Source of the DNA: a virus
Lineage: Duplodnaviria > Heunggongvirae > Uroviricota > Caudoviricetes
Reading direction: 5' to 3' (one strand)
Length of the DNA: 64,000 nucleotides
IMG/VR virus record: IMGVR_UViG_3300043429_000511
Span: 1 to 64,000 of that record
The position numbers were made by a program, and so were the translations under genes. Under the pieces are notes generated by a model. That model was not told the DNA's origin. It made no database searches and saw only the letters and a list, made by a program, of their open reading frames with translations. Each line of letters opens with the position of its first letter. Positions within the stretch are counted from its first letter, which is position 1. This document shows, piece by piece, positions 1-64,000 of the stretch.

Positions 1-12
1 AAAGAAAAGGTA

Positions 13-282
13 TTGAATATGAATGGTAGTGATTGGGGTGAACCAAATATCAACTACAAAATAGATTGTATCATTACTGATGAAGAACAGGAAATGATTA
101 ACAATTTAATTAAAAGAATTGATGATGAAAGTCAAGACTTTGAAATAGAAGATGCGAGTGGTGAACCAGAGGAAGGTTACAGATGGACAACCAACGAAGA
201 TGAAGATGAAATTGAATTTGAAGGAAACTCTCTCAAAGTACAAGTTGAGAGAAATTATATGACCACAACCCCAAGCGAATAA
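13..282 (+). CDS. hypothetical acidic protein
   Basis: ORF in plus-strand block, Glu/Asp-rich; no recognisable motif. Confidence 0.45.
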   Translation: MNMNGSDWGEPNINYKIDCIITDEEQEMINNLIKRIDDESQDFEIEDASGEPEEGYRWTTNEDEDEIEFEGNSLKVQVERNYMTTTPSE

Positions 283-283
283 T

Positions 284-982
284 ATGAAAATAATAATCAA
301 CAACGTAGAATTTCCTTTTAACGAAGGGTGTCGTTTACTTAAATTGAAGTATGACAAATGTCCAATGAAGGAAATAGAAGATTTTTGGGAAGACATAGTA
401 CCAATGAACTTCAAAGATATTGCGGTAAGTTTTACCAACACCGAACAACGTAGAGTAGGTATCTTATGTTTAGGTTTAGAAAAATTGGTGAGTGAAGTAA
501 ATCCAAGACTGATTAAATCTGAAACCATAAAAAAAGAAACCACTTGGGTTGATGAGAATGGTGTACTACAAAATCATAAGTTCAACGACACTTATGAACT
601 ATACGAAGTAGATGGTAGTATATGGGGTGAAAATCAAAGAGGTTGGAATGTACGAAATGTTCATTATGTAAAATGTAAGGACACTTCAACTGACAGAGAG
701 TATTTCCTTTGGATAAATGCGTCAGATGTATTTACTTCCAATAACTCAATGACAGGTTCAAGACACTTGGGAGTGAGTAGTTCTGAAAACTATGGTAATC
801 TTATCACACCAATCCAATCAATCGCTTGGACAATCCAAACTGATATTAAAGAAGGTGGTATTGAGAAAATAGTTAGACAGGGTGATTGTATTCTGATTAA
901 GAAAAAAGATACCGCAGAAACAGGTTTGGTTAGACACTTAACTGAAAAAGAGTACCGAACCCTGTTGGTGTTAGAAAGTTAA
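284..982 (+). CDS. hypothetical protein
   Basis: 232-aa ORF starting 1 nt after previous stop; followed by hairpin+T-run. Confidence 0.5.
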   Translation: MKIIINNVEFPFNEGCRLLKLKYDKCPMKEIEDFWEDIVPMNFKDIAVSFTNTEQRRVGILCLGLEKLVSEVNPRLIKSETIKKETTWVDENGVLQNHKFNDTYELYEVDGSIWGENQRGWNVRNVHYVKCKDTSTDREYFLWINASDVFTSNNSMTGSRHLGVSSSENYGNLITPIQSIAWTIQTDIKEGGIEKIVRQGDCILIKKKDTAETGLVRHLTEKEYRTLLVLES

Positions 983-1007
983 TGTTCATAGGTTTAATTG
1001 TTAGAAA

Positions 1008-1036
1008 GACCTCAACGAAAGTTGGGGTTTTTTTTA
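1008..1036 (+). terminator. rho-independent terminator
   Basis: cctcaac-gaaa-gttgggg stem-loop followed by T9 run just after stop of 284..982. Confidence 0.6.
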
Positions 1037-1062
1037 TGTCCAACATTTCCGACGCCGGGCTG

Positions 1063-1100
1063 CACTGTCGAATGTTCAACGGCTTAAAGCTGTAAGACAT
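1063..1100. repeat. GC-rich repeat element (type A: CACTGTCRAATGTTCAACGGCTTA)
   Basis: near-identical 24-mer also at 4831..4854; core AATGTTCAACGGC shared with 2644.., 5212.., 3396.. Confidence 0.7.
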
Positions 1101-1153
1101 CTGACCAATGCAGCGCTGCGCTGTTAAAATGCTCAGATTTGCTTATTAATGCA

Positions 1154-1187
1154 TAAAAAAAGAACCCCACCATTTCTGATGAGGTTC
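1154..1187 (-). terminator. putative rho-independent terminator (minus strand)
   Basis: A-run then gaacc..ggttc hairpin downstream of 1228..1599 3' end. Confidence 0.4.
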
Positions 1188-1227
1188 AACTTACTAACTA
1201 ACCATCCACAGGGGGAAACACACTATA

Positions 1228-1599
1228 TTAAATCGTACCTTCTATTCCGTGTATTTTTTTCGTAATACGTTTACCTTTCTTTTCGTAGTTCTCGTATCCG
1301 ATAAGGAAGTTGTTTTTTTGAGTCCCGATTAAACAAGAGCCTTCAACTTTAACGTTACCATAGTTTACTTTTAACTGCTTCATAAAATTGTTAAAAGATT
1401 TTTCTAACTTACGGCCAATAACATCTGACGGAGGCACAGGTGCATTTTCAATTCGGTAATGAGTTCCTATTCTTGAAAATTTAATTCCGTACATTGCCTT
1501 CTTGTTAAAGTTAGGAACACTCTGATTTAAACAATCTCTCATAGAATCCAGCGACTTCTTTAAAGCGTCGGTGGTGTCTTTTCTTGGTTTTTGTATCAT
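1228..1599 (-). CDS. hypothetical protein
   Basis: 123-aa ORF, convergent with upstream plus-strand genes. Confidence 0.45.
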   Translation of the reverse strand: MIQKPRKDTTDALKKSLDSMRDCLNQSVPNFNKKAMYGIKFSRIGTHYRIENAPVPPSDVIGRKLEKSFNNFMKQLKVNYGNVKVEGSCLIGTQKNNFLIGYENYEKKGKRITKKIHGIEGTI

Positions 1600-1748
1600 A
1601 ACTTTTCAGTTTGTTTCCACAAAGGTAAGGGTATAATGTGGAAAAACAAAAAATATAAAAAAAATATTAACAATAATTTGGATTATCAAAGTAATAGATG
1701 TATATTTGTACTCAGGATATTTATCTATAAACATATAAACATCTGATT

Positions 1749-2549
1749 ATGAAATTAACTGATATACTTAACGAGAGTCCTCAAAGGGAAGTTGGTGAGG
1801 GTGGTTTCTCCCGAGTAATGACTACTATGAGAGGAGCAATCCCTAAAATCAAGACCATAGGAATTTTAACCGCAGAAAATCCTTGTGCACAAAAATTAAC
1901 TCCACAAGAGAATAATGTAAGAAATGCCAAACTCGAAAAGATTTTAGGTAGTTACTTATTTGGATACAGGAAGGTAAAGGGGAAGTATGGTAATATGGAA
2001 AATAGTTTCCTGGTGAATAACATTACAAAGAGTCAGTTAATGCAACTCGGTGATGAGTTTGTTCAAGAGAGTATTATCTTTGGTGATTACTTTGAAGAAG
2101 GTGATAAGTACGGAATGGTGTTTAGTATGATTAGAACTCATACCTGTGATAGTGATGAACCTGTTGGTACCATTATGGGACAGAGAAAGGTGTTCATTGA
2201 TAGAAACAATGAGGATGACTTCTACTCCGAGATAAAAGGAAGAAGATTCCAAATCCCATTCTTTGAAGTTCCAACCTTCGACGACGAGAAAGGTACGATA
2301 ACAGGTAAAGAGTTTGGGAAAATCTATGACACTCATTATGACGATGCCGAGTTTGATGGTAAGGGTGGTGAGATTAAAGGCTCGTATAGAACCTATCCAT
2401 CTAAATCAAATGCTCCTGATAAGTTATCTGATGAGGACAAAGAAAAGATAGAGAAGTTAAATGAACAATCGTTGGACGAGTCAAAGACATTAAAGTCTCA
2501 ATGGGAAAAGAGAGGTAGGATTGTGAATATCCTTAACAAATATATGTAA
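1749..2549 (+). CDS. hypothetical protein
   Basis: 266-aa ORF, acidic C-terminus; followed by terminator. Confidence 0.5.
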   Translation: MKLTDILNESPQREVGEGGFSRVMTTMRGAIPKIKTIGILTAENPCAQKLTPQENNVRNAKLEKILGSYLFGYRKVKGKYGNMENSFLVNNITKSQLMQLGDEFVQESIIFGDYFEEGDKYGMVFSMIRTHTCDSDEPVGTIMGQRKVFIDRNNEDDFYSEIKGRRFQIPFFEVPTFDDEKGTITGKEFGKIYDTHYDDAEFDGKGGEIKGSYRTYPSKSNAPDKLSDEDKEKIEKLNEQSLDESKTLKSQWEKRGRIVNILNKYM

Positions 2550-2582
2550 GATTGTTTTTTAGTGGTGATTTAATCGAAGAAG

Positions 2583-2609
2583 GGTGGACAGAGATGTTCA
2601 CCTTTTTTT
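2583..2609 (+). terminator. rho-independent terminator
   Basis: ggtggaca-gaga-tgttcacc 8-bp stem then T7. Confidence 0.65.
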
Positions 2610-2641
2610 GTGATATAACGCAGGGGCCCTTTGCGCTAAGT

Positions 2642-2684
2642 CCAATGTTCAACGGCTAAGAATCAAAAGCCGTTAGACTTGTGG
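2642..2684. repeat. GC-rich repeat element (type B: CCAATGTTCAACGGCTAMGAAYCAAAARCCGTTAGACWT)
   Basis: ~40 nt near-identical to 5212..5255; contains inverted repeat aacggct/agccgtt. Confidence 0.7.
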
Positions 2685-3018
2685 GATTACCAGGCAAACG
2701 CTGGAGCAATCTGGTTTATTGCGCATATTCACCAGTTTTTCTTTAGCGCAACGCAGCGCAAATCCAAAGGATGTCATACGGCTATTGTGCCGTTAAACTT
2801 TTTAAAAAAATATAAAGAAATATTTGGTTTAGGTCCCATAATGTATTACCTTTACACTGTTATAAAAAAAACGACCCTATGTGGAAGATTTTCAAAACAG
2901 CAATTAAGATTACCCTGACAGTCTGGTTAATAAAATCCATATGGAAAGATATTGGACCGGATGAGATGGATAAGCTTAAATCAGTATTCAAACAAATCAA
3001 TTAAAAACAAACACAATT

Positions 3019-3528
3019 ATGGCAAGAAACAACAGACTTATTGACGTCGTGTTCGCAAACGTCGTAGGTAATGACGAACGTGTGAGTCAGTACGAGAAAT
3101 TCCTGGCAACAGACAAAGCACTTGGAATTCAGGAGACGGATGACATCAAAGATGCAAAGAGACTTTACAGTTCCATCCTAAGGAATAACAAGACTGTATT
3201 GGACGAACTTGCAAAACTTGAAGAATCAATTGTACAGTTAAGATGTCGTGAGCAAGTGCTCAGTGATTTTAAATTGTCCAAGGTACGTGAATACATCTAT
3301 GCTAGAGCTTTATTCTTCAGACCCGGTCGTGAGGTGAAAGATATCCGTGTAGTAGTTGGCCGAACAGATGTATACGGGGAGGACCTTCAGGACCTAATGT
3401 TCAACGGCGACTTTATGACAATTGCTCGAAACAAGTTATCGGAAGCAATGGATGTGGAGATTGCAGAAAACAAATACTACATCAGAAACCTGAAGTCTAA
3501 GTATGGGGAAAAAATGTTAGTAAAATAA
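3019..3528 (+). CDS. hypothetical protein
   Basis: 169-aa ORF; contains 13-nt copy of repeat core at 3396..3408. Confidence 0.5.
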   Translation: MARNNRLIDVVFANVVGNDERVSQYEKFLATDKALGIQETDDIKDAKRLYSSILRNNKTVLDELAKLEESIVQLRCREQVLSDFKLSKVREYIYARALFFRPGREVKDIRVVVGRTDVYGEDLQDLMFNGDFMTIARNKLSEAMDVEIAENKYYIRNLKSKYGEKMLVK

Positions 3529-3540
3529 ATCTAGTATTTT

Positions 3541-3590
3541 TTGGAATATTCTAGAATATATTTTAATTTACACCCATAAACAAATGACAT
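3541..3590 (+). promoter_or_regulatory. putative Bacteroidota-type promoter with TTTGGAATATTC motif
   Basis: TTTGGAATATTCTAGAATAT upstream of 3591 start; shares atctagtatttttt with 23521 region. Confidence 0.35.
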
Positions 3591-3959
3591 ATGGTCGGAT
3601 ACAATACGGGAGCAGCAGATTACCTCCAAGAAATCAAGGTCCTAAGGGACAAGATGCATTGTGAAATAGTTCAGGAAGCCACAGTTAAGACATTCACCAA
3701 GGAAGACTCGACGGATGGTATCCTACTATTGGATGAACCTTTCAGGTTTTACTTTAAACTTGAGGAGGGATATCCTGAGGAAAGGTATGTTGTGGCAATC
3801 GACTGTAACACCGGTGTAGTTATATGTGAAGATATAAATTGCCGTAGCAAATTTTTTAGGTACACTGACTTGACTCTTGATGAGTTAGGTCAGTTGCATA
3901 AATCCATCGTGATTAATAAAGAATATAAATTTACGTTGTATGACGAACAAACGTTATAA
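3591..3959 (+). CDS. hypothetical protein
   Basis: 122-aa ORF. Confidence 0.45.
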   Translation: MVGYNTGAADYLQEIKVLRDKMHCEIVQEATVKTFTKEDSTDGILLLDEPFRFYFKLEEGYPEERYVVAIDCNTGVVICEDINCRSKFFRYTDLTLDELGQLHKSIVINKEYKFTLYDEQTL

Positions 3960-4335
3960 GGTCAGGTTCAACCTCGGGAGAGGGCAGAACTATATGAAGT
4001 GGAAGGTAGTGGACCCTAAGGGGACGACCTCGTATTACTTCCCGACCGGTGTACAGCTCCGTATGACGGGATGCACTTTAAAGAACAATAAGGCTGCAGC
4101 AAAAAGAATCTACCGTGGAGAATCCAACAAAGTAGTTTGTGCTTGGGTCCTATGTGAGAAGCTGGACTTAGTAACTGAAGAGTTTGTACAGCCGGTTACC
4201 AACAGGTTGAAGTTCAACCCACGTACAGCTCCGAACTGGCAGCTCAAACAGGGACCTGATATCTTAAATGCGGATGACGAGTACTTCAACGAAATCACAA
4301 CAGTGGATTATCGATTATACATAACTAAAGAATAA
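3940..4335 (+). CDS. hypothetical protein
   Basis: 131-aa ORF overlapping previous by 20 nt. Confidence 0.45.
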   Translation: MTNKRYKVRFNLGRGQNYMKWKVVDPKGTTSYYFPTGVQLRMTGCTLKNNKAAAKRIYRGESNKVVCAWVLCEKLDLVTEEFVQPVTNRLKFNPRTAPNWQLKQGPDILNADDEYFNEITTVDYRLYITKE

Positions 4336-4340
4336 CTGCT

Positions 4341-4658
4341 ATGACTAACAGGGAAAAATTAAAAGAACTACAAATTAATATGGTTCGAGGAGTAATCGAC
4401 CATATGAGGATTAACAACCTTGCTGAGGTTGAATTCCACACTGCCTTCAGAATTGACGTCGAGGAATTTTGGGCTGATGACTATCAGATGGTACCCAAGA
4501 TGGTGATTGGATTAAATGCATTAGGTGAACTATACTTGGATGACGGTGGGGTAGTTCCCATTGGACAAGCATATGCTCACGAGATTGCATATACTCTTGA
4601 CCAGCTCGAGCAGAAAAAATATCAGGTAAATGAATATGAAACTGTACCGGACAAGTAA
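4341..4658 (+). CDS. hypothetical protein
   Basis: 105-aa ORF. Confidence 0.45.
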   Translation: MTNREKLKELQINMVRGVIDHMRINNLAEVEFHTAFRIDVEEFWADDYQMVPKMVIGLNALGELYLDDGGVVPIGQAYAHEIAYTLDQLEQKKYQVNEYETVPDK

Positions 4659-4830
4659 AATGTTTAACAGCTATGGAAGAAAATAAAAACAATGAAGAAA
4701 TGTTCACATCAGATGAAGTGGACTTTATAGTAAAGGAAGTAAGAGACTACCAAGCAAATATTGGTATACTCATTGCTGTGGCAGTAATGGGCTTGTTATT
4801 CTTGAGGGACTATTTCCTCAGATGACAGCT

Positions 4831-4854
4831 CACTGTCAAATGTTCAACGGCTTA
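4831..4854. repeat. GC-rich repeat element (type A)
   Basis: cactgtcaaatgttcaacggctta, 23/24 identical to 1063..1086; 20 nt upstream of 4874 start. Confidence 0.7.
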
Positions 4855-4873
4855 TTAACTAAACAAACATAAG

Positions 4874-5080
4874 ATGAAAACTTTTTTAACTAAACTCGGG
4901 TGGTGGTTCGATTATTATTTTGCGTACTTTTTATACCACCCAACTAAGAGGAAACGCTACCACCGTTATATGTTCCACAAGTATGGGAAAGTATATAACG
5001 AACGTTGTCCTGATTGTCACAAGGAGGAATCCTCTTACGAGAATCTGGAACAACATCGTCGTGGACGTTCAAAGTATTAG
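4874..5080 (+). CDS. small Cys/His-containing protein
   Basis: 68 aa, CPDCH motif; overlaps alternative-frame ORF 4920..5447. Confidence 0.35.
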   Translation: MKTFLTKLGWWFDYYFAYFLYHPTKRKRYHRYMFHKYGKVYNERCPDCHKEESSYENLEQHRRGRSKY

Positions 5081-5082
5081 TA

Positions 5083-5447
5083 TGAAAATCTTTTTAACTA
5101 TTGCCACCGTCTCGGTCTCATTAGGAATTCTGTATCCCCCGTGGGGGACACAGTTCCTTTTAGTTGCAGTATTAAATCTGTGTCTCTATCTGATGGACCT
5201 GAAGACGAAACCCAATGTTCAACGGCTACGAACCAAAAAGCCGTTAGACATCAAGCCTCCACCGTCGGGACCAGTACCTCCTCCTGATTTTCCCTACGTC
5301 CAAGACGTTTTAAAGGGTTTGTCAAATATCGGGATAAAGAAGTCCGAAGCCGTTAGACTTGTATTACAGGTCCGTCGGGACAATCCGTCCCTACGGGACA
5401 CAGGGGAAATCCTGAAAAGGTGTATTACTTTATCTTACCGTAAATAA
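5083..5447 (+). CDS. possible membrane/proline-rich protein (doubtful)
   Basis: internal Met of ORF 4920..5447 gives hydrophobic N-term; but ORF contains two copies of the intergenic repeat, so may be non-coding. Confidence 0.2.
5212..5255. repeat. GC-rich repeat element (type B)
   Basis: ccaatgttcaacggctacgaaccaaaaagccgttagacatcaag; half-copy at 5346..5362. Confidence 0.7.
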
Positions 5448-5509
5448 TTTTGGCGGATTTGACTTTGTCATTTTTTAGGGTTATATTTTATATATAAACA
5501 TTTAAAGAA

Positions 5510-5701
5510 ATGGCAAACAAAACCACAACCCAGAAAAAGTCTCGTCGCACACCCGTAACAACTTACGTTCCTGTGGCGAGCAATGTGTACTTCGACGGTA
5601 CGTCATACCGTGTACGCGTTATTAAGAATGGCGTTCGCAACAGCAAGAATTTTTCTTCTAAGCGTGCAGCTTTACAATACCGCAAACAGTTGTTAGGTTA
5701 A
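5510..5701 (+). CDS. small basic DNA-binding protein, AP2-like
   Basis: YRVRV..NG....K.F.S...A...R (YRG/RAYD-like pattern of AP2/HNH-associated domains); Lys/Arg-rich. Confidence 0.4.
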   Translation: MANKTTTQKKSRRTPVTTYVPVASNVYFDGTSYRVRVIKNGVRNSKNFSSKRAALQYRKQLLG

Positions 5702-6238
5702 TCCCCACAACTCGACGTATGACTAAAATCCTTCGGAATCCCCGAGGGATTTTTTTATGCCCCGAAGGGGATGTGCTACGTCACGACAAAGGAGTGTATG
5801 ACTGAATTAGCCGTATGACATTGTTTAATTCTGTTTAACTAAACCCCCGAAACATTAAACAAAGTATGGGACCTCCCTACGGTCGGTCCCGACAGGAAAC
5901 TGACGTACTACGTCACGACAAAGGAGTGTATGACGACATATATGTGTATATGTATGTGTACAAATTGTGGATATAAATGTATGACCTTTATAAAAAAATA
6001 AAAAACGGGTCGTGATTCGCGGACAGGACAATCCCCCACATATTACCACTTTTCCCCACTTTATCCCCAAAACTGGTTTCTCTGTATTACGAGGGGGAAT
6101 TTTAGGGTGTAATACCTATATATCAATATAAAAATATATTACGATAAAATGTATGACAGAATGTCTGGTATTTTAGGGGTATTTTCTAGTAAAATTCTAG
6201 AACCTGACATAATTGGTCGGTCCCTTTCGGGACCTCCC
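5700..6238. repeat. non-coding iteron region (6x GTATGAC, 27-bp direct repeat at 5776..5802 and 5908..5934)
   Basis: direct reading; convergent end of plus and minus transcription blocks; TGTGTATAT and TGTGGATAT (DnaA-box-like) at 5941-5966; hairpin ggtccc-tttc-gggacc at 6219..6234. Confidence 0.6.
5736..5758 (+). terminator. rho-independent terminator
   Basis: aatcccc-gag-ggatt hairpin + T7 35 nt after stop of 5510..5701. Confidence 0.6.
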
Positions 6239-6685
6239 TTAACGGGGAAAATTTAAATGTATCCTTTGTACACTACCGGGTTTATATAGACAACCTCTTC
6301 TAGTTCTATATCCTTGTTCATTCAGTAAATTACTAATTTTACTATAGTGAACTTTACCATTACTCTTAATAAAGTCATCGATAAATTCCTTACATATCTT
6401 CCAATTCTCATTCTCTAATCTATTCCTCTTTATAGACTCAAGACTTTTTTTCTTAGCTTCTTTTGTGAGATTTTCAGGGGAACCCAATATAACTCCTCTA
6501 TCCTTTGCACGTTTTAATCCTTCCTTAGTAAGTCTCTTATGATTTGTAAAATCCCTTCCGTGAACCTTTCCGTGACAAACCTCACATAATGGAATAGTCT
6601 TAGTTCCCCCTTTTACTTTAGGAACTACGTGGTGATTATGTATATTCTCCACCGAATCACATTCAAAACATTTAATAATATTCAT
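6239..6685 (-). CDS. HNH homing endonuclease
   Basis: N-terminal HNH motif CFEC...HHVVP...PLCEVCHGKVH; C-terminal HTH-like region. Confidence 0.8.
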   Translation of the reverse strand: MNIIKCFECDSVENIHNHHVVPKVKGGTKTIPLCEVCHGKVHGRDFTNHKRLTKEGLKRAKDRGVILGSPENLTKEAKKKSLESIKRNRLENENWKICKEFIDDFIKSNGKVHYSKISNLLNEQGYRTRRGCLYKPGSVQRIHLNFPR

Positions 6686-7977
6686 ATGTAATTTAACCTT
6701 TTCATTGTGTTATTTCTTATGTCTCTAATTACCCTTAATAATTGTACATAAGTTCTTCCTTTATATCTTTCTAATAGTTCTTTTGGGGGAGCAGTTCGTT
6801 TTGGAATATTCTTTACAATTTCCTTTAGTTCTATCAATTCTTCATTAGAGAATATTGTCTTTTTCTTTGTTGAGTTAAACAAAGATGATTTTATTTTTTG
6901 TTCACACCCGCAAGATGTTGCATTACCCATTCTTAAAGAATTTAACGATATGTCCTTTACAGTCCCACAATCACATTTACATTTCATTGTCCTTTTCTCA
7001 ATACCTGATTTTAAAACTTTAGGTTCCGACTCCGAAATTACCGTTAGTTTGTTATATCGAGTACCCGGTTCGATTTGTAATTTATACCTACCAATTATAC
7101 CGTTATATCTCGGGACAATTACTATATCCTTTTCCATATAGGGTACAATCGGATTTGCCCACAGTGTACAAATATCGGGTATCTTATATCCTTTACTTCC
7201 ATTCTGTTCTACCCAGGTCGGAGATAGGTTTTGGTAGTAACATAATCTATTAATCATTTCAACATCTTCTCCTGCAGCATCCAATGGAATAACGTGGTCA
7301 AGGTTCCAAACCGTTCCATAGTTATCCCAATTCATCCCACTTAAAAATTGTCTCTCAATAAACTCCTTTACCGTAAAGAAATCTACACCTAATAACTTCT
7401 CAGTTTTAGTATCCTTTTTAATCCATTCCCTGTGTTTTCTCTTAAACGCTGAATTGGTTAACTTTCTTAGGGAATCTTTTACTCTTCGATACTCACAAGA
7501 TTTAACAGCTTCCAATTCTTTTTTATAGTCTCTTATCCTATTTTTGTAATGTTCCTTAAATTTATCCGTATTCTTAATTCTATGATAATACTCAGATTTT
7601 TTATTTAATAGTTGTTCCCTGAATTTAGGGTCATCCCTATACCTCTTATCTATTTTACTTTTACATTCTTTACAATAAGATTGAATTCCTCCGAAATTAG
7701 ATTTTAATTTACTGTAGTCATTATAGGGTTTAATTATATCACACCCCGGACATTTTTTCAGTTGTTGTTTATGTAATTCCAATTTTAGTAAGTATTCCTC
7801 GGTGGGAGGTTTAAATTTTAACCTATAACCCACCATACATTCATTACACTTACTTTGATATCTTTTATCAAATGGTCTATTGTAGAAATTAGATAAATCT
7901 TTAATTAGATTACATACTGTACACCTTTTCTTTCCTTCAGAAAATAATTTATAATACTCAGCTCTTTTACCTTTCAT
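6682..7977 (-). CDS. HNH endonuclease with multiple zinc-ribbon repeats
   Basis: WNLDHVIPLDAAG...NLSP HNH core; several CxxC pairs; overlaps downstream HNH by 4 nt. Confidence 0.65.
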   Translation of the reverse strand: MKGKRAEYYKLFSEGKKRCTVCNLIKDLSNFYNRPFDKRYQSKCNECMVGYRLKFKPPTEEYLLKLELHKQQLKKCPGCDIIKPYNDYSKLKSNFGGIQSYCKECKSKIDKRYRDDPKFREQLLNKKSEYYHRIKNTDKFKEHYKNRIRDYKKELEAVKSCEYRRVKDSLRKLTNSAFKRKHREWIKKDTKTEKLLGVDFFTVKEFIERQFLSGMNWDNYGTVWNLDHVIPLDAAGEDVEMINRLCYYQNLSPTWVEQNGSKGYKIPDICTLWANPIVPYMEKDIVIVPRYNGIIGRYKLQIEPGTRYNKLTVISESEPKVLKSGIEKRTMKCKCDCGTVKDISLNSLRMGNATSCGCEQKIKSSLFNSTKKKTIFSNEELIELKEIVKNIPKRTAPPKELLERYKGRTYVQLLRVIRDIRNNTMKRLNYI

Positions 7978-7992
7978 TCTTATTAAATTATA

Positions 7993-8253
7993 CTACCAAT
8001 ACTTCTTATGTACAGGTCTAAAATAACATAAACCCCTTTCATCATATCTAAACCCATTCTTCTTTAGATACTGTTTGATAGTTTGATGTCTAGTGTCAGT
8101 CCCCCCGATTCCCTTCCAAGACGACTTTATATCAATATAAACCCACATATACTCCATTATATTGGGATGAACAACTACCAATGTGTTAAGGTAAACTCCC
8201 TTCATCTCCGTATAGGGTTTCAGATACTCCAATACTTCTTTGTTTGTTTTCAT
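7993..8253 (-). CDS. small GIY-YIG-like protein (tentative)
   Basis: KGVYL...VYID....R..H pattern reminiscent of GIY-YIG; 86 aa. Confidence 0.3.
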   Translation of the reverse strand: MKTNKEVLEYLKPYTEMKGVYLNTLVVVHPNIMEYMWVYIDIKSSWKGIGGTDTRHQTIKQYLKKNGFRYDERGLCYFRPVHKKYW

Positions 8254-8257
8254 ACGG

Positions 8258-8289
8258 TAAAGATATGATATATTCTTGTATATTCCAAA
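8258..8289 (-). promoter_or_regulatory. Bacteroidota-type promoter (TTTG-N20-TAtcTTTA-N4-ATG)
   Basis: read on minus strand upstream of 8253 start; TTTGGAATAT extended -33. Confidence 0.5.
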
Positions 8290-8322
8290 TAATATTCAAT
8301 CCTCCCCCCGCCGGAACCGGGT

Positions 8323-9072
8323 TTAGTCCCAATAACCGTGTGATTTTCTGAAAAATTCTGGATTGTTTCTGTTAAGATAGGACTTAATCATTATATAAAA
8401 CATCCATAAAATACCCTTGTTCTTAAAACGTCTGGGTGATGTGTAGGTTCCCTTTATCTTATGTATCTTAAATTCCTTTGGGTTTACCTTCTGTGATATG
8501 GAATAATCCTCAGCAAAAAGTTCATTGGGGTTATATCCCCCGAGGTTCCAATACGTATGGGTCTTCCATAATTGAAATCCTCCCACCGCGAAAGGTGTCC
8601 CCATATAAGTGGATAGAGATTGGAACGTATCGAATACTCTGAACGTCCATCTATATGGATAGTCCGTATAGAACGGAACGGTAATCAAATCCTTCTTATA
8701 CCCCATACATTCTTCCAATATACTTGGATTGGTTAAGAATACATCTGAGTCCAAGAATAACATATATGGGGTTATTACCAATTTACTACCGTTTAATCTT
8801 CCTGTACTTGGATATCCACCTTCTATTACCGTAATCTTTAATATATGTTTGAAGTCTGATTGCAATCTTTCTATATACTGTAAAGATTCTTCTTCATCTG
8901 ATATATCTGCTATGATTACTCTTACCCCCGAAATGTGGTTTTGTTTGGAAATATTATATATACAGTCATATAAGGTTCTTCCCTCATTCTTGGATGGGAT
9001 TACAATTGTTAGTTTCCTACTTAATGACCGTATATTCATTGTTGTTATATATGATGTAACTATTATTTTCAA
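8323..9072 (-). CDS. glycosyltransferase family 2
   Basis: LTIVIPSKNEG ... FLDSD (DxD) GT-A motifs. Confidence 0.7.
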   Translation of the reverse strand: MKIIVTSYITTMNIRSLSRKLTIVIPSKNEGRTLYDCIYNISKQNHISGVRVIIADISDEEESLQYIERLQSDFKHILKITVIEGGYPSTGRLNGSKLVITPYMLFLDSDVFLTNPSILEECMGYKKDLITVPFYTDYPYRWTFRVFDTFQSLSTYMGTPFAVGGFQLWKTHTYWNLGGYNPNELFAEDYSISQKVNPKEFKIHKIKGTYTSPRRFKNKGILWMFYIMIKSYLNRNNPEFFRKSHGYWD

Positions 9073-9700
9073 TCCAATCCCCGCAGTTCAGATACCTTAT
9101 CCCATCAACCATTCTATCCTCAGGATGATGAATGTGACCCGAGATAACCGTTGAACAGTGATGTTTCTTTGCCTGTCTTGTTAGTTCCACCTCATATTGT
9201 GTGATAAACTTAACCGCCTCCTTTACCTTATTCTTAAGGAATTTGGATAACGAACGCTTAAATCCCATCTTCTTTAATGACCTATCAATCGATATCGCCA
9301 TATCATATCCAACGGAACCAAGAACGCCCAACCACTTTAACTTAACAACACCATCATATAAATCCCCGTGGGTTATAAACGTATTGTTCCATACATATTC
9401 ATTGTGAATCTCCACATTTCCAAAAGAGAATTCCCCGTACTCCCTTAGAAACTGGTCGTGATTCCCCGGTATGTATATAACCTTTGTCCCATTCTTTGAA
9501 TGAGATAATATCTTCCTCAATACATTGGTATGTGATTGGGGCCAACGGAATTTCCTCTTTAATAACCATCCGTCAATTATATCCCCAACAAGAAATAGAT
9601 ACTCAGGTTGGTATTGTTTTAAAATTGTTAGGACTTGTTCCGCATTGGAACCTTTTGAACCCAGATGAACATCTGAGATGAATAATGCTTGTATCTTCAT
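9017..9700 (-). CDS. calcineurin-like metallophosphoesterase (LpxH-like)
   Basis: FISDVHLG, LVGDIIDGW, GNHD, GHIHH motifs; start taken at internal MKIQ. Confidence 0.75.
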   Translation of the reverse strand: MKIQALFISDVHLGSKGSNAEQVLTILKQYQPEYLFLVGDIIDGWLLKRKFRWPQSHTNVLRKILSHSKNGTKVIYIPGNHDQFLREYGEFSFGNVEIHNEYVWNNTFITHGDLYDGVVKLKWLGVLGSVGYDMAISIDRSLKKMGFKRSLSKFLKNKVKEAVKFITQYEVELTRQAKKHHCSTVISGHIHHPEDRMVDGIRYLNCGDWIENNSYIIYNNNEYTVIK

Positions 9701-9799
9701 TCCCAATAAATATCCTGAATGGATACGGGAATCTGTTAACAAAATATTATAACTTCCGAGTTTGGACCATTTTTACTTCCGAGTTTGTCATATAAAAAC

Positions 9800-10231
9800 T
9801 TAAATGTCTTCATCTCTTGTATGTAAGTTAACTTCAACAATCAATTGTCTAATATAGTCTATGGTATCTTCATAACCACTCAATAATATATCCTCAATTC
9901 TATCCGTTGTTATATAATCATCAAAGGTGAGTCCATAACAATCATCAATCCGTGTTATTGCTCTGTATCTTGTGGGAATACCACTAACTCCATTGGTATG
10001 TAGGAAATCTCTATTGGTTACAATAAAAGCGTGACTCCTATCAAACGTTCCATTTCTCCAATAATTGAAATCCTGTATGGATGATGCTATTACCGCACAT
10101 TCCCTTGTTCTCGGTACTGCCGGAACTACATCAAATAATTCATTATAGACAGTTCTACCCGCCATTCTTCTTATTAACGGAAGACTTAGAACATAATGGT
10201 CATTCTTTCTTAAGAACTTAAATTCTTTCAT
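9800..10231 (-). CDS. FKFF-motif family protein
   Basis: N-terminus MKEFKFLRKN; paralogous N-term motif in >=7 ORFs. Confidence 0.5.
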   Translation of the reverse strand: MKEFKFLRKNDHYVLSLPLIRRMAGRTVYNELFDVVPAVPRTRECAVIASSIQDFNYWRNGTFDRSHAFIVTNRDFLHTNGVSGIPTRYRAITRIDDCYGLTFDDYITTDRIEDILLSGYEDTIDYIRQLIVEVNLHTRDEDI

Positions 10232-10461
10232 CTTAATGTATTTGCATAGTTTCCTGTATAATATCCTCTATTCCATATCTCCGACCTTAGTTCATCCGTG
10301 TATGGACAATTCCTATTATTACCAACCCCCGCATCGAATCCTTCCCTATATGTCCCAATTTCCCCACACTCAACAATATCCAATGGAATATTATCCCTCA
10401 TATAATAAAGAGTATATGATTCATTCTTTATCTCCTTTTGAAAGAACTTAAACTGTCTCAT
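10228..10461 (-). CDS. FKFF-motif family protein
   Basis: N-terminus MRQFKFFQKE. Confidence 0.5.
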   Translation of the reverse strand: MRQFKFFQKEIKNESYTLYYMRDNIPLDIVECGEIGTYREGFDAGVGNNRNCPYTDELRSEIWNRGYYTGNYANTLR

Positions 10462-10810
10462 CTGTTAGATTCTTTATTATAATAGGTTCATCACAATGGG
10501 GACAATCCTTAAGAACCAATAGATTATTCATATGGAAACTCCATTTGGATACCATTGGAACTTCCTCGGGTTTTAGTTTCCTGAAACCATCTTGATTATC
10601 CACCTCACCATATATGTCATAGTACTTACCTTTGTATCTGGTGATGATATGATTCCCATTTGTATAAGGAATACACCCTTTATACATCTTGGATAGGAGC
10701 AAATGAAACTTATAACATCCACCCTTGGAATATATGTGGTGAATGTATTCGTCCGTATGGTTTAGTTCCTCAATGAAGTCAGATATTCCCATTGTCTTGT
10801 TGTTTAGCAA
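10448..10810 (-). CDS. hypothetical protein
   Basis: 120-aa ORF, C-terminal CPHC. Confidence 0.45.
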   Translation of the reverse strand: MLNNKTMGISDFIEELNHTDEYIHHIYSKGGCYKFHLLLSKMYKGCIPYTNGNHIITRYKGKYYDIYGEVDNQDGFRKLKPEEVPMVSKWSFHMNNLLVLKDCPHCDEPIIIKNLTDETV

Positions 10811-11111
10811 GTTCTATAAGTTTATCTATACAAGCATTCTCTACTTCTTCGTATGTATCAAATCTTCTTAAATCATTTATAGAATAACCATTTTCATAAT
10901 GAGTTATGCTTATAAACAAATCATACTTCTCCCTAAACCATCTAAATGCTTGTTGGTAGAGTGGTGAAGCACAAGCATAACTAAGTGAATTTAGTTCAGT
11001 TGTATTTGGAAAGTAGCAACCTTCCAATGTATAAAATCCAAAGCATTCTTCATTAAAACCTAATTCTTTAAGTTCTAATGCTTGTTCGTATGGTATAAAT
11101 TCTTTGTTCAT
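10779..11111 (-). CDS. hypothetical protein
   Basis: 110-aa ORF. Confidence 0.45.
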   Translation of the reverse strand: MNKEFIPYEQALELKELGFNEECFGFYTLEGCYFPNTTELNSLSYACASPLYQQAFRWFREKYDLFISITHYENGYSINDLRRFDTYEEVENACIDKLIELAKQQDNGNI

Positions 11112-11117
11112 ATATTA

Positions 11118-11215
11118 TTTGTTTTTGTAGTCAGGACAGGATTCGAACCTGTAGGATAGGGCTTACCAAGAGCGACTCTGCCTAACGTCCATTAACGTAA
11201 TCGTTACCAATTCCG
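11118..11215 (-). tRNA. tRNA-like gene, type II (tRNA-Leu-like D-arm; possible UAA anticodon) with irregular anticodon stem
   Basis: 7-bp acceptor agtcagg/cctgact, T-arm acagg-TTCGAAT-cctgt, D-arm GGTGGCGGAATTGGTAA nearly identical to E. coli tRNA-Leu; anticodon region acgt-taatgg-acgt is non-canonical; 98 nt, no encoded CCA. Confidence 0.5.
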
Positions 11216-11345
11216 CCACCTGACTATATTTTTATTATTGTGTTAACATCGTAATCACAATACCTAATAAGATTGAAAAAATTACAGCGGTTATTGTAAA
11301 TCCTACCATAATGCCATCAAAATATGTTTTTTCTTTTTTCATAAC

Positions 11346-11531
11346 TTATTTATCTTTTGGTTTAATCCCGATAAAAAGAACCAATAAAGAAATTGGCAAC
11401 CCTAATATCATCCATACATAAAAACTTACGAGTAGTGATGGGTCTTGGTCTCTTGAAAATGATGCCGCACCTGTTAATGCTAACACAAGAACAAATCCGG
11501 ACCAATTTAATCTTTTAATATAATTTTTCAT
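11346..11531 (-). CDS. small membrane protein
   Basis: 61 aa, two hydrophobic segments. Confidence 0.4.
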   Translation of the reverse strand: MKNYIKRLNWSGFVLVLALTGAASFSRDQDPSLLVSFYVWMILGLPISLLVLFIGIKPKDK

Positions 11532-11779
11532 ATGTCCATTAAAAATTCAAGTATTGAACTTAAAGTTGTAAATCCAAAAACTAAGTAAAGTAATTTCACA
11601 CCCCAAAACCAACCAAACAAATCCGATTCTCCGGTTAGGAACCAAAAGATTAGGTACCAAAAACCAAATGATATTAATACACTCAATAAGAATATTAATA
11701 TAACTTTTAAAACTTCTAACATAAAATAAATTTTAATTTGCTTCGGCTTCGTAAACAATTTCATCCACGGTCTCTTCAA
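11528..11779 (-). CDS. small membrane protein
   Basis: 83 aa, 2-3 TM segments. Confidence 0.4.
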   Translation of the reverse strand: MKRPWMKLFTKPKQIKIYFMLEVLKVILIFLLSVLISFGFWYLIFWFLTGESDLFGWFWGVKLLYLVFGFTTLSSILEFLMDI

Positions 11780-12044
11780 TCATTGGTTGGTTCTCCAACT
11801 CCTCAATAACAATGTTAATTGCTTCACGATATCGGGTTTCTCCCGGTTGGAAATAGATTCCGGTTAAACCCAACACTTCATTATCTATGTAGTGGCGGTT
11901 TTTACCTTTACCTTTTAATATTTCGTGGTCCATCGACACATCATCCCAATAGTCCAATACAAGTTTATGTCCACCCTTATCTTTGTGTACCAATCTAACA
12001 ATATTGTTATGACTGAAGTTCTTAATAAATTCTCCTAGTTTCAT
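11733..12044 (-). CDS. hypothetical protein
   Basis: 103-aa ORF. Confidence 0.4.
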   Translation of the reverse strand: MKLGEFIKNFSHNNIVRLVHKDKGGHKLVLDYWDDVSMDHEILKGKGKNRHYIDNEVLGLTGIYFQPGETRYREAINIVIEELENQPMIEETVDEIVYEAEAN

Positions 12045-12048
12045 ATTA

Positions 12049-12333
12049 TTATTTTTTAATTAATTCAAATAGATGCCAAACAAAAGGATTATCGATATAT
12101 GTACCAATGTACTCATATTCATCAATATTTCTAATGTTATGACCTGTACCGTGAATTTCAAATACTCTCTCTTCTAACTCAGCATCAACATTAACAATCG
12201 CCCACATATGAGGGATGTCATTTTGCATTTGAACGGTTAATATCTTTGCTCCTTTCGGCATCATTATAGTACCTACATCAACTCTATATTTCCAAATCTG
12301 TGTCATATTATTTAATTTTAAAAAAATTAACAA
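12049..12333 (-). CDS. hypothetical protein
   Basis: 94-aa ORF. Confidence 0.4.
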   Translation of the reverse strand: MLIFLKLNNMTQIWKYRVDVGTIMMPKGAKILTVQMQNDIPHMWAIVNVDAELEERVFEIHGTGHNIRNIDEYEYIGTYIDNPFVWHLFELIKK

Positions 12334-12493
12334 ATCTATCTTTTAAAGTAATTTTGTTTTTCTTTAACATCTCTTGATATTCTACTACTTCAATCGCTTC
12401 ACTCATTGAGATTGGTGTTCCTCTTCTTACCTTATCAGATAATTCTTCAAGACGTTTGTCTATGATTGTTTTTCTAAATGTATTTTGTAACAT
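12308..12493 (-). CDS. hypothetical protein
   Basis: 61-aa ORF. Confidence 0.3.
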   Translation of the reverse strand: MLQNTFRKTIIDKRLEELSDKVRRGTPISMSEAIEVVEYQEMLKKNKITLKDRFVNFFKIK

Positions 12494-12504
12494 ATTGTTA
12501 TGTT

Positions 12505-12852
12505 TTAATCTTCAAATATTATTTTACCACATTCCCAACATTTATAAACACCCTCACGATAACCTTCTCTTCTTCTTAAAGGATGTTCACATTTATTTTT
12601 ATGCGAGCCAGGGATTTCATCATCACCAATCAACTCTTCATTACTCAATCCACCCCAATCGTCATTTTTAACAATTTTGAAGTTGAGTGTTAACCATCCT
12701 AATAGTGCTAAAGAAATACATAACCACCAATACCATTCTTTATCGGGCACAATGGTCCCCATCAACTTGTGTATAATATATGTACACATCGGTATATACC
12801 AAATGGCTATTGTTCTCCACGGATTTAAAAAACCACGTTTTTTAATTTTCAT
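12505..12852 (-). CDS. membrane protein with C-terminal zinc ribbon
   Basis: TM segments then CEH...CWECGK. Confidence 0.4.
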   Translation of the reverse strand: MKIKKRGFLNPWRTIAIWYIPMCTYIIHKLMGTIVPDKEWYWWLCISLALLGWLTLNFKIVKNDDWGGLSNEELIGDDEIPGSHKNKCEHPLRRREGYREGVYKCWECGKIIFED

Positions 12853-12910
12853 AAGTTATTTCTTTTTATATTACAAAAATATACAAAAAAATCAATAAAA
12901 TGCTCAGTAT

Positions 12911-13390
12911 TTATACTGAATTTGGAATAAACCATTCGGGAATCTCACCATTCTTCCACTTTGAAAATGAACTCTTGGTAAAGTTGTAATAGTTTCTGTA
13001 GGATTGGACGTGACACATTTCTTTGTACTCATTAGGCATCGCTAGTGGTGGTTCGATAAACTTACCTTCTGGTATGTTTGGTGGGTTATCACAACACCAT
13101 AGAATAATGTCATATGATTTGTGTGTTTTAAGATATCTACGTTTGTACTCCCAACACAATTGAATACCCAACATACATAACCATCTATAGTTTTCAGTAT
13201 TAGTTCTTGTCCATATAGCACAAGGATGATTCTTATGAGATAGTTTGTATGGTGCTTCAGAACCGGTTACCCAATGTGCACCACACAATAGTTGTGCGGT
13301 TTCAAGTATCATCTTAACAACGTGTTTGTCATTGTGGTATCTTGCACATCTTGTGGGGTTCTTATCCAAGTAAAATATATTCATTACCAA
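12911..13390 (-). CDS. conserved hypothetical Cys/His-rich protein
   Basis: 159 aa, FYLDKNPTRCARYHNDKH... ; no family assigned. Confidence 0.45.
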   Translation of the reverse strand: MVMNIFYLDKNPTRCARYHNDKHVVKMILETAQLLCGAHWVTGSEAPYKLSHKNHPCAIWTRTNTENYRWLCMLGIQLCWEYKRRYLKTHKSYDIILWCCDNPPNIPEGKFIEPPLAMPNEYKEMCHVQSYRNYYNFTKSSFSKWKNGEIPEWFIPNSV

Positions 13391-13815
13391 GCATTTAATA
13401 ATTTTGCAATTCCGATAATTGTAACAATGGTTGTCAATGCACTCACAACAACCACACCAATTGGGTCATATAACCAACTTTCTTGAAGAACAATTTTAAT
13501 CTTCATCCACCATTTTGGATTCACCTTTGTTACCGTTGTTGTTTGGAATAATTTTATTGGGTTATCATTTAAATCTCTTCCTTCATTAATCCGTCTTGTA
13601 ACTTCCGCTCGTCTCTCCTCCGTTAATCTATCGTGACGTAAGTTCCTATCATAAAAGTATCGTTCCATCTCATTATTGGGATGACGAAGTCTATCATATT
13701 GACCACGGTTTGTGTGATATAACATTCTTCTACTCATATGGCCCTCAGGGGTGTCCTGAAAGGTGTACTCATCACTATAAACATAACCCTTAAAAAATTT
13801 GAACGGTTTAATCAT
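13384..13815 (-). CDS. FKFF-motif family protein with C-terminal TM anchor
   Basis: N-terminus MIKPFKFFKG; hydrophobic C-terminus. Confidence 0.5.
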   Translation of the reverse strand: MIKPFKFFKGYVYSDEYTFQDTPEGHMSRRMLYHTNRGQYDRLRHPNNEMERYFYDRNLRHDRLTEERRAEVTRRINEGRDLNDNPIKLFQTTTVTKVNPKWWMKIKIVLQESWLYDPIGVVVVSALTTIVTIIGIAKLLNAW

Positions 13816-13823
13816 AAACTATT

Positions 13824-13985
13824 ATTCTGCGGTAACATTTTTTTGTTCAATAGCCCTACTCACCCTCCTCTCAAGTTCGGCAACTCTTGACCTAGTTGTA
13901 TCATCCCTTAACCTATCCTCCAATTCTCTCAACCTTCTCTCAAGTTTCTCAACCCTCAAAATTAACTCATCTTGTCTATTTCTCA
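13824..13985 (-). CDS. small coiled-coil protein
   Basis: 54-aa Arg/Glu/Leu heptad ORF (below ORF-track cutoff). Confidence 0.3.
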
Positions 13986-14270
13986 TCAATCTACCAAATA
14001 ATATTTTGACTTTCTGTAATCAATTTTTTCTTGATGTGAGTCTTTCCAATTTTGGATAATATCCAATGCTTGTTCTTTGTGTTGGAATGGATATGCTCCT
14101 GACCTCCACACCTTAAATGGTAGGTAGAAGTAGTTTGTTCTATACCATATCCTTTCTTGGGGTAAGTAATATGTCGTTCCATTATATACCCACGTTTCGA
14201 TACGATACTTAGGTTTAGCTTCTGATGTTATCACTCCCAATAACATTAGTAATAAAATAATTTTTTTCAT
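13986..14270 (-). CDS. secreted small protein
   Basis: N-terminal signal peptide MKKIILLLMLLGVITSEA. Confidence 0.45.
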   Translation of the reverse strand: MKKIILLLMLLGVITSEAKPKYRIETWVYNGTTYYLPQERIWYRTNYFYLPFKVWRSGAYPFQHKEQALDIIQNWKDSHQEKIDYRKSKYYLVD

Positions 14271-14311
14271 CGTATATAAAATATACTAAAAAAATATTAT
14301 AATAAAAACTT

Positions 14312-14542
14312 TTAACGATACCTCCTGTTTAATTGTCTACCAGCAGCAGACGGTGTTTGTAAATAATTGTTATAGTACATTACAAATTCTCTACCATCTT
14401 CTTGGATGACACATCTAAAAAAATCGGGTAACATTTGTGTAACCGTACAATAATATCCACGCAAGATAAATGAAGAACCAACTTCCAATCGACACCTATC
14501 TTTATACTTGTTCTTCTGAAAGAATTTAAATTCACTTACCAT
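14312..14542 (-). CDS. FKFF-motif family protein
   Basis: N-terminus MVSEFKFFQKN. Confidence 0.5.
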   Translation of the reverse strand: MVSEFKFFQKNKYKDRCRLEVGSSFILRGYYCTVTQMLPDFFRCVIQEDGREFVMYYNNYLQTPSAAGRQLNRRYR

Positions 14543-14891
14543 AAATTTTTTTAATTTTATAATAGAGTTTGAATAGTAATTTACTCAACCATACCGGTCG
14601 TCTATAATAAAATCGAGCCCATTCTTTTTTCTGTGGATAAGACCAATGATAACCTACCATTTGTTCAAAGAAAAACTTTCTTAATCTCCATTTTATTTCT
14701 TCACTAAACGATAACATATAAACATCACACATTAACTCGGTTTCATCGTAGTAGTATTCATTACTGTTAATTGTTTTAAAATAAAAAATGGTGTCACCTA
14801 TTTTACACAATCCTGAGAGATGAATGTCATAATGACTATTCACCCAAAAAAATTTTAACTCATCATAAGGTAATGTGGCAATTCGATTCAT
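14532..14891 (-). CDS. hypothetical protein
   Basis: 119-aa ORF. Confidence 0.4.
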   Translation of the reverse strand: MNRIATLPYDELKFFWVNSHYDIHLSGLCKIGDTIFYFKTINSNEYYYDETELMCDVYMLSFSEEIKWRLRKFFFEQMVGYHWSYPQKKEWARFYYRRPVWLSKLLFKLYYKIKKIYGK

Positions 14892-14904
14892 AAAAAAAAT
14901 TTAA

Positions 14905-15087
14905 TTATTTATCCTCAACCCAAATTTCTATCGGTTCGTCAAATGGTGATGTCTTGTTTGGTATATAATTTGGATTCTTTACACTTTTCCAACTCATACC
15001 ACATCTATTACACTTACAACGATTAGGTGCCCACCCAAAATTGTATGTGTACTTGTGTCCGAATATTTTACAAATTAATTTCTTCAT
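14905..15087 (-). CDS. small zinc-ribbon protein
   Basis: CKIFGH...CKCNRCG. Confidence 0.4.
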   Translation of the reverse strand: MKKLICKIFGHKYTYNFGWAPNRCKCNRCGMSWKSVKNPNYIPNKTSPFDEPIEIWVEDK

Positions 15088-15107
15088 CTTAGTAATTTTT
15101 AATTAAT

Positions 15108-15396
15108 CCAAATAAAAAACTAATTTGTAATTTTCCAGTTCTACCCCATTCTATATAGAGTAGTGATTCGTTGTGGTTGATTTCTAATAACGAAAACCAA
15201 CTTCTTCCTCTACCTTCGATTTCAATATCGAATAGTTCTATGTTTAATCTCATAATGGTATGTAAAAAAATAATGAATCAAATTTTGAATGTGCGAGAAA
15301 ATAACTACCGTCTTTACATCGATATAAATTAACTCGTCTACCATTCACTACGTCAGTGAAACGATATTCAATAAAGGTTGCAAATAATCTTTTCAT
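15108..15396 (-). CDS. two translationally coupled micro-ORFs (~48 aa each, ATGA overlap at 15250-15253)
   Basis: direct translation of minus strand; below ORF-track cutoff. Confidence 0.25.
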
Positions 15397-15486
15397 ATTT
15401 CTTACCATTTACCCCATTGGGATTTGTGTCTATTCTCTTCGGCAATCTTAAAACCCAACCATATTTCTTGAAGGGTTTTTTTAAAT

Positions 15487-15855
15487 TTAATTATTAATTT
15501 GTTCATATGCTTTTGGTGATGGTAAACCACTATATTCACAATGAAAATCTTCTCGGTACTCTCTTAGTTTTTCTTTAATCTCCTCGGGAAAGTACATACC
15601 ATTAGATTCCATATCAGCAATAGTTCTGTTAACCGATTTATAAATTATTTTCTTTTCTCTTTTAGGAATAGATTGTTCATCAAACAATCTTTGCATCATA
15701 ACAAACAATGCGTCTCTTCCATATTTTTTTGCGTTCGGGTCATATTGATACCCGTTCTTTTCCATACTCATAAATTCCTTATACACAAGAATACCGAATA
15801 CTAAAAATAAGGTAGACACAATAGTTGTAAGAATTATAATATCTAAATTCTCCAT
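15487..15855 (-). CDS. membrane-anchored hypothetical protein
   Basis: N-terminal TM segment. Confidence 0.45.
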   Translation of the reverse strand: MENLDIIILTTIVSTLFLVFGILVYKEFMSMEKNGYQYDPNAKKYGRDALFVMMQRLFDEQSIPKREKKIIYKSVNRTIADMESNGMYFPEEIKEKLREYREDFHCEYSGLPSPKAYEQINN

Positions 15856-16038
15856 TTTTTATTTTCTTTTAATGTTTACAAAATTCAACAACCCTAAAAT
15901 TGTTGGTGGCCATAACCCAATAAAAATTGCTTTCAAAGGATTGTTTTGTACTAAGTAAATGTATTCACTCACAAAAATACAAATTACACACACCATTAAA
16001 ATAAGCATTTCACTTATACTGAACTTCTTCATAATTTT

Positions 16039-16713
16039 TTAATTTAAACTGTTTGGATAATATAATAAAGTTGGATTCTTTTTTTGAATGTCAACATCGG
16101 GATACTCTTGTTTGAATTTCATAACATCAAATTTTTTGGTAATTAAATGATGTCCGTTTTTTGTTGGGATAATCGATTCAACTTTCGGTCCAACCTTATA
16201 CCCAATCGGTATTCCTACCTCGTCATATTCAACAACAGTAATTGGTTCACAACCATATTCAATATGGGCAACCATTAGTGGTGAGACTTGTGGATTATCA
16301 ATGTCAACAATCCATCTCTTCTCCTGTGTTTTTAATTGACCAACAACGGAATCAAATAATCCTTTTTGATTTTGTACTCCGTTCTTAATTCTTTCCGCCA
16401 AGGTTGCCAACATATCCAATGAAACATCTTTGTGATTTTGTTTTTGAATATGGATGTATGCTCTCGCCTTAAACACCTCACATAATTGTTTTATCTCGTC
16501 ATATCTCATATCGAGATATGAAATACTATCAACACAATATGTCTTTATTGTCCTGACTGACTGATGATTATCTTTCTCACCTTCGGGTTGGTCCTTCTTG
16601 CGTTTGAAAACATAAAGCATATAAAAATCTCCGACTTCGGAGAAATTTAACAACTGCTTAATTTTTTCGATATTATCTATCACTTTTGTCAGTTGATGTG
16701 AAATATTTTTCAA
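16039..16713 (-). CDS. hypothetical protein
   Basis: 224-aa ORF. Confidence 0.45.
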   Translation of the reverse strand: MKNISHQLTKVIDNIEKIKQLLNFSEVGDFYMLYVFKRKKDQPEGEKDNHQSVRTIKTYCVDSISYLDMRYDEIKQLCEVFKARAYIHIQKQNHKDVSLDMLATLAERIKNGVQNQKGLFDSVVGQLKTQEKRWIVDIDNPQVSPLMVAHIEYGCEPITVVEYDEVGIPIGYKVGPKVESIIPTKNGHHLITKKFDVMKFKQEYPDVDIQKKNPTLLYYPNSLN

Positions 16714-16900
16714 TTGCCTCTAACCTATCATCAGCATCAATTAACATCTTAAGAGCATCTTCCGCATTGTTGTAGAAGTCTTTCGTTGAATGGTCACCAA
16801 TACCTACACCTTTATTACCTAAAAGGTCTAATGATAGTAATGCTTTCGCTTTATCAGCTTCCGCCGATGTTTGTAACATTTTAATTAAATTCTGATTCAT
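16673..16900 (-). CDS. hypothetical protein
   Basis: 75-aa ORF. Confidence 0.35.
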   Translation of the reverse strand: MNQNLIKMLQTSAEADKAKALLSLDLLGNKGVGIGDHSTKDFYNNAEDALKMLIDADDRLEAIEKYFTSTDKSDR

Positions 16901-16912
16901 ATTTTTGTTTGT

Positions 16913-17287
16913 TTAAAATAATGATTCAATTAAGTATGAAAGTTTATATCCTGTAAATGCACCAAGTGCTGATGGGATTGGGAATACGATTAACTTACCT
17001 AAACTTGTTACATATCTCGGTCTGTTTTGTATCCTACCCAACATATAATAATAACTCAAGTAACCAACCATAACCATCAAATCAGTTCTTGTGGATATAA
17101 ACACTACGATTGTTGCACCAAGAAATCCAAAGAAAAAATTATCCCTAACTCCTTCCCATACCTCTAGTGAAGTGGCTTCATTCCACTCTTTTATTATTCT
17201 TTGTAATTTTTTTCTTGACATTATTTTCTTGTATCGAATTTTTGAACTATCGACATTATATCTGTGACGTCTGTTGGTCTTAACCAA
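16913..17287 (-). CDS. membrane protein
   Basis: multiple hydrophobic segments. Confidence 0.4.
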   Translation of the reverse strand: MVKTNRRHRYNVDSSKIRYKKIMSRKKLQRIIKEWNEATSLEVWEGVRDNFFFGFLGATIVVFISTRTDLMVMVGYLSYYYMLGRIQNRPRYVTSLGKLIVFPIPSALGAFTGYKLSYLIESLF

Positions 17288-17496
17288 CCCACAACATCTT
17301 CGGTTATTGGTGTGTCATATAGAATTTCTCCGGTTTCCTCACTAACAACCGCCAACTCATACAAATCTTTTTCATTTCCATATGAGTAGTCGTGTTTAAC
17401 TACTGATACACCGTATCCATTCCCAAAATAAAGACGACTAACTACACCATTATTTATTGGGTGAGGATTAAAAACCAAATCATTAAATGTTTTCAT
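17221..17496 (-). CDS. hypothetical protein (paralog of 22128..22406)
   Basis: GYGVSVVKH..LYELAVVSEETGEILYDTPITEDVVGWL vs EWGVSVTRS..LFELVTLDENANVVYNTPLVGPIGFL. Confidence 0.5.
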   Translation of the reverse strand: MKTFNDLVFNPHPINNGVVSRLYFGNGYGVSVVKHDYSYGNEKDLYELAVVSEETGEILYDTPITEDVVGWLRPTDVTDIMSIVQKFDTRK

Positions 17497-18065
17497 ACTA
17501 TTATTTTTTGGTACTTAATTACTTTGAAATGTTCTCTATATTTTTCTCTCGGTATCAGATACCCCATCGTGTGACTGTTTATATCACCCGATTCTTCTGA
17601 TACAGGAAACTCATTGTTTGATATAATCTCTCTAAGTTTTGTTACAGGTATTGACCACAATTCGTCCAAGTGAAAAAAGAAATTCATCCACACATCTGCG
17701 GTCGTTGTTGTTATTCCTGAATCAACTCCTCTACTATGAAACTCTATGAATATATTTCCAGTATCCTTTCCTTCAATCCATATCTCTCTTTCCCATCCTT
17801 GTGGTTTAAACCACTTACCTGGTATAATATAAACATCGGTTTTGATTTCGTACTTAAATGGTTTTGATTTATGTTTTAATTCTAAATCCCATTTTTTTAA
17901 ATCACCTCTCTCTTCCGATTCTCTTACAAATTCTAAACCTTTATAGTCCATCAAATATTGTGCAGCCATCTTCTCACCAATCTTACCAATACGATTATCC
18001 TTTGTGAAATTCTTTTGACTCACAATGTTATCAATATCAGATTTGGTGACGTATAGTTTTACCAT
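17493..18065 (-). CDS. hypothetical protein (weak PD-(D/E)xK-like D-x-E-x-K)
   Basis: 190 aa; WDLELKH motif only. Confidence 0.4.
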   Translation of the reverse strand: MVKLYVTKSDIDNIVSQKNFTKDNRIGKIGEKMAAQYLMDYKGLEFVRESEERGDLKKWDLELKHKSKPFKYEIKTDVYIIPGKWFKPQGWEREIWIEGKDTGNIFIEFHSRGVDSGITTTTADVWMNFFFHLDELWSIPVTKLREIISNNEFPVSEESGDINSHTMGYLIPREKYREHFKVIKYQKIIV

Positions 18066-18307
18066 TAATATTTGTTCTTTTCTGATTTACTTAACTCTTT
18101 TAAAACCTCAACACTTCCTTTCAAATTTTCAAAATCAATATCTCTTTCTAAATGTTGAACGTTTATCTTTGTTGCAAGTACTTCTTGTAATGTTTTTTTA
18201 GCTATTGAATCTGCCAATTTTCTTTTTTGTTTGGTGGTATCAACACCTAACAAAGGTGCTTCAAACTCAACTTCTAATTCTAATTTAATTCTGTATTTGA
18301 ATAACAT
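18065..18307 (-). CDS. hypothetical protein
   Basis: 80-aa ORF with canonical promoter upstream. Confidence 0.45.
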   Translation of the reverse strand: MLFKYRIKLELEVEFEAPLLGVDTTKQKRKLADSIAKKTLQEVLATKINVQHLERDIDFENLKGSVEVLKELSKSEKNKY

Positions 18308-18311
18308 AGTG

Positions 18312-18342
18312 TAAAGTTATTATATTTTTGGAATATTCCAAA
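18312..18342 (-). promoter_or_regulatory. Bacteroidota-type promoter with perfect palindrome TTTGGAATATTCCAAA
   Basis: minus-strand reading TTTG-N19-TAacTTTA-N4-ATG upstream of 18307. Confidence 0.55.
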
Positions 18343-18618
18343 TTATTTTCGAACAATATTAATCATAATTCCTGCTAACCCTGAAGAAACGGTATAGGAA
18401 TTAAATCGGTTATCGTTTATCCAACCGAAGTCCTTGAATCTGAATATGATATGCTGTTTCCCTTCAAAATTGGCGTAGATTGCGTTATCCGCATAATCGA
18501 TAGAAGGTTGCAGTATAAACCCCATTTTCCAACTCTCTCTAAACTCTTCTTCTAATTCGTCAGGAGTGATTAGTATCGTCATAAGTGTCGTCGTTTTCCG
18601 TGAATCTATAATGTTCAA
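18343..18618 (-). CDS. hypothetical protein
   Basis: 91-aa ORF. Confidence 0.4.
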   Translation of the reverse strand: MNIIDSRKTTTLMTILITPDELEEEFRESWKMGFILQPSIDYADNAIYANFEGKQHIIFRFKDFGWINDNRFNSYTVSSGLAGIMINIVRK

Positions 18619-18889
18619 TGGTCAATAAATCTGAAGTAATATCAAAACCCCAACCATCAGGATATTCACTAGTACCTGTATGTGTTCTACCATTACAGGT
18701 TATTGATTTCACAACGACAACAAAGTTATCGGGAAAATGATTTAGGAAGTCATAGATACCTCTGTATTGTTCGGTAACTATGAAATGGTCTAACCCATCT
18801 AAATTTACATTAGTGTCATATATCCAACTTGGAGAAGAGTCTAAATCTAATCCGGTACTTCTCCCTGAAAAAAATTTAAAACTTCTCAT
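18560..18889 (-). CDS. FKFF-motif family protein (start placed at internal MRSFKFFSGR)
   Basis: family motif lies at residue 33 of the longer ORF 18560..18985. Confidence 0.4.
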   Translation of the reverse strand: MRSFKFFSGRSTGLDLDSSPSWIYDTNVNLDGLDHFIVTEQYRGIYDFLNHFPDNFVVVVKSITCNGRTHTGTSEYPDGWGFDITSDLLTIEHYRFTENDDTYDDTNHS

Positions 18890-19034
18890 AGAAAAAATAT
18901 AAGAAATAAAATTTAAAATTCCAAAAGATACTATGAAAAGAATGAATATTTTATAATGTAGTAAAGTATAGTACCACCGGTCCAAAATACTAAACCACCG
19001 ATACCTACTGCGATAATAAGTGCAATGATTCTTG

Positions 19035-19730
19035 CTACTTTATCTGTTTTGCTTGAGTCCATATTTCTATAATTTTATATAAGTCGTTAGCCAAATCCTT
19101 ATGTCCGTCCTCTGAATAGTGACCATCCTCCATCACACCCAATGTCTCAATTGTGAGTGTTTCATATTCGTGTAATGGAATCACATTTTCAAAAAAACTA
19201 ATGATATTTTCGTCATATTTTCTTTGAATATTCATATTCGAAAAATACCAAAATATTGAGAAGATATCTTCACCACAAACCTTTTTTATTATTTTGGTGT
19301 AGTTAGAAACCTCCTTATAATATATACTTGAGGAATTACGATTTACACCAATCTCCTCCAAACTTTTTTCGGACACGAACCTGTTGGGTGATTTACAACC
19401 CGCCTGAATCATAACCTTTTCAAACTTGTTATTATCATCCGCAATTCTAAACCTATTAGGATATGTCCAATTGACTATCACAATGTCACCAGGTCGGATT
19501 TGGTCCATCACCTCAATAAAACTATGAAATATTTCATCATTCGAGTTTCCTGCCGATGCCAATATCTCTAAATCACATTCCAATTTATCCGATATAATCT
19601 CACCATAACACTTCGGTGAATAACCTTTCCAAATGTGGTATCGAACCCTATAATCAATAGGGTCGTAAAGTTTTTGGTCAAAGTCACTGAACTTCTGACT
19701 AAAGGAATCTCCGAATATCCACAGTTTCAT
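19035..19730 (-). CDS. SGNH/GDSL hydrolase
   Basis: LWIFGDSFS (block I), AGNSND (block III), DGHYSEDGH (block V). Confidence 0.7.
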   Translation of the reverse strand: MKLWIFGDSFSQKFSDFDQKLYDPIDYRVRYHIWKGYSPKCYGEIISDKLECDLEILASAGNSNDEIFHSFIEVMDQIRPGDIVIVNWTYPNRFRIADDNNKFEKVMIQAGCKSPNRFVSEKSLEEIGVNRNSSSIYYKEVSNYTKIIKKVCGEDIFSIFWYFSNMNIQRKYDENIISFFENVIPLHEYETLTIETLGVMEDGHYSEDGHKDLANDLYKIIEIWTQAKQIK

Positions 19731-20335
19731 TATAAAGAATGTATTCTCGTTTTTATTTCATTATAAAATTTATCTGCAACTATTTCATTTCCAACCTCAT
19801 CGAACTTATTATCAATTACAGTTGCACCTTTCTCTTCAAAATACTTAACCAAACAAGTTGTTGATTCATTACATAAGTAACTTCTTTTTGCTTTAAATGA
19901 TGGTCTTGCGGGATATATCAACCTATCCTCATCACTTGACCAAAAAAACAAATTATATCTCTTCGATTTCGCAAGTTCATCTAAAATATTTTCATAGTAA
20001 TAAATCTGTTCACACCATTTTTCAGATAACCTATCTCTAACCACATTCTCAATATATGTTGAGTCAATGTGTTCGTCACCTAAATCATTTGGGCTGTAAC
20101 AAATAAACTCATCATTGATTGGTGTTCTAAAATTACAAACATTACCCCAACCAATAATAACAATATCATCACTATGAATCAAATCACATACACCACAGAA
20201 ATCATCAAAGATTTGATAGTTGCAAGTTTTATCTTTTGATAAGTTTTTAACTTGGTATCCTAATTTCTCACCTAATAAAGTTGTCCAACTACTATTACTG
20301 AAACCATCACCAAATACCCACATTACTCTAATCAT
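19730..20335 (-). CDS. SGNH/GDSL hydrolase paralog (possibly lacking block V His)
   Basis: WVFGDGFS; IVIIGW; FFWSSD; C-terminal DEVGNE instead of D..H. Confidence 0.6.
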   Translation of the reverse strand: MIRVMWVFGDGFSNSSWTTLLGEKLGYQVKNLSKDKTCNYQIFDDFCGVCDLIHSDDIVIIGWGNVCNFRTPINDEFICYSPNDLGDEHIDSTYIENVVRDRLSEKWCEQIYYYENILDELAKSKRYNLFFWSSDEDRLIYPARPSFKAKRSYLCNESTTCLVKYFEEKGATVIDNKFDEVGNEIVADKFYNEIKTRIHSL

Positions 20336-21078
20336 AATAAACTCTTTTTTATTTTGGTGGAGATTTCTTTGTAAAAAACTTCCGCCTGAACCCGATGTCC
20401 AATTTCACCAAAATGTAAATCGGGTATTTTACCCTTTGTTTCCATTTCAACGGTTTTTGCACCCTTTTTTCTAATTAGGTGTGCTAATACACCATCAACA
20501 GAATCTGAACAAAGGTACTTTTTTTTATTTTTAAATTCTTTTGGTTCATCGTAGATAATTTTACTATCACTTGACCAAAAAAATATCTCAAAACCTTTGT
20601 GTTTTGAGAGTTCTTCTATTAAATTTTGTCTATCGTAAATTTCTCTTGTATATATTGGATTAGTTCTCTCAACTAAAAGGAAATCTAACGTCTCCGTTGA
20701 CATATGGGTTGAGTTGACGTCACTATTTTTTGTGTGGTTTGGGAGTACTGAGATTAATTTTGGTAGTTGTTTTTCATCATAACTGCTAATCCAAAATCTT
20801 GCGAGTTGCGTCCAACCAATTACCACAATGTCACCCTCATTAATCATTTCACAATTGTCACAGAACGCACCGAAAATATGGTCATTAGAACTACCTCCCA
20901 CTCCTTTATTTTCAACCTCCATACCCAACATCTTACCCAATCTATGTGGCCAAGTTTCAGGTAACGTTCCACCTAACCAATCTCGATATAACATATAGTT
21001 GTTTTTCTCACCATTCATAGAACTCAGTGGATGATATTCTGCGGTGTAACTACAACCAAATGTCCATAACTTATTCAT
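20332..21078 (-). CDS. SGNH/GDSL hydrolase paralog
   Basis: LWTFGCSYT; GGSSND; IFFWSSD; HFGEIGH. Confidence 0.7.
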   Translation of the reverse strand: MNKLWTFGCSYTAEYHPLSSMNGEKNNYMLYRDWLGGTLPETWPHRLGKMLGMEVENKGVGGSSNDHIFGAFCDNCEMINEGDIVVIGWTQLARFWISSYDEKQLPKLISVLPNHTKNSDVNSTHMSTETLDFLLVERTNPIYTREIYDRQNLIEELSKHKGFEIFFWSSDSKIIYDEPKEFKNKKKYLCSDSVDGVLAHLIRKKGAKTVEMETKGKIPDLHFGEIGHRVQAEVFYKEISTKIKKSLL

Positions 21079-21823
21079 TGTAATATCCGTTTCTATATCT
21101 GTTTATGTCTCTTAGAAACATTTCTGACATTACTCTATGACCAACTTCACCATAATGTTCATCATCCGGTAGAATTCTATTAGTCTCTTCGTGAAAACTT
21201 TGTGCACCATATTCACGGAGAAACTTAGTCATATCCGTATTTGCTTCAGGCACTAAACAATTGTATTTGTACTTAAATGAGTTATCTTCTTTGTTGATTA
21301 TTTGTTTATCTGCCGACCAAAAATATAATTCGAATTGCTTAGCAAGACTTAATTCCTTCATTAACTTCATAAAGGAATATATCTCATCACACCAAACAGG
21401 GTTAATTCTGTTAACCAATATTTGTTGCATCACTTTTAAATCATATTGTACGTGGCTATGTGCTTCTGATGGAATAACAGAAACCATTTGATGGTGTCTA
21501 CCCATATTTTTATTGACAATATCGAATCGTTCTTTTCTCGACCATTCGACAATTACCACATCACCTTTTTGAATTCTTTGACAGTTTGCGGAAAATCTGT
21601 TGAATATTCTGTAGTTAGAAAAACCAGGGTACCCCATATTTTCTTTTTCTAACCCTAATTCTCTTGCAACAATTGTGGGCCACACATCATTTATATCACC
21701 ACCTCGGTAATTTCTATATCTGATGTTATTATTTTCAGATTCATCACTTTGACCGGGTTTCAAATATGATGTAAAATCATATTCTGCGGTGAAACTACAT
21801 CCAAATGTCCACAATTTACTCAT
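21071..21823 (-). CDS. SGNH/GDSL hydrolase paralog
   Basis: LWTFGCSFT; YFWSAD; EHYGEVGH. Confidence 0.7.
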   Translation of the reverse strand: MSKLWTFGCSFTAEYDFTSYLKPGQSDESENNNIRYRNYRGGDINDVWPTIVARELGLEKENMGYPGFSNYRIFNRFSANCQRIQKGDVVIVEWSRKERFDIVNKNMGRHHQMVSVIPSEAHSHVQYDLKVMQQILVNRINPVWCDEIYSFMKLMKELSLAKQFELYFWSADKQIINKEDNSFKYKYNCLVPEANTDMTKFLREYGAQSFHEETNRILPDDEHYGEVGHRVMSEMFLRDINRYRNGYYNE

Positions 21824-21837
21824 TACAATATATATCT

Positions 21838-22131
21838 TTAATCTACTTTATGGAATGTCATCTCCTCAACAGGGTAACAATTGCGTAAAGCTAAAACAAA
21901 TGTTTTCAAATGTTTAACACAATCGTTATCAGCTCTCAGTGCTGCATTTGTTAGGTCGTTATTTACTACTGATTGTACAAAGTCACCTCCTTGAAATCCT
22001 ACCTTATCTCTTGTTCTCATCACAGAAACTATGATATCAACGATGTGGTCACTAGCATCAATTGCATATCTCTTTAAAAAGTTTTGTGCTGCTGGATAAT
22101 ACAAATCCTCAGTTGTTTCTACGTTTGTCAT
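21838..22131 (-). CDS. hypothetical protein
   Basis: 97-aa ORF. Confidence 0.4.
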   Translation of the reverse strand: MTNVETTEDLYYPAAQNFLKRYAIDASDHIVDIIVSVMRTRDKVGFQGGDFVQSVVNNDLTNAALRADNDCVKHLKTFVLALRNCYPVEEMTFHKVD

Positions 22132-22406
22132 ATTATTTGTTTTTTTGGAAAATTTTGAACTTCAATCATTAATTCAGTTACCTCATCTTCAGTTAAAAAA
22201 CCAATAGGTCCTACTAATGGTGTGTTATAAACCACATTAGCGTTTTCATCTAATGTAACCAATTCAAATAAACCTTGTTCGGCACCTAAAGAACAAGCGA
22301 AAGACCTTGTTACACTAACTCCCCATTCATTTTCGAACATCAACATTGAATACTGTCCATCTCTATCGTGAGTAAATTCAATGTCTTTAAAAGTTTTATA
22401 ACTCAT
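22128..22406 (-). CDS. hypothetical protein (paralog of 17221..17496)
   Basis: see 17221..17496. Confidence 0.5.
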   Translation of the reverse strand: MSYKTFKDIEFTHDRDGQYSMLMFENEWGVSVTRSFACSLGAEQGLFELVTLDENANVVYNTPLVGPIGFLTEDEVTELMIEVQNFPKKQII

Positions 22407-22618
22407 AATGAATTAACGTGTTTTATATGTTCATCACACGCGTTTATTTTTTCATATAATAACATTCTAACCATTTTACCTAACTCGAAATCATTAGAAC
22501 AATTTAAAATCATTTCTGATTTTAATGTGATTGTTTTTTTGGCATCTTCAGACATTTGAATCATTTGTCTTTTATAGATGTTTTTCTCGTCTTGGGTATT
22601 ATTCTGTGACATTTTCAA
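22403..22618 (-). CDS. hypothetical protein
   Basis: 71-aa ORF. Confidence 0.35.
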   Translation of the reverse strand: MKMSQNNTQDEKNIYKRQMIQMSEDAKKTITLKSEMILNCSNDFELGKMVRMLLYEKINACDEHIKHVNSL

Positions 22619-22940
22619 TCAAGTTAATAGATAATGGTTTAACATATTCAGGTATCAGTTGACCAACTGTACTAACTTTGACGTTAAATTTGTTTGAGAA
22701 CCACTGAGTTAATATTTCAGAAGCCTCGTAATTGTACACATCAAAATTATCAGCAATAAACTCAACATCAGTTTCTAAAACCCAAAGAGTGTTATCTAAA
22801 CCTAATTCGTTTTTAGATTCAAAACACATTCTAAAGTGTTTATTATCCTCGGTTAAGAACTTAGAACTTCCTTTGACTTTTATTTTGTACTTATTAAATC
22901 TCTTATCTAAAGCCTCAAATTCAAGTTTATTCTGATGCAT
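22599..22940 (-). CDS. hypothetical protein
   Basis: 113-aa ORF. Confidence 0.4.
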   Translation of the reverse strand: MHQNKLEFEALDKRFNKYKIKVKGSSKFLTEDNKHFRMCFESKNELGLDNTLWVLETDVEFIADNFDVYNYEASEILTQWFSNKFNVKVSTVGQLIPEYVKPLSINLIENVTE

Positions 22941-23487
22941 ATAGTCTCATATTATTGTATTCAGCAACATCATTATTCTCGGCGATTAAACCATATTCTT
23001 TTCGAACATTTTCATAAATGATGTTGGTTGGTTCATTAATATATTTTGATATGATATTAACAAAACCGTAATTAGATTCATCAACAATTTTTTGTGGTGT
23101 GTTAGGTAATCCACAATATAGTGCCTCACCAACTTCACTAATGAACATTCCTGAATAGAAACCTTTCAAACCAAATAAGTTAACAAACTTATCGGCGTTA
23201 CACCAAATAAACACATTATCTTTCTTTTCTTTTAAAAGTGGTACACAATGTTGGTCAATGATATACCCCGTGTTTCTCCAACCAGAATATTTGAATTGTC
23301 CCACGGAAAAAAGTCCACCAGGACTTCCGTGACCCATCATCATAACTCGGTCGTGTTCGTTGATAAGGTTCATTACGTCCATTTTAGACATACCACCTTT
23401 CACAACAGTCTTATCCACAACGTCTTTGTAGACAATGTCGAGGAAGGATGTGCTCTCATCCTCTGGATGTATAATTAATGTTTTCAT
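22927..23487 (-). CDS. hypothetical protein
   Basis: 186 aa; MMMGHGSPGG and FIWCNADK segments; canonical promoter upstream. Confidence 0.45.
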   Translation of the reverse strand: MKTLIIHPEDESTSFLDIVYKDVVDKTVVKGGMSKMDVMNLINEHDRVMMMGHGSPGGLFSVGQFKYSGWRNTGYIIDQHCVPLLKEKKDNVFIWCNADKFVNLFGLKGFYSGMFISEVGEALYCGLPNTPQKIVDESNYGFVNIISKYINEPTNIIYENVRKEYGLIAENNDVAEYNNMRLYASE

Positions 23488-23491
23488 ATTA

Positions 23492-23522
23492 CAAAGATAA
23501 TAATGTTTTTGAATATTCCAAA
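23492..23522 (-). promoter_or_regulatory. Bacteroidota-type promoter (TTTG-N19-TAtcTTTG-N4-ATG)
   Basis: minus-strand reading upstream of 23487; TTTGGAATATTC extended -33. Confidence 0.55.
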
Positions 23523-23557
23523 AAATATCTAGTATTTTTTATAAAAAAGATATTCCG

Positions 23558-23923
23558 TTATATTCTTTGGAAAACGTCATCAACGATTGAGTCTGCCAAC
23601 TCTTTGTAACCCTCTTCTGTTTTATATCTATCATTGAAGGTTTGGATAGAATGAATTGCGGTTGTGTGGTCTCTACCACTAACCATTTCACCAATACTTT
23701 TCAAAGGGTAAGAAAATTCTTTTCTCATTACCGCACAAAATATGTGTCTTGCGTCACATACTTCTCTTTTTCTTCCTCTTGAAAGAATCTCAGTTACAGT
23801 CACACCGCAATGTTCTGCGACGATACTCATAATTTTTTCAGGGGAAATAAGACTTCTTTTGATTCTCTTCTTTTTAGGTAATAATGTTTGTTTAATACCC
23901 GGATAAACGTAAGGACTAATCAT
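23558..23923 (-). CDS. DnaA C-terminal domain (domain IV)-like HTH DNA-binding protein
   Basis: IMSIVAEHCGVTVTEILSRGRKREVCDARHIFCAVMRKEFSYPLKSIGEMVSGRDHTTAIHS matches DnaA domain IV signature. Confidence 0.65.
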   Translation of the reverse strand: MISPYVYPGIKQTLLPKKKRIKRSLISPEKIMSIVAEHCGVTVTEILSRGRKREVCDARHIFCAVMRKEFSYPLKSIGEMVSGRDHTTAIHSIQTFNDRYKTEEGYKELADSIVDDVFQRI

Positions 23924-23944
23924 TCATTCGTTTTTTATGATTAA

Positions 23945-24445
23945 TTAATATTTGATGTAACTTATACCACCTTGAGTTCCGTTGAGTGAGTTGTTGTATT
24001 TTTTCTGTGCAACATCTCTCGGAATTATTTTAGAATTCTTGTGGTAGATTGCCCATTTCCATTCTTTATCAGGTCTATAACCAGGACCTTTCCAATGGTG
24101 ATGTAATGATTTAGAATAACTTTCTAATCTTATAACCGTACCCTCTAAAACACTATTTTCAGATACTTCAAGATACGGCATTCCTTCATATAATTTTGTT
24201 TTATTTGGACAATTATACATAACCGCATAACCACAAGAAACTGATACTTCTAAATCTGCATCACTTCTTGCTGAAATCAAAAGTGCAATATCTGTTGGTG
24301 CTTTTAATTCCTTCTTAACTTTTGATTCGTACTCAATAAGTCTAGCAAGATTGGAACCAAACTTCTTCATTGCCGCTTGTGGTGAATCAAAGATATCAGT
24401 ACAGATACCTTCTTTTAATTGTACTTTATATTGTTTAACTTGCAT
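23945..24445 (-). CDS. hypothetical protein
   Basis: 166-aa ORF. Confidence 0.45.
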   Translation of the reverse strand: MQVKQYKVQLKEGICTDIFDSPQAAMKKFGSNLARLIEYESKVKKELKAPTDIALLISARSDADLEVSVSCGYAVMYNCPNKTKLYEGMPYLEVSENSVLEGTVIRLESYSKSLHHHWKGPGYRPDKEWKWAIYHKNSKIIPRDVAQKKYNNSLNGTQGGISYIKY

Positions 24446-24456
24446 AATATATTTGT

Positions 24457-25539
24457 TTAAAGTGAGCCTGAACGGAATGTTTGAGGTTGGTTTTCTCTAT
24501 CTTCATATTGACGTTCTTCATTTCTTTCTTCGAGTTCACCCATCAATCTTCTTTCTCTTATTCTTCTTTCTTCATTTCTTCTTTCAATTGCTTGACTAAA
24601 AGGGTTTAATCTATCTTGTCTCTCTTCTTGGACCGGTTCTTCCATAACTGGAGATGGTTCTTCCATTGAAACAGTTTCTCTTAACTCTTCTCCTATGGGA
24701 GATGGTGCGTCGAACAAATCTGATTTACTTTTCATTAATTTATCTTCGATTACCCTTTGTTCATCGGACAATAAAAATCTATTTGTTTTTGCTTTCTTCT
24801 CTTTAGAAACAGATTGAATCAAGAGTCTAATCTCATCAGTCAATTCAGTATCTAATGAATCAATTCTACTATCTTTTTGATTCCAAAAAGAAAACTCAGG
24901 GTCATTTTTATCTAAAGAATAAAAACTTGCAACTTTATATCCCGTTACTTTGTTAATACAATATATTAATACTCCTTTAGACGAATACTTAATAAAATAT
25001 TCAGGATTACCTTCAGATGTTGTGCACCATTTAGTATTTGAACCATACTTTTTAGATGCTAAGTATGTTAATGGTCTAACAATTAACCACTCGTCAGTGT
25101 CCATTAGTTTAACTATTTGGGTTTCCATCTGTTTTGTGGTGACTTTCATTTCAGCCATACTCAATTGATTTAAAACATCTTCAAATGATTTATACTTACT
25201 TAAATCATTTTGTGAAATTAAACCTCTTTCATTGTATTCACAAAACTTTCTAAAACTTCTTAAATCTTCAAAATTAAAGAACGCGTCAAGAAATCTAAAC
25301 ATTAATAAAACTTGAATGTCAGAAAAATTATTCAAATCCTCCATTCGAATGAAATCAAATTTATTAATCAATGATGTTTTGATTTCAAGTATGTGTTCAT
25401 CTAATGAACTGGTGTTTCTCATTAATCTTAGTAACGTGTCTGTGTACTTTGATTTCTTTTCAGGACTGAACAGCTCTAAAACATCTATTAAATTTAAGAC
25501 ATTTTGTGTATCAGTTTTTAGTTCTTTTATCTTTGACAT
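24457..25539 (-). CDS. hypothetical protein with Glu/Arg-rich C-terminus
   Basis: 360 aa; EERRIRERR repeats. Confidence 0.5.
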   Translation of the reverse strand: MSKIKELKTDTQNVLNLIDVLELFSPEKKSKYTDTLLRLMRNTSSLDEHILEIKTSLINKFDFIRMEDLNNFSDIQVLLMFRFLDAFFNFEDLRSFRKFCEYNERGLISQNDLSKYKSFEDVLNQLSMAEMKVTTKQMETQIVKLMDTDEWLIVRPLTYLASKKYGSNTKWCTTSEGNPEYFIKYSSKGVLIYCINKVTGYKVASFYSLDKNDPEFSFWNQKDSRIDSLDTELTDEIRLLIQSVSKEKKAKTNRFLLSDEQRVIEDKLMKSKSDLFDAPSPIGEELRETVSMEEPSPVMEEPVQEERQDRLNPFSQAIERRNEERRIRERRLMGELEERNEERQYEDRENQPQTFRSGSL

Positions 25540-25590
25540 TATTAAAAAGTTTTTAATAAAAATATAGAGTTTTTATTTTAAAATAACAAA

Positions 25591-26079
25591 TTATTTGATG
25601 TTATTTGTTCTATCCCATTTAGCTTTTCTTGCTTCTGGTGATAACATATGACTCTCATCAATTGTATGAGGGATTTGAACTCTTACACACGTTTGCGGTA
25701 ATCTACTATTCATAAAATAATTGTTGATGTAGCCCATCATATTTGCAGAGCCTATTGGGTTCGCGGAGTGGATATAAATCTGTGGTAGTGGTATGTTTTT
25801 ATTCATACTCTCAGCAACTAACCACTTACAACAATCATAACCTGTTTTCTCATTAACTATATTGTCATAGTTTAATGTGTAGTTATTTTTTACGTTTGTA
25901 TAATATTCAACCATTGACAGTTCACCTAAGTCGTGGTCCAATGATATAACTTCATAGTTCTCTAAACCATTCAGTCTTATATGACTAACAAACTCATCAT
26001 AGTTTCTTACTACTTTCCAATCACCTTCTGTTGGTGTTCTTACATCATCAAGATATAAGTAAATTTTATTTTTATTCAT
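25591..26079 (-). CDS. hypothetical protein
   Basis: 162-aa ORF. Confidence 0.45.
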   Translation of the reverse strand: MNKNKIYLYLDDVRTPTEGDWKVVRNYDEFVSHIRLNGLENYEVISLDHDLGELSMVEYYTNVKNNYTLNYDNIVNEKTGYDCCKWLVAESMNKNIPLPQIYIHSANPIGSANMMGYINNYFMNSRLPQTCVRVQIPHTIDESHMLSPEARKAKWDRTNNIK

Positions 26080-27268
26080 CTTTTTTAAATGGTTTTGAAT
26101 ATTTTGGATATAGATTTTTCCAAATCAAATCCGAGTAATCTTTATTATCTAACATTCTAAATAGAAGTGCCTGCAAATCTAATTTTTGTTCTTTAATTTT
26201 TAATGCAGATTCTTTTCTTGTCATTTCAGGTTTAATAATGTTCATAAATGTTAACTGACACATTGTGTCGGTTATTCGATACATTTCCAAGAACTTACTT
26301 TCCTCACCCTTTACCCAATCATAGAATTCATCTGGTACTTTATCCAATATTTCATCGAGTGGTTTACCTGCTCTTAGATATTCCCATATGTCACGATTGG
26401 ATACATTAGTTAAAATTCTATGAAGTCGTTTATACTCTTCTCCTTTGATTTTCATACGAAAACCATTCTTGAAACGAACAACATATCCCTCTCTATCCTT
26501 TGATATCTCCTCCTTCAACAAATCATAACCTTCTCCCCAAGTTTTATATAACATAACAACACGAAATCCAATATTGGAAATCATATTTTGAAATCGAATG
26601 TCTTCATCGCTGTTATGAATATCAACTTCATTACCTGATTTTGTTTCAATCATTCCTAACAAAACAATATCTTCATAATCATATTCACACACTATTCTAT
26701 TCTCTTTGTAAATTATCTCAAACAAATATGTGTAACCCTTGTGTAGTCTTTCGAAATCATATCTATCTAAAAGTTCTTTTCCTTTAATTGCTTGTGACGA
26801 TGTAAATGACCCACGAGTTGCCATAATCCATTCACCTTTTATTTTAGGTGTTGGTTCATAATATGGATTATCAAAATCAGGTAAGTTCTTTGGGTCAAAA
26901 AACTTTTCCATACCTGTTTCATAATTGTTATTAAACCATATGTTGTATCTTCTTTCGTCACTCAATTCATATTCATAATAAAAAAGAATACCTAATGACC
27001 CATCCATTTTTTCATAAACCTCAAAAAATTCGTTTGGTAAATCTTCAGGTTTATGTTCTTCGTAGTTAAAGAATTTCTTAAATGGTCTTGCAACAATATC
27101 ACCTTTAGAATTGGTAACCAATCCGCGACATTGAATTGTAACATCATCCCACAACTTTTCATATTGAACTCTTGGACTATAATTCCAAATAGTTAAATCG
27201 AGAGTTGGGTGAGTCTGTTTATGTAACAACCCATCTTTATGATATTTTTCTAATGTCTCTAATTTCAT
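26072..27268 (-). CDS. RNA ligase 1 (T4 RnlA-like)
   Basis: IQCRGLV...ARPFKKFFNYEE and EKMDGSL (KxDG motif I) align to T4 Rnl1 ALECRGIMF...SRPMEKFFNLNE / TKEDGSL. Confidence 0.75.
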   Translation of the reverse strand: MKLETLEKYHKDGLLHKQTHPTLDLTIWNYSPRVQYEKLWDDVTIQCRGLVTNSKGDIVARPFKKFFNYEEHKPEDLPNEFFEVYEKMDGSLGILFYYEYELSDERRYNIWFNNNYETGMEKFFDPKNLPDFDNPYYEPTPKIKGEWIMATRGSFTSSQAIKGKELLDRYDFERLHKGYTYLFEIIYKENRIVCEYDYEDIVLLGMIETKSGNEVDIHNSDEDIRFQNMISNIGFRVVMLYKTWGEGYDLLKEEISKDREGYVVRFKNGFRMKIKGEEYKRLHRILTNVSNRDIWEYLRAGKPLDEILDKVPDEFYDWVKGEESKFLEMYRITDTMCQLTFMNIIKPEMTRKESALKIKEQKLDLQALLFRMLDNKDYSDLIWKNLYPKYSKPFKKDE

Positions 27269-27918
27269 CTATCAACGTTTAACATATCATCTGTGTGATG
27301 GTCATCAGCACCAAGTTCTGAACCTATTTCTCTTTTCTTCATATCGTTCAATATCTTCTTCAAATCATATGGTGCGAACTCAGGGTTACCATCCATACCA
27401 ACATCCATTCTACGTCCATTACTATACTTTTTATGGTTAGGTAAGTGACAGTGTCCGTGAAGATGAACACGTCCTTTACGTAATCCATTCCACGACGATA
27501 TTGGATAGTGACACATCTCTATTGTTTCGCCTTGATATGAGAATTGTTCAAACCAATTCACGCTTAGAAATTTGTTACGAATATCATCTCGATTTCTGTC
27601 AATGTGATGGTCGTGATTACCTAAAACTAAATGAATATTCTTACAAATTAATCTGTTGTAAAATTCTTCTATTTGTTCAAATCCACCAAACGACCAGTCA
27701 CCCAAATGTATTAACACATCATCTTGACCAACCAATTCATTAATGTTATTTACAATTGCAGAATTCATTTTATCGATAGTTTCGAAATCTCTAGTTTGTG
27801 CTATCGGTATTGAACCATCAGGCATTCTCCATTTGGTAGTTCCTCGACATATATTACTATGATTGTAATGTGTGTCGGATGTTATCCAAACCTTTATGTG
27901 ATTATCTATCTTTATCAT
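27265..27918 (-). CDS. calcineurin-like metallophosphoesterase (putative 2',3'-phosphatase of RNA repair)
   Basis: ITSDTHYNH, HLGDW, LGNHDH, GHCH motifs; 4-nt overlap with ligase gene. Confidence 0.7.
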   Translation of the reverse strand: MIKIDNHIKVWITSDTHYNHSNICRGTTKWRMPDGSIPIAQTRDFETIDKMNSAIVNNINELVGQDDVLIHLGDWSFGGFEQIEEFYNRLICKNIHLVLGNHDHHIDRNRDDIRNKFLSVNWFEQFSYQGETIEMCHYPISSWNGLRKGRVHLHGHCHLPNHKKYSNGRRMDVGMDGNPEFAPYDLKKILNDMKKREIGSELGADDHHTDDMLNVDR

Positions 27919-27922
27919 CTTA

Positions 27923-28423
27923 CTAACAAAAATCTGTTGATGTACTTACTCGAAGTCCATCGATTATTAAATCGTCATATTTTTCATTATCAGTCCAAAA
28001 TGACCCGTGACCTTTTAGTCTTTGTTCTTTACGATATTCTTTATTAACAACCAAACCATCAGGTTCACCCCAATTAAGTGCCATCACAATAAACTCATTT
28101 ACATCTAACTCTTCTCCATATTCATCAACAACACGACCATCTCTAATGAATTTAAGTAGTTCTTCTTTATTGGAGTAGTATTTGTTATCGTGAAAATTCC
28201 AACAGAATTTCCAACCACTACTTCGTTTACCTAAGTGAATATTGGTACCATTAATGAAAGTGTCCCAAGGTGATTCTGAACCCCATTGGTCATCAACAGC
28301 GACTCTAAATCCACATTCAATGTTAGATGGTGATATGTCTAAATTGGTGATACTATGAATTAGTTTAATCTTTTTGTTTTCCATCTCTTCCACAGTTGGA
28401 ATTCGATAATAATTTGTTCCCAT
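27923..28423 (-). CDS. hypothetical protein between kinase and phosphoesterase
   Basis: 166-aa ORF. Confidence 0.45.
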   Translation of the reverse strand: MGTNYYRIPTVEEMENKKIKLIHSITNLDISPSNIECGFRVAVDDQWGSESPWDTFINGTNIHLGKRSSGWKFCWNFHDNKYYSNKEELLKFIRDGRVVDEYGEELDVNEFIVMALNWGEPDGLVVNKEYRKEQRLKGHGSFWTDNEKYDDLIIDGLRVSTSTDFC

Positions 28424-28478
28424 TGTTAGTAAGTTCTTTTACGTAAAAATACATATTATTATTGATATTACAAAATAT

Positions 28479-28508
28479 CAAAAAAAAATCCCCGAAAAAT
28501 CGGGGATT
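28479..28508 (-). terminator. rho-independent terminator (minus strand)
   Basis: atccccga-aaaa-tcggggat hairpin preceded by A9 on plus strand (U-run on minus). Confidence 0.55.
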
Positions 28509-28511
28509 AAA

Positions 28512-28946
28512 TTATAACTTAACGTTGAATCGGTCTTTCATTTGTTTGACTTTTTCATCCGGTACCCCGTGTACATTACTACTTCCGTGACGATTCTCAA
28601 CAACAAGAGTATGGACACGATATTTGTATCTTTCCGCAATTTCAAAATACTTCTCCATTTCCCACTCCTCGGTAAATGTATTTGCAACAACGATTCTACT
28701 GAATTCATTCTTCATTCTCTCAGCACATTTCAAAAGACAATCATTATGAGCCTCTTTCAATTTTGAACCGTCGAAATTGTAAATTCCTTTATCAGACATA
28801 AAGAAGTTATCCGCAGATAAAACATCGGGATTATCACCTCTCACACATCTCAAAATAACCTCACCTACAGTAGTTTTCCCTGAACCAGGTACTCCTCGTA
28901 GTAAGATTAAATCACCAATATATTCTTTATCTTCCATATTGTACAT
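28512..28946 (-). CDS. P-loop polynucleotide 5'-kinase-like protein
   Basis: GVPGSGKTT Walker A, SADNFF, ENRHGSSNVHGVP resembling T4 Pnk GCPGSGKST / RDDY / KRNSKRGTKAVP. Confidence 0.65.
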   Translation of the reverse strand: MYNMEDKEYIGDLILLRGVPGSGKTTVGEVILRCVRGDNPDVLSADNFFMSDKGIYNFDGSKLKEAHNDCLLKCAERMKNEFSRIVVANTFTEEWEMEKYFEIAERYKYRVHTLVVENRHGSSNVHGVPDEKVKQMKDRFNVKL

Positions 28947-28959
28947 TTTTATAAATACC

Positions 28960-29499
28960 CTACAAAGATATAAAACTTGGTAATTCTAAATCCTTATCTG
29001 ATATTCTTTTTTGAGTTTCTGGTATTTTCCAATCAATTTTTAAGGTTTCGTCATTGTAAACGATTCCACCTTCAGACTCCTTATTGTATTGATTATCAAC
29101 CTTATATTGAAAGATTGCATTGGTACTTAATACTGAGAATCCGTGTGCACATCCCCTTGGGACAAAGAGTTGTCTATTCAAAGACCAACCCAACTCCACC
29201 TTAACAACTTCACCGTAGGTTAAGGAGTCCTTTCTAATATCCACCACAACGTCCAAAACACGTCCTTGTGTACACGTTACTAACTTAGCCTGTTCATACT
29301 CTCCCTTTTGGAAATGAAGTCCTCTAATGGTCCCATAATGAGAATATGACATATTATCCTGAACGAACTCAACATCATATCCCACATTTTGATTAAAGTC
29401 TTCTTTATTGTATGGTACCGAGAAGAATCCTCTATCGTCGTGAAACGATTCGTATGTGATAAGAAAACATCCCTCGATGTCTGTCTTGATAAACTTCAT
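28960..29499 (-). CDS. rmlC: dTDP-4-dehydrorhamnose 3,5-epimerase
   Basis: cupin RmlC signatures RGLHFQ, VPRGCAHGF. Confidence 0.85.
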   Translation of the reverse strand: MKFIKTDIEGCFLITYESFHDDRGFFSVPYNKEDFNQNVGYDVEFVQDNMSYSHYGTIRGLHFQKGEYEQAKLVTCTQGRVLDVVVDIRKDSLTYGEVVKVELGWSLNRQLFVPRGCAHGFSVLSTNAIFQYKVDNQYNKESEGGIVYNDETLKIDWKIPETQKRISDKDLELPSFISL

Positions 29500-30443
29500 T
29501 ATTGAATGTTTTTAAACATTTGAGGTACTGTTCCATACACCGGTAACTTACCATCCCATTTATTAATGTACTCTAATTGTAACAACAATGGAGTTAATGT
29601 TGCTTGTTTTAATCTGTTTGATTCCGCTTCCGCCTTTGCAGATGTCAACATTGCTTGAGCGTTACCTTCGGCGGTTGCCACTTTAATCTTAGCTTGTGCC
29701 TCGGCCGTTTTAACTTCATTCTCCGCTCTCAATGCCGCTTGAACTGCGTTGTTCTTAGCTTCAATAGACTTCTTAAATGTCTCAGGATAAATCAAGTTAG
29801 ATGTGAATTGGTTGATAACAAATCCTTCTTTTAATAACTGCCCATCCAATAATCTACGAACTTCAATTTCAAATACCGCTCTGTTACTAATTAATTCATC
29901 GGCAGTATATTTGTTAGTAGCCAATCTGAACGCATCGTACACCGCAGTCTTTAAGAAACCTTCTTCAATGTCCTCTAATGGTCTACGATACTTACTAAAT
30001 ATGGATGGTACTTTTTCTCTTTGTACTGAATAGTTCATAATTGGTGAGACACTAAATTCACTACCGTCCTTACTATTCACAACAAATGAATTCTCACCTT
30101 TATATTCTTTATGTTGGATGAATGTAGGAAATTCATATACTGTTGTGGTAATTGGGTTGTAAAATACCATACCGGTCACCGCAACCACGGCATCAACTCC
30201 CTTATCATCACCATATTGATTTACTTTGACACCAACGTGTCCTGCGTCGATTCTCTCACAAGAGAAAAATAAAAAAGTTAATGTAAAAAATAATCCTACT
30301 CCGATTAAAATGTTTCTCATAATTTGTTTTCTTTTTTGTTGTTGTTGTTGATTAAATTCGCTCTCCATTCGGTCGAGCTCTTCTTTTGTTCTACGATTTC
30401 CGTATCTATCGTACTGATTATCGTATCTACTAAATGATGCCAT
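29499..30443 (-). CDS. SPFH/band-7 (HflK/C-like) membrane protein
   Basis: N-terminal TM, SPFH core and Ala/Glu-rich coiled coil AQAALRAENEVKTAEAQAKIKVATAEGNAQA. Confidence 0.75.
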   Translation of the reverse strand: MASFSRYDNQYDRYGNRRTKEELDRMESEFNQQQQQKRKQIMRNILIGVGLFFTLTFLFFSCERIDAGHVGVKVNQYGDDKGVDAVVAVTGMVFYNPITTTVYEFPTFIQHKEYKGENSFVVNSKDGSEFSVSPIMNYSVQREKVPSIFSKYRRPLEDIEEGFLKTAVYDAFRLATNKYTADELISNRAVFEIEVRRLLDGQLLKEGFVINQFTSNLIYPETFKKSIEAKNNAVQAALRAENEVKTAEAQAKIKVATAEGNAQAMLTSAKAEAESNRLKQATLTPLLLQLEYINKWDGKLPVYGTVPQMFKNIQ

Positions 30444-30444
30444 A

Positions 30445-30843
30445 TTATTTTGTTTTATTTATTGTTGTACGATGAGGTTCTATTGGAAATTCAGGTTTGT
30501 TTTTCTTTCTGGTTTTCACAAAAGGTTCGTCGGTCTTAACCCCATCAAATTGTTTTGGATTTCTTTTTTTCTTCGGTTTTAATTCATCAGGATTAATGTA
30601 ATCGAGTTCGGTTTCACCCGGTTCAATATTCATCAAACCATCAACGAACTTATCCATTTTAATGTAGTAATAAACAAATATTAAACTGAATAAACCAATG
30701 ACCGCAGATAAAATATTAAACATCGTATTTGATGCGGTTAATCCTGGAAATACAATGAATGTAAAAATTGCAAATACCCCGAAACCAATAAAAATTGGTG
30801 AAGATGTTTTCTCCGAGAAAACTTTTTTAAAAATGTCTTTCAT
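30445..30843 (-). CDS. membrane protein (possible NfeD-like partner of SPFH)
   Basis: two TM helices; gene abuts SPFH start. Confidence 0.35.
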   Translation of the reverse strand: MKDIFKKVFSEKTSSPIFIGFGVFAIFTFIVFPGLTASNTMFNILSAVIGLFSLIFVYYYIKMDKFVDGLMNIEPGETELDYINPDELKPKKKRNPKQFDGVKTDEPFVKTRKKNKPEFPIEPHRTTINKTK

Positions 30844-30892
30844 AGTTAGTGTGTTTTATTAAAATATATTGAATAATTTTCGTATTTCCAAA

Positions 30893-31213
30893 TTATTGCT
30901 CGAATTTTTTATAAGTCATCCCATAAAACCCGTAATTTGTTATTACCGATTCTTTGTCTCCCATTGAAACAGCAACTTCTTCTGTTGGGAAGATTGCATC
31001 GACAGGACATTCGGGTTCACAAGCACCGCAATCAATACAAGTGTCAGGATTAATATATAATTGTTTACCAAATAATTCTTCCTTCGACATTGTGGAAATC
31101 TCCGAAGCAATTCTATCTGTATGAATTGGTCCATTGATGGCATCAACAGGACAAACAGATACACAACTGGTATCTAAACAATTAATACATTTTTTTCCAA
31201 TAATATATGACAT
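30893..31213 (-). CDS. 2x[4Fe-4S] ferredoxin
   Basis: [14 protein letters not shown] and [12 protein letters not shown] cluster motifs. Confidence 0.8.
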
Positions 31214-31222
31214 ATAATAATT

Positions 31223-31639
31223 TTAACTATCAAACCAAAAGACAAATCGAGGAACCATTCCGCGACTGTCAAGTGCTTTCATTATATCTAATACAAGATG
31301 GTAATCGGTTCCAACAAATACATCTTCATCTTCATTCTTTAACATCTCATCAATTAACATCTCATATTCATTTAATGATAACCAAGAATGTGAATGATTG
31401 TATTCGTCATCACCATTAGCTTCCCTAACTTCAAAACTTAGATTATCTTTTGGTAATCCTTTTGGTCTCACACCAAATTCCAATTCGGGGTTATATCTAA
31501 CCGCACCATCAGTTAAATAACCAAAGACATTATAGTTTCTACCTAAACTAAGTTCTTCCGAAACCGCATTCCATTGCGGTTCATCTCTTTTATCGTCCTT
31601 ACTACGATACTCAATAAATCCGTGAATGTCACAACCCAT
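31223..31639 (-). CDS. hypothetical protein
   Basis: 138-aa ORF. Confidence 0.45.
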   Translation of the reverse strand: MGCDIHGFIEYRSKDDKRDEPQWNAVSEELSLGRNYNVFGYLTDGAVRYNPELEFGVRPKGLPKDNLSFEVREANGDDEYNHSHSWLSLNEYEMLIDEMLKNEDEDVFVGTDYHLVLDIMKALDSRGMVPRFVFWFDS

Positions 31640-32225
31640 AATTCATTTTTTTTGATTGGTATATTACTTTATTCATAATAACTGTTTCTTTTTTTATTAT
31701 CTCATTAAAATATATCCACTCATTTGGATATTCTTTTTTAAGTTTAATTAATAATTCTGGTTTTGTTAAGTGTAATTTATTATTTAAAAAATCATACTCT
31801 TCTTTTTTATGTGGAAACTTATTGTTGAATAATTTTGACAAGTTTTTCAAATTAACAAAATCAAAATTTCTCTCCATATTTGGTATGTCTTCGTACAATT
31901 TTTCCCATAAATTTAATGACCAATGTTCTCCATAATTTATTTTAAATCTATCAACTATCGGTTTTAAATTTAATGATTCTAAATTCTTTTCTCTAGCATA
32001 TGTTAGGACTTCAGTATGTAAAGCGGTTATGAAATGTTCACTTGGTTCTCTATAAAGAAAATAGTTTATTTTATCTTTACCAATATACAATTTACTAAGT
32101 TCATAATGTGATTCGTACTTTGAAAATCCTAAAGGTTCTGTATAGTCAGCTAACCATCGAGTACCACATTTTAATGGTGCCGTAATATTAAATCCTCCAC
32201 TATACCAATACCTCTTTAATATCAT
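31629..32225 (-). CDS. sulfotransferase-like protein
   Basis: APLKCGTRWL (5'-PSB-like) and YREPSEHFITAL (3'-PB R.P....S-like). Confidence 0.45.
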   Translation of the reverse strand: MILKRYWYSGGFNITAPLKCGTRWLADYTEPLGFSKYESHYELSKLYIGKDKINYFLYREPSEHFITALHTEVLTYAREKNLESLNLKPIVDRFKINYGEHWSLNLWEKLYEDIPNMERNFDFVNLKNLSKLFNNKFPHKKEEYDFLNNKLHLTKPELLIKLKKEYPNEWIYFNEIIKKETVIMNKVIYQSKKMNYGL

Positions 32226-32227
32226 TA

Positions 32228-32893
32228 TTAATAAAACTTTCTCAATACTTCAATCACATCCCAAGCATCTTCCAATGCGTTATGTGTAACAATACCCTTA
32301 ACCCCAGCACGTTCTTTACAAGTTGTTAAATTTGGTAATGACTTATCGTTCACCCAATCAACCATTAAGATTGCAGGGTCCAATACTCTTTGACGTGTAC
32401 GAATTAACTTTTGCCACCAAGGAAGTTCTTGTAGGAATAGTTTATCGAATGTTCCGAAGTTTTTACCTGCAACATTCAATGTGATTGGTTTAGTTGCTCC
32501 ATTAATTACAGGTTTAAGATATCCACCACCCATTTGAACATATCCTCCACTATTACTTCCTTGGAAATATCCATTCCTTTCTAACCACCAATAGAATTCT
32601 TTAACGACATCATCTTCTTTATAGAAACTATAACCACTATGGGTGTCGAGGTTTTGTTTGGTCTCATCATCACCTTCAAGGTAGTCACCAATCATAGAGA
32701 TAAGTTCCTTATTCATTGTAAGTGCTCTCGGTGAACCAACGATTTCATTCTGAAGAACAACTGCATTGAACTTAGGACAATCTTCGTACGGTAATTTGTT
32801 TTCAGTATCTTCGATGATGGCACCGATGGATAATACTTTGTGTTTCTCGTGGTCAAGACCGGATGTCTCAATATCAATTGATACGTAAATCAT
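32228..32893 (-). CDS. DEDDh 3'-5' exonuclease (DnaQ/RNase T-like)
   Basis: IDIETSGLD (Exo I), HNALEDAWD (Exo III). Confidence 0.75.
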   Translation of the reverse strand: MIYVSIDIETSGLDHEKHKVLSIGAIIEDTENKLPYEDCPKFNAVVLQNEIVGSPRALTMNKELISMIGDYLEGDDETKQNLDTHSGYSFYKEDDVVKEFYWWLERNGYFQGSNSGGYVQMGGGYLKPVINGATKPITLNVAGKNFGTFDKLFLQELPWWQKLIRTRQRVLDPAILMVDWVNDKSLPNLTTCKERAGVKGIVTHNALEDAWDVIEVLRKFY

Positions 32894-33059
32894 TTTTTAT
32901 GAAATTAAAGGTGTGAATAACAGATGTAAAAAATATAACAAAAAAAATCAACAATCCAAAATCCGTATTGATTTTTGGGTAAAAAATGATGAACAATCCG
33001 GGTGATGCCATCACTAAGAGTACTTTAAGGAATTTACTTGTATTTTTCATAATATTCAA
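32874..33059 (-). CDS. small membrane protein
   Basis: 61 aa hydrophobic. Confidence 0.3.
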   Translation of the reverse strand: MNIMKNTSKFLKVLLVMASPGLFIIFYPKINTDFGLLIFFVIFFTSVIHTFNFIKNDLRIN

Positions 33060-33127
33060 TTAAAATACAAATATAAAATATATTCTTGAATAACAAAAAA
33101 AAACCTCACATTTGTGAGGTTAATTTT

Positions 33128-33370
33128 TTACATAAATAATTGATGTTTGGAGTGTAGTTTCATAACGTGTTTACAATCAGGTAGATTGTCCTTTCCTTCA
33201 CACCATCTAATTGCTAAATTTGTAAGTAAAGATGCATCATCACGAGACATTGAAACTTCACTTTCTTTATTAGATTGGTAATTTTTCAACATTTCATCCC
33301 AAGTATAGTCTTCGACTAATTTTACTACATTTTTAAGTTGTGATTCGGTAATTGCTATTTTCTTTCCCAT
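33128..33370 (-). CDS. hypothetical protein
   Basis: 80-aa ORF. Confidence 0.4.
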   Translation of the reverse strand: MGKKIAITESQLKNVVKLVEDYTWDEMLKNYQSNKESEVSMSRDDASLLTNLAIRWCEGKDNLPDCKHVMKLHSKHQLFM

Positions 33371-33399
33371 TTGATATATGTTTTTTTTATAATATTTTA

Positions 33400-34701
33400 T
33401 TAATCAAGATTAGTAACGTCGCTTGGTTCAATTAATAATTTTTCAAGGACACTATCAGGACTAACCTCTAAAATTCTAGATGTTAATTCTTGGAATAACT
33501 CTAAGTATAGTTGTTTGAATATGTCCTCATTCTCAACACAATTCATTGAATTTGGGTCCATATCACCAAGTGGATATGTTACACTTGCCCTAATTGGGTC
33601 AAATAAATTTCCTCTTTTAGATGCGAATGTTTGTTGGACTGTTCTAACCGAATTTGTTGCGGTGAATATTGCGTTTAATTTATAAACATCACCTGTAACG
33701 TTTCCAATAACGGTTAAGTCAGAAATAACGTTAAATGCTTTCTCACCTCTTTGAACTGCTTGTTTAAATAATTTATAAACCGGTGTTAATTCAAATTGTG
33801 ATTTGTCATATGCTCTTTGTGATGGGTCCCACTTTCCACCTGAGTAAACTTGACCAGCATAATTTCTAACCATTTTACTTGGGTCCGGTCTCTTGCCTTT
33901 TGGTTTTTCTCCCATCTCTAAAGACCCTCTAAAATTAAGAATTTTTTCAATTGCGTCTTGAATATCATCATCATCTCTAACAGTGTGATAATTGAAGTAT
34001 ATCTCAGGTCCACAAAACTTAGATTCTTTATTTCTATATGGAGATAAAATATTAATGTTTGATGTTGGTTCAGTAAAAGTTGATTCTCCCTTTAATTCAG
34101 GAATTCCACATTTATCCAAATGTGTTATTATACTTTTTTGATTAAAGAACGCATTAATTAATGGGTTTACAAGTGTTCTCTTAGCTCTAGCATCTTTCGC
34201 ACTTAACTCAAGTCTTTCTCTTACTTTGGCTCTTTGTTCCTCATCTTCTTTATTCCAACCGAATTTCTTTTGTCTTGCCGCTAATTTATCAATTCTTCTA
34301 TCCACTTTTACTTCGGTGTCAACGGCACCGCCATATTTCGTACCGTACTTCGGTGTTCTCGGTGGTGCGGTGAATGTACTAATCACATTATTATTTTGGT
34401 CAATCTCAATATATCTCGTTTCTTTTTTTCCATTTTCTAAATTGAGAAATTGTAGTAATCGATGTTCCAATGGACCGGTTCTCAATTTATGAGCCTTAAT
34501 GATACCTGGTTCTAATTGCTCACCTGTCTTTGAATCAATAGCATTTACAGGAATTCCTCTTATAGAATCCACGTTAAATGTCATTTGTTGGGGTAATTGA
34601 GAGGGAACCCACATAGCGTTAAGGGCCATTTCCGATAACTCATAGCTTTGAACTTCTTCAAGTATGAGTTTAGATATAAATTCTTTAGTTAAAAATTCCA
34701 T
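33400..34701 (-). CDS. hypothetical protein (large)
   Basis: 433-aa ORF, no recognisable motif. Confidence 0.5.
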   Translation of the reverse strand: MEFLTKEFISKLILEEVQSYELSEMALNAMWVPSQLPQQMTFNVDSIRGIPVNAIDSKTGEQLEPGIIKAHKLRTGPLEHRLLQFLNLENGKKETRYIEIDQNNNVISTFTAPPRTPKYGTKYGGAVDTEVKVDRRIDKLAARQKKFGWNKEDEEQRAKVRERLELSAKDARAKRTLVNPLINAFFNQKSIITHLDKCGIPELKGESTFTEPTSNINILSPYRNKESKFCGPEIYFNYHTVRDDDDIQDAIEKILNFRGSLEMGEKPKGKRPDPSKMVRNYAGQVYSGGKWDPSQRAYDKSQFELTPVYKLFKQAVQRGEKAFNVISDLTVIGNVTGDVYKLNAIFTATNSVRTVQQTFASKRGNLFDPIRASVTYPLGDMDPNSMNCVENEDIFKQLYLELFQELTSRILEVSPDSVLEKLLIEPSDVTNLD

Positions 34702-34923
34702 TATGTTTTGGTTTTATTCTATAAATATACCAAAACGTACTTTAATTCTTTATATTAGTAAAGCAATAGGAACTTTATTTCTTTTTCTTGAATAGGTCTG
34801 ATAGTTTTTTACCCGGTTTTAGAATTTTACCTGTGTTTTCGTCCATCATAGGTGCTCTGTAGATTTCAAAAGCAGTCCATAGACCTACCACTATCATACC
34901 AATTCCAATGTAGAAAAACATAT

Positions 34924-35250
34924 TTATTCAGTTTCGTGATTAAGGTAATTCTCGTATTCGAGTTGAAGATTTTTGTGTTTTTCGAAGAAAAAGTCTCGAG
35001 TGAGCTCGTGTCTACCTACTTCAATAGATATAATGAATAGTTCATCGTGTAGACTATCATTTTTCATACCGAGTTCATTTATTGTGGATTTTTGTTCTTC
35101 GATGGTTGATATGTCATTGTTCCACATAACTGTCATCCACAATAAGATTAATGTCAATAATACAATGACACCTTTTAATTTAGTTTCTGATTTCATAGTT
35201 ATTTGATTTTCCAAAATTGCCACCATTTCTTTTCTTTTGGTGGTAAACAT
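34924..35250 (-). CDS. membrane-anchored hypothetical protein
   Basis: TM segment VIVLLTLILLWMTV. Confidence 0.4.
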   Translation of the reverse strand: MFTTKRKEMVAILENQITMKSETKLKGVIVLLTLILLWMTVMWNNDISTIEEQKSTINELGMKNDSLHDELFIISIEVGRHELTRDFFFEKHKNLQLEYENYLNHETE

Positions 35251-35489
35251 TGTGAGAATGGATTATCACCAAACGACACCTTACCATAGTATTTTGATGT
35301 CATTATATTTAAAAAAACCTCGTGATATTTTTCGGGTATTGTACTGAAGTCGGCGGTTATCTTAACGTCTAGTGTTATGTCATCAGTATTGTCTGTCAGA
35401 AGTAATGTGTTTCTTAATTCGACAGGTTTTGACGTGGTCACACCAATGTGGTCACCTTGTCCTATATGTCTTAAATCGAAATTGTTCAT
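35199..35489 (-). CDS. hypothetical protein
   Basis: 96-aa ORF. Confidence 0.4.
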   Translation of the reverse strand: MNNFDLRHIGQGDHIGVTTSKPVELRNTLLLTDNTDDITLDVKITADFSTIPEKYHEVFLNIMTSKYYGKVSFGDNPFSQCLPPKEKKWWQFWKIK

Positions 35490-35551
35490 AAGTCAAATAT
35501 AAGAATATATTTGATAAATCCAAAACAATATTGAAAAATTTTAAGAAATAA

Positions 35552-37147
35552 TTAAGCCATACTACTAACAATCTTCTCTATCTTTCTACCCCCTTGGGCA
35601 ATTAGACTGTTAGATGCCTTATTGGAAGAACTCCAATTCTTTCTTGTTTCAACCGCAATATTTAAAAGTTCTTTAGGGTCGGTAATTCCTGAAGCCACTT
35701 TTTCATTCATAACTCTTGCGAATCTTTGGAACCATCCCGGACCATTCCATACCGCATACACGAAATTAAACGTAAGTCCTGGGTCACTCATTACAATTGC
35801 TCTTGCCGGTTCGGACATATAACTTCCCATATATTTTTGGAATAATGGTTTCATCATTTTAGGAACCAACTCTCTAAGTTTTGATTCTAAAGGACCACCC
35901 ATATATCCATATTTCCAATTAGTTCTTGCACCCGCTTCATCAATTAGTCTCCAAAACTCTCTAGCATCGGGGCCTTGTGTTTCCCAACCACCGGTTTTTC
36001 TATCCATACCCATCATAGTCTCACCCGATGCACCATATCTTGAATCTTTGATTCTACCGTCAGCTAACATATCAGGATGGTAATAACCACCCTCCAAATT
36101 ATCAATTACGATGTTAGCCATTTTTTCAAAATCAGTTGCTGCAACACCTTTTAAGTCAACCGCACCTTTCAGTCCTTTCATAGATGCATTACTTAATTTT
36201 GCAATATCTTCTTTTGTGATATTTTTAAGTTTAAGAAGTTCAATCATTTTAAGTAACATCTCCTTTGATGCTTTAACCATACTCAATGAACTTCCCCCAC
36301 CTGAGGCTGTTGAACCTCCAGTTGCCTTTGTTAATCCATTTACATAGTCCGCTAAGTTACCACTTGATAAACCTACGTGAACGTGAGAAGCCATACCTGG
36401 TAATGTCATAATCTTACCGATAACATCACCCTCTTTTACTTGGTCTCCTTTTTTTACATTACTTTCAATATGTGTGTAGAAAACATCTGGTTTACCATCA
36501 GAACTTTGTACTTTTACTTGGTCGCCATATATTTTTTTAACACCTACCTTTTTAAGTCCACCACTACCTTTAACAAATCCTGTAACCGTTCCATTTGTTA
36601 TGGAATAAACATCAGTACCTGCAGGTGCTGCGACATCCCAAGCATTATGACTTGGCCATCCTTCAGCACTATGGGTACCTTGACCTGGATATCCAATCAA
36701 AGAACCACCACCCGCACTTGTTAAGTTTACAGCTTCGTTTACTGTTTTACCTGATTGAGTATTGGTACTACCTGATGTTACATAATCATTTGTGAACTTT
36801 TGAACCGCAGCAGCAGTTTCAGGACCAAATAAACCATCAATACCATAATTCGGTAATTCGTATCCTAATAATTTTAAACCGATTTGCATCGATTCAACTT
36901 CATTTTTAAATGTTATTGAACCTTTTTCTTGTTGAGTAATTCCTTCACCAGCAGCAGCCTTCTCTAAGGTTTCATAAAAGTTAGCTAAGTCATCTTTTAC
37001 CGTATCTGCCTTCTTTGGGTCTGTACCGTTTTGAGTTGTCCCTGTAGTTGAAGCAACTTCCATTACTTTACCCAATAAATCTTCCGATAATATTCCGTAG
37101 GTTAATGTATGTATTCTTGTAATTTCCTCAAGTAATGTTCTTTTCAT
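35552..37147 (-). CDS. peptidoglycan hydrolase: PG-binding domain + M23 peptidase + C-terminal domain
   Basis: LKLLGYELPNYGIDGLFGPETAAAVQKF (PG_binding_1); HNAWDVAAPAGTDVYS and HVHVG (M23 HxxxD/HxH). Confidence 0.7.
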   Translation of the reverse strand: MKRTLLEEITRIHTLTYGILSEDLLGKVMEVASTTGTTQNGTDPKKADTVKDDLANFYETLEKAAAGEGITQQEKGSITFKNEVESMQIGLKLLGYELPNYGIDGLFGPETAAAVQKFTNDYVTSGSTNTQSGKTVNEAVNLTSAGGGSLIGYPGQGTHSAEGWPSHNAWDVAAPAGTDVYSITNGTVTGFVKGSGGLKKVGVKKIYGDQVKVQSSDGKPDVFYTHIESNVKKGDQVKEGDVIGKIMTLPGMASHVHVGLSSGNLADYVNGLTKATGGSTASGGGSSLSMVKASKEMLLKMIELLKLKNITKEDIAKLSNASMKGLKGAVDLKGVAATDFEKMANIVIDNLEGGYYHPDMLADGRIKDSRYGASGETMMGMDRKTGGWETQGPDAREFWRLIDEAGARTNWKYGYMGGPLESKLRELVPKMMKPLFQKYMGSYMSEPARAIVMSDPGLTFNFVYAVWNGPGWFQRFARVMNEKVASGITDPKELLNIAVETRKNWSSSNKASNSLIAQGGRKIEKIVSSMA

Positions 37148-37174
37148 AATATTATAAATATATGAACATCACAA

Positions 37175-37378
37175 TTAATACCCATAATGAGAATCCATAT
37201 TTCTCTTATGTTGGTGTTTGGGTTTTTCTGGTTTTTCGATATTCCAATCTAAGAAATCTTCTCCTTTATAATCAGGGTGATTTTTTTGCATATAATCAAT
37301 ACCCCTCACCCAAAAAAATGAGATGATTGCTGCCAATCCAAAACTGCAACCAATTCCAATTAGATAACTTTCCATCAT
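37175..37378 (-). CDS. small membrane protein (holin/spanin candidate)
   Basis: 67 aa, one TM, immediately downstream of lysin. Confidence 0.35.
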   Translation of the reverse strand: MMESYLIGIGCSFGLAAIISFFWVRGIDYMQKNHPDYKGEDFLDWNIEKPEKPKHQHKRNMDSHYGY

Positions 37379-37971
37379 TTGTTTTCTGTTAAGTAGTTTA
37401 AAATTTTCTCTTTAATACCTGATTGTTTTATCCCCTCAGTTCTTCTAGTTGTTAGGACAAAATTGGTTAATCCCCAATCCATTTCCATATCACCCCACGA
37501 TTCGTGAACTTGAGGGATTCCCATATTCAAATCATCGACAGCAACCCAATGAGTAATCTCAGGATGGTCGTGTAGATACTGAGTAATTTCAATTGAACGT
37601 TCCTGTTCTAACATCCATCTTGGTGACCAAGCAAATGTGTGTTCATTATAACAAGTACAATCGGACACACTTTTAGTAAATCCTATCGGTTTCTTTATAA
37701 TTCCTTGAGATTCATAATACTCACCCATCTCCTCAACATTCGCCCACTTTTTCCAATCAGACGAAACAACAATCTCAGCATCTGTCTCTTCAAGTATTTC
37801 ATTTAATACCTCAATAGCTTTTTTATTAAAATTATCGAATCTTACATCAACAGGTAAAGATGAAACTGATTGACTCAACTTGCGTTTTGCTTTTTGTTGT
37901 TTTTTAACTCTACCACCCCACTCGGTTGCTAAACATATCACACCATCGTGGTCAAGAAATATTACCTTCAT
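37375..37971 (-). CDS. HAD-superfamily phosphatase-like protein
   Basis: N-terminal FLDHDGVI (DxDGV motif I); C-terminal VAVDD. Confidence 0.5.
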   Translation of the reverse strand: MKVIFLDHDGVICLATEWGGRVKKQQKAKRKLSQSVSSLPVDVRFDNFNKKAIEVLNEILEETDAEIVVSSDWKKWANVEEMGEYYESQGIIKKPIGFTKSVSDCTCYNEHTFAWSPRWMLEQERSIEITQYLHDHPEITHWVAVDDLNMGIPQVHESWGDMEMDWGLTNFVLTTRRTEGIKQSGIKEKILNYLTENK

Positions 37972-38350
37972 TTTTTCTTCCTTTAATTATTATTCTAAAT
38001 GTACTAAAAATTCCTAACAACATAAAAATTTGTACGGGCCAAAATGGTAAATTGTGTAACTCGTGTAACATCCAAAAGATGTTCATAAAAACCCAAGACA
38101 ACAATGTTAGGTTACTTTCCCTACCATTTTTTTCCTTTATAAAAATATAAATTGTAATGATTGACGTTGGGATGACCATAAATGTTGCCATCCACGTAAA
38201 TTTTAAGCACCAAAATATATCTTTAAACAACCACGAAATTACGTGAATTTCTTGTATATTCCAATTTATTTTAGGATATCTAGTCAATATGTTCCGGTTG
38301 AGGTGTCCATTTACCTTCAGACGTAATGGCTGGGGTACTATTTCTATCAA
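37952..38350 (-). CDS. polytopic membrane protein
   Basis: several hydrophobic helices. Confidence 0.4.
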   Translation of the reverse strand: MIEIVPQPLRLKVNGHLNRNILTRYPKINWNIQEIHVISWLFKDIFWCLKFTWMATFMVIPTSIITIYIFIKEKNGRESNLTLLSWVFMNIFWMLHELHNLPFWPVQIFMLLGIFSTFRIIIKGRKNEGNIS

Positions 38351-38696
38351 TCATAACCCACTCCGCTTCAACGATTCCCCAAGGCTCAAATTGTTCTATA
38401 ACGTCTTGTAATGTGAAACATTTACAACTGTAAATGTCAAATTGAACCATTGCGGGTTGATGGTGGTCCCAAATGTGTATTGATGAGTGTGATGTTGCTA
38501 ATGTTACTGTACCCGTTAAACCTTCATTACCAGGATAATCTACGTAAACACTTGTTGGTCCCCCAACAACCTCCATCTTAACTTTGTGAACTAAGTCAAC
38601 AAACCATTTATTTAAAACTTCTACCTCTTTAGGGGGATTCTTAACCCAAATCTTCATTAAAAGATGTTGGTGGTAGGGTTCAAACTTTTCAATCAT
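38280..38696 (-). CDS. S-adenosylmethionine decarboxylase-like (SpeH/SpeD pyruvoyl type)
   Basis: LTGTVTLATSHSSIHIWDHHQPAMVQFDIYSCKCF aligns with Bacillus SpeH [32 protein letters not shown]. Confidence 0.55.
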   Translation of the reverse strand: MIEKFEPYHQHLLMKIWVKNPPKEVEVLNKWFVDLVHKVKMEVVGGPTSVYVDYPGNEGLTGTVTLATSHSSIHIWDHHQPAMVQFDIYSCKCFTLQDVIEQFEPWGIVEAEWVMIDRNSTPAITSEGKWTPQPEHID

Positions 38697-38748
38697 ATAT
38701 GTCTTTTTACATTACATATATATCATAAAAATTGTATTTTTTATAGAA

Positions 38749-39096
38749 TTACCTAAAATAAATTCTATCGGGAAAATCACCGAAAACAAACTTCGTAACG
38801 TCACATAACCACATACTTAAATCATAACTTAATCCCTTATATGACATCAATCTGTACCAACCCCCCTCACCTAATTCCCAAGCCTCAAGTCTTCCATAAT
38901 ATTCAAATTCCAATACTTCACAATTTTCAAATGGTTTATCCGATAAAATCACGTAAACTTCATTTTCACCTTGTGATAAAAGCTCCAAAAAAGTGTCAGC
39001 CCCTGAAACCATTTGAAGGTCCCAACGTTCCCCTTCCCATTCAGGTATATCTATAAACCATCCGTAGTTGTCTTTATAGAATCTGTAATGTTTCAT
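38749..39096 (-). CDS. hypothetical protein
   Basis: 115 aa; N-terminus MKHYRFYKDN weakly FKFF-like. Confidence 0.4.
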   Translation of the reverse strand: MKHYRFYKDNYGWFIDIPEWEGERWDLQMVSGADTFLELLSQGENEVYVILSDKPFENCEVLEFEYYGRLEAWELGEGGWYRLMSYKGLSYDLSMWLCDVTKFVFGDFPDRIYFR

Positions 39097-39773
39097 TTTG
39101 TAAATTTTTTGAAGTTACTAATGAATCCTTTTTCATATTTTTTAAGTTCTTTAGTGTCCAATCCGTTGTATAAACCGGTTGACATAAAGGCATTAATTTC
39201 ATCATCAATAATTTTTTTATCATCCACATATCCCATCTTTATTAATTTCTTTTTTAACTTTTCGTAATGTGATGGTTTTATTTTACTGACAAGTTTTTCA
39301 ACTTCCTTCTTATATTCTTTATTGGTGTAGTATAGTCCGTGAGCAATTTCGTGGTCTAAAGTTTTTAGGTCTTTACTACTAGCACCGATTAAATACCAAG
39401 GTGTACTTGTACCATTATTTTTATGTTGAGAGTCAAGAGCACAATAGAAGTAAATGTTATTCATTACTTCGTCATATTCTGTTTCCTTATAAAAAGTGTC
39501 GTTAGCTTTCTCCAACACATTAGATGGGATATTATAACCTGACCAATCTTCTGGATATGTGAACACCCTTTTCTTCCAAGCACTTTTATAGAATCTCATA
39601 TACTCCATCCAACTAAATTTTTTACCTCTAAACTCTTTGTATGGAGATTCATAAAATTCTTGATAACGACAAAACAACATTGCCCTGTCATAGTCGTCAT
39701 CAACTAATACACAATAAATTTTTGGTTTGATTTCTTTAACTTTCCCTTTAACTAAAGGATGTTTAATTTTCAT
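39093..39773 (-). CDS. hypothetical protein with HExxH motif (possible zinc metallopeptidase)
   Basis: LDHEIAHGLY. Confidence 0.4.
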   Translation of the reverse strand: MKIKHPLVKGKVKEIKPKIYCVLVDDDYDRAMLFCRYQEFYESPYKEFRGKKFSWMEYMRFYKSAWKKRVFTYPEDWSGYNIPSNVLEKANDTFYKETEYDEVMNNIYFYCALDSQHKNNGTSTPWYLIGASSKDLKTLDHEIAHGLYYTNKEYKKEVEKLVSKIKPSHYEKLKKKLIKMGYVDDKKIIDDEINAFMSTGLYNGLDTKELKKYEKGFISNFKKFTK

Positions 39774-40192
39774 TATATAAGTAAATTTGTAATGTCGTTA
39801 CCATCCTTATATATGTCAAGATACCCCACGACTTTGGGTATCTTATTAGTATTCTCAAACTCAGTTGTTTTCGGCATCATACCAACAACCCATTTAGGTT
39901 CTTCAATCTTTTTTAGATTGAATGAAAAAATACCTCGAGGTGTTGAGTTGATATAATAAACGGACCCTTTTTGAATTAGAGAATCCCATTTTATTTTTTC
40001 TATCAATAAATCAGAATAATCCGCTCGTCTACATTTTAACTCATAGATTTTTTTTCTTTGAATACTAAATGCATCCGTCGGATTATACTGGTCAGTCTTT
40101 TCCAAATCAGGAATCAACTTAGTTTTAAGAAGATTAAAAAGTTTTTCTTCGTTTAAATTGATAAGAAGTCTTTTCTTTTCAATTGACAACAT
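39773..40192 (-). CDS. hypothetical protein
   Basis: 139-aa ORF. Confidence 0.4.
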   Translation of the reverse strand: MLSIEKKRLLINLNEEKLFNLLKTKLIPDLEKTDQYNPTDAFSIQRKKIYELKCRRADYSDLLIEKIKWDSLIQKGSVYYINSTPRGIFSFNLKKIEEPKWVVGMMPKTTEFENTNKIPKVVGYLDIYKDGNDITNLLI

Positions 40193-40473
40193 TAACGCAA
40201 ATGTTTGAATTTATCTCCCAAGTTATTGATGAAGTTTTCTTCCTCAATTGAAAGTAAATCTCTACACTTAGCTAACTTATTAAGACTATCCCAAAATCTT
40301 TGGTCATTGATGTTTGGTCTGCGAACACCATTGTTCTTACCAGTAGTTTCTGTAGAGGATTGGATATATCCATCTTCTTCTAATATCTCAATCAATCTAT
40401 CTCTTTCTCTTTTACTACAAGCATCAATAAATTCACTTGGGTCGATGTCAATTTCGGACGTAAATTCTGGCAT
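40192..40473 (-). CDS. hypothetical protein
   Basis: 93-aa ORF. Confidence 0.4.
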   Translation of the reverse strand: MPEFTSEIDIDPSEFIDACSKRERDRLIEILEEDGYIQSSTETTGKNNGVRRPNINDQRFWDSLNKLAKCRDLLSIEEENFINNLGDKFKHLR

Positions 40474-40477
40474 ACTA

Positions 40478-40696
40478 TTATTTTTTAGTTTCTATCAAAA
40501 TGGATTTTAATGAATCCGCTTTCTTTAAATCCACTTCTTTAACAATGTTAACATTTTTCTCAGCTCTTAATTTAGCTAATTCTTTTTGTTGGAAGAAACA
40601 GATAATCAACAAAGCAATTGCACCACCCATTGTGATATTCTTTTGATTATTTTTAATAAATTCTATCATACTATTTGTTTTATAACTCTTCAACAA
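40478..40696 (-). CDS. small membrane protein
   Basis: 72 aa, one TM. Confidence 0.35.
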   Translation of the reverse strand: MLKSYKTNSMIEFIKNNQKNITMGGAIALLIICFFQQKELAKLRAEKNVNIVKEVDLKKADSLKSILIETKK

Positions 40697-40815
40697 TTCC
40701 TAATAACTCCGCTAATCCTAATAATATTGCAGTGTTACCAAATTGCTCGTTAAATAAAAACCAACAAGCGGTTAATCTTAACACACTCTTGAATAAACTT
40801 ATCCAAAAATGTGAA

Positions 40816-41082
40816 TTACTTTTTGATTCTTTTGGTTGCATTTGTTTTCTTTTTAAAACTTTTCTTCAATGTGTAAATTATCTCATCAACCTCATTGACT
40901 GCCATCCCAAGACCAAGTGAAACTTCACTTGATAGTTGGAAATTTTCGCTATCTCCAAGTTTAAGATATCTTAAAGATTCTTTGCGAAAACCTAAAGCTT
41001 GTCTTTTGAGGTCTTCCTTTTTGTTTCTTAACTCCGCATATACTTTGTTAAGGGTTCTTTGGTCGTAAGTAAGTGCTTTCAT
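40816..41082 (-). CDS. hypothetical coiled-coil protein
   Basis: 88-aa ORF. Confidence 0.4.
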   Translation of the reverse strand: MKALTYDQRTLNKVYAELRNKKEDLKRQALGFRKESLRYLKLGDSENFQLSSEVSLGLGMAVNEVDEIIYTLKKSFKKKTNATKRIKK

Positions 41083-41099
41083 AATAAAAATATATTAAA

Positions 41100-42053
41100 T
41101 TATTTTGAAGATTCCAAATAATTGTGAATAAAATTTATTCTTTGACCAATCCAATACATAACATTAACTGTCATTGAATTACCCACAGCACCTTTCACGT
41201 TTGAATATGAAGGTTTTTTTCCGTTGATTTCAAAATCTAAATAACCATCGGGAAACCCTTGTAATCTTTCTAGTTCTCTTTCAGTAAATGTTCTGATACC
41301 ATTATCATCTACCCAATAGTTTGAGGTAGATACTTTACCAAACCCATCAACCAATGTTCTTGCGTAGGATTTGGTTACCGTACCAGCGAGTTTAATTTGT
41401 CCGAGAATATTTTTGGTGTACTCATCCCTCTTGAGTTTATTCTTTTCTTCAACGCTTTCAAAACATCCTTCTTCAAATAATACTGAGAATGGGACTCTCC
41501 AGTCTTTTCCACGATATCCGACAATATAGATTCTTTTGCGTCGTTGGGGAACTCCGAAGTATTGCGAGTCGAAAACCCTATAAGCGATTGAGTAATTTTC
41601 CCCTTGGACAACCCCTTGTTTTTCGATGTGTTCAGGTCTGAAGTCAACTCCTGTGAAAGAGGTGATGATTTGACATAAGGCTTTTTTGTGTTGACTTTTA
41701 AAAACGCCTTCGACATTTTCCCAAATGAACCACTTAGGTCGTTTTTCTTTAAGAATTTGTCCATAGCTAAGGGCGATTTGACCACGGATATCATCCATTC
41801 CTTTGTTGAGTCCTGCATCGGAAAAAGATTGACAAGGCGTTCCTCCGACCAATAAGTCGAATTTTGTTTTTTTGTACGTTTCATTTGTGTTGAGTTTAGT
41901 AATGTCAGTAAATAAAGGTGTGTTTGGGTAGTGATGTGATAGAACTTGTTGTGGGAACTTTGCAAAGTCACATACACCTTTACATTCCCAACCAAGTGGT
42001 GACCAAGCTACGGTAGCCGCTTCGATTCCACTGCAAACAGATAGGTATTTCAT
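41100..42053 (-). CDS. DNA (cytosine-5)-methyltransferase
   Basis: motif I LSVCSGIEA, motif IV GGTPCQSFS, motif VI WENVEGV. Confidence 0.85.
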   Translation of the reverse strand: MKYLSVCSGIEAATVAWSPLGWECKGVCDFAKFPQQVLSHHYPNTPLFTDITKLNTNETYKKTKFDLLVGGTPCQSFSDAGLNKGMDDIRGQIALSYGQILKEKRPKWFIWENVEGVFKSQHKKALCQIITSFTGVDFRPEHIEKQGVVQGENYSIAYRVFDSQYFGVPQRRKRIYIVGYRGKDWRVPFSVLFEEGCFESVEEKNKLKRDEYTKNILGQIKLAGTVTKSYARTLVDGFGKVSTSNYWVDDNGIRTFTERELERLQGFPDGYLDFEINGKKPSYSNVKGAVGNSMTVNVMYWIGQRINFIHNYLESSK

Positions 42054-42149
42054 TGTGTTATAGTTTAGTTAAACAAATCTAACAATAAAAAAATAAAATT
42101 GAAAATTTTTTTGAAATCTTTTTAAAAATATAATATAACTAACTATAAA

Positions 42150-43547
42150 TCAATTAGTTATGATTTCGTATTTCTCTTTTTTCCACACCAAATATGGATA
42201 TTCTTTCAAACGTTCACATAAAATTGCCATAGCATTTTCGAATATTTCTTTATTTACCGGTGTATTTGCCTTTCCATACGCTTGAACAAATGAACCTCTT
42301 CGATATTGTAAATTAATTCTTTTTCTACCATACGATAACGCAACATAAATGTATAATGCTCCGTGAAAAAATTGTTTGGACATACAGTTCTTCATCAATG
42401 TTCCCTCAAGAATAAAATCATCTTCAGATAAAATTACTTTTGGTATGTAAACATTATCACCAAGAACAATTGGTTCTTCAATTGCATTAACAATATCATC
42501 AGGAATGTTATATTTTAATTTGTATCCAAGAGACAAATGTTTTTTAAGTAAGGACCATTCACTTATTAAGTAATCAATATCATCGGGTTTCCTCAACTTG
42601 ATTTTTAAATCATATCCTCTTTCTTCTAAGTAATGTCTAAGTGTAAACAAATCTTGGATGACACTAAACGGGCTCTCTAATCTATCATCGTCCGCCATCC
42701 ACTTCTCGAGTACTTTTGTTAATGCCTCTTTCTCTGCATCATTCTTACATACAAATGTTTTCTTAGGTGTATTTTGAACACTACACACTGACCACCAATC
42801 AAATCGTTTGATGTATTCAATATAGTTGTCACCAAACAATTTACAAAGAAAACTTAAACATTTGATATTAACTTTACCATATTTGTTTGAGGATAATGCG
42901 CCTACCAAATACTTTGATTTGATTCCGTAAGAATCTAATACTGCAGGTAAAAACTTGTTGTCGTTTAATTTAAGATATTTCTTTTTTGGGTACTCGTCCA
43001 TAATGTTTAGATAAACATTATCGTGGAATTTAATTCCTTTTTTGTGTAAGTGAAAATCAACAATCAAATCAAATAAAGGATTGATTTTGGTTTTCTCATC
43101 GTAAGTTTTGTTCTTGATGAATTCATCATCTACATTTGATAGTAATTCATTTTTGATATGGGTAAAGATGGTCTCAGTAATTCTTTTATACTTGACCCCC
43201 CAATAGTTTAATCTTTTCTCACCGTAGTAAAATCCCCTATCAACTAAATCACACAACTTATCGAAGTTGTTCTTTTTTACTGTTAAAACTGATTTAACAG
43301 ATTCACCATTCTTTATGCGGTCGTTTTGTAATCTATAAGTTACCTGTATATCACCTGTTACCTTATTGATTATTAATTCGTGACAAAACCTTAATTTATT
43401 GCCATCACCGAGTCTGGTGTAGTTAATGTAGAAGTCCGCGTAGTAAATTAATGTGGTATCATCAGAACCGAGTCTTAATTCACAAGTTGAACTTGACTGT
43501 TTATTTCTCTCTACCTTTTCTTGAAAATAATGTTCGTGCGTTATCAT
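42150..43547 (-). CDS. large hypothetical protein (paralog of 43586..45472)
   Basis: shared blocks LKLNDNKFLPAVLDSYGIKSK / LKKNDNKLVAAILDRLGIKSK and C-terminal EGTLMKNCMSK / EGSHMHHCVASY. Confidence 0.55.
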   Translation of the reverse strand: MITHEHYFQEKVERNKQSSSTCELRLGSDDTTLIYYADFYINYTRLGDGNKLRFCHELIINKVTGDIQVTYRLQNDRIKNGESVKSVLTVKKNNFDKLCDLVDRGFYYGEKRLNYWGVKYKRITETIFTHIKNELLSNVDDEFIKNKTYDEKTKINPLFDLIVDFHLHKKGIKFHDNVYLNIMDEYPKKKYLKLNDNKFLPAVLDSYGIKSKYLVGALSSNKYGKVNIKCLSFLCKLFGDNYIEYIKRFDWWSVCSVQNTPKKTFVCKNDAEKEALTKVLEKWMADDDRLESPFSVIQDLFTLRHYLEERGYDLKIKLRKPDDIDYLISEWSLLKKHLSLGYKLKYNIPDDIVNAIEEPIVLGDNVYIPKVILSEDDFILEGTLMKNCMSKQFFHGALYIYVALSYGRKRINLQYRRGSFVQAYGKANTPVNKEIFENAMAILCERLKEYPYLVWKKEKYEIITN

Positions 43548-43585
43548 CTACATAAAATGTAGACAATAACATTTACATTGTGTAG

Positions 43586-45472
43586 TTAAAATAATCCTAA
43601 CACATCATCGGTAGGAATTTTTGTCTTTGTAACATCTATACCATTGATAGTTAATGGGATAACTCTTTTTTCTATTGACTTAATTGAATACTTATATTTT
43701 GAAATTCTTCTTTTTAGTGCATCCAAAGCATCCTCAAAGTGTTCTGGCGGTGCTTGATTACAGAAATATCTTGATTGTGTACAGGTCTTATCTCTAACAT
43801 CGAACTCATTAGTAACTCTTTCACTACCAAAAACACTGTCGGCTCTTAATGATACAATTATAGATAATTCTTTATTGGAGTATGATGCAACACAATGATG
43901 CATATGTGAACCTTCCTCAGAATATTCCATTTCCTGTTTCAATAGTACAGGATAGTACATTCTATATTTTTCCATACTTGGATAGATACCATCTAATTCC
44001 CAAACTTTAATTGGTTCTTCTATCATTGAAATTAGTTTCTCATCAAAGACATATTCAATTACACTACCCTTTTTTATCAATCTGTCAAGACGTGATAATT
44101 CTAAGTGTTCATTATGAAACTCTTTCCAATTCTTAGCTCTCAACATCATATCAGGATAATAATCCCTCAACTTTTTAATCATTAAAAAATGGTCATCAAT
44201 TTGATTTAACTGACTGTTTAAAACGGTATCCATTCTATGATTGTTTTCATTTACCGTTGCGTACTCATTAAACAATTTAATTAGATTATATTTCTCAGTA
44301 TCGTTTAAATAGAACGTGTTATCGTATGTGACCTTTTCTTTGTAGAAATTGTTAGTGTAAGGTGAAATAGTCTTATCTGACATATTTTTACAAAAAATAT
44401 CAATATTAATATTTGATAGGTACTTGAACATCTCCTCACCAAAATATCTTTTCAATCTGAATAGACTTGTAATATCAATATCAGGATTTTTATGTAGAAG
44501 TTTAATTGTTTGTTTAGATTTAATTCCTAATCTATCTAATATTGCTGCAACTAATTTATTATCGTTCTTTTTAAGAAAGGGTTTTGTTGGGTAACAAAAC
44601 GTAATTAAATTTCTGTAATTATCAGGTGTTTTAATACCTTTAATCATCACGAACAAGTCGATTAAATTGTTATATATCCATTGGTTAGAATCCCTTTTCA
44701 CACCATAATTTGGTTCTGTTGTTTTATGGTTTTGAAAGGTATTGAAGAAATGATATAACGTCTCAAAGAAGACCTTATCACTAAATTCTTCAGATAGTTC
44801 TTTTTGTATCTTTATTGAGCTTTTAAAATCGTTATTAGTGATAAACTTGTCCACCCTACCACCAAAATGAGTTAATAAAGAATCTAATGACATCCATAGA
44901 TTGGCAAAAGTATTCTTTCTGGCTTTCATTATGTTTGAATTGTACGCCTTCTCAAATGTTGTGATGTCACCTGTCTTTAAGTTTAAACAAATTCCGTTGA
45001 TGGTTGCAGCTTTTTTAAAATACTTACAATTTACAAATCGTTTCTTTGTTTGAGAATATAATTTGATTGTTAATTTATCTCCGTTCTGTACTATTGACCT
45101 TTCGTAATAATATGTTTCAATAGAACTGAACGCCCTACCAAAGTGTTGTTTTATTTGTCTATCATTTTTTGTGTAATATGCACCATTTTTTTTGAAGTAT
45201 CCGTTTAATTGTACGTTGACACCGGTAGATTCGGGAGAATAAAAAAACTTAGTGTTCTTTTTTCTCATTTCCGACTTATTCTCAAGTTCAAGTGTATGAG
45301 TACTATATGAACGTACGAATATATTATTCATAGATTCACTGTCAAAATCCCAATTATCAACTTTGAAGGTATTAAATGCGTTGTTTTTAGGTTTTTCGGA
45401 TAATTTACAATAATCCCTGTATGGATGAATTTCGGAGAAGGAGTACCTCTGAACAAGAATTTCTTTTCTCAT
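43586..45472 (-). CDS. large hypothetical protein (paralog of 42150..43547)
   Basis: see above; 628 aa. Confidence 0.55.
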   Translation of the reverse strand: MRKEILVQRYSFSEIHPYRDYCKLSEKPKNNAFNTFKVDNWDFDSESMNNIFVRSYSTHTLELENKSEMRKKNTKFFYSPESTGVNVQLNGYFKKNGAYYTKNDRQIKQHFGRAFSSIETYYYERSIVQNGDKLTIKLYSQTKKRFVNCKYFKKAATINGICLNLKTGDITTFEKAYNSNIMKARKNTFANLWMSLDSLLTHFGGRVDKFITNNDFKSSIKIQKELSEEFSDKVFFETLYHFFNTFQNHKTTEPNYGVKRDSNQWIYNNLIDLFVMIKGIKTPDNYRNLITFCYPTKPFLKKNDNKLVAAILDRLGIKSKQTIKLLHKNPDIDITSLFRLKRYFGEEMFKYLSNINIDIFCKNMSDKTISPYTNNFYKEKVTYDNTFYLNDTEKYNLIKLFNEYATVNENNHRMDTVLNSQLNQIDDHFLMIKKLRDYYPDMMLRAKNWKEFHNEHLELSRLDRLIKKGSVIEYVFDEKLISMIEEPIKVWELDGIYPSMEKYRMYYPVLLKQEMEYSEEGSHMHHCVASYSNKELSIIVSLRADSVFGSERVTNEFDVRDKTCTQSRYFCNQAPPEHFEDALDALKRRISKYKYSIKSIEKRVIPLTINGIDVTKTKIPTDDVLGLF

Positions 45473-45540
45473 ATGAATGTTTTATTAGTAGAATTCAAAT
45501 ATAGGAAAAAAACTGGAATATCACTATTTATTTAAAAAGT

Positions 45541-45678
45541 TTTATATATATGGCAAAGTCTAAGGGAAGTTCTACATCAATGAAGGTATCATTTGGTAAG
45601 AAAAGTACGGGTAAAGCACGTAAATCTTATGGTCCAAAAGACCAAAAACCAAAGAGATACAGAGGTCAAGGACGTTAA
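45541..45678 (+). CDS. small highly basic protein (45 aa)
   Basis: MAKSKGSSTSMKVSFGKKSTGKARKSYGPKDQKPKRYRGQGR translated directly; lone plus-strand ORF in minus block. Confidence 0.25.
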   Translation, partial: FIYMAKSKGSSTSMKVSFGKKSTGKARKSYGPKDQKPKRYRGQGR

Positions 45679-45926
45679 TCTTCTTCGTATATTGGATATA
45701 TGTGAATCGGTGTGTACTCTCCAACATACGCATTTAGTATGTTGAATTCAACCCATTCGTAAGCATCTTCGTAGGTAAACTCATTTATCCTTTGAGTTTC
45801 GGATATCAGTTTATTAATATCATAGACTGCCTTACCTTCCTGTGTAAAACCAATAATGGCTAAGTCTAACTCGTCCCATAGAATTGCGTCAGGGTTAATT
45901 TCCGATATTTTTTCTCTTGTTATCAT
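45675..45926 (-). CDS. hypothetical protein
   Basis: 83-aa ORF. Confidence 0.4.
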   Translation of the reverse strand: MITREKISEINPDAILWDELDLAIIGFTQEGKAVYDINKLISETQRINEFTYEDAYEWVEFNILNAYVGEYTPIHIYPIYEED

Positions 45927-46423
45927 AGTCTACCTCCTCCTTTATATGATTTTTTATATTTTGGTTCACTTAAACTACTAATTTTAACCCCCTCAGATTT
46001 ATTTGCCGCGTGGACAAATTTATCATTACCAATGTAAATTCCACAATGCCAACCACTTGGACTGATTCGACTATTGAAGAATACTATATCACCAATGATT
46101 AGATTAGTCTTAGATATTCTTTTAGTTTGTGACCATTGTTTATATGCAACATCTTTCAGTTCTAAACCATAGACATCACGATATAATCTTTTGGTGAACT
46201 GAGAGCAGTCAATACCCTTCTTGGTTTTACCGCCTAATTTGTACGGAATACCAATCCACTCGGTAATGAATTTATCTAACTTAGGTGCTTCTTGTGTTTC
46301 AATATGTTTAACATAATCAGAAAATTGATTCTGACTAAATGATGGTATTGTTGATACGGTTAAAAGAATTATTAACCATATCAACTCTTTATAAATTTTT
46401 TTTACTCTTTTCATTATATTCAA
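45923..46423 (-). CDS. NlpC/P60 family peptidase with signal/TM anchor
   Basis: GIDCSQF (Cys), GWHCGIYIG (His). Confidence 0.75.
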   Translation of the reverse strand: MNIMKRVKKIYKELIWLIILLTVSTIPSFSQNQFSDYVKHIETQEAPKLDKFITEWIGIPYKLGGKTKKGIDCSQFTKRLYRDVYGLELKDVAYKQWSQTKRISKTNLIIGDIVFFNSRISPSGWHCGIYIGNDKFVHAANKSEGVKISSLSEPKYKKSYKGGGRL

Positions 46424-46551
46424 TATTATCTAATTCTTGTTGCAACTGTTGTATTTTAAGTTTATCATCAGTTGAGTGTGTTTTTTGAAGCTTTAGTCTT
46501 AGTATTTCAAGCCTCATTGAATCCGTTTTTTTATTTAGTTGGTTCATAATT

Positions 46552-47688
46552 TTAGTTACTTAGTGGTGCCTTTATTGGTGGATGTGATTGATAGTTTTCC
46601 AATATCACATCTTGCCCTCCAAATGAAAATATACCATCTCTAACGTGCACAGTTGGTAAATCAAATGGTTCTCTTTTTATTTGTTCTTTTGCTTGTTCTA
46701 TATGATTCTTATATAAATGTACATCACCTAAATTCCCTATCAATTCATCAGGTACCATATTCATTTCATCCGCAATCATTGTTAACAATAAACCATATGA
46801 TGCGATATTGAATGGTAATCCTAAGAATGTATCTACCGAACGTTGGTTCCACATTAATGAGATGGCTCTTTTAGGTATGTTATATACTTCCAGTTCTTCA
46901 CTCAATCCTCCACCGAATGGAACTATGTCATCTACCATCAATTGAAACTTATCGTCACCGACTTTCTTCTTTAATAAATCCCACCTCTCTTCACCGGTTA
47001 GCTCTCTTGTATAAACTTGAAATCCATAATGACAAGGTGGTAAAACCATTTGACCTAATTCACTTACATTCCAAGCACTAACCATCAATCTTCTACTATC
47101 TGGATTTGTTTTAAGTTGTAATATTAGATTTGAGATTTGGTCAATTGATGTAGATATTTCAGGATAATGTGTGTTACCATCATACCATTCATTCTCTTGG
47201 TATTTCCAACTTCTCCATTGCTTACCATAGATTGGCCCTAACTCACCCCACTTCTTAGCAAACTCATCGTCGGTTTTAATTTTGTTAATGAACTCTGACT
47301 GTGTTAATGGTGTTAATTTATCTGAATCACTAAACCAAACTTCCATATGTGGTTGCATCCCCATTATATCACCACACTTATATCCATCAATAACATCATT
47401 AATTTTTTTAGTGTAGTTCTTATATGCGTCACCATCCCAAATATGACAATTATTATCTACAAGATATTTGATGTTAGTACTTCCACTTAAGAACCAAATC
47501 AATTCGGTTACCATAGTTTTCCAAGCCATCTTTTTAGTGGTGAGTAATGGAAACCCTTGTGACATCCTATGTCTTATTTGACGACCGAATACTGATATAG
47601 TACCAGTGCCTGTTCTATCGGTTTTAACAACACCATTATCTAAAATGTCTTGTAATAATTCTTGATACTTACTATCTAGTGTGTTCAT
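46552..47688 (-). CDS. thymidylate synthase family enzyme (ThyA-like; possibly dUMP/dCMP hydroxymethylase) with ~80-aa internal insertion
   Basis: KTDRTGTGTISVFG, FPLLTTKK, LPPCHYGFQ, C-terminal GDVHLYKNH...HPPIKAPL; 378 aa vs ~265-315 typical. Confidence 0.7.
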   Translation of the reverse strand: MNTLDSKYQELLQDILDNGVVKTDRTGTGTISVFGRQIRHRMSQGFPLLTTKKMAWKTMVTELIWFLSGSTNIKYLVDNNCHIWDGDAYKNYTKKINDVIDGYKCGDIMGMQPHMEVWFSDSDKLTPLTQSEFINKIKTDDEFAKKWGELGPIYGKQWRSWKYQENEWYDGNTHYPEISTSIDQISNLILQLKTNPDSRRLMVSAWNVSELGQMVLPPCHYGFQVYTRELTGEERWDLLKKKVGDDKFQLMVDDIVPFGGGLSEELEVYNIPKRAISLMWNQRSVDTFLGLPFNIASYGLLLTMIADEMNMVPDELIGNLGDVHLYKNHIEQAKEQIKREPFDLPTVHVRDGIFSFGGQDVILENYQSHPPIKAPLSN

Positions 47689-48043
47689 AAATGTTTAATC
47701 TTTTTTCATTTTCAATTTTATCCTGATTGGTGTATCTTTCTTTGTACGATATAATTCTATGAAATTCTTTATATGCGGACGGGTGAGTTTCTTTTATTCT
47801 ATCTAAACCATATTCATATTCAAAAAGTACATCTTCATATCTCCGTTCTTTTTTATCAAAACCATCCTCTAGTTGTTCTATTTGCCCCTGTAAATTAACT
47901 ATTTCACTTCGTAATGAATCTTCATTACAAGTAACATTAGGTTGAGGAGTTGTTTCGTTTGGTTTATTTAATGCAACCATTAATAATACCAATATTATTA
48001 CAGTACCAATAAAAAGTCTTATAGTTATGTTGTCACTTTTCAT
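47672..48043 (-). CDS. membrane-anchored coiled-coil protein
   Basis: N-terminal TM; EQLEDGFDKKERRYE. Confidence 0.4.
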   Translation of the reverse strand: MKSDNITIRLFIGTVIILVLLMVALNKPNETTPQPNVTCNEDSLRSEIVNLQGQIEQLEDGFDKKERRYEDVLFEYEYGLDRIKETHPSAYKEFHRIISYKERYTNQDKIENEKRLNIYEHTR

Positions 48044-48684
48044 ATCAATTTATCTTTTAATAATTCAAAAAATATATTAGTTAAAGTTTTATGTGCATTC
48101 TCACCATAATGATTATCGGTGAGAATATTACCACTCTCCATTTTTATTGTTTCAAGTTTTAACAACTTGTGTACATTTAAATCAGTATTGTCATCAAACG
48201 GTGTCCAATGAATTATTTTATTTTTCTTCATTGTGTGATTAATAAAATGAATCCAATTGTTAACTTCTTTATAATAAATTAGATTATCCCTATTAACAAA
48301 TATCTCATCAATCGTATTTCTTGACATATCGGTGTGGTGAGTGATGTGATAATCTGTAACGGTTCCTGGTACAAATTTCACCCAATCGCCGTCTTTAGCG
48401 GCAAGTCTAAATCTAATCACACTCGACCAACCAATAATAACAATATCATTTTCTTTAATCCTATGTACGTTATTACACAAGGTCTCAAAAATGGAATAAT
48501 TATCATATCCACCAACCCCTAAGTTCTCACATTCAATCCCCAATTGTTCACCTAAAAAATCACAATAGACTTTTGGTAAATAACCTTTGTAATCGATATA
48601 ACTTTTACCCCAATCAACTTTTGGGTCATATCTTTGAGTGTAGCTATCACCAAAACACCAAAGTTTATTTTTTGTAGTATGCAT
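48040..48684 (-). CDS. SGNH/GDSL hydrolase paralog
   Basis: LWCFGDSYT; GVGGYDN; IVIIGWS; DNHYGENAH. Confidence 0.65.
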   Translation of the reverse strand: MHTTKNKLWCFGDSYTQRYDPKVDWGKSYIDYKGYLPKVYCDFLGEQLGIECENLGVGGYDNYSIFETLCNNVHRIKENDIVIIGWSSVIRFRLAAKDGDWVKFVPGTVTDYHITHHTDMSRNTIDEIFVNRDNLIYYKEVNNWIHFINHTMKKNKIIHWTPFDDNTDLNVHKLLKLETIKMESGNILTDNHYGENAHKTLTNIFFELLKDKLI

Positions 48685-48868
48685 TTTTTTGTATTTGTAC
48701 TCCCATAAAAAATGTTAACCATCTAAATGATAGACCATACGCTGGTGTAGATATGCCGGTCTCAAAAAAGGTTTCTTTATTATAAAAGAAAACAATTGTT
48801 GGTATTATAAACCAATGATGTTTCTTTTTGTAAATGAAAAAATCAGTTAAATATCTTGGCTCTTTCAT
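48665..48868 (-). CDS. small hydrophobic protein
   Basis: 67-aa ORF. Confidence 0.3.
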   Translation of the reverse strand: MKEPRYLTDFFIYKKKHHWFIIPTIVFFYNKETFFETGISTPAYGLSFRWLTFFMGVQIQKNAYYKK

Positions 48869-49356
48869 TATATGACTGTTTTTTCTCGTTTTTGTTTAAT
48901 GTATTTATTTTTTACGTGGATATAGGAATCAAACAATTTTATATCCATCTCAATATTCAAATATTCACACAACTCATAAAAAGATTGTGATGGTTCATCT
49001 TTAAAAATGTCCTCATAATAATAAATTTTATTGTCCCTAACCACTAAATCAAATATTATGTTCCACTCACCAAATTGAGTTTCAATTGTTGGCTTTCTTC
49101 TTATATAAATTACTTTATCAAATTGTTTAACAATCCTAATTGAATGTTCTAATAATGTTTCCCCATCTTTAAATAAAAGTGGGTCGGGTTCTTTCGAGAA
49201 GACAGTTTTAACAATACAATCATTTCCCCACTCAACTTCAGTTGTTCTTTTGAACGGCTCGTATTTTGTTATGTAATGTTTGGGATATGAATCCACAATA
49301 AAATTGTACAAAGAACTAGTTCCCGAATTTGGTATTCCGAATATTAAAATTTTCAT
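48868..49356 (-). CDS. hypothetical protein (Gly-rich loop GIPNSGTSS; possible sulfotransferase/P-loop-like)
   Basis: N-terminal loop only. Confidence 0.4.
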   Translation of the reverse strand: MKILIFGIPNSGTSSLYNFIVDSYPKHYITKYEPFKRTTEVEWGNDCIVKTVFSKEPDPLLFKDGETLLEHSIRIVKQFDKVIYIRRKPTIETQFGEWNIIFDLVVRDNKIYYYEDIFKDEPSQSFYELCEYLNIEMDIKLFDSYIHVKNKYIKQKREKTVI

Positions 49357-49357
49357 T

Positions 49358-49669
49358 TTAAATTTTAGTTCTTTTCTCGTTTTTAAAAATCGGTGTCAAT
49401 TTTTCTTTTGTTTTTTCATAATGTACCATTGCAAACCATTTACCTATGATACTCCCAATGATGTAAAATACTACCCCAAGATAATCCCCTTTAAATAAAC
49501 TATCTAATGAATAATATGTTGCACCTAACGATACTAAACTTGTCCAAACACTATTAAGTAATAAGCTTCTAATCTTGTTTTCATATGTGTACTTAATCTC
49601 CATAACTTTGAAGATGTTGAACATAATTTGAAAGAATAAGATTAGAAGATAGTTTTTAATCATCATCAC
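49358..49669 (-). CDS. membrane protein
   Basis: hydrophobic segments. Confidence 0.4.
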   Translation of the reverse strand: MMMIKNYLLILFFQIMFNIFKVMEIKYTYENKIRSLLLNSVWTSLVSLGATYYSLDSLFKGDYLGVVFYIIGSIIGKWFAMVHYEKTKEKLTPIFKNEKRTKI

Positions 49670-49949
49670 CGTAATTTCCTGTTGTTCTTCTTAAAAGTCT
49701 ATCCACTTCGTCTTCTTTCTCTCTCATTTCAATCATACGAATATAGTAAGTGTCAGGACTATTGGTTTCGGTTTTCATATTCTTATCAAACCATTTACTA
49801 AACCATTTACCTTTATATGCAAGGACTTGACATCTGTCAGAAAATTCGTTTGCATCATCTTGGTCTAATAAACCCTCATCAACAAGTTTTCCAAGTACAA
49901 TGTCTTTTACCTTGTTGTAATTTTCCATTTCTGCGGTTAAATCAATCAT
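49656..49949 (-). CDS. hypothetical protein
   Basis: 97-aa ORF. Confidence 0.4.
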   Translation of the reverse strand: MIDLTAEMENYNKVKDIVLGKLVDEGLLDQDDANEFSDRCQVLAYKGKWFSKWFDKNMKTETNSPDTYYIRMIEMREKEDEVDRLLRRTTGNYGDDD

Positions 49950-50160
49950 TGTTTATGTTTTTAGTTTCTTCTTTTAATTTATTTAAACATTTATAAAGGG
50001 TATGGGACTCTGCCAAGGTATATGCACCTTGACTCTGTAAAGTCTCAATTGAGAGTTCTATAATCTTCAGAGCCGTCTCCTTATCTAACTTATCAACCAA
50101 ATAGGTATCCAATTCTTGGGGGGTCCTATATTCTAAAAAATTATTAAAAATACTTGCCAT
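49942..50160 (-). CDS. hypothetical protein
   Basis: 72-aa ORF. Confidence 0.35.
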   Translation of the reverse strand: MASIFNNFLEYRTPQELDTYLVDKLDKETALKIIELSIETLQSQGAYTLAESHTLYKCLNKLKEETKNINND

Positions 50161-50207
50161 AATTTAATATTACGAATTTATTTTGAGAAAACCAAATAAT
50201 TATAGGT

Positions 50208-50567
50208 ATGTCAGTCTTAATTAACAACCAAACCTTCCCCGCGGAGTACCTATCCCAACCAGATGAACTACAAAGAGGTATGATGGGTAGAGAGTCTCTA
50301 AACGGGTGTATGGTCTTTAAAATGGGTATGGGGACACATTCATTTTGGATGAAGAAGTGTCTAATACCACTTGATATTGTTTTCGTTAATAAAGACAGAA
50401 TAAGTAACATACATCGTGATTGTCAACCTTGTGAGGACGATTGTGATAAAAGATACAGAGGTATCGGTGACCACGTAATCGAATTTCCTTCAGGAGCCGC
50501 AGCTAACTTTAAAATTGGTGATAAAGTTAAAATGTATCTTGGGACTCCACAGAATCCTGTTCGATAA
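50208..50567 (+). CDS. DUF192-family protein
   Basis: GMMGRESLNGCMVF...HSFWMKKCLIPLDIVFV matches DUF192 (COG1430) signature FWMKNT.IPLDI.F. Confidence 0.55.
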   Translation: MSVLINNQTFPAEYLSQPDELQRGMMGRESLNGCMVFKMGMGTHSFWMKKCLIPLDIVFVNKDRISNIHRDCQPCEDDCDKRYRGIGDHVIEFPSGAAANFKIGDKVKMYLGTPQNPVR

Positions 50568-51228
50568 AACTATCAACCGCATTTATAAAATCGTACTTAA
50601 CTTTTGGTTTTACTTTTTCAAATACCCAAAAGTAACTATGGTATTTTCTAGCGTGTTCTTGTTTAGTCCATTTAGTACCAAAACTATTGATTCTCACATT
50701 AGAAGTTAGTACAAACATATCTCTTGGATAAAATCCAATCTGTAAAGCCATATTCATAATCAAACAGTGTGTGAAGTGATTCTTACCTCCCGATACTGTG
50801 TCCTGACATTTCATTACCACATATCCACCTTTATCACAGATTCTATATAGTTCCTTAAGTGTGTTGAAGTAATTGACTTTCAAGTCGTTATATGTAGTGT
50901 ACCCCTCAAATCTTTTAGCAATAATCGAACTACCTTCTTTATTTGATTTGTAAGATGAACCAGCAACCACAAACGGTGGGTCGTACATAATACTCTTCAT
51001 TGAATTGTCTTCGAAGGGAAGATTTTCAGAATTTGCCTCTACAACTGATTCATTTACAGGAAATAAATCACTTTTGTAAACTGGTCCTGGTAGGTCTTTC
51101 CAAAAATTACCTTTAGAATAGGTACAATCCAAATCGAATCTTTCGATTTTATACAAATCCATTATGTTTCTAATTGCTTCAAAGTTAGATGTGTAAACAC
51201 TTTTGACCGGTTGAAAGTCTTTTTCCAT
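50527..51228 (-). CDS. DNA amino-methyltransferase (N6-adenine or N4-cytosine), beta-class
   Basis: IMYDPPF (motif IV DPPF) in N-terminal half. Confidence 0.55.
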   Translation of the reverse strand: MEKDFQPVKSVYTSNFEAIRNIMDLYKIERFDLDCTYSKGNFWKDLPGPVYKSDLFPVNESVVEANSENLPFEDNSMKSIMYDPPFVVAGSSYKSNKEGSSIIAKRFEGYTTYNDLKVNYFNTLKELYRICDKGGYVVMKCQDTVSGGKNHFTHCLIMNMALQIGFYPRDMFVLTSNVRINSFGTKWTKQEHARKYHSYFWVFEKVKPKVKYDFINAVDSFIEQDSVESQDTF

Positions 51229-51229
51229 T

Positions 51230-51921
51230 TTAAATTAAGTTTTTAAGTTGTGGGTATATGAAATTATCGAATATTATTTTTTGTGATTCATTTCCAAAAT
51301 GTGAGTCGTTAGGTATTGATGGTACATTGTTGTTTTTTGTGAAGTCATCGACTGTACCATAAAGTATAGGTATTTTTTTTATCAATTCCAAATATCCTGA
51401 TTTTTTAGCCAATTCGTGAATGTCAGTGTACCAACTAAAAAATACCACTTTCTTACCATATGACTCACAAATATGGTACACTAGAAGTATTGTATGTAGA
51501 ATTTTATATTCAAGATTATACGTTGAAATCGTTGATTGTTGATAAATGAAATCTAAAACTTTTTCAGAATCGTACCAATTACTAAATTCAGTTTCAAACG
51601 CCTTTTCATTTCTCATTGTAGTGAAATTAAAATACTTAACTCCATTAACATTTGTTGGGGAGTGAAGTCCTCTCTCATCTGATTTAATATGTGACACACC
51701 CATCATAATTCTCGCCGGGTGAGTTAATTGAAAAACAAATAAATCTAAATCAGGATTGTTGTCAATAATAAATTTAACCTTCTCAATATTAAATTCATTG
51801 GACCCTCCTCTTGATGAAGAATCAATAATTTCCGCATTTAAGGTCTCACCCATATGATACCACCAAGGTTGACCTCCGTAATTTTTCGAACTATGTGAAC
51901 ACCCTGTCACACCTATTTTCA
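51230..51921 (-). CDS. SGNH-like hydrolase (divergent)
   Basis: internal start MKIGVTGCSHS; SRGGSNE; DSHFGNE. Confidence 0.5.
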
Positions 51922-52018
51922 TATTCACTTGATTTTTAAATAAATCTTTGTTAGATTTTATTAAAATATAGTGAATAAAAAACAATAAACCAAAATATTT
52001 ATATAAAAAGAAAACAAT

Positions 52019-52207
52019 ATGGGATGCGGATGTAAAAAAAGAAACGTTCAACCACAAAACACACCTCTACCGGTTGAAGTACAAATAAATTTTTCGGAAG
52101 AAACTACATCTACCGAATTAGGTCCTGTAACTGAAGAACAGAGTACTCTTATCAATGAAATTGCTAACAAGTTAAGAGAGATTAATTCGTCAGAGGAACC
52201 TCAATAA
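52019..52207 (+). CDS. small hypothetical protein
   Basis: 62 aa, first ORF of plus-strand island. Confidence 0.35.
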   Translation: MGCGCKKRNVQPQNTPLPVEVQINFSEETTSTELGPVTEEQSTLINEIANKLREINSSEEPQ

Positions 52208-52275
52208 AGTTAACAATATCGGACTTCTGTCCGATATTTTTTATCTATATAATATATAAAAATTTATATACAAAT

Positions 52276-52473
52276 ATGAAAGCTGAAGTTAAATTAACCA
52301 GTGTGAACATTTTAGATGATGTTTATAAAAAATTCAAAATTAAATCAATTGACGGCTCAATTAACCTACAAAAACTAGTGAATAGGTCTTTAGATTTATA
52401 TACAAAAAGCGAAGATTTCAAAGACAAGATTGACAATCATAATGGATTAGCATCCAGTGGTTCAAAGTTTTAA
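52276..52473 (+). CDS. small hypothetical protein
   Basis: 65-aa ORF. Confidence 0.35.
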   Translation: MKAEVKLTSVNILDDVYKKFKIKSIDGSINLQKLVNRSLDLYTKSEDFKDKIDNHNGLASSGSKF

Positions 52474-52476
52474 TTA

Positions 52477-53832
52477 ATGAAGAAAAAGATATTATTGTTA
52501 TCTGATGATTTGAGAATGACATCAGGTATATCTACTATGTCGAAAGAACTTGTATTGGGTACCATTCACAAGTACGATTGGGTACAATTGGGTGCTGCAA
52601 TTCAACACCCTGAATTTGGTAAAGTAGTAGATATAAATCAAGATGTGAGAGACAGAACCGGTATTGAAGATGCTAACCTTAAAATATATCCTAACCACGG
52701 TTATGGTGATATTAATATTCTAAGAACATTATTAGCGGTTGAGAAACCAGATGCTATCTTACACTTTACAGACCCACATTATTGGCAATGGTTGTACGAT
52801 AATGAACACGAAATAAGACAACAAGTTCCAATATTATATTACCATATTTGGGACGATTTACCTGACCCAAAATATAATAGAGATTACTACGAGAGTTGTG
52901 ATTGGATTGGTTGTATATCTAAACAGACTTATGGTATTGTTCATCGAGTTGGTAAAATGATTGATGAAGTTACACATAAACCATTGGAAGATTGGCAAAT
53001 TAGTTACGTACCTCACGGAATCAATCCAAAGGTATTCAAACCTTTAGATAATGTTAGTGACGACATCAAGAAACTAATTTTTGGTGATAAGGAATATGAT
53101 TTTGTGTTATTCTATAACAACAGAAATATTAGAAGAAAACAACCATCTGATGTGATTTATTCATATAAATTATTCTGTGATAAATTACCAAAAGAACATT
53201 CAGATAAATGTTTATTATTAATGCACACTGCAGCTGTGGATGAGAACGGAACTGACTTACCTGCGGTAATTGAAGCGTTATGTCCTTATGATGTTAAGTT
53301 TACAGGGTTGAAATTAGAACAAGATAAATTAAACGAGATTTATAATCTTGTTGATTGTACAATCAACATCGCAAATAACGAAGGGTTTGGTTTAACAACT
53401 GCAGAATCATTAATGGCGGGTACACCAATCATTGTAAATGTAACTGGTGGTTTACAAGACCAATGTGGATTTAATTATAGTGCCGATAACTACATAACAT
53501 TTGGTACTCTACACGATAGAAAGACACACGGTTCAACATTACACGGTGAATGGGCTTTCCCAATTTGGCCATCGGCAATTAATTTAAACGGTTCAGTACC
53601 TACACCATATATTTTTGATGATAGGGTTAATGATGATGAAGTTGCAAATACTATTTCAACAGTTTATGCTCAGGGTCGACCAGAAAGAAAGAGAAGAGGT
53701 TTGTTGGGTAGAGAATTTATGATTAAGAATTTATCTTCTGACATTATGAATAACTCATTGATTGAAGGTATTGAAAGAGTTTTTGAAAACTATAAACCAA
53801 GAAAAAGATTTGACTTATATAAGATAATATAA
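52477..53832 (+). CDS. glycosyltransferase family 4 (GT-B)
   Basis: EGFGLTTAESLMAGTPIIV (E-x7-E motif). Confidence 0.8.
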   Translation: MKKKILLLSDDLRMTSGISTMSKELVLGTIHKYDWVQLGAAIQHPEFGKVVDINQDVRDRTGIEDANLKIYPNHGYGDINILRTLLAVEKPDAILHFTDPHYWQWLYDNEHEIRQQVPILYYHIWDDLPDPKYNRDYYESCDWIGCISKQTYGIVHRVGKMIDEVTHKPLEDWQISYVPHGINPKVFKPLDNVSDDIKKLIFGDKEYDFVLFYNNRNIRRKQPSDVIYSYKLFCDKLPKEHSDKCLLLMHTAAVDENGTDLPAVIEALCPYDVKFTGLKLEQDKLNEIYNLVDCTINIANNEGFGLTTAESLMAGTPIIVNVTGGLQDQCGFNYSADNYITFGTLHDRKTHGSTLHGEWAFPIWPSAINLNGSVPTPYIFDDRVNDDEVANTISTVYAQGRPERKRRGLLGREFMIKNLSSDIMNNSLIEGIERVFENYKPRKRFDLYKII

Positions 53833-53833
53833 T

Positions 53834-55081
53834 ATGAAACCATTTTTATTATTTAGGGGACCGGTAAAAACAAGAAGTGGGTATGGTGCACATTCAAGAG
53901 ATTTGTTACAAGCACTATACGAAATGGATTTGTTTGAGATAAAGATAGATAGTTGTATGTGGGGGTCAACTCCGATGACCGCATTGGAAAAAGATAATCA
54001 GTTTCATAGATGGATTGAATCTAATATAATTAATCCGATGAATATCACATCAGATATATACGTTCAGGTAACAGTACCTAATGAATTTACCAGAAGAGGT
54101 AAATTTAACATTGGAATCACTGCGGGAATTGAAACAACCGTTGCACCTAAAGAATGGGTTGATGGTTGTAATAGGATGGATTTAATTATTACAACATCAA
54201 AGTTTTCAAAAGAAGTGTTGTTATCAACTGTCTATAATGAAAATGAAAACAACACAGGGAAACTAATTAAACAACATAAAATACAAAAACCAATCGAAGT
54301 TCTATTTGAGGGTGTCGATATTTCTACATTCAATAATGAGTACAAAGGTATTGATTTGGACATTAAAGAAGATTTTGCTTACTTGTTTGTTGGTCATTGG
54401 TTAAAAGGTTCTCTCGGACAAGATAGAAAAGATGTGGGAATGATGATTAAATGTTTTATGGAATCATTCAAAGATGTTGAGGATAAACCCGCACTAATAC
54501 TTAAAACATCATCAGCAACTTTTTCAATAAAAGAACGTGAGAACGTAAGAAGAAAGATTGAAGAATTAACAAAGGGGTACGATAATCCGCCGTCGGTGTA
54601 CCTTTTATTTGGTGAATTGACTAATCAAGAAATGAATGAATTGTATAATCATCCTAAGATTAAATCAATGGTATCAATCACCAAGGGTGAAGGTTTCGGT
54701 AGACCTCTATTAGAATTTTCAATGACGGGAAAACCAATCGTTGCATCTAATTGGTCGGGACATAAAGATTTCTTACCTATGGATAAAGCAATTATGATTG
54801 GTGGTTCATTGACTGATGTGCACGAAAGTGCCGCTGATAGTTTTATTTTGAAGGGTTCTAAATGGTTTACCGCAAATTATAATGAATTTGCGGAAGTGTT
54901 AAGATTAGTTAAAAATGATTATGAGAAATTCAAAGAAAAATCTGAAATACTGAGAGAAGAAAATAAAGAAAAGTTTTCAATGGAAAAAATGAAAGAAGTG
55001 TTTATGGACTTAATTAAACCATACACCGTTCAACCTAAAGAACATAATTTGGTTTTACCAAAGTTGACAAAAATTAAGTAA
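53834..55081 (+). CDS. glycosyltransferase family 4 (GT-B)
   Basis: GEGFGRPLLEFSMTGKPIV. Confidence 0.75.
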   Translation: MKPFLLFRGPVKTRSGYGAHSRDLLQALYEMDLFEIKIDSCMWGSTPMTALEKDNQFHRWIESNIINPMNITSDIYVQVTVPNEFTRRGKFNIGITAGIETTVAPKEWVDGCNRMDLIITTSKFSKEVLLSTVYNENENNTGKLIKQHKIQKPIEVLFEGVDISTFNNEYKGIDLDIKEDFAYLFVGHWLKGSLGQDRKDVGMMIKCFMESFKDVEDKPALILKTSSATFSIKERENVRRKIEELTKGYDNPPSVYLLFGELTNQEMNELYNHPKIKSMVSITKGEGFGRPLLEFSMTGKPIVASNWSGHKDFLPMDKAIMIGGSLTDVHESAADSFILKGSKWFTANYNEFAEVLRLVKNDYEKFKEKSEILREENKEKFSMEKMKEVFMDLIKPYTVQPKEHNLVLPKLTKIK

Positions 55082-55344
55082 TGTCGTTTAAATTTTTAAG
55101 GGATAATAATAGTTTATTTTCTGATTTAGAACCGACACAAATTTTAACATTAAGTCGAGCGGCTTATTATCCTCAAAATGTTGAATTTTGTTTTCAGTTC
55201 GGGGACAACGAACCTACGGTATTTGCAACAGGTCCTAATGAATGTACCATTCGTTTATCACCGAGCCCTGATGGTAATGTCACATTTACAAGTAATGAAG
55301 GTTCAACATTTAAATTATTTGCAAGGGAGATAGGAAATGATTAG
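55081..55344 (+). CDS. FKFF-motif family protein
   Basis: N-terminus MSFKFLRDNN. Confidence 0.5.
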   Translation: MSFKFLRDNNSLFSDLEPTQILTLSRAAYYPQNVEFCFQFGDNEPTVFATGPNECTIRLSPSPDGNVTFTSNEGSTFKLFAREIGND

Positions 55345-55555
55345 TGAATTTAAATTTTTTAGAGGTATTTCTAAAAAGGCAAGAGTGTTACGTGTAGATT
55401 GGAGACCAGAAATATTAGAGACAGGTGTCAATTATACTGATATTGTATCAGAATTATCAAGAGCACTTTCTGAACAGATTTCTCGTGAAATCGATAACGA
55501 CATTGTGAATCAACTAACAAGAAGAATAAACGGAGGATATAATCAAAGAGCATAA
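55337..55555 (+). CDS. FKFF-motif family protein
   Basis: N-terminus MISEFKFFRGI. Confidence 0.5.
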   Translation: MISEFKFFRGISKKARVLRVDWRPEILETGVNYTDIVSELSRALSEQISREIDNDIVNQLTRRINGGYNQRA

Positions 55556-55558
55556 AAT

Positions 55559-56179
55559 ATGATATTAAGTTACGCAATTACAGTTTGTAATGAATTAGAT
55601 GAAATCAAAAGATTGTTACCTTTCTTGATTGAGAAAAAAGGAACTAATGATGAGGTGGTAATTCTTTTTGATGAGAAAAATGGTTCTCCAGAAGTACTTG
55701 AATATTTGTTAGAGTTTAATAAATTACCAAATGTACAGACTTGGAGAGGATTGGATTTTGAAAATAATTTTGCGGATTGGAAGAACAAATTATCTGACTA
55801 TTGTAAAGGTGATTACATATTCCAATTAGACGCCGATGAATTGGTTGGTGAAATGTTTATGTTAAACATTAAACCTATTCTTGAGACTAACCCTGAAGTT
55901 GATTTATATTATCTATCAAGAATAAACATTGTTGATGGTATAACTGATGAACATATAAGGAAGTGGGGTTGGAGTGTGAACCAAAATGGTTGGATAAACT
56001 TTCCTGATAAACAGGGTAGAATATTCAGAAAGAATTTAAAGTGGTTTGGTAATGTTCACGAAAGAATAATGGGTGCAGAAACAATTACCTCATTACCTGA
56101 TAGTGAAGATTTTTGTATAATCCACCACAAAAAAATCGAAAGACAAGAAAAACAAAATAACTTTTACTTAACATTATAA
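55559..56179 (+). CDS. glycosyltransferase-like (GT-A, tentative)
   Basis: LSYAITVCNELDE N-term, QLDADE (DxD-like). Confidence 0.45.
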   Translation: MILSYAITVCNELDEIKRLLPFLIEKKGTNDEVVILFDEKNGSPEVLEYLLEFNKLPNVQTWRGLDFENNFADWKNKLSDYCKGDYIFQLDADELVGEMFMLNIKPILETNPEVDLYYLSRINIVDGITDEHIRKWGWSVNQNGWINFPDKQGRIFRKNLKWFGNVHERIMGAETITSLPDSEDFCIIHHKKIERQEKQNNFYLTL

Positions 56180-56180
56180 A

Positions 56181-57179
56181 ATGAAGATATTAATTACAGG
56201 AGTAGCAGGATTATTAGGGTCAAGGTTAGCGGACTACATTGCTGAAAATCATCCAGATGTACATATCGTTGGTATGGATGACTTGAGCGGTGGTTACAAA
56301 GAAAACGTAAACCCAAAGGTTGAGTTTTGGCAAATGAATTTGGTGGAACATCCAATTGAAAATTGTTTCGAGGTTCATAAGTTTGATTATGTTTATCACT
56401 TTGCAGCATATGCTGCAGAAGGGTTATCACCATTCATCAGAACTTACAACTACCAAAACAATTTGGTTGCAACATCAAGAATTATTACCCAATGTATTAA
56501 ACACGATGTTAAACGTTTAGTGTTTACATCAACATTGGCAGTGTACGGTCACCAAGACGGTAATATGTTTGATGAGGTTCAAGTACCTAAACCTATTGAC
56601 CCGTATGGTGTCGCTAAGTATGGTTGTGAAATGGATATTCAAATTGCCGGTGAACAACACGGATTAGATTGGTGTATCATTCGACCTCACAATGTATTTG
56701 GAGTTAAACAAAACATATGGGACAAGTACAGAAACGTTTTAGGTATTTGGATGTATCAACATATGATTGGTGAACCAATGACAATCTTTGGTGATGGTAC
56801 TCAAACAAGAGCGTTTAGTTACATTGATGATAGTCTTGAACCATTATGGAAAGCGTCTCAAGACAATAGAGCAAGTAAACAAATTATTAATCTTGGTGGT
56901 ATTAAAGAATATTCAATTAATGAAGCCAATGAGATATTGAGAGAAGTTGTCGGTGGTGGTTCTGTTCAATATTATGAACAAAGACACGAAGTTAAACATT
57001 CGATACCTACTTGGCAAAAATCAATAGACCTATTAGATTTTGAATTTAAAACGGATTTGAAGGAAGGACTAACAAAGATGTGGGATTGGGCAAAACAACA
57101 ACCGATAAGGGAAAGATTTGTTTGGCCGTTCTATGAGTTAGATAAAGGAATTTATTCATTTTGGAAAAATAAAAAATAA
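56181..57179 (+). CDS. NAD-dependent sugar epimerase/dehydratase (SDR)
   Basis: ILITGVAGLLGSRL (GxxGxxG), YGVAKYGCE (YxxxK). Confidence 0.85.
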   Translation: MKILITGVAGLLGSRLADYIAENHPDVHIVGMDDLSGGYKENVNPKVEFWQMNLVEHPIENCFEVHKFDYVYHFAAYAAEGLSPFIRTYNYQNNLVATSRIITQCIKHDVKRLVFTSTLAVYGHQDGNMFDEVQVPKPIDPYGVAKYGCEMDIQIAGEQHGLDWCIIRPHNVFGVKQNIWDKYRNVLGIWMYQHMIGEPMTIFGDGTQTRAFSYIDDSLEPLWKASQDNRASKQIINLGGIKEYSINEANEILREVVGGGSVQYYEQRHEVKHSIPTWQKSIDLLDFEFKTDLKEGLTKMWDWAKQQPIRERFVWPFYELDKGIYSFWKNKK

Positions 57180-57182
57180 TAT

Positions 57183-57806
57183 ATGATAAGTGTAATAATG
57201 CCGACAATGTTCGTGCCAGATGGTGTTGTTGAATTAATTAAAGAAGTTACTTCACATCCTTTAGTTAGTGAATTGATTTTGATTGATAACACAAATGATG
57301 ATGAGATTCACATAAAAGAAGATATACCAAAATTGGTATATGTTAAAGAAGGGAAGAATACTTATGTAAATCCTGCTTGGAATAAAGGATACTCAATGGC
57401 TAAGGAAGATAAGTTAATGTTTCTTAATGATGACATAACAACCGATTGGTCTTTACTTGATAAAATTCACGATAGTATAACTGAAGATAAAGGTATTATT
57501 GGATTAGGTGATGGATGTTGGACGGAACCTAAGGGTAGATTTTTATTAACCCCAATTTATCAATTGATTGGTGGATTTGCTTGTTTGTTTTTTATACATA
57601 AAAATTCGTATCGACCCATTCCCGAAGAATTAAAAGTATGGTATGGTGATAATTTTTTAATTCACAAAGGCCCTAAACAAGCGTATCAAATGTTGAATTG
57701 GAAAATGGGTGGACATATATCAAAAACGGTATTGAAATCCGAATTTAACCCTGTGATTAGAGAAGATGGTGTTCTTTGGTCAACTAAAATAAGTAGAATG
57801 AAATGA
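57183..57806 (+). CDS. glycosyltransferase family 2-like
   Basis: ISVIMPT N-terminus, LNDDIT. Confidence 0.5.
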   Translation: MISVIMPTMFVPDGVVELIKEVTSHPLVSELILIDNTNDDEIHIKEDIPKLVYVKEGKNTYVNPAWNKGYSMAKEDKLMFLNDDITTDWSLLDKIHDSITEDKGIIGLGDGCWTEPKGRFLLTPIYQLIGGFACLFFIHKNSYRPIPEELKVWYGDNFLIHKGPKQAYQMLNWKMGGHISKTVLKSEFNPVIREDGVLWSTKISRMK

Positions 57807-58915
57807 GTATATCTTTAGTAATGGCGGTCTACAATAAATTAGACCTAACAAAAAAATGTTATGAAAGAGTTCGTTTGTTATATCCTGAAGCACCATTTGT
57901 AATTAGTAGTGGTGGTTCAAGTGACGGAACAAAGGAGTGGTTAGAGTCGTTGAATGATGACTACTTATCATTCATACACGATGATGATAGGATAACATTC
58001 TCAGACACATATAACGCAGGAATCAAGTTGGTTGATACAGATAAATTAGTGTTGATTCATAACGATATGATTTTAGGTGAACACTTTCTTGAGAACTTAG
58101 AAACCTTGTTGGATGAAAATCCAAATACATTAATATGTTACACAACAATAGAACCACCAATATTCAAAGGTCATTTAAGACCAGGTAAAGTATTATTGAA
58201 TTTAGGTTCCGGTTTCGATGACTTCGATTACTTCCATTTCAACAGTTATGTAAATCAATGGAAGGACAGTAAGAACTTATATGATGGTGCGGTATTCTTT
58301 ATGAGTGGAACTAAAAAGATGTTTGATGATGTGGGTGGTTTTGATGGGTTTAGTTTCGTTCCGTGTTTCTGTGAGGATGATGATTTCTTAGTCCGTGCGA
58401 AACTAAAAGGTTACGAACTAAAAACTTGTGATTCGGCAATTGTTTATCATTTTGTTTCGCAGACTTCAAGATTCAGTGATGATATGAGGGTTGATAGAAG
58501 AATCATCGAAGTATCGTCTAATAGAAACTTTGTTAGAAAGTGGGGTATACCATTCTCAGCATTCAATGAACTTAGATATTGGGAGGATAAAAACTTTAAG
58601 TATAAGACTTTCACAATGGGATTAACAACCAATAATAGAAATCGTTTTATGGAGATTGAACCGTTCTTCGATAAAATCGAAATAGGGACGATTCCTGAGG
58701 ATTATATTGAAAATGAACAGAAGAATACCCGTTATGATTTAAGGTCAAAATTTACGTTCACAGATAACGTAGACGTGATGATTTATGAAACTGCACCATT
58801 CGATGATATGGACATAATGACTTTACATAAATTAAGGTTATCAATACCTTATTATGAGGTGGGTGAATATCAAATTGGTAATATGATGATAGAAATAAGA
58901 AAGGAGGTTAAATAA
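57803..58915 (+). CDS. glycosyltransferase family 2
   Basis: SLVMAVYNKLDLTKKCYE, HNDM, CEDDDF. Confidence 0.6.
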   Translation: MSISLVMAVYNKLDLTKKCYERVRLLYPEAPFVISSGGSSDGTKEWLESLNDDYLSFIHDDDRITFSDTYNAGIKLVDTDKLVLIHNDMILGEHFLENLETLLDENPNTLICYTTIEPPIFKGHLRPGKVLLNLGSGFDDFDYFHFNSYVNQWKDSKNLYDGAVFFMSGTKKMFDDVGGFDGFSFVPCFCEDDDFLVRAKLKGYELKTCDSAIVYHFVSQTSRFSDDMRVDRRIIEVSSNRNFVRKWGIPFSAFNELRYWEDKNFKYKTFTMGLTTNNRNRFMEIEPFFDKIEIGTIPEDYIENEQKNTRYDLRSKFTFTDNVDVMIYETAPFDDMDIMTLHKLRLSIPYYEVGEYQIGNMMIEIRKEVK

Positions 58916-58929
58916 CCTCCTTATTTTTT
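58903..58929 (+). terminator. rho-independent terminator
   Basis: ggaggtt-aaat-aacctcc hairpin spanning the stop codon, then ttattttttatt. Confidence 0.55.
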
Positions 58930-59375
58930 ATTAGTCTGAATAAAACTATATAATTGTCTTTTGTTTTTCCCGCATTTACTAAATCCTCTTTCGTGATTTC
59001 GGGATATTCTACATCAATCTCTTTATCCAATAATTGAGTGTATTCCTTTTCAAATTCGACATAGTCAGGATTCAATTTTTTAGAGATGATAACACCATTT
59101 TCATCTTTTTCGAAAATGTGCATATTGACAACAATTCTACCATTATTGTCCATCTTACCATATTTGGTTACTAATTCATCTCTTAAGTTATCTACTTTTT
59201 TTCTTTCACTTTCTAAAAATTTTGTAGTTTCAGTTAAATCATATTTTAAGATGATTGATAATTTTTGATTTATAAATCCTTCATAATATTTTTCACCCGT
59301 TTCTGGATTTGTGAGTCCATTAATCTCACTCTCTAATTGAAGAACGTCTTTTAATTTTAATGATATCTTTTCCAT
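58908..59375 (-). CDS. hypothetical protein
   Basis: 155-aa ORF. Confidence 0.45.
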   Translation of the reverse strand: MEKISLKLKDVLQLESEINGLTNPETGEKYYEGFINQKLSIILKYDLTETTKFLESERKKVDNLRDELVTKYGKMDNNGRIVVNMHIFEKDENGVIISKKLNPDYVEFEKEYTQLLDKEIDVEYPEITKEDLVNAGKTKDNYIVLFRLIKNKEVI

Positions 59376-59412
59376 AAATTAATTATACTAAAAATTTTCA
59401 CAAATGTCAATG

Positions 59413-59784
59413 TTATTCCTCATCCTTAGGGAATTGAGTTTTAACATCACTAATGGATTGAAACCATTGTCCCGAAGATGATATTGAACCATTTTCATTT
59501 ATTTCGTGCCATAACATATCTAATTGTTCTCCCAAATCAGGGTAGTTCATTTTTCTTAATGCTCCGTATGGTGGAACATATGAAGGGTCAGGGTACGGCA
59601 TATATTCAATGTTATCTTCTACCCAATCTTCTTCAGGTTCCGCATCAAATAATATTGTATGCACATCACCATTCGGTGCTTTATACCTTTTGTATTGGTC
59701 AATAACCTCCGTCCAAGTTTCTTGTGGAGTTTCTCCGTCGAGTAATAAATGAAATACTCCTAAATTGTCAATAAATCTTCTCAT
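59413..59784 (-). CDS. hypothetical protein
   Basis: 123-aa ORF. Confidence 0.45.
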   Translation of the reverse strand: MRRFIDNLGVFHLLLDGETPQETWTEVIDQYKRYKAPNGDVHTILFDAEPEEDWVEDNIEYMPYPDPSYVPPYGALRKMNYPDLGEQLDMLWHEINENGSISSSGQWFQSISDVKTQFPKDEE

Positions 59785-59796
59785 ATATTTTTAATT

Positions 59797-60282
59797 TTAT
59801 TGTACTGGTCCTCCGTAATAGTTACCTCCATCACTTGTTTGGACTGAGGCAATTATACTTACGTTTGATTGTGTCACATCACTTCTAGTTGCGTATGCGT
59901 TTAATGTAAATCCATTATAATAATTACTACTTGCATATGCTCTCAATACGATATATCCATCAGATGCTATATAAACTCCGTGTGCGGACATACCTGGATA
60001 TATGTTTCTTAAACCTATGTTATAAAGAAATCCGTTCGTATATGGCATACCTGCGGTGCTTATGTGAAAACCCCAAGAACATCTAATAGGTGCTGCGGTA
60101 CCATAGTTGTATCCAACCGCTTCAAACATCCACATATTATACGTAGTTGCACCAATTAAGCTAGTCTTCATATGAATATACAATGGACTACCTGCGGTGG
60201 TATTATAATTATAGATGTGCTTTTGTTGAAAGTACCAACTACTTACTGAACCTATTCTAAATGGTGGTGTTAATATTGCCAT
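59797..60282 (-). CDS. tail-fibre-associated small protein, paralog 3 (adhesin/assembly candidate)
   Basis: IEAVGYNYGTAAPIRCSWGFH block shared with two upstream paralogs. Confidence 0.5.
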   Translation of the reverse strand: MAILTPPFRIGSVSSWYFQQKHIYNYNTTAGSPLYIHMKTSLIGATTYNMWMFEAVGYNYGTAAPIRCSWGFHISTAGMPYTNGFLYNIGLRNIYPGMSAHGVYIASDGYIVLRAYASSNYYNGFTLNAYATRSDVTQSNVSIIASVQTSDGGNYYGGPVQ

Positions 60283-60285
60283 AGT

Positions 60286-60723
60286 TTAATAATACGTTGC
60301 TGCTGATGTTTGAACCGCAGATACTACGGATGTTATGGTTCCATAACCATTTCCTGCGGTATTGTACGCATTTAACGTAAACCCACAATAATATAAACTA
60401 CTAGCATACCCTACAATAACAATTTTATTGTCACCAGCAACGTAGTGACTATGTGCTGTCATCCCATCATATGCGGTAGTTTGAACGTTACCAAAAAAAT
60501 TTGTGTAGGTATAAAAATTCCAAGCACATCTAATTGGTGCGGATGTTCCATAATTATATCCAACAGCCTCAATCATTATCATTTGGTATGATTGATGGGT
60601 AATATTCAATTTCATATGATAATATTGACCACCACCAGATGATAAGTTGGCAACATTATATATACCAAGTTGTTGTAAATAACCTCCTTCAGGATATATC
60701 CCCGTTCCTTGTAAATTTGCCAT
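60286..60723 (-). CDS. tail-fibre-associated small protein, paralog 2
   Basis: IEAVGYNYGTSAPIRCAWNFY. Confidence 0.5.
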   Translation of the reverse strand: MANLQGTGIYPEGGYLQQLGIYNVANLSSGGGQYYHMKLNITHQSYQMIMIEAVGYNYGTSAPIRCAWNFYTYTNFFGNVQTTAYDGMTAHSHYVAGDNKIVIVGYASSLYYCGFTLNAYNTAGNGYGTITSVVSAVQTSAATYY

Positions 60724-61151
60724 TAATAGTAATTTCCCGCATTATCTGTTTGAACGCTAGCAAGTATACTAACTTCAAAATTATATCCTGTTGGATTTAA
60801 ACAATACGCATTAAGAATCCACCCACTATAATACGATGCACAGTTAGCTCTTATAACCACATATCCATCTGATGATGTGTAAACTCCGTGAGCACTTAGA
60901 CCACCATAAGCATTAGATGTTCCAATACTGATTGTTGAGTTACTGGCGGCGTAAGCGTAAAAACTCCAAGCGGCTCTGATGGCTTGATTCGCACCATACG
61001 CATAACCTACAGCCTCAATGGTACACATAATGTTAGCCATATTGATATTTGTTTTATAGTGAAAATAATTGTTTCCACCATAATACCTATCTCTAAAAAA
61101 TCCCAACTGAACGCCAGGTGCTGGTCTCGTATTTGCTAAAAAATTAGCCAT
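60723..61151 (-). CDS. tail-fibre-associated small protein, paralog 1
   Basis: IEAVGYAYGANQAIRAAWSFY. Confidence 0.5.
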   Translation of the reverse strand: MANFLANTRPAPGVQLGFFRDRYYGGNNYFHYKTNINMANIMCTIEAVGYAYGANQAIRAAWSFYAYAASNSTISIGTSNAYGGLSAHGVYTSSDGYVVIRANCASYYSGWILNAYCLNPTGYNFEVSILASVQTDNAGNYY

Positions 61152-64000
61152 TATTCTTTAATTCGTTTATTTCTTTTTTCAAATCTTTTATCGCCTCGAT
61201 TAATACCGCAGTAATTCTACCATAAGATACGGAATCTACTTTACCTTCTGAATCGTAAAGTACCACATCAGGTAAAATTTCGGCAATTTCTTCAGCAATA
61301 ACACCCATTTCTTTAACGTTATTCTCTTTTTTAACGTAGGTAACACCCCTTAATTGTAAAACTTTATCCAAACCATAACTAATCGTTTCAATATCTTTCT
61401 TATATCGGATTGATGAGTTTTCTGTTAACGTACCACCAACTGTCATATTACCACCAGTTGTTAATGTACCATTGAAATAATGTGCCCCTTGTGAATCTTT
61501 AAACTCTGTTCTTGATGTTGTTTTTACAATGTTGGAATAATACGATGAACTTGATAAACCTTTATAAGCATATGTACTCCCTGTAGATTTAGTTCCATCC
61601 ATTCTAACTAAAGTAATCATCGAATCTCCATCACTCCATCCCCCATAGCCTGCGTTGTTAAAACCACCCACGTGAAAAACAGGTCGTGCATTTGCACTAG
61701 CATCTCTACCTACAACTAAGAAACCATCATTGTTATTATAACAATATAATGCGGTACACCACCCTTCACCACTTAAAACTTCTGAGGTACTTCTAAGTGA
61801 TAACCCAGTAGCATCTGCGGTAGAAGTTGCCGCCATTGATGTCGCCGAAACACTTGAGAATGATGGTGAGTTACCTGTACCTAAGTTTTGGTTAATTGTG
61901 TATGATGTAATGTTACTCGCAGTTCCTGTGGTATTTTGATTCCACGTAGGTATATTACCCGCGTGATATATAGTATTCCCTCTCCAATAAGGAGCTGTTG
62001 CATTTACTTGGAAATAAATTTCATTTATAGTACCGTTTGTTCTATAAAATCTAAAGTCTCCACTATGTTGGACTAAGGATGTCACATCACCGGCGGTGAT
62101 ATCTCCTGTTGCATTATTTGGACTACCTCTAAGAATCATTCCGTGATAATTGTCAGTAAATGCTATTCTACCATATCCACTATTGTTAAATCTAAGGTCA
62201 CCTGTCATTGTGTCTCCTACTTTCTGTACAAAAGTTGATGTTAATTGTGCCGAACCTGATACCAAACCTGACGGAACTCCTGATATTGAACCAAATGATA
62301 TTTGAGAAGAACCGGACACAATACCTGAAGGTATTCCACTTAATGAACCATATGTTACTTGTGATGAACCTGAGATAAGTCCCGACGGTACTCCACTAAT
62401 ACTGCCAAATGATATTTGTGATGAGCCTGATACGATACCTGAAGGTATTCCACTTAATGAACCGTACGTTATTTGAGAAGAACCCGAAACTAAAGTCGGT
62501 TTATCAGTTATTCCGTTAAATGATATTTGACCTGAACCCGATACTACAGAAATTCCGTTAAAGAATGCTCCTGAGTGTATTGTTGTTCCCGCAAGTACTT
62601 GTGAACTACCCGATACCACACCTGATGGTAATTGAGCGGAACCCGACCAAATACCGGTACCTGCTAATACTTGGGAAGACCCTGATACTAAACCACTCGG
62701 TATACTACTAATACTTAAGAAAGTAATCTGTGAAGAACCTGATACAATACCGGATGGTATATTTGATAGTCCTGTGTAAGATACTTGTGAACTACCTGAC
62801 ACAACACCCGAAGGTAATTGAGCGGAACCTGACCAAACTCCACTTCCATTTAATACTTGGGAAGAACCTGAAACTAACGTAGGTTTATCGGTAATTCCGT
62901 TAAAAGAAATTTGTGCAGAACCTGAAACAACACTTATACCATTAAAGAATGCACCTGAATGTATTGTTGTTCCCGCAAGTACTTGAGAAGACCCTGACAC
63001 CGTACCTGCGGGTAAACTAGCAATTACCTGAGCGGAACCACTTACAACTCCTGCAGGTAACTGAGCCGAACCTGACCAAACACCTGTTGATGTTAATATT
63101 GTTGCTGCAGTTATTGAACCACCTAATGATGTACTCGTACCCGCAATTGTGATTGAACTATTTGTAAGTGAAGCGTTACCGATATTTGTTAATGTGTTAG
63201 AACCTCCACTAATTGTTTTGTTTGTTAATGCTTGTGATGCTGTCTTTAATACAACTTCGTCTTCAGAACCTAATGGACCCGCAACCCATTTATCGTTTGT
63301 TGAGTCCCAAAGGAATGAACCTGAAGTGAATGTTGGTGATGTAGCGTCTCTTACAACAATACCCGCATTAGTTGCTCCCGTACCATTTAATTGGATAATG
63401 TTATCTCCAATATTAACAGTTGTTGAATCGACTTGAGTTGTGGAACCTTGTACGGTTAAATTACCTTTAACGGTAACGTTTGCACCACTTAAACCAAATG
63501 CAGTGTTAAATGATGTTGTGAATGAGTTCAACGAACTTGTAGATGTGTTCAAGGCGGTAATTGCTGTTGTGTTACTACTCGTATAAGAATTTAAACTACT
63601 TGATGCAGTTTCTAATGCGGTTAATCTACCTGAAGCACTGCTTGTGAAACTATTCAAACTACTCGTTGCGGTGTGAATTGCATCTATGTTTGTTGTGTTA
63701 GAACTTGTATATGAATTTAAACTACTTGTTGCAGTATGAATTGCATTAATATTTGTAGTGTTACTACTTGTATAAGAATTTAATGAATTGATTGCGGTAT
63801 TGTTTGAGCCTGTGTAAGTATTCAACGCCGCAATTGAACCCGTTACCCCCTCAATAGATGTTAATCTACCGTCCGCACTTGAAGAAAATGAATTCAAACT
63901 TGCGGTTGCAGTGTGAATAGCATTAATATTAGTTGTGTTTGAACTTGTATAAGTGTTCAAACTCCCTGTTGATGTTTGTAATGTACCAATTATAGTATCG
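61144..64000 (-). CDS. tail fibre protein with C-terminal S74-type intramolecular chaperone domain (N-terminus probably beyond window)
   Basis: LNSYTSSNTTNIxAIHTATSSLNS repeats, GxVSGSSQV repeats, C-terminus SSIRYKKDIE...GVIAEEIAEILPDVVLYDSEGKVDSVSYGRITAVLIEAIKDLKKEINELK. Confidence 0.7.
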   Translation of the reverse strand, partial: DTIIGTLQTSTGSLNTYTSSNTTNINAIHTATASLNSFSSSADGRLTSIEGVTGSIAALNTYTGSNNTAINSLNSYTSSNTTNINAIHTATSSLNSYTSSNTTNIDAIHTATSSLNSFTSSASGRLTALETASSSLNSYTSSNTTAITALNTSTSSLNSFTTSFNTAFGLSGANVTVKGNLTVQGSTTQVDSTTVNIGDNIIQLNGTGATNAGIVVRDATSPTFTSGSFLWDSTNDKWVAGPLGSEDEVVLKTASQALTNKTISGGSNTLTNIGNASLTNSSITIAGTSTSLGGSITAATILTSTGVWSGSAQLPAGVVSGSAQVIASLPAGTVSGSSQVLAGTTIHSGAFFNGISVVSGSAQISFNGITDKPTLVSGSSQVLNGSGVWSGSAQLPSGVVSGSSQVSYTGLSNIPSGIVSGSSQITFLSISSIPSGLVSGSSQVLAGTGIWSGSAQLPSGVVSGSSQVLAGTTIHSGAFFNGISVVSGSGQISFNGITDKPTLVSGSSQITYGSLSGIPSGIVSGSSQISFGSISGVPSGLISGSSQVTYGSLSGIPSGIVSGSSQISFGSISGVPSGLVSGSAQLTSTFVQKVGDTMTGDLRFNNSGYGRIAFTDNYHGMILRGSPNNATGDITAGDVTSLVQHSGDFRFYRTNGTINEIYFQVNATAPYWRGNTIYHAGNIPTWNQNTTGTASNITSYTINQNLGTGNSPSFSSVSATSMAATSTADATGLSLRSTSEVLSGEGWCTALYCYNNNDGFLVVGRDASANARPVFHVGGFNNAGYGGWSDGDSMITLVRMDGTKSTGSTYAYKGLSSSSYYSNIVKTTSRTEFKDSQGAHYFNGTLTTGGNMTVGGTLTENSSIRYKKDIETISYGLDKVLQLRGVTYVKKENNVKEMGVIAEEIAEILPDVVLYDSEGKVDSVSYGRITAVLIEAIKDLKKEINELKNNG

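Follow-up and report, generated by a model that had tools for sequence, protein, structure and literature searches.

A lineage-specific box past the terminators of small gene cassettes in a freshwater Flavobacteriales phage

Comparison with described repeat systems

T4-type phages carry promoter-early stem-loop (PeSL) cassettes (Arbiol et al. 2010, PMC2839356; Comeau et al. 2014, PMC4122927). In Cluster A mycobacteriophages, stoperators are sites at which a monomeric repressor binds and halts elongation (PMC6550527, PMC9283540). The attC sites of integrons (PMC5027507, PMC3053210) and the REP, BIME and REPIN elements of bacteria are the other systems closest to the repeats described here, which come from a 64 kb window (the whole stretch of DNA that was analysed) of a roughly 160-kb-class Flavobacteriales myovirus.

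Like PeSLs, the repeats are intergenic and combine a stem-loop terminator with an early promoter of the host type (predicted here); they are concentrated in an ORFan-rich, plastic region where they flank single small genes. Insertion, deletion and replacement junctions of close relatives fall inside the repeats, and the isolate closest to the window has T4-like gp20 and gp23 genes. However, the modules here add a third part, a lineage-specific 12–13-bp box or inverted repeat, fixed ~35 nt past the terminator in a GC-rich island. Moreover, their promoter is of the Bacteroidota type (−33 TTTG, −7 TAnnTTTG-like) and not sigma-70, boxes also occur in ORFs, and there is no sequence homology to PeSLs. 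With stoperators, the elements share a high copy number, an asymmetric site of the 13-bp class, a mostly intergenic location, mostly one orientation relative to transcription, and a motif that varies along a spectrum between related phages. Unlike the genome-wide stoperators, they occur in a single block, are locked in position to a terminator and mostly have an inverted partner copy whose spacing varies; no repressor or temperate functions were identified.

As in attC, an imperfect palindrome with a variable central part lies at the cassette 3′ end in one orientation. The sites bound cassette indels, and the cores of lineage D and part of lineage W fit RYYYAAC...GTTRRRY. Nevertheless, the elements consist of one 12-bp arm pair, with a total of 24–63 nt as opposed to 57–141 bp in attC, and have no attC L boxes, extrahelical bases or strand-biased folding. 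Promoters and terminators belong to the cassettes themselves, four lineages depart from the core, and no IntI was found. REP, BIME and REPIN elements are likewise short extragenic imperfect palindromes 3′ of genes, with inverted pairs, decaying singlets and genome-specific sequence types. The elements here differ in residing in a phage, at conserved orthologous sites and a fixed terminator offset; selection acts on the copies within ORFs, host-type genomes lack the elements, and no RAYT was found.

Boxes, hairpins and modules in the window

The repeats are real and consist of a 12–13-base box, often accompanied by its mirror image to form a hairpin. The 13-mer AATGTTCAACGGC (L-box) has five exact copies, at 1071, 2644, 3396, 4839 and 5214, all on the + strand within 1071–5226 and none elsewhere in the 64 kb. 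At ≤ 2 mismatches we found 9 matches against 1.2 expected, a count reached by 0 of 100 shuffles. AAGCCGTTAGAC is exact at 2667, 5238 and 5347. The L-box is combined with an R-box into an imperfect inverted repeat (loop 5–13 nt) at 1071, 2644, 2770 and 5214, and stands without an R-box at 3396, 4659 and 4839. A covariance model built from 18 hairpins and run over the whole 64 kb matched only the four + strand hairpins (1065–5257), with no further match in the window at E = 0.05; the + strand always outscored the − strand, by 7–25 bits. Two weak + strand matches (E 0.5–1.9) were seen near 55846 and 351. A W-like composite carried 12 L-boxes, on the + strand. The elements had no match in Rfam and no copies in the representative bacterial genomes searched.

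The original prediction was partly supported. Its hairpin-capable family on one strand and in one block was confirmed, with the repeat sequences at the positions it gave, although its copy list missed the exact copy at 3396, the degenerate hairpin at 2770–2800, the L-box at 4659 and the R-box-like sequence at 5811. Its division into types A and B did not hold, since the copy at 1063, a member of "type A", has the hairpin form as well (AATGTTCAACGGC-ttaaa-GCTGTAAGACAT), and the true split is between L alone and L with R. The copies were also said to sit in intergenic AT-rich DNA upstream of genes. Instead, the intergenic copies lie in GC-rich islands just 3′ of intrinsic terminators, tied to the upstream terminator at ~35 nt; those at 3396, 5214 and 5349 (two L-boxes and one R-box) lie inside conserved ORFs, and the copy at 1071 lies between convergent genes.

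The predicted terminator of ORF 284–982 (1010–1035, +) has the stem CCTCAAC/GTTGGGG followed by T8 (hairpin ΔG −9.3). A GC-rich spacer (1036–1070, +), constant in length but variable in sequence, separates it from hairpin element 1 (1071–1100, +; 47.3 bits), with 35 nt from T-run to box. Here the L-box (1071–1083) and the R-box GCTGTAAGACAT (1089–1100) enclose the loop ttaaa, and orthologous copies occur in L006 (1296) and L008 (9281). The minus-strand gene of 123 aa at 1228–1599 ends in its own intrinsic terminator (1152–1187, −). A candidate promoter of the DUF3293 gene (1749–2549) was read at 1677–1708 (+; TTTGG, 20 nt, TATATTTG), and the terminator of this gene (2584–2609, +; ΔG −10.3) is followed 34 nt on by hairpin element 2 (2644–2680, +; 42.6 bits). 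The latter comprises the L-box at 2644–2656, a 12-nt loop and the R-box GCCGTTAGACTT at 2669–2680, with orthologues in L006 and L008. The degenerate hairpin element 3 (2770–2800, +; GATGTCATACGGC-tattgt-GCCGTTAAACTT; 35.7 bits) adjoins the 5′ side of an A/T-rich promoter region. The Bacteroidota promoter consensus is TTTG / TAnnTTTG, and a promoter-like site of this type for ORF 2879–3004 was read from the sequence at 2823–2853 (+; TTTGG, 19 nt, TACCTTTA); its layout was found again in intergenic regions of L012.

All remaining copies are also on the + strand. The L-box at 3396–3408 stands alone inside ORF 3019–3528, in the frame L-M-F-N-G. A degenerate L-box, AATGTTTAACAGC (4659–4671), in a 14-nt gap before ORF 4673, is mutated further in L036 and is probably weak or decaying. 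The solitary L-box at 4839–4851 starts 13 nt past the stop of ORF 4673–4825 and 23 nt before ORF 4874. Hairpin element 4 (5214–5251) lies inside ORF 5082–5447 and encodes the linker NVQRLRTKKPLDI; the L-box (5214–5226) is followed by a 13-nt loop and the R-box GCCGTTAGACAT (5240–5251). The same ORF contains a lone R-box, GCCGTTAGACTT (5349–5360), in the codons A-V-R-L. An R-box-like sequence, GCCGTATGACAT (5811–5822), lies in a non-coding convergence zone.

Measured from the T-run of the preceding intrinsic terminator, the L-box began at a median of 35 nt in 45 cases drawn from five lineages; the spacing was 31–39 nt in 40 of them, with unrelated spacer sequences. The distance from box to following promoter is variable, and that to the following ATG ranges from 23 to ~390 nt. 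The module runs from the stop codon through a terminator (GC hairpin and T7–9) and a GC-rich spacer of ~35 nt to the L-box (12–13 bp), often with an R-box 0–39 nt on, then an A/T-rich TTTAACA tract, a host-type −33/−7 promoter and the next gene. In this freshwater Flavobacteriales phage, the box is located about 35 bases past the predicted terminator of each small cassette, within one block of co-oriented, small ORFan or anti-defence-like gene cassettes. As originally proposed, the elements are, judged by sequence, neither promoters nor intrinsic terminators, with no T-run 3′ of them except a weak one at 2778–2793.

Box types and cassette junctions in related phages

In related metagenomic phages, the element recurs at orthologous positions. 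It is present at homologous loci in these relatives and strongly biased in position, so that the original prediction withstood the test set for its own refutation. Each lineage has its own box sequence, and all fit A-W-G-T-Y-N-W-W-S-N-G-C: AATGTTCAACGGC in W and B, AAGTCATTCGGC in C, AAGTCYAACTGC in D, AAGTCAATCAGC in L012, GTTGTTSGGCAA in L042 and AATGTTATTGGGC in L043. The same orthologous sites are occupied in W, B, C and D; the site at 4839, for example, bears each lineage's own box type (L006 5985, L008 13085, D 15367/15412). Box types are mixed in lineage C, and L014 has single boxes in both orientations and pairs 45–53 nt apart. No comparable box was found in Flavobacterium phage immuto, the closest cultured relative.

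At 95% identity, the five cores and the R-arms of the hairpins had 0 substitutions, whereas loops and flanks had changed. In orthologous codons of ORF 5082–5447, the L-box changes with the lineage and the amino acids are dragged along, while length changes in the loop of element 4 keep the frame. The distal R-box (5349) matches the R-box type of the respective lineage by means of synonymous changes, reading GCC GTT in W and B, GCC GTA in C and GCA GTT in D. Lineages B and C keep the L-box at 3396, which is missing from this position in lineage D; the latter carries AAGTTCAACGGC elsewhere in the same ORF (3019–3528). These interlineage comparisons show apparent nucleotide-level selection on the box, with maintenance of the in-ORF copies.

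Cassette insertions in close relatives have their junctions in the box, the loop or the promoter repeats. In B, a hairpin with one and the same loop stands on either side of the GP88 cassette, and the ends of a 998-nt insertion in L030 coincide exactly with two L-boxes. Of the further indel junctions, one was in a loop and two in promoter repeats. The stretch enclosed by an L-box and its R-box is hypervariable, and a comparison of W with C suggests that spacer and hairpin units have changed places between intergenic regions. No target-site duplications were found.

Possible roles of the box

The comparisons point to the box as a phage-specific boundary and recombination signal. Tentatively, we regard it as the variable part of a terminator–box–promoter module, serving as a factor-read boundary or roadblock and as a crossover point. 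A phage-encoded, sequence-specific DNA-binding factor, with a specificity that drifts from lineage to lineage, would recognise the box; this putative, co-evolving factor probably reads it as a boundary or roadblock. The bound box, or a cruciform where both arms exist, would mark the 3′ boundary of the transcription unit and may act as a roadblock or insulator backing up the terminator, so that the phage could control the block as a set. Crossovers through which cassettes are gained, lost or swapped may also take place at the L-boxes, because these are direct repeats and the longest identical stretch common to the modules. In general form, the earlier idea of an operator for a phage regulator is the best-supported class of explanation. 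Several observations speak against our reading: RNA polymerase halted by a roadblock that begins 35 nt beyond the T-run would not be sitting on the terminator, the convergent L-then-R arrangement with spacers of 0–39 nt is unlike a simple dimeric operator, and gene conversion among modules could give concerted change at 10–20 dispersed sites without a trans factor. Nor do the neighbouring proteins or immuto, which has no comparable box, favour it, as the AP2-like protein (5510–5701) is almost invariant among lineages whose boxes differ and no fold could be recognised in the conserved 123-aa antisense protein.

It is unlikely that site-specific recombination is the primary role, with the hairpins as cassette 3′-end sites for a putative phage recombinase of the tyrosine, serine or HUH type, which would recognise the arms in folded or paired form and whose specificity the lineage-specific arm sequences would reflect. 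The elements do lie at cassette 3′ ends, two cassette indels have a junction exactly at the L-box or hairpin and one in the loop, the DNA between the boxes is hypervariable, and the arms of D and some copies of W fit RYYYAAC / GTTRRRY (definition in PMC5027507). However, the arms of C, L012, L042 and L043 fall outside this core, many L-boxes have no R-box, and no second box pair, extrahelical bases or strand-biased folding were seen. The other junctions are in promoter repeats, as homology-driven exchange predicts, and no integrase, transposase or HUH domain was found among ~70 ORFs of the window. An RNA-level role, in which the hairpin in a read-through or polycistronic transcript would be a processing, stability or protein-binding site like T7 RNase III sites or REP stabilisers, is improbable. 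Every full hairpin is co-oriented with transcription and stable as RNA (−9 to −21 kcal/mol), and in-ORF copies would be transcribed. Nevertheless, the intergenic copies lie between strong intrinsic terminators and the next promoter, L-only and R-only boxes are conserved, and Rfam offers no match. The location of sites 3′ of terminators, the single boxes in both orientations (as in L014, with its widely spaced pairs), the lack of compensatory pairing covariation within a lineage and the lack of a better-folding strand (23 vs 27 of 51, with no G-U advantage of the transcript strand) argue for action at the DNA level.

Quite improbable, too, are selfish miniature palindromes (REP, REPIN or MITE-like) spreading by their own mobility or gene conversion without benefit to the phage. 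Short imperfect palindromes with solo arms, concerted evolution within genomes, the mixed types of lineage C and the apparent W–C unit swaps would suit them, but the elements occupy the same orthologous sites in W, B, C and D, which contradicts the recent MITE-like insertion once suggested, and keep a fixed 35-nt offset from terminators. In-ORF copies are kept in frame and tuned at synonymous sites, target-site duplications are missing, no transposase or RAYT was found in the window, and representative bacterial genomes lack copies. For homing-endonuclease recognition sites, another early suggestion, nothing speaks in favour. That the elements are N4-like hairpin promoters, serving a phage RNA polymerase, has scarcely any probability and is already contradicted. 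The inverted repeats form hairpins in a probably early region, but N4 promoters require a conserved 3-nt loop and a conserved −17 to +1 sequence (PMC4496689), whereas loops here are 0–39 nt and free in sequence. The elements lie at varying distances from the gene downstream, with copy 1071 directed towards an antisense gene; promoters of the host type occur, and no phage RNA polymerase was seen in the window.

The original prediction had named the AP2-like protein as a possible reader, and operators for this protein are very improbable. Its gene ends the block, and its model has a β-β-β-α topology, with weak matches that include Plasmodium AP2 domains; the fold match to AP2 is not significant, and there is no Pfam, PHROG or PDB sequence match. 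Moreover, the protein is 97–98% identical in W, B, C and D, whose boxes differ at 4–6 of 12–13 positions, so it cannot be the lineage-specific reader. It fits better with a lineage-invariant GTATGAC motif, which is clustered just 3′ of its gene.

Box copies and hairpin elements in the gene block

The 13-mer AATGTTCAACGGC (L-box) occurred in five exact copies, at 1071, 2644, 3396, 4839 and 5214, all on the + strand and within the first 5.3 kb of the window. With up to two mismatches allowed, nine matches were found against 1.2 expected, a count reached by no shuffle, and motif and covariance-model searches located no box copies between 6 and 64 kb. The right-hand motif AAGCCGTTAGAC was exact at 2667, 5238 and 5347. 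As shown by alignment and folding, the copies at 1071, 2644 and 5214 run on into an imperfect inverted repeat, composed of the L-box AATGTTCAACGGC, a loop of 5–13 nt and the R-box GYYGTWAGACWT; a fourth, degenerate hairpin was present at 2770–2800. The covariance model, made from 18 hairpins of three phages, found only these four hairpins in the whole window, with the + strand scoring above the − strand each time. Both the 13-mer and the covariance-model searches of the 64 kb therefore agree with the original prediction of a repeat family confined to the + strand early region. Its division of the repeats into types A and B reduces, given the covariance model and the hairpin alignment, to the L-box alone versus the L-box plus the R-box. 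The view that the elements are not intrinsic terminators was also borne out: a GC-rich hairpin followed by a T-run was found, weakly, only at 2778–2793, and the other box hairpins are followed by CATC or CTTG. Rfam covariance models gave no relevant match in 1–9000 at E ≤ 1, and a tRNA scan found none.

The copies sit in a block of small, co-oriented genes, for which PHROG gave no matches and Pfam only DUF-type ones. The block includes a DUF3293/SAM-lyase-like gene and an L5-gp82-like gene, and PHROG and Pfam searches of its ORFs returned only DUF3293, the L5 gp82-like match and HNH. Copies 1071, 2644 and 2770 lie in GC-rich islands that begin directly after hairpin-plus-T-run terminators and finish at A/T-rich, putative Bacteroidota-type promoter sites (TTTGG, 19–20 nt, TAnnTTT). 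The predicted intergenic location holds for these three and fails for 3396, 5214 and 5349, which are within ORFs kept in relatives; copy 1071, moreover, lies between convergent genes and not upstream of a gene, as had been proposed for the copies. The two in-ORF L-boxes are translated in different frames (LMFNG vs NVQR), indicating that the box is conserved at the nucleotide level.

The spacing between terminator and box was taken from 45 cases in the window's lineage (W), the related metagenomic lineages B, C and L012, and two genomes of lineage D. The L-box starts at a median of 35 nt past the terminator T-run (31–39 nt in 40 of the 45), and the sequences of these spacers are unrelated. The gap between the L-box and the following start codon, in contrast, varies from 23 to about 390 nt; minimal modules, which contain only an L-box, have about 105 nt. 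A fixed distance of ~35 nt on one side and a variable one on the other mean that the box is tied to the upstream terminator, at the cassette's 3′ end, rather than to the promoter. At the sequence level, the terminator hairpins have dG of −6 to −16 with T7–9, and the promoter-like sites read TTTGG-N19-20-TAnnTTT(G/A); sigma-70-like sites were not enriched (15 found vs 19.8 expected). We also observed that two independent Logan contigs begin exactly at window position 1005, in the terminator before box 1071, and that position 1 is where a JGI contig stops; the assemblies probably broke at these points because of repeats or variable modules.

Lineage-specific boxes and cassette exchange in related phages

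A megablast of 1–8000 against phage records gave no match, nor did scans of viral contigs for the hairpin pattern and for ORF 3019, and an exact-protein look-up initially returned only identical contigs. Judged by ThyA (63% identity), the isolate closest to the window is Flavobacterium phage vB_FspM_immuto, a myovirus of 160 kb that carries T4-like gp20 and gp23 genes. A scan of 100 kb of its record (positions 1–100000, ORFan region included) revealed no GC-rich box that was over-represented. Syntenic metagenomic loci were reached through homologues of the DUF3293 protein and of a 123-aa antisense protein. In each lineage found, the same block carries its own high-copy box: AATGTTCAACGGC in W and B, AAGTCATTCGGC in C (plus older AATGTYAAACGGC copies), AAGTCYAACTGC ... 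GCAGTTRGACTT in D, AAGTCAATCAGC ... GCTGATTGACTT in L012, and, in the related lineages L042, L043 and L014, GTTGTTSGGCAA ... TTGCCCAWCAAC, AATGTTATTGGGCAA ... TTGCCCAATAAC and ATGCGGAATAAT, respectively. The L014 box is unrelated to the others; all the rest match A-W-G-T-Y-N-W-W-S-N-G-C, which identifies them as homologous variants. A W-like contig lengthens the block by about 9 kb upstream, giving at least 12 L-boxes, all on the + strand. Absence from the homologous loci of relatives, which the original prediction had named as counter-evidence, was not observed, since the same block carries boxes there. A scan of genome contigs yielded only four chance matches and one mis-binned phage contig, so no host repeat family is indicated. 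Contig L036 (JBIPMA010000230.1; 4.8 kb), which matches window 858–5667 at 95% identity, had been assigned to a Lake Mendota MAG of the Schleiferiaceae (Flavobacteriales); this either hints weakly at the host or reflects faulty binning. In L014, a 770-nt ‘intergenic’ stretch (11711–12482) with several tRNA-like segments (...GGTTCGAATC...) is probably a tRNA cluster within the cassette block.

Between W and C, most genes are 90–100% identical, and the hairpin segments form local troughs of 47–65%, owing to replacement of the box type. The codons of ORF 5082–5447 that contain the L-box are the same ones in W, B, C and D, but the box sequence is each lineage's own and alters the amino acids (CCC AAT GTT CAA CGG in W; CCC AAA GTC CAA CTG in D). 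The distal R-box of this ORF falls in the conserved EAVRLV motif and tracks the lineage by synonymous changes only (GCC GTT, GCC GTA, GCA GTT). In ORF 3019–3528, the W/B/C box is missing at that position in D, which has a box-like 12-mer at another place in the ORF. Of the 237 differences between the window and L036, none touches the five cores or the R-arms of the hairpins; loops and flanks do differ. From these sequences, we regard the finding as real and non-random: the box is a conserved, lineage-specific cis-element of putative terminator-box-promoter modules.

Lineage B has an extra GP88 cassette between two hairpins sharing one loop, and its outer flanks are orthologous to a single intergenic region of W and C. 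The two D genomes differ by a 998-nt insertion that ends exactly at two L-boxes with a 13-nt overlap. Another indel junction lies 11–15 nt into a loop, two indels have 39–64-nt overlaps in promoter tracts, and one is unrelated to the module; five of the six thus have junctions in the module (box, loop or promoter repeat). Cassette order differs between W and D, with the antisense gene moving together with its hairpin, and many cassettes are lineage-specific. The indel pattern matches PeSL-type modular shuffling, in which the box would be one preferred crossover point. We also note that W and C share only about 70% identity in the DUF3293/SAM-lyase-like gene (1749–2549), against 98% in the 60 nt past its stop codon and 90–100% in the neighbouring genes, a pattern resembling an allele swap with the modules as its limits.

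Proposed recognition of the box and comparison with known systems

A structure acting in the transcript is argued against by several observations. The box sites are downstream of terminators, and single boxes are retained in both orientations. Strand-biased folding was sought over 51 hairpins and none was found, the + strand being more stable in 23 and the − strand in 27. Compensatory covariation is absent within W, B and C, where 76.5% of cells are paired, no better than in shuffles. In C, the L-arm is altered and the R-arm is not; in D, the L variant places C opposite A and the R variant G opposite T, meaning that the arm variants of D are never compensated. Arm symmetry is maintained between lineages, with perfect palindromes in D and L012 and with 0 to 39 nt between the arms across the 51 hairpins. 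The lack of covariation and strand bias, the single boxes and the position 3′ of terminators favour a putative sequence-specific factor recognizing the box as DNA, with the paired form possibly extruded.

The mechanism that we tentatively consider the most likely is a boundary or roadblock site: the box would be read as such by a candidate phage DNA-binding factor co-evolving with it, and would double as a crossover point in cassette shuffling. The main rival, a dedicated recombination site, appears rather unlikely to us. Junctions within the modules are shared with T4-type PeSLs, where indels and replacements also fall inside repeats and where promoter activity, terminator activity and mini-circles have been demonstrated. 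Both systems further have in common a terminator–promoter composite, seen here in sequence, and an ORFan-rich hyperplastic location, our elements occurring only in the + block of small genes. The PeSL sigma-70 consensus and RB49/phi1 PeSL sequence relatedness were not found, the window promoters being Bacteroidota-like, and PeSLs are without a separate lineage-specific box, which is an extra component of the window modules. Like the boxes, stoperators are high-copy asymmetric sites of ~13 bp that mostly point one way with respect to transcription, and their motif varies among related phages. However, stoperators are genome-wide and are bound by a known immunity repressor of a temperate phage, together with which their motif varies, whereas the boxes are limited to one block; the ORFs of the window, which spans under half of the genome, yielded neither a repressor nor an integrase domain.

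A phage-borne platform for integron-like cassette exchange is a considerably more doubtful explanation. The 3′-end hairpins would then be substrates of a putative phage recombinase or hairpin nuclease, the arms would enforce lineage-specific cassette trading, and the cassettes would be promoter-bearing anti-defence genes. The position 3′ of the cassette is shared with attC, and some of the 12-bp arms match the attC cores RYYYAAC/GTTRRRY (GTTCAAC/GTTAGAC in W and GTCTAAC/GTTAGAC in D). The cores are not fit by the GTAAGAC, GTATGAC and GGTAGAC arms, nor by C, L012, L042 and L043. Moreover, attC sites have a second (L) box pair, an unpaired central spacer and extrahelical bases, all absent from the window elements, and measure 57–141 bp, compared to a total of 24–63 nt here, with a single pair of 12–13-bp arms and at most 1–2 mismatches. 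Folding of attC is strand-selective, unlike that of our elements (23 vs 27 of 51), and attC cassettes are promoterless, whereas the window cassettes have their own promoter-like sites and terminators. There is no tyrosine recombinase in the window, and among its about 70 ORFs we found no integrase, transposase or RNA polymerase domains, and no RAYT (Y1 transposase), the mark of REP/REPIN systems. N4 hairpin promoters have a conserved 3-nt loop, a conserved −17 to +1 region and a fixed position before early genes (PMC4496689); loops of 0–39 nt with free sequence and a variable distance to the next gene do not agree with this type.

In large phages, small and rapidly changing genes are grouped in arrays. 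Many of these genes probably serve counter-defence, and to our knowledge the regulation and reshuffling of the arrays are poorly understood. The box provides a sequence-defined, lineage-specific mark at each cassette boundary in an uncultured group of freshwater Flavobacteriales phages. It extends the idea of T4-type PeSLs to Bacteroidota phages, adding the component that PeSLs lack, and would represent a new cassette-capture system if its reader were a recombinase. The 35-nt terminator coupling, the synonymous-site maintenance and the in-box indel junctions make concrete experiments possible.

Candidate reader proteins, the GTATGAC motif and other window genes

The AP2-like protein, suggested in the original prediction as a possible regulator acting on the repeats, is 97–98% identical across W, B, C and D, and such a near-invariant protein is unlikely to read a variable box. 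Its model has a beta-beta-beta-alpha topology; a PDB sequence search was without match and a fold search was not significant. The protein fits the invariant GTATGAC motif better than the box. We also looked for a block protein whose sequence is alike in W and B and diverges in C, and found none. The gene of the 123-aa protein (1228–1599, − strand) is the only antisense gene in the + block. This protein is 89–100% conserved in W, B, C and D. Its gene occupies another cassette position in D, and in L042 and L043 it runs in the direction of the adjacent genes. The AlphaFold model of the protein is confident (pLDDT 89) and has no structural neighbour in the PDB, so it does not point to a DNA binder.

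A 540-nt non-coding zone (5701–6239), 82–97% conserved in lineage C, lies between the converging + and − gene blocks. GTATGAC occurs there six times, always on the + strand (5717, 5796, 5813, 5928, 5979 and 6151), out of 11 in the whole window. The zone also contains a 33-nt direct repeat (5770 and 5902), several GC-rich hairpins and a promoter-like ATTGTGG...GTATGACCTTTAT; DnaA-box-like 9-mers were not significantly enriched in it (37 found vs 29 expected). It could be a non-coding RNA, iterons or candidate binding sites for the adjacent AP2-like protein. GTATGAC or GTATTAC is a second motif common to all lineages, whatever the box type. It was seen in hairpin loops of L012, L042, L043 and the related contigs L023 and L030, at window 2841–2856, and in about half of the hairpin loops of D and L012. 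Lineage B has it in R-arms (CCGTATGACAT) and L043 next to its boxes, and it also falls in the promoter −7 region (ATGTATTACCTTTACA).

Two adjacent HNH-endonuclease-type ORFs of 148 and 431 aa (6239–7977, − strand) occur only in W, being absent from B, C and D, and are probably mobile homing-type genes. At the other end of the window (61144–63960, − strand), an ORF of 938 aa is probably a tail fibre; it carries a Peptidase_S74 chaperone domain at its C-terminus and contains tandem and dispersed repeats of 57 and 63 nt.

Follow-up and report, generated by a model that had tools for sequence, protein, structure and literature searches.

In phage T4, packaging is directed by the leader MKTYQEFIAE, which the prohead protease cuts off once; the internal proteins Ip1-3 are injected and block type IV restriction (PMC8442874, PMC3012670, PMC12373910). 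In the Prp system, a single dedicated protease removes the 13-14-residue leader (FF|A) present on L27 and on the capsid and scaffold proteins of staphylococcal phage 80alpha (PMC5744158). At the DNA level, the PeSL elements of T4-type hyperplastic regions consist of a conserved non-coding promoter plus stem-loop DNA (PMC2839356, PMC4122927). Lysine deserts, i.e. extended and conserved absence of lysine with arginine kept, have been described near Lys-directed enzymes (PMC10169902, PMC10665810).

The genes considered here lie in a 64,000-nt stretch of DNA from a Caudoviricetes virus (hereafter the window), for which 122 genes, or 19,554 residues, were called. The first-pass annotation had noted seven ORFs beginning with almost the same peptide; their coordinates and strands (five minus, two plus) were confirmed, and all seven start with M-x(1-3)-FKF[FL]. 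They are given below with a short ORF that also bears the tag.

9800..10231, minus strand: tagged gene, 143 aa, MKEFKFLRKND..., leader approximately residues 1-14; 0 Lys and 14 Arg after residue 20
10228..10461, minus strand: tagged gene, 77 aa, MRQFKFFQKEIK..., body with 0 Lys and 6 Arg
13384..13815, minus strand: tagged gene, 143 aa, MIKPFKFFKGYV..., body with 6 Lys and 14 Arg
14312..14542, minus strand: tagged gene, 76 aa, MVSEFKFFQKNKYK..., 0 Lys and 7 Arg after residue 20
18560..18889, minus strand: tagged gene, 109 aa, MRSFKFFSGRST..., body with 1 Lys and 3 Arg
55081..55344, plus strand: tagged gene, 87 aa, MSFKFLRDNN..., body with 1 Lys and 3 Arg
55337..55555, plus strand: tagged gene, 72 aa, MISEFKFFRGIS..., body with 0 Lys and 6 Arg
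9736..9813, minus strand: tag-bearing short ORF, 25 codons, MKTFKFLYDKLGSKNGPNSEVIIFC then stop (MKTFKFLYDK...)

The short ORF, in whose TTT-AAG lies the TAA stop of gene 9800-10231, is probably the remnant of a lost tagged cassette. The start of 18560..18889 is the ATG at 18889, the same Met being shared by its orthologues (MRSFKFF), and 55081..55344 sits inside a glycosyltransferase/epimerase cluster, a position kept in other assemblies. The eighth member that had been suggested, 38749..39096 (MKHYRFYKD), was removed from the family: it is a full-length DUF6717 protein (PF20475 / phrog_24162, 4e-31, 108 bits, residues 3-115), and its N-terminus belongs to that domain.

The consensus tag is M-(x)-K/R-[P/E/S/T]-F-K-F-[F/L], followed by about six polar, Lys-rich residues, for a leader of about 14 residues; once aligned, it reads M-K/R-x-F-K-F-F/L-Q-K-N/E. 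It stands strictly at the N-terminus, the F falling at residue 4-5, in the window and in its relatives. FKF[FL] occurs seven times in the window proteins, always inside the first nine residues, and internal FKF is absent from the 19,554 residues of the 122-gene call. Composition would give 0.57 occurrences overall, with 0.014 of them expected at positions 2-5 (Poisson P ~1e-16). AT-rich codon bias, which the first-pass annotation had put forward as the possible undoing of the family, does not explain the tag, because seven N-terminal starts were found where 0.014 are expected and the motif is never internal. A secretion signal, also envisaged there, is not borne out either: polar, Lys-rich residues come after the tag, with no hydrophobic h-region. 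Sec, Tat and lipoprotein signal peptides were rejected, there being no 7-15-residue h-region after a basic n-region, no RRxFLK and no lipobox. Only one tagged family has a clear hydrophobic helix, a transmembrane helix at its C-terminus; 13384..13815, which belongs to the largest family of the related loci (13 members), carries a hydrophobic helix at its C-terminal end.

Selection acts on the tag at the peptide level. The tag codons vary (TTT/TTC, AAA/AAG, TTA/CTA/CTC) at frequencies near background (TTT, 77% versus 73%; AAA, 74% versus 63%), and TTA, CTA and CTC are all used for Leu at tag position 4. Conservation follows a strict 3-nt periodicity, synonymous change being free and non-synonymous change rare. 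Among 146 homologues fetched by body sequence alone, 131 carry the strict tag; eight of the other 15 deviate only by having no ATG start, and seven show changes of spacing or conservative changes (the conservative variants being FNFF, FKLL, FKYF and FRFF). Retention across homologues fetched in this way is 90-100%. In the global family of 9800..10231, the strict tag is found in 110 of 118 members and FKLL in three more, and the database homologues of 10228..10461 have kept the tag in five cases out of five. Over the 40 nt upstream of the tagged genes, where the information content never exceeds 0.19 bit per position, no signal is conserved, and megablast of the region gave no repeat and no match. 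A conserved DNA cassette (PeSL, promoter or repeat) was rejected since conservation stays within the ORF and is 3-periodic.

These data bear on the proposal that the tag is a nucleic-acid or translation signal, i.e. an AU-rich start aiding initiation where no Shine-Dalgarno sequence is present, a RegA-like operator, a junction at which cassettes are shuffled by recombination, or a by-product of Lys-codon avoidance against tRNA-Lys nucleases. Several features would suit it: a Shine-Dalgarno-like sequence precedes only 8 of the 122 window genes, the TAA stop of 43 of 139 upstream genes falls within the TTT-AAA of the next gene (overlaps of 14, 11 or 17 nt), the first Phe of the M-x-x subset is encoded somewhat more often by TTT (88% versus 73%), and the window has RNA-repair genes. 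It is nevertheless at odds with the 3-nt periodicity, the free synonymous change, the varied Leu codons and the lack of upstream conservation, and Lys-codon avoidance as the driver is contradicted by Lys codons being about 3-fold enriched in codons 9-14 of the tagged genes before they are purged. The nucleic-acid-level reading is already largely refuted, and we consider it very improbable.

The first-pass annotation had asked whether related phages carry the same motif on different small proteins. They do: related IMG/VR contigs, from large freshwater phages (100-335 kb, GC 30-35%), contain 131 distinct tagged proteins, which fall into at least 42 BLAST body families and form arrays of up to 16 genes. 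The tag is restricted to one phage lineage; the tag family has no match in the literature, and no recurrent host protein family with the tag appeared among the GTDB matches listed. The lineage probably infects Bacteroidota, and the homologues of a neighbouring gene were found in phages that have Bacteroidota hosts or come from gut samples. The bodies are indeed unrelated, as the first-pass annotation had said. No significant Pfam or PHROG match was obtained for the seven window ORFs, nor any in Pfam, PHROG or NCBIfam for 42 family representatives. Since HHalign detected profile-profile similarity in only 1 of the 153 pairs formed by the 18 body families that have three or more members, a single divergent paralogue family with a shared fold was rejected. 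Two AF2 models of body families differ from each other, and in both the tag is predicted to lie outside the fold. In the model of the 9800..10231 family (57 sequences), which is weak overall (mean pLDDT 51.6), residues 1-40 have a pLDDT below 50 and an alpha/beta core is predicted from residue 43; in that of another family, residues 1-13 are modelled as coil. Indels fall directly after the tag, and in one 10228..10461 homologue an insertion of about 50 aa separates the tag from the domain. With the profile of the SH3-like family, most matches, including all the more distant ones, were without tag and started at the domain; because the distant homologues of this body family lack it, the tag is best viewed as a portable add-on.

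The few hints as to body function are modest. The body of 14312..14542 is a small SH3/Tudor-like beta-barrel. For 10228..10461, the match to Pfam RMF (ribosome modulation factor, PF04957) has an E-value of 7e-4 and 20 bits, against a gathering cut-off of 27.9, and a PDB profile search again gave a weak RMF match (E 0.11-0.17). The similarity of 55337..55555 to Gp23 is weak and sub-threshold. An arrangement in which tag and linker precede a small binding-type domain (the SH3/Tudor-like barrel, a possible RMF-like domain) would agree with an unprocessed short linear motif tethering effector domains to one hub, such as the sliding clamp, RNA polymerase, the ribosome or the membrane, and the hydrophobic-polar-hydrophobic-Phe pattern is loosely like that of clamp-binding motifs and of the membrane-active (KFF)3K peptide. 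However, such motifs are also found internally or at the C-terminus, whereas this tag is at residues 4-8 only; generic membrane binding would accept hydrophobic swaps; and the lysine depletion described below is left unexplained. We regard hub tethering as unlikely.

Lysine depletion of the bodies is coupled to the tag, which is a new finding. Lys amounts to 18.7% of the six residues that follow the tag, then to approximately 1.2-2.0% over the rest of the tagged proteins; in untagged proteins of the same phage it is about 6-8.5%. Arg replaces Lys (7.6% in tagged versus 4.2% in untagged proteins), and the K/(K+R) ratio is 0.20 versus 0.67 (p=5e-13). Over 33 loci, 79 of 133 tagged proteins had at most 3% Lys and at least 4% Arg, versus 34 of 369 untagged ones (p=1e-29), and many of these 34 have a tag behind a mis-called start or a variant tag. 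Within one fold family, tagged members contain 1.9% Lys versus 9.6% for tagless ones (p=6e-12). The exceptions are clusters 1, 26 and 27, which are tagged but not Lys-depleted. GC content and Arg codon usage of the tagged genes equal those of the rest of the window. The bodies thus show what defines a lysine desert, namely long, conserved Lys-free or Lys-poor stretches in which Arg is kept and which composition does not explain. A leader joined to Lys-poor cargo points to a common lysine-directed sorting or processing route.

One way to read the depletion is that conjugates are attached covalently to the leader lysines and that the tag docks a Lys-modifying enzyme (a ubiquitin-like ligase, a transglutaminase-type crosslinker or an acyltransferase). 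The invariant tag Lys, or an adjacent one, would be modified and the Lys-free bodies would avoid off-target modification. The sharply bounded confinement of Lys to residues 2-14 agrees with this, as do the joint occurrence of tag and depletion within one fold family and the near invariance of F-K-F, in which K-to-R change is rare although charge-conserving. Lysine deserts are, moreover, documented in proteins linked to the ubiquitin-proteasome system or to pupylation (PMC10169902, PMC10665810). On the other side, none of the window genes was recognised as coding for a ligase, a ubiquitin-like protein, a transglutaminase or an acyltransferase, and phage precedent is absent. Pupylation is not known to occur in Bacteroidota. 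That the tag is the docking or acceptor site of a phage-run or host-hijacked conjugation or crosslinking pathway, and not a packaging signal, seems to us rather doubtful. If it were true, a Bacteroidota phage would display ubiquitin-like logic (a designated acceptor Lys plus lysine deserts), and the Lys-free bodies would be a library of binding modules escaping that chemistry.

The depletion weighs differently on the possibility that the tag acts as an N-terminal degron read by an AAA+ protease of the host (ClpXP, ClpAP/ClpS or Lon), which would give early accessory proteins a short, synchronised lifetime; in a variant, a cut after the tag Lys would expose an N-terminal Phe, a classical bacterial N-degron. 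A strictly N-terminal, aromatic- and basic-rich tag, predicted to lie on a flexible linker before a small folded domain and encoded in early-type operons, would be well placed for that. Bacterial AAA+ degrons do not involve Lys, so the depletion goes unexplained; known N-terminal ClpX motifs are loose, unlike the nearly invariant F-K-F, and there is no obvious reason for one degron across at least 40 families. We judge a degron to be unlikely.

The explanation we prefer, as possible rather than probable, is a sorting or processing leader that feeds a lysine-directed step. One machinery would recognise the leader on many unrelated small accessory proteins and would perform a lysine-directed reaction, or expose the proteins to one; such a reaction is proposed as the reason why Lys is tolerated in the leader only and Arg is found in the bodies. 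In the form favoured here, the leader would direct the proteins into the assembling prohead, where a maturation protease cutting at Lys, e.g. at the invariant F-K-F and the flanking Lys, would remove it. The Lys-free mature proteins would survive in the protease-filled head, be ejected with the DNA and act at once, probably against host defences. Lysine depletion fits a leader removed by a protease that the cargo must survive. We infer the common receptor, the Lys-directed cleavage, the capsid location, the injection and the anti-defence role; the Lys-specific protease of the lineage is purely hypothetical, and we know of no characterised Lys-specific prohead protease.

The T4-like leader offered by the first-pass annotation stands as far as a shared, peptide-selected and portable N-terminal tag on unrelated small proteins in hypervariable loci is concerned; it does not as regards the cleavage site. 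No fixed cleavage motif follows the tag, where T4-type (L/I)xE and phiKZ-type (S/A/G)xE are both absent; [LI]xE, the gp21-type site, is not enriched (it occurs within residues 8-25 in 26% of families versus 14-17% in control windows), and the position of its Glu is not fixed. The tagged proteins span pI 4.2-10 and are not uniformly basic. Their genes form hypervariable cassettes, gained, lost or swapped between contigs with 91-97% identical flanks, and tightly coupled, operon-like arrays amid early-type accessory genes; DNA-methylase, RNA-repair, glycosyltransferase and thymidylate-synthase-like genes surround them in the window. No late promoter was recognisable at the tagged arrays, no head module is present in the window, and a portal-based search for head genes of the lineage returned only pT24 itself. 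The early-type gene setting, the C-terminal transmembrane helix of one family and the non-depleted clusters run against the capsid reading.

The tagged genes resemble the T4 system in having a strictly N-terminal leader of about 10 residues on small (~70-190 aa), unrelated proteins encoded at hypervariable loci. If the prohead reading is true, they would be the functional counterpart, in large phages probably infecting Bacteroidota, of the T4 CTS / Ip1-3 system. The echo of the T4 CTS in MKT-aromatic-x-x-F (M, K, (T), aromatic at 4 and F7 coincide) is superficial, a lead and not evidence (PMC8442874). The tag was rejected as a relative of the CTS sequence, since the motif differs (F-K-F-F/L). 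The system also departs from T4 in its scale (no fewer than 42 body families, in arrays that reach 16 genes, versus about 10 known ip types), in its Lys-depleted, Arg-rich and not uniformly basic bodies, where T4 internal proteins are basic and Lys-rich and nothing like this depletion has been described, in having no (L/I)xE site and in belonging to a different lineage, probably on Bacteroidota. A conserved N-terminal peptide with aromatic residues on non-homologous phage proteins is shared with the Prp system, but there the setting is Firmicutes, the protease is the host's, the motif copies one in a host ribosomal protein, and the leaders are on structural proteins rather than small accessory arrays, with no residue depletion reported. 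A Prp/L27-type leader was rejected, the motif being different and the neighbour homologues lying in Bacteroidota/gut phages, not Firmicutes. Encapsulin cargo-loading peptides are usually C-terminal and microcompartment encapsulation peptides are amphipathic helices; both are uncleaved and put no constraint on cargo composition. The likeness to them would be that of a short terminal peptide sorting unrelated cargo into a protein shell, as proposed here. Known lysine deserts belong to eukaryotic or actinobacterial cellular proteins, whereas these are phage-borne and coupled to a Lys-bearing N-terminal tag. Finally, as with PeSL, small accessory ORFs of plastic regions are swapped as cassettes between close relatives; unlike PeSL, the conserved element is coding and selected as a peptide, and the flanking DNA is not conserved.

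All seven ORFs that the first-pass annotation had credited with a common N-terminal peptide do exist as stated, each opening with M-x(1-3)-F-K-F-[F/L], called the tag hereafter. A short Lys-rich stretch comes next; the first 14 residues or so make up the leader, and the rest of the protein is its body. The tagged genes are:

9800-10231, minus strand, 143-aa protein
10228-10461, minus strand, protein with a sub-threshold resemblance to ribosome modulation factor (RMF)
13384-13815, minus strand
14312-14542, minus strand, 76-aa protein of an SH3-like barrel family
18560-18889, minus strand
55081-55344, plus strand
55337-55555, plus strand

In a gene call of 122 genes (19,554 residues), FKF[FL] was found seven times, always inside the first nine residues, and internal FKF was found nowhere. 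The amino-acid composition predicts 0.57 occurrences of FKF[FL] overall and 0.014 at positions 2-5 (P ~1e-16). Set against the seven N-terminal starts, these values rule out chance or AT-rich codon bias, an origin that the annotation had considered and that would have shown up as internal copies. The tentative eighth member, 38749-39096 (MKHYRFYKD), was removed from the set because its N-terminus belongs to the DUF6717 domain: it is a full-length DUF6717 / phrog_24162 protein. Two small ORFs lie next to tagged genes:

9736-9813, minus strand, tag-bearing ORF of 25 codons (MKTFKFLYDKLGSKNGPNSEVIIFC, then a stop), probably a remnant, separating the last tagged gene from the metallophosphatase gene
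13822-13986, minus strand, tagless small protein (54 aa; 20.6% Arg, 2.9% Lys), directly upstream of tagged 13384-13815

The former resembles what a tagged cassette would leave behind on deletion. The latter, Arg-rich protein may be part of the same system as the tagged genes; by eye it has the look of a coiled coil, and its place is kept in the related loci L001 and L005. Finally, 55337-55555 displays a sub-threshold resemblance to a segment of the T4 major capsid protein Gp23 (Pfam 4.8e-4; phrog_138 3e-3), probably a chance one.

Among GenBank phages the window has no near relative: there was no nucleotide match, nor any protein match for 9800-10231. Many relatives were found in IMG/VR, on contigs of 100-335 kb with 30-35% GC, and there the motif is indeed carried by different small proteins, a point that the annotation had proposed to check. 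The relatives include IMGVR_UViG_3300042391_000634 (335 kb), 3300032313_000682 (316 kb) and 3300046820_002180 (160 kb), and also tag-negative contigs such as 3300027816_000051. The IMG/VR loci analysed contain 164 tagged ORFs (131 distinct), encoding proteins of 52-189 aa in arrays that reach 16 genes in about 10 kb (loci L094, L101, L119, L092, L115 and L003). The tag consensus is M-(I)-[K/R]-[P/E/S/T]-F-K-F-[F/L]-[Q/R/S]-[K/G/D]-[N/E]. Exact IMG/VR-wide scans returned 37 stretches for M-x-x-FKFFQK and 43 for MKPFKFF; the multi-copy stretches were all from the window's lineage, and the single-copy matches in contigs of other GC look like chance. The tag was absent from the 36 kb around the homologue of a neighbouring gene in the nearest isolate for that gene, Tenacibaculum phage pT24, and a search of GTDB genomes for tagged host proteins or prophages gave, among the matches listed, scattered single ones only. 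No paper was found in which FKFF and phage occur together.

The bodies form 42 BLAST clusters. Their lack of relationship, as first claimed, was borne out by HHalign, which linked just one pair across the 18 clusters with at least three members; representatives of the 42 clusters gave zero significant matches to Pfam, PHROG or NCBIfam. A G-x-x-A-G...(C)P-Y...W-x-x-G-W/Y pattern is common to several tagged proteins of about 75 aa (10228-10461 and body clusters 11, 18, 19 and 20), with a sub-threshold resemblance to RMF (Pfam 7e-4; PDB profile E ~0.1). A profile of the 76-aa family, run against 1.84 billion representatives, had 34 matches: most of them, including every more distant one, are tagless and start at the domain itself (e.g. 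MKKRCRLAIGSTF...). The tag is therefore a portable add-on, joined to a pre-existing domain in the window's lineage. These tagless homologues, together with the HHalign result, rule out a single divergent fold family. Some of the distant ones (P0209, P0211-P0213, P0220 and P0227) have (S)-M/I-D-N-P-P-[IV] near the N-terminus, before the same barrel domain; this may be a different lineage-specific leader, although the one locus obtained for these homologues proved unrelated. The tag also lies outside the fold. For the 143-aa protein, AlphaFold2 with 57 sequences gave a weak model (mean pLDDT 51.6), in which residues 1-40 are below 50 and an alpha/beta core begins at residue 43. Indels occur directly behind the tag, one homologue having an insertion of about 50 aa there.

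To escape circularity, homologues were also fetched by body sequence alone, giving 146 distinct segments. The strict tag was present in 131 of them; eight miss only the ATG start (seven of these have FKF[FL], some with a GTG or TTG start), and seven have spacing or conservative variants (FNFF, FKLL, FKYF, FRFF). By family, the strict tag was found in 110 of 118 members for 9800-10231 in a database of 5.8 billion proteins (three more have FKLL and the remainder are mostly fragments), in 66 of 71 for 14312-14542 (the other five have FRFF or FRLF) and in 5 of 5 for 10228-10461. The leader peptide is genuine, missing from annotation and specific to one lineage, and the small phage proteins that bear it, very many in number, are unrelated to one another.

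Could it be a DNA or RNA element, such as a promoter, operator, repeat or PeSL? Across 133 distinct tagged genes, the tag codons vary at background use (TTT 77% versus 73%, AAA 74% versus 63%): the second Phe is TTT in 61%, and Leu is encoded by TTA, CTA and CTC. Conservation begins at the ATG and fades at about codon 7-10, and the 40 nt before tagged genes hold no conserved DNA (at most 0.19 bit per position); codon statistics and upstream regions are both against such an element. Neither sigma-70-like nor T4 late (TATAAATA) nor Bacteroidota-type (TAnnTTTG) promoters were enriched. The signal lies in the peptide: the codon evidence, together with a Lys-codon enrichment seen at codons 9-14, leaves little room for explanations at the level of nucleic acid or translation.

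That enrichment is confined to the leader. Over the six residues that follow FKF[FL], 18.7% are Lys (untagged genes have 6.1% at the corresponding positions); from the seventh residue onward the share falls sharply to 1.2-2.0%, versus about 8% past residue 14 in untagged proteins of the same phage. Arg is at 7.6% in tagged versus 4.2% in untagged proteins, and the median K/(K+R) is 0.20 versus 0.67 (Mann-Whitney p=5e-13). Of the seven tagged proteins in the window, four are devoid of Lys past residue 20, each with 6-14 Arg, and the whole set ranks within the 13 lowest K/(K+R) values. Tagged genes match the rest of the window in GC (0.342 versus 0.334) and in Arg codon usage, so that the low Lys is not an artefact of composition or horizontal transfer. 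Over 33 loci, K<=3% with R>=4% was found in 79 of 133 tagged but 34 of 369 untagged small proteins (Fisher p=1e-29). A good part of these 34 have a variant tag, or a tag visible behind a mis-called start, and further ones are apparently truncated members of the families. Within the SH3-like family, the median Lys content of the domain is 1.9% with the tag (n=70) versus 9.6% without (n=28; p=6e-12), and tagged members have FRG in place of the conserved FKG, and GRQLN in place of GRKLN. Body clusters 1, 26 and 27 are exceptions, without Lys depletion.

Avoidance of Lys codons, as a protection against tRNA-Lys nucleases or AAA-cutting toxins, is ruled out by the enrichment in codons 9-14; the window contains no tRNA gene. 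Low Lys might also be a general signature of virion proteins, and one other cluster is indeed Lys-poor:

59797-63960, minus strand, tail-fibre gene, S74 chaperone domain, then three small proteins (142, 145 and 161 aa); also in locus L168 at 3717-8678, where the tail-fibre gene encodes 1204 aa

The pattern is a different one, as this cluster is poor in every charged residue: the three small proteins, which have no family match, are at 0.7-1.4% K and 0.6-2.1% D and E. The coupling of a tag to the purging of lysine from its cargo is new.

Two deductions can be made. The fixed N-terminal place of the tag, its near-invariant F-K-F and its presence on unrelated folds argue for one specific receptor, needing a free or first-emerging N-terminus. 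The tolerance of Lys in only about the first 14 residues argues for a pathway with a lysine-directed chemistry harmful to the body. The most economical model joining both is one of compartment targeting and leader removal at Lys: the leader would direct the cargo into a protease-containing compartment and be cut off at Lys, and the Lys-free bodies would let the cargo survive the protease. A rival, Lys-directed conjugation at the leader, fits the data nearly as closely and would be the more novel of the two; it follows the logic of lysine deserts, known from proteins that lie close to a ubiquitin or Pup ligase (PMC10169902, PMC10665810). The tag, but not the lysine depletion, would be accounted for by a degron or by a motif for docking to a hub.

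The genomic setting is hyperplastic: the region with the tagged genes is bounded on one side by a conserved phrog_14949 gene (16039-16713) and on the other by a pair formed by the metallophosphatase and a GT2 gene. Two further tagged genes are inside a glycosyltransferase/epimerase cluster. Between the window and the related locus L004 (flanks 91-97% identical), whole small genes or cassettes are inserted, deleted or replaced, in these window segments:

10117-11344, differs from L004
13384-13396, differs from L004
14542-14911, differs from L004

In one example, an RMF-like tagged gene and two ORFs of the window have a different, 121-aa tagged gene as their counterpart in L004, and several breakpoints are at or beside tag start codons. 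Gene spacing is tight: in 43 of 139 tagged genes the TAA of the upstream gene falls within the TTT-AAA of the tag, with overlaps of 14 (ATGnnnnnnTTTAA), 11 or 17 nt, and 24 of the 139 have ATGA overlaps; the upstream-encoded proteins often end in N-E-T-I, E-N-I or D-E-D-I (L123 9649-11833; window 9800-9813; many loci). The stop-in-tag junctions suggest chained translational coupling. The surrounding genes, which include a DenV-like glycosylase, DNA methyltransferases, a thymidylate-synthase-like enzyme, sugar-nucleotide enzymes and glycosyltransferases, are of accessory or counter-defence types:

25591-27918 and 37375-37971, minus strand, RNA-repair set (cREC_REC, RnlA-like RNA ligase, calcineurin-like phosphoesterase, HAD_SAK_2)
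52477-58915 (plus strand), 28960-29499, 46552-47688, 41100-42053 and 50527-51228, five glycosyltransferases, NAD-dependent sugar epimerase, dTDP-4-dehydrorhamnose epimerase, long thymidylate-synthase-like protein, two DNA methyltransferases

Elsewhere in the window are:

19035-21823 and 48040-48684, minus strand, five paralogues (four in tandem) that share a (K)LW-x-FG-[DC]-S-[FY] block at the N-terminus
6682-7977, minus strand, 431-aa protein with Lar-like, endonuclease VII-like and HNH endonuclease matches in one ORF

The RNA-repair set suggests counter-defence against anticodon nucleases, and the second set may serve DNA hypermodification or virion glycosylation. The block of the five paralogues resembles block I, GDS(L), of the SGNH hydrolases (four of the five were tested and had no Pfam match); in contrast with the FKFF tag, their N-terminal likeness comes from true homology.

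The host is probably a freshwater Bacteroidota: just 8 of the 122 window genes are preceded by a Shine-Dalgarno-like sequence (GGAG, GAGG or AGGA), and homologues of 16039-16713 are mainly in Bacteroidota phages (Cellulophaga phi17:2, Tenacibaculum pT24, Prevotella Lak phages), with others in uncultured phages from the gut, one of them crAss-like.

Should the leader prove to be a signal for capsid targeting and ejection, it would be the second sorting code of this kind, after that of T4. Sequence alone would then mark, in abundant freshwater phages, a large unannotated set of probably injected effectors in at least 42 families; new anti-defence functions would best be sought among these, and the tag would be a ready-made handle to load foreign proteins into the capsids. 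The tag-lysine coupling predicts the chemistry of the pathway, namely a Lys-specific maturation protease or a Lys-directed conjugation. It also offers a more general idea for bioinformatics: a residue depleted in a cargo could tell what its handling machinery is specific for.

The closest known system is that of the T4 capsid-targeting sequence (CTS) and internal proteins Ip1-3. There, an N-terminal leader for capsid packaging is the sole shared element; the proteins are cut once, beside the CTS MKTYQEFIAE, as the scaffold is degraded, and once injected they block type IV restriction of glycosylated DNA (PMC8442874, PMC3012670, PMC12373910). The tag system would mirror it through a packaging leader, a single cut and injection; for the tagged proteins we infer packaging, cleavage at Lys and injection. 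The annotation's comparison with T4 internal proteins thus stands as the best-supported reading of function, although we put the chance that the leader works in this way at slightly below even. Actual membership of the T4 type is not established: the CTS sequence is not shared, and no (L/I)xE or (S/A/G)xE cleavage site follows the tag. Nor are all of the tagged proteins basic. Phage 80alpha offers a second precedent with its Prp / L27 motif, a shared N-terminal leader that is cleaved and sits on non-homologous phage proteins (PMC5744158).

Follow-up and report, generated by a model that had tools for sequence, protein, structure and literature searches.

The window, by which we mean the whole stretch of 64,000 nucleotides analysed here, codes for six ancient paralogs that belong to one large and uncharacterised branch of the SGNH/GDSL fold, apparently restricted to phages. 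This SGNH-like branch has not been named before; its fold and chemistry are themselves familiar (the superfamily corresponds to Pfam clan SGNH_hydrolase, with PF00657 and PF13472), and no concept is overturned. Judging from the sequences and the structural models, we see about an even chance that the five copies predicted to be active would serve as cytoplasmic acyl-ester tailoring enzymes on sugar substrates made by the phage, with the remaining copy, c2, as a non-catalytic partner. The six genes are as follows.

21071..21823, minus strand: c4, SGNH-like paralog of 250 aa that heads the tandem array (open reading frame)
20332..21078, minus strand: c3, SGNH-like paralog of 248 aa (open reading frame)
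19730..20335, minus strand: c2, catalytically dead paralog of 201 aa (open reading frame and motifs)
19035..19730, minus strand: c1, SGNH-like paralog of 231 aa that closes the array
48040..48684, minus strand: c5, dispersed copy of 214 aa that adjoins a ThyA-like gene (open reading frame)
51230..51922, minus strand: c6, very distant family member of 230 aa (open reading frame)

The start and stop codons of consecutive array genes overlap by 8 nt (start of c3 and stop of c4), 4 nt and 1 nt, so that c4-c3-c2-c1 resemble one translationally coupled operon, and the genes surrounding them are small and non-structural. A promoter and terminator scan around the array gave no excess over shuffled sequence. 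All four array genes are minus-strand open reading frames at exactly the positions given by an earlier, sequence-only reading of this DNA. Both of the dispersed copies that it listed are also present, the second ending at 51922 and thus one base beyond the 51921 it had given; a translation of 51230-51921 contains stop codons. The ATG at 51922 is the c6 start in public gene calls; a longer c6 beginning with a TTG at 52057, whose additional N-terminus would be hydrophobic, was dropped because the extension is not conserved in orthologs. Family HMMs run with filters off and at E≤10 found all six copies and no other protein in the window, the A4 HMM scoring 254.8 bits for c4, 281.7 bits for c3 and 229.7 bits for c5, and matching c6 at E 2.9e-4. 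Pairwise identity among the window copies is 19-37%, with c3 and c4 at 37%, which bears out their description as diverged paralogs and not near-identical duplicates; together with the orthology of subtypes across lineages it rules out recent duplication.

The membership of c6 deserves separate comment, as BLAST detects no similarity between it and the other five copies. We count it in the family because hhalign aligns it to the main family with 90% probability (E 1.5e-6), because of its A4 HMM match, and because c6-type genes sit within the arrays of other phages (L060, L063, L066, L070 and L072). Its AlphaFold model is weak (pLDDT 66.8), but strands and helices follow one another in it as they do in that of c1.

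Assignment of the copies to the SGNH fold is supported by predicted structure and by sub-threshold profile matches. The AlphaFold model of c1 (pLDDT 94.9) has the three-layer α/β/α SGNH fold with a central parallel sheet, and SGNH hydrolases were its only structural matches. For the six window proteins there was no threshold match in Pfam, NCBIfam or PHROGs, the best Pfam SGNH match in the window being that of c5 to Lipase_GDSL_2 (16.9 bits against a cut-off of 32.9, E 0.0097); sub-threshold Lipase_GDSL matches were seen in 12 of 71 family members, with a best E of 5e-6. The match of c4 to Pfam DUF6071 (PF19547) likewise falls below the gathering threshold (19.8 bits against 27, E 6.7e-4), and weak DUF6071 matches occur in 4 of the 71. 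A profile search of the PDB with the family returned only a marginal match to rhamnogalacturonan acetylesterase (RGAE; E 0.12), and a PDB sequence search with family member P0090 returned no match. Several long or fused members (P0177, P0222, P0244, P0242, P0171 and P0252) resemble tandem fusions and carry no informative partner domain. It is therefore formally true of the six window proteins that HMM searches give no SGNH hit, a result which the fold evidence overrides: the SGNH identity proposed from sequence holds through the AlphaFold fold and the sub-threshold family matches, and not through a threshold HMM match.

The motifs of the five copies predicted to be active read as follows.

c4: GCS, YPGFSN, R, DEH and E.GH
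c3: GCS, VGGSSN, R, DLH and E.GH
c1: GDS, SAGNSN, R93, E140, D202-G-H204 and E207..H210
c5: GDS, VGGYDN, R, DNH and E.AH
c6: GCS, RGGSNE, R and DSH, with the second His replaced by Gln

Here the sequence-only reading needed more revision. Its GDS(F/Y) block I is true of c1 and c5, whereas c3, c4 and c6 have GCS and c2 has GDG, which lacks the nucleophile Ser. What it had called a G.ND block III is a GGx[SD]N motif in the loop after strand 2, at the block II position; in the family profile alignment its counterpart in RGAE is block II Gly42, and an invariant Asn lies three residues past the block II Gly. The actual block III loop, after strand 3, reads GWTxxxRF, with an invariant Arg and without the canonical GxND Asn, and the family shows no conservation at the position matching RGAE Asn74; the invariant Arg and the invariant block II Asn may be stand-ins for this Asn. 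Block V, previously read as D..H, has the spacing D-x-H and not DxxH in c1 and c3-c6, the Asp standing 2 and not 3 residues before the His. Five of the six window copies and at least 90% of the family have this His, and the Asp is invariant.

Across 71 and 192 family sequences, S9 (the block I nucleophile, at least 90% conserved), G61, N64, D82, R93, E140, D202 and H204 (c1 numbering) are at least 90% conserved or invariant, and in the c1 AlphaFold model the conserved residues map to the canonical places, the loops that follow strands 1, 2 and 3 and the one that precedes the last helix. The conserved residues and the topology together suggest that c1, c3, c4, c5 and c6 retain a putative serine-nucleophile active site whose layout has been altered; since they lack the block III Asn and space the Asp and His in a non-canonical way, their catalytic competence is something we infer. 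Three indel-rich loops surrounding the pocket account for most of the differences between paralogs, so that each paralog probably has its own substrate. Diversifying selection at the level of the whole gene, which had been raised from the sequence, was not seen and is ruled out by a dN/dS against orthologs of 0.02-0.23 over all six copies (0.02-0.04 for c4, 0.10 for c3 and 0.06-0.10 for c5).

Loss of the block V His from c2 was correctly recognised at the outset, and the decay of this copy extends to most of the remaining motif positions. Block I is GDG, block II is KDKTCN without the Gly, the invariant Arg and Glu have become Asn and Gln, respectively, block V is DNK, the second His has become Asn, and a stretch of about 30 residues in the loop after block I is deleted. 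Orthologs of c2 on L074 and L076 are 94-95% identical to it, carry identical dead motifs and give dN/dS values of 0.18-0.23, while the c2-like genes of L078 and L075 keep the Ser and His. With every catalytic residue lost and purifying selection maintained, c2 most probably serves as a binding or partner subunit that has no catalysis of its own. Other dead copies, of the form GDN...DxN, occur in L022, L026, L028 and L029; they are a minority, always found alongside intact ones.

Similarity to the carbohydrate esterases of families CE2 (acetyl-xylan esterases; Est2A 3U37, CtCE2 2WAO and CjCE2 2WAA), CE3 (2VPT) and CE12 (RGAE, 1DEO) is at the fold level only, with 12-20% identity and a TM of about 0.45-0.5, and the copies are structurally no nearer to carbohydrate esterases than to thioesterase or lipase members. 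These enzymes share with the phage family an N-terminal G-x-S Ser, the block II Gly and a His before the last helix, but the phage proteins lack a carbohydrate-binding or jelly-roll domain and a signal peptide, have GWTxxxRF for GxND and D-x-H for DxxH, and possess the extra block II Asn. Among the best Foldseek matches was E. coli TesA/TAP (1IVN, 1J00; target-normalised TM up to 0.62, identity 11-12%), an SGNH enzyme that is likewise compact, of one domain and comparable in size. TesA/TAP is thioesterase I, protease I and lysophospholipase L1 in one, a periplasmic protein with a signal peptide and the canonical four blocks, whereas the phage proteins have additional loops plus a hairpin following strand 3. 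The catalytic subunits of PAF acetylhydrolase Ib (1BWP/1BWQ) are eukaryotic and have canonical motifs, unlike the phage copies. The best structural neighbours were stand-alone proteins of 205-270 aa assigned in BFVD to 'uncultured Caudovirales phage' (including A0A6J5LTY2, A0A6J5L3U7 and A0A6J5LXE1; Foldseek E 2e-10 to 1e-8, TM 0.59-0.64, identity 14-18%), which are neither characterised nor named and so bring no functional information.

Three further regions of the window bear on what the copies might do.

52477..58915, plus strand: sugar-modification island of GT4, GT4, GT2, NAD-dependent epimerase/dehydratase, GT2 and GT2 genes (Pfam)
61144-63960: tail fibre with an S74 chaperone domain
35552-37147: M23 peptidase with a peptidoglycan-binding domain

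The first of these, with its two GT4, three GT2 and one epimerase/dehydratase genes, agrees with the earlier view of the window as rich in carbohydrate enzymes, and c6 and this glycosyltransferase cluster are divergently transcribed. In 25 related loci a homolog of the epimerase is found no more than 5 kb from a family gene, and in 19 the same is true of GT4 homologs; recurrent neighbours overall are a 2OG-Fe(II) oxygenase, the epimerase, GT4, DUF5672, radical SAM, APS kinase and carbamoyltransferase, and the five-gene array of L077 has DUF5672, carbamoyltransferase and APS kinase immediately after it. Some neighbouring proteins are P-loop-like, with an 'SG(S/T)S' motif, and were not confirmed as sulfotransferases by Pfam, NCBIfam or the PDB. 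A functional link between the copies and the sugar-modification island is what we infer from these data, and it may be positional instead, because the co-located genes are common to phage hypervariable islands generally. The c1-c4 array lies about 27 kb away from the window's glycosyltransferase island, homologs of window genes recur in just 5-11 of 48 lineage groups, and related phages with shared synteny contribute a large part of the neighbourhood signal.

All six copies consist of a catalytic domain alone, 201-250 aa long and beginning at strand 1, in which the Ser is found near residue 9. No signal peptide, membrane segment or domain for attachment to a fibre or tailspike is present in any of them. 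Leaderless single domains with sugar-enzyme neighbours make an intracellular tailoring role most likely, in which c1, c3, c4, c5 and c6 would pass through an acyl-enzyme to cleave or transfer O-acyl esters, most simply acetyl; as esterases or acyltransferases they would work within the infected cell, on sugar-containing substrates supplied by neighbouring phage genes. The absence of signal peptides and fibre-attachment domains favours such cytoplasmic tailoring over the role of virion depolymerase accessory or receptor-unmasking enzyme suggested in the sequence-only reading. Virion-associated or released O-acetyl esterases, which would deacetylate capsule, O-antigen or teichoic acid and thereby unmask receptors or aid a depolymerase, do find some support in the nearest folds being the CE2, CE3 and CE12 acetyl-esterases (with the limit on that proximity given above) and in the tail fibre of the window. 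SGNH/GDSL domains are moreover known from phage tail fibres and tailspikes, for example the GDSL lipase domains of cryoconite phages (PMC7468147), and BFVD holds tailspike-fused ones in proteins of 580-760 aa (e.g. Q8LTH0 and A0A8S5VVD8). These resemble our copies in being a phage-encoded SGNH fold that varies between related phages, but they form internal or C-terminal parts of large structural proteins with an extracellular site of action, whereas the window copies are stand-alone, leaderless, multi-copy and situated in non-structural regions, the array being distant from the fibre gene. The copies also lack an N-terminal adaptor or beta-helix domain, the tailspike-fused proteins match more weakly (E≥6e-5 against 2e-10 for the stand-alone phage proteins), and in other phages the neighbours are cytoplasmic biosynthetic enzymes, all of which leaves a place on or outside the virion improbable. 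We judge a part in takeover or lysis to be no less improbable, whether as TesA-like thioesterases, lysophospholipases or Ape-like peptidoglycan O-acetyl esterases acting on envelope or lipid after the holin. The wall is accessible to leaderless enzymes by way of holin lesions, as it is to canonical endolysins, and the window does encode an M23 peptidase; however, four to six diverged copies and a conserved dead copy are hard to fit to one lysis function, no copy adjoins the M23 gene or a recognisable holin or endolysin, and it is sugar-nucleotide and tailoring enzymes, not lysis genes, that recur as neighbours.

A very unlikely alternative is that the copies tailor modified phage DNA or nucleotide precursors by removing or transferring acyl groups on a hypermodified base or a DNA-attached sugar. 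The adjacency of c5 to the ThyA-like gene is kept in 5 lineage groups, c6 abuts an N6/N4-methylase-like gene, glycosyltransferases, a carbamoyltransferase and radical SAM enzymes lie near copies in relatives, and the invariant Arg of the active-site loop might bind phosphate. On the other hand, we know of no SGNH enzyme in any DNA-hypermodification pathway, the ThyA-like protein, with its dUMP-type Asn motif, may be a thymidylate synthase of the ordinary kind, and its adjacency to c5 may simply be synteny among related phages. That the entire family has become a structural or binding scaffold of SGNH-like fold, with its enzymatic role given up, we rate as extremely unlikely. The missing block III Asn, the non-canonical Asp-His spacing, the absence of any curated HMM match above threshold and the repeated origin of dead copies (c2 and those in the four lineages named above) speak for such a scaffold, yet hundreds of sequences of otherwise 20-40% identity share a Ser, Gly, Asn, Asp and His that are invariant or conserved to at least 90%, the signature of a working active site, and the dead copies are few and always beside intact ones.

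Although we hold it rather unlikely, cytoplasmic tailoring of phage-made sugars could be taken further, with the arrays representing a phage glycan-tailoring toolkit in which cytoplasmic O-acyl esterases or transferases of differing specificity would work together with glycosyltransferases, epimerases, a carbamoyltransferase and PAPS-dependent sulfation. Some sets would be paired with a dead paralog as a substrate-binding or regulatory subunit, and an acylated, carbamoylated or sulfated glycan would be built or edited on the virion, the phage DNA or the host surface; an Arg for the block III Asn and a D-x-H would then define a new mechanistic subclass of SGNH enzymes. Enzyme gene-family expansions are uncommon in phages. 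If tailoring by the copies is correct, it would reveal a large phage-only enzyme family (hundreds of clusters at 50% identity), now annotated as 'hypothetical', with a modified SGNH active site and repeated expansion into arrays that include conserved pseudo-enzymes, and this expansion would point to a demanding infection chemistry of several acyl-ester substrates, probably phage-made glycans. The six small soluble proteins offer a cloneable way into the glycosyltransferase/carbamoyltransferase/APS-kinase 'hypervariable islands' of large aquatic phages.

As to distribution, neither megablast of the array region nor tblastn of c3 and c5 found a match in 50,697 deposited phage genomes, and in the literature we found only GDSL domains fused to tail fibres and no stand-alone arrays. 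A search of 185,579 species genomes with the narrow family alignment placed the family in 2 MAG contigs only, at least one of them viral-looking. Hints of the host were few: MAG binning points weakly to freshwater Bacteroidota such as Aquirufa and Lishizhenia, a tRNA search found none, and the window's RNA ligase, whose nearest cultured relatives are just 35% identical and belong to Arthrobacter and Streptomyces phages, is uninformative on this point. The sequence-only reading's remark that such a set is unusual for a phage is thus apt for deposited genomes but not for uncultured viral contigs, where the family is common and often multi-copy. We found 168 family relatives in IMG/VR (a figure listed also under c5, the most widespread subtype), and the family comprises 355 clusters at 50% identity at E≤1e-30 and 1113 at E≤1e-10. 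Tandem arrays of 2-5 copies were present in 17 of the 48 IMG/VR lineage groups, 12 of which had at least three copies. Array members of other phages resemble particular window copies more than their own neighbours, as in L075, where gene 9291 is 46% identical to c4 and 32% identical to its own paralog.

The array of four SGNH/GDSL-like paralogs (c1-c4) and the two dispersed copies (c5 and c6) described in the sequence-only reading were all found in the window as minus-strand ORFs, with c6 ending at 51922, one base beyond the 51921 first given. The six-paralog set is real, and it was the motif details that needed correction.

21071-21823, minus strand: c4, ORF of 250 aa
20332-21078, minus strand: c3, ORF of 248 aa
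19730-20335, minus strand: c2, ORF of 201 aa
19035-19730, minus strand: c1, ORF of 231 aa
48040-48684, minus strand: c5, ORF of 214 aa
51230-51922, minus strand: c6, ORF of 230 aa

Family HMMs recovered precisely these six ORFs, with no seventh in the window even with filters off at E≤10. The array is placed within a long run of minus-strand genes, and because its successive members from c4 to c1 overlap at their starts and stops by 8, 4 and 1 nt, the four look like one translationally coupled unit. The window is AT-rich (31-37% GC), and no close cultured relative of it was found. Identity to c1 is 19-32% in a MAFFT alignment of the paralogs, while c1-c5 share 25-37% among themselves by BLAST, which gave no match between c6 and c1-c5. 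We regard c6 as a true but very distant member, since its ortholog group aligns with the main family by hhalign (90% probability, E 1.5e-6, ~180 columns), the main-family HMM built without c6-type sequences matches it at E 2.9e-4, and c6-type genes occur inside main-family tandem arrays of other phages (loci L060, L063, L066, L070 and L072). A palindrome with a 9-bp stem and a terminator-like score on both strands lies at 20586-20609, inside the c3 coding sequence.

Curated HMMs (Pfam, PHROGs, NCBIfam) gave no above-threshold SGNH match for c1-c6, and the PHROGs and NCBIfam scans of the six proteins returned no matches. Sub-threshold Pfam matches linked c5 to Lipase_GDSL_2 (E 0.0097, 16.9 bits versus 32.9) and c4 to DUF6071 (E 6.7e-4), with weak Lipase_GDSL matches in 12 of 71 family members (best E 5e-6). 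An AlphaFold model of c1, built from a 71-sequence alignment (pLDDT 94.9, pTM 0.92), is distantly similar to known SGNH structures (TM about 0.45-0.5, 9-20% identity), and no single SGNH subfamily stands out among its structural matches. The SGNH assignment thus stands on the predicted fold and not on HMM evidence, the curated models giving sub-threshold matches at best.

Conservation scored over 71 and over 192 family sequences identified G7, S9, G61, N64, D82, R93, E140, D202 and H204 (c1 numbering) family-wide, N64 and D202 being invariant, and additionally E207 and H210 within the main family. In the c1 model S9 takes the block I position behind strand 1, G61 and N64 take the block II position behind strand 2, R93 occupies the loop after strand 3 (block III), and D202-x-H204 stands ahead of the C-terminal helix (block V). 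The G.ND motif previously called block III therefore occupies block II instead, and the block V spacing is D-x-H, not D..H. Block I reads GDS, as proposed, in c1 and c5, but GCS in c3, c4 and c6 and GDG in c2. In the family profile GGssN aligns with block II (Gly42) of rhamnogalacturonan acetylesterase (RGAE) and GDivivgWtsl with RGAE GDYVIVEFGHN, so that the canonical block III Asn has no counterpart in the family. Judged by these residues, five copies carry the conserved Ser/Gly/Asn/Arg/Asp-His set and one, c2, is predicted to be dead.

The loss of the block V His from c2, already suspected, is borne out by the alignment. This copy also lacks the Ser, the block II Gly (KDKTCN) and the second His, has Asn for R93 and Gln for E140, and carries a deletion of ~30 residues after block I. 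Its dead motifs are identical in the related contigs L074 and L076. As more distant c2-like genes (L078, L075/L077/L081) retain Ser and His, the inactivation is specific to the window's lineage. Independently inactivated GDN...DxN members in the arrays of other phages indicate that dead copies recur:

L022, 8772-9455: inactivated copy, block I GDN, block V D-x-N/Q
L026, 1358-2041: inactivated copy, block I GDN, block V D-x-N/Q
L029, 12009-12695: inactivated copy, block I GDN, block V D-x-N/Q
L028, 10669-11375: inactivated copy, block I GDN, block V D-x-N/Q

In comparisons with orthologs from related contigs (L074, L076, L002-L008), dN/dS by the Nei-Gojobori method was 0.07-0.08 for c1, 0.18-0.23 for c2, 0.10 for c3, 0.02-0.04 for c4, 0.06-0.10 for c5 and 0.03-0.20 for c6. 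All six are under purifying selection, with no diversifying selection seen at the whole-gene level, and the low ratios indicate that every copy, dead c2 included, is maintained. Array members of other phages are often closer to one window copy than to their own neighbours (the gene at 9291 in L075 shares 46% identity with c4 and 32% with its own paralog); the subtypes are thus older than the divergence of these phage lineages, and the window paralogs are ancient. Local duplication of c5-type genes is seen in L022, L026 and L029 (copies 41-47% identical). Most of the divergence between c1-c5 falls in three loops rich in indels, those following block I and strand 3 and the one preceding block V (17-23% identity, many gaps), compared with 59% identity in the block I segment and 36% around block II. 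Relative to L074/L076, dS is 0.11-0.16 for c2 and 0.36-0.81 for the adjacent c1, c3 and c4, a contrast that suggests mosaic recombination within the array.

A word-indexed search returned 145 homologs, every one labelled 'hypothetical protein', and an exhaustive HMM search over 1.84 billion cluster representatives matched 355 clusters at E≤1e-30, 1113 at E≤1e-10 and 4911 at E≤1e-3, almost all single domains of 205-270 aa. IMG/VR relatives number 168. The 80 IMG/VR loci fetched for grouping and neighbour counts (contigs up to 333 kb) formed 48 lineage groups at 90% identity; tandem arrays of at least two copies occur in 17 of these and of 3-5 copies in 12, and arrays therefore recur across phage lineages. 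A tblastn search with c3 and c5 found nothing in deposited phage genomes. A pattern scan of 185,579 prokaryotic species, one genome each, found just two MAG contigs, from Lishizhenia (L082) and Aquirufa (L083), at least one of which has further genes in common with viral loci. Because several other ORFs of the Lishizhenia contig (GC 0.33) are common to viral loci, it is probably phage DNA that was binned into the MAG, and the two contigs give a weak hint of freshwater Bacteroidota as hosts. The nearest structures in BFVD are uncharacterised stand-alone 'uncultured Caudovirales phage' proteins (TM about 0.6, 14-18% identity). Our data show the family to be divergent, phage-restricted and of SGNH fold.

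A sugar island is transcribed divergently from c6 and lies ~27 kb from the array, which is set among small genes without assigned function; c5 has a ThyA-like gene on one side and a small P-loop-like protein on the other:

17221-17496, minus strand: 91-aa ORF flanking c1-c4
22128-22406, minus strand: 92-aa ORF flanking c1-c4, paralog of the former (36% identity, E 3e-13)
46552-47688, minus strand: thymidylate-synthase-like protein of 378 aa, exceeding typical ThyA length, two genes from c5
48868-49356, minus strand: 162-aa protein adjoining c5, N-terminus MKILIFGIPNSGTSS
50527-51228, minus strand: N6/N4-methylase-like, abutting c6 (sub-threshold N6_N4_Mtase match, DPPF motif)
52477-58915: six-enzyme sugar island, in order GT4, GT4, GT2, epimerase/dehydratase, GT2, GT2

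The 162-aa protein shows weak collinearity (E 0.002) with 220-aa 'GRSGSTS' proteins (e.g. L033 9336-9995, plus strand), whose motif resembles the sulfotransferase loop that binds PAPS. Searches of Pfam, NCBIfam and PDB sequences gave no match. Genes recurring at 5 kb or less from a family member in the fetched loci are 2OG-Fe(II) oxygenases (25 loci, multi-copy), epimerase/dehydratases (25), the 220-aa P-loop-like 'GRSGSTS' protein (21), GT4 (19), DUF5672 (13), radical SAM (12), APS kinase (11) and carbamoyltransferase (10), and 5 lineage groups have a ThyA homolog <500 bp from a family member. In the 316-kb IMG/VR contig L077, a tailoring-enzyme island (5110-20063) has an epimerase and two ~430-aa proteins before a five-gene array, directly followed by DUF5672, carbamoyltransferase and APS kinase and, further on, by a Trp-halogenase-like flavoenzyme and a 2OG-Fe(II) oxygenase. 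Part of the neighbourhood signal is shared synteny, since only 5-11 of the 48 lineage groups have homologs of the genes that neighbour the paralogs in the window.

The function first proposed, as O-acetyl esterases or virion-associated depolymerase accessories, is only partly supported. Intact copies would be serine enzymes, either acyl-ester hydrolases or acyltransferases, whose oxyanion hole may be rebuilt from Arg93 and/or Asn64, and because their pocket loops differ the paralogs may well differ in substrate. A virion-associated or depolymerase role is less likely; it lacks the expected anatomy in c1-c6, and known phage SGNH examples are, unlike these proteins, domains of large fibre proteins. 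Since a leader, a membrane segment and a virion-attachment domain are absent from every copy, the paralogs would act in the cytoplasm, presumably tailoring sugar-containing compounds made by phage enzymes encoded nearby. We consider a lipid- or peptidoglycan-directed role, a part in DNA modification and a purely non-catalytic role all less probable than such tailoring.

The fold and chemistry are familiar; the family itself is unnamed and virus-specific, has been amplified repeatedly, and combines an altered active site with pseudo-enzymes that are conserved. It would gain in significance if the paralogs proved to work together in glycan tailoring or to assemble into a hetero-oligomeric enzyme.

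Elsewhere, the 4.3-kb IMG/VR contig L009 carries the same truncated c5-like gene at both ends in opposite orientation (3-557, minus; 3798-4352, plus), likely an assembly artefact or inverted terminal duplication, and the window also encodes:

6682-7977, minus strand: 431-aa protein with Lar-like restriction-alleviation, endonuclease VII and HNH regions (PHROG matches)
41100-42053, minus strand: DNA-methyltransferase-like protein with a strong match to phrog_116 (DNA methyltransferase)
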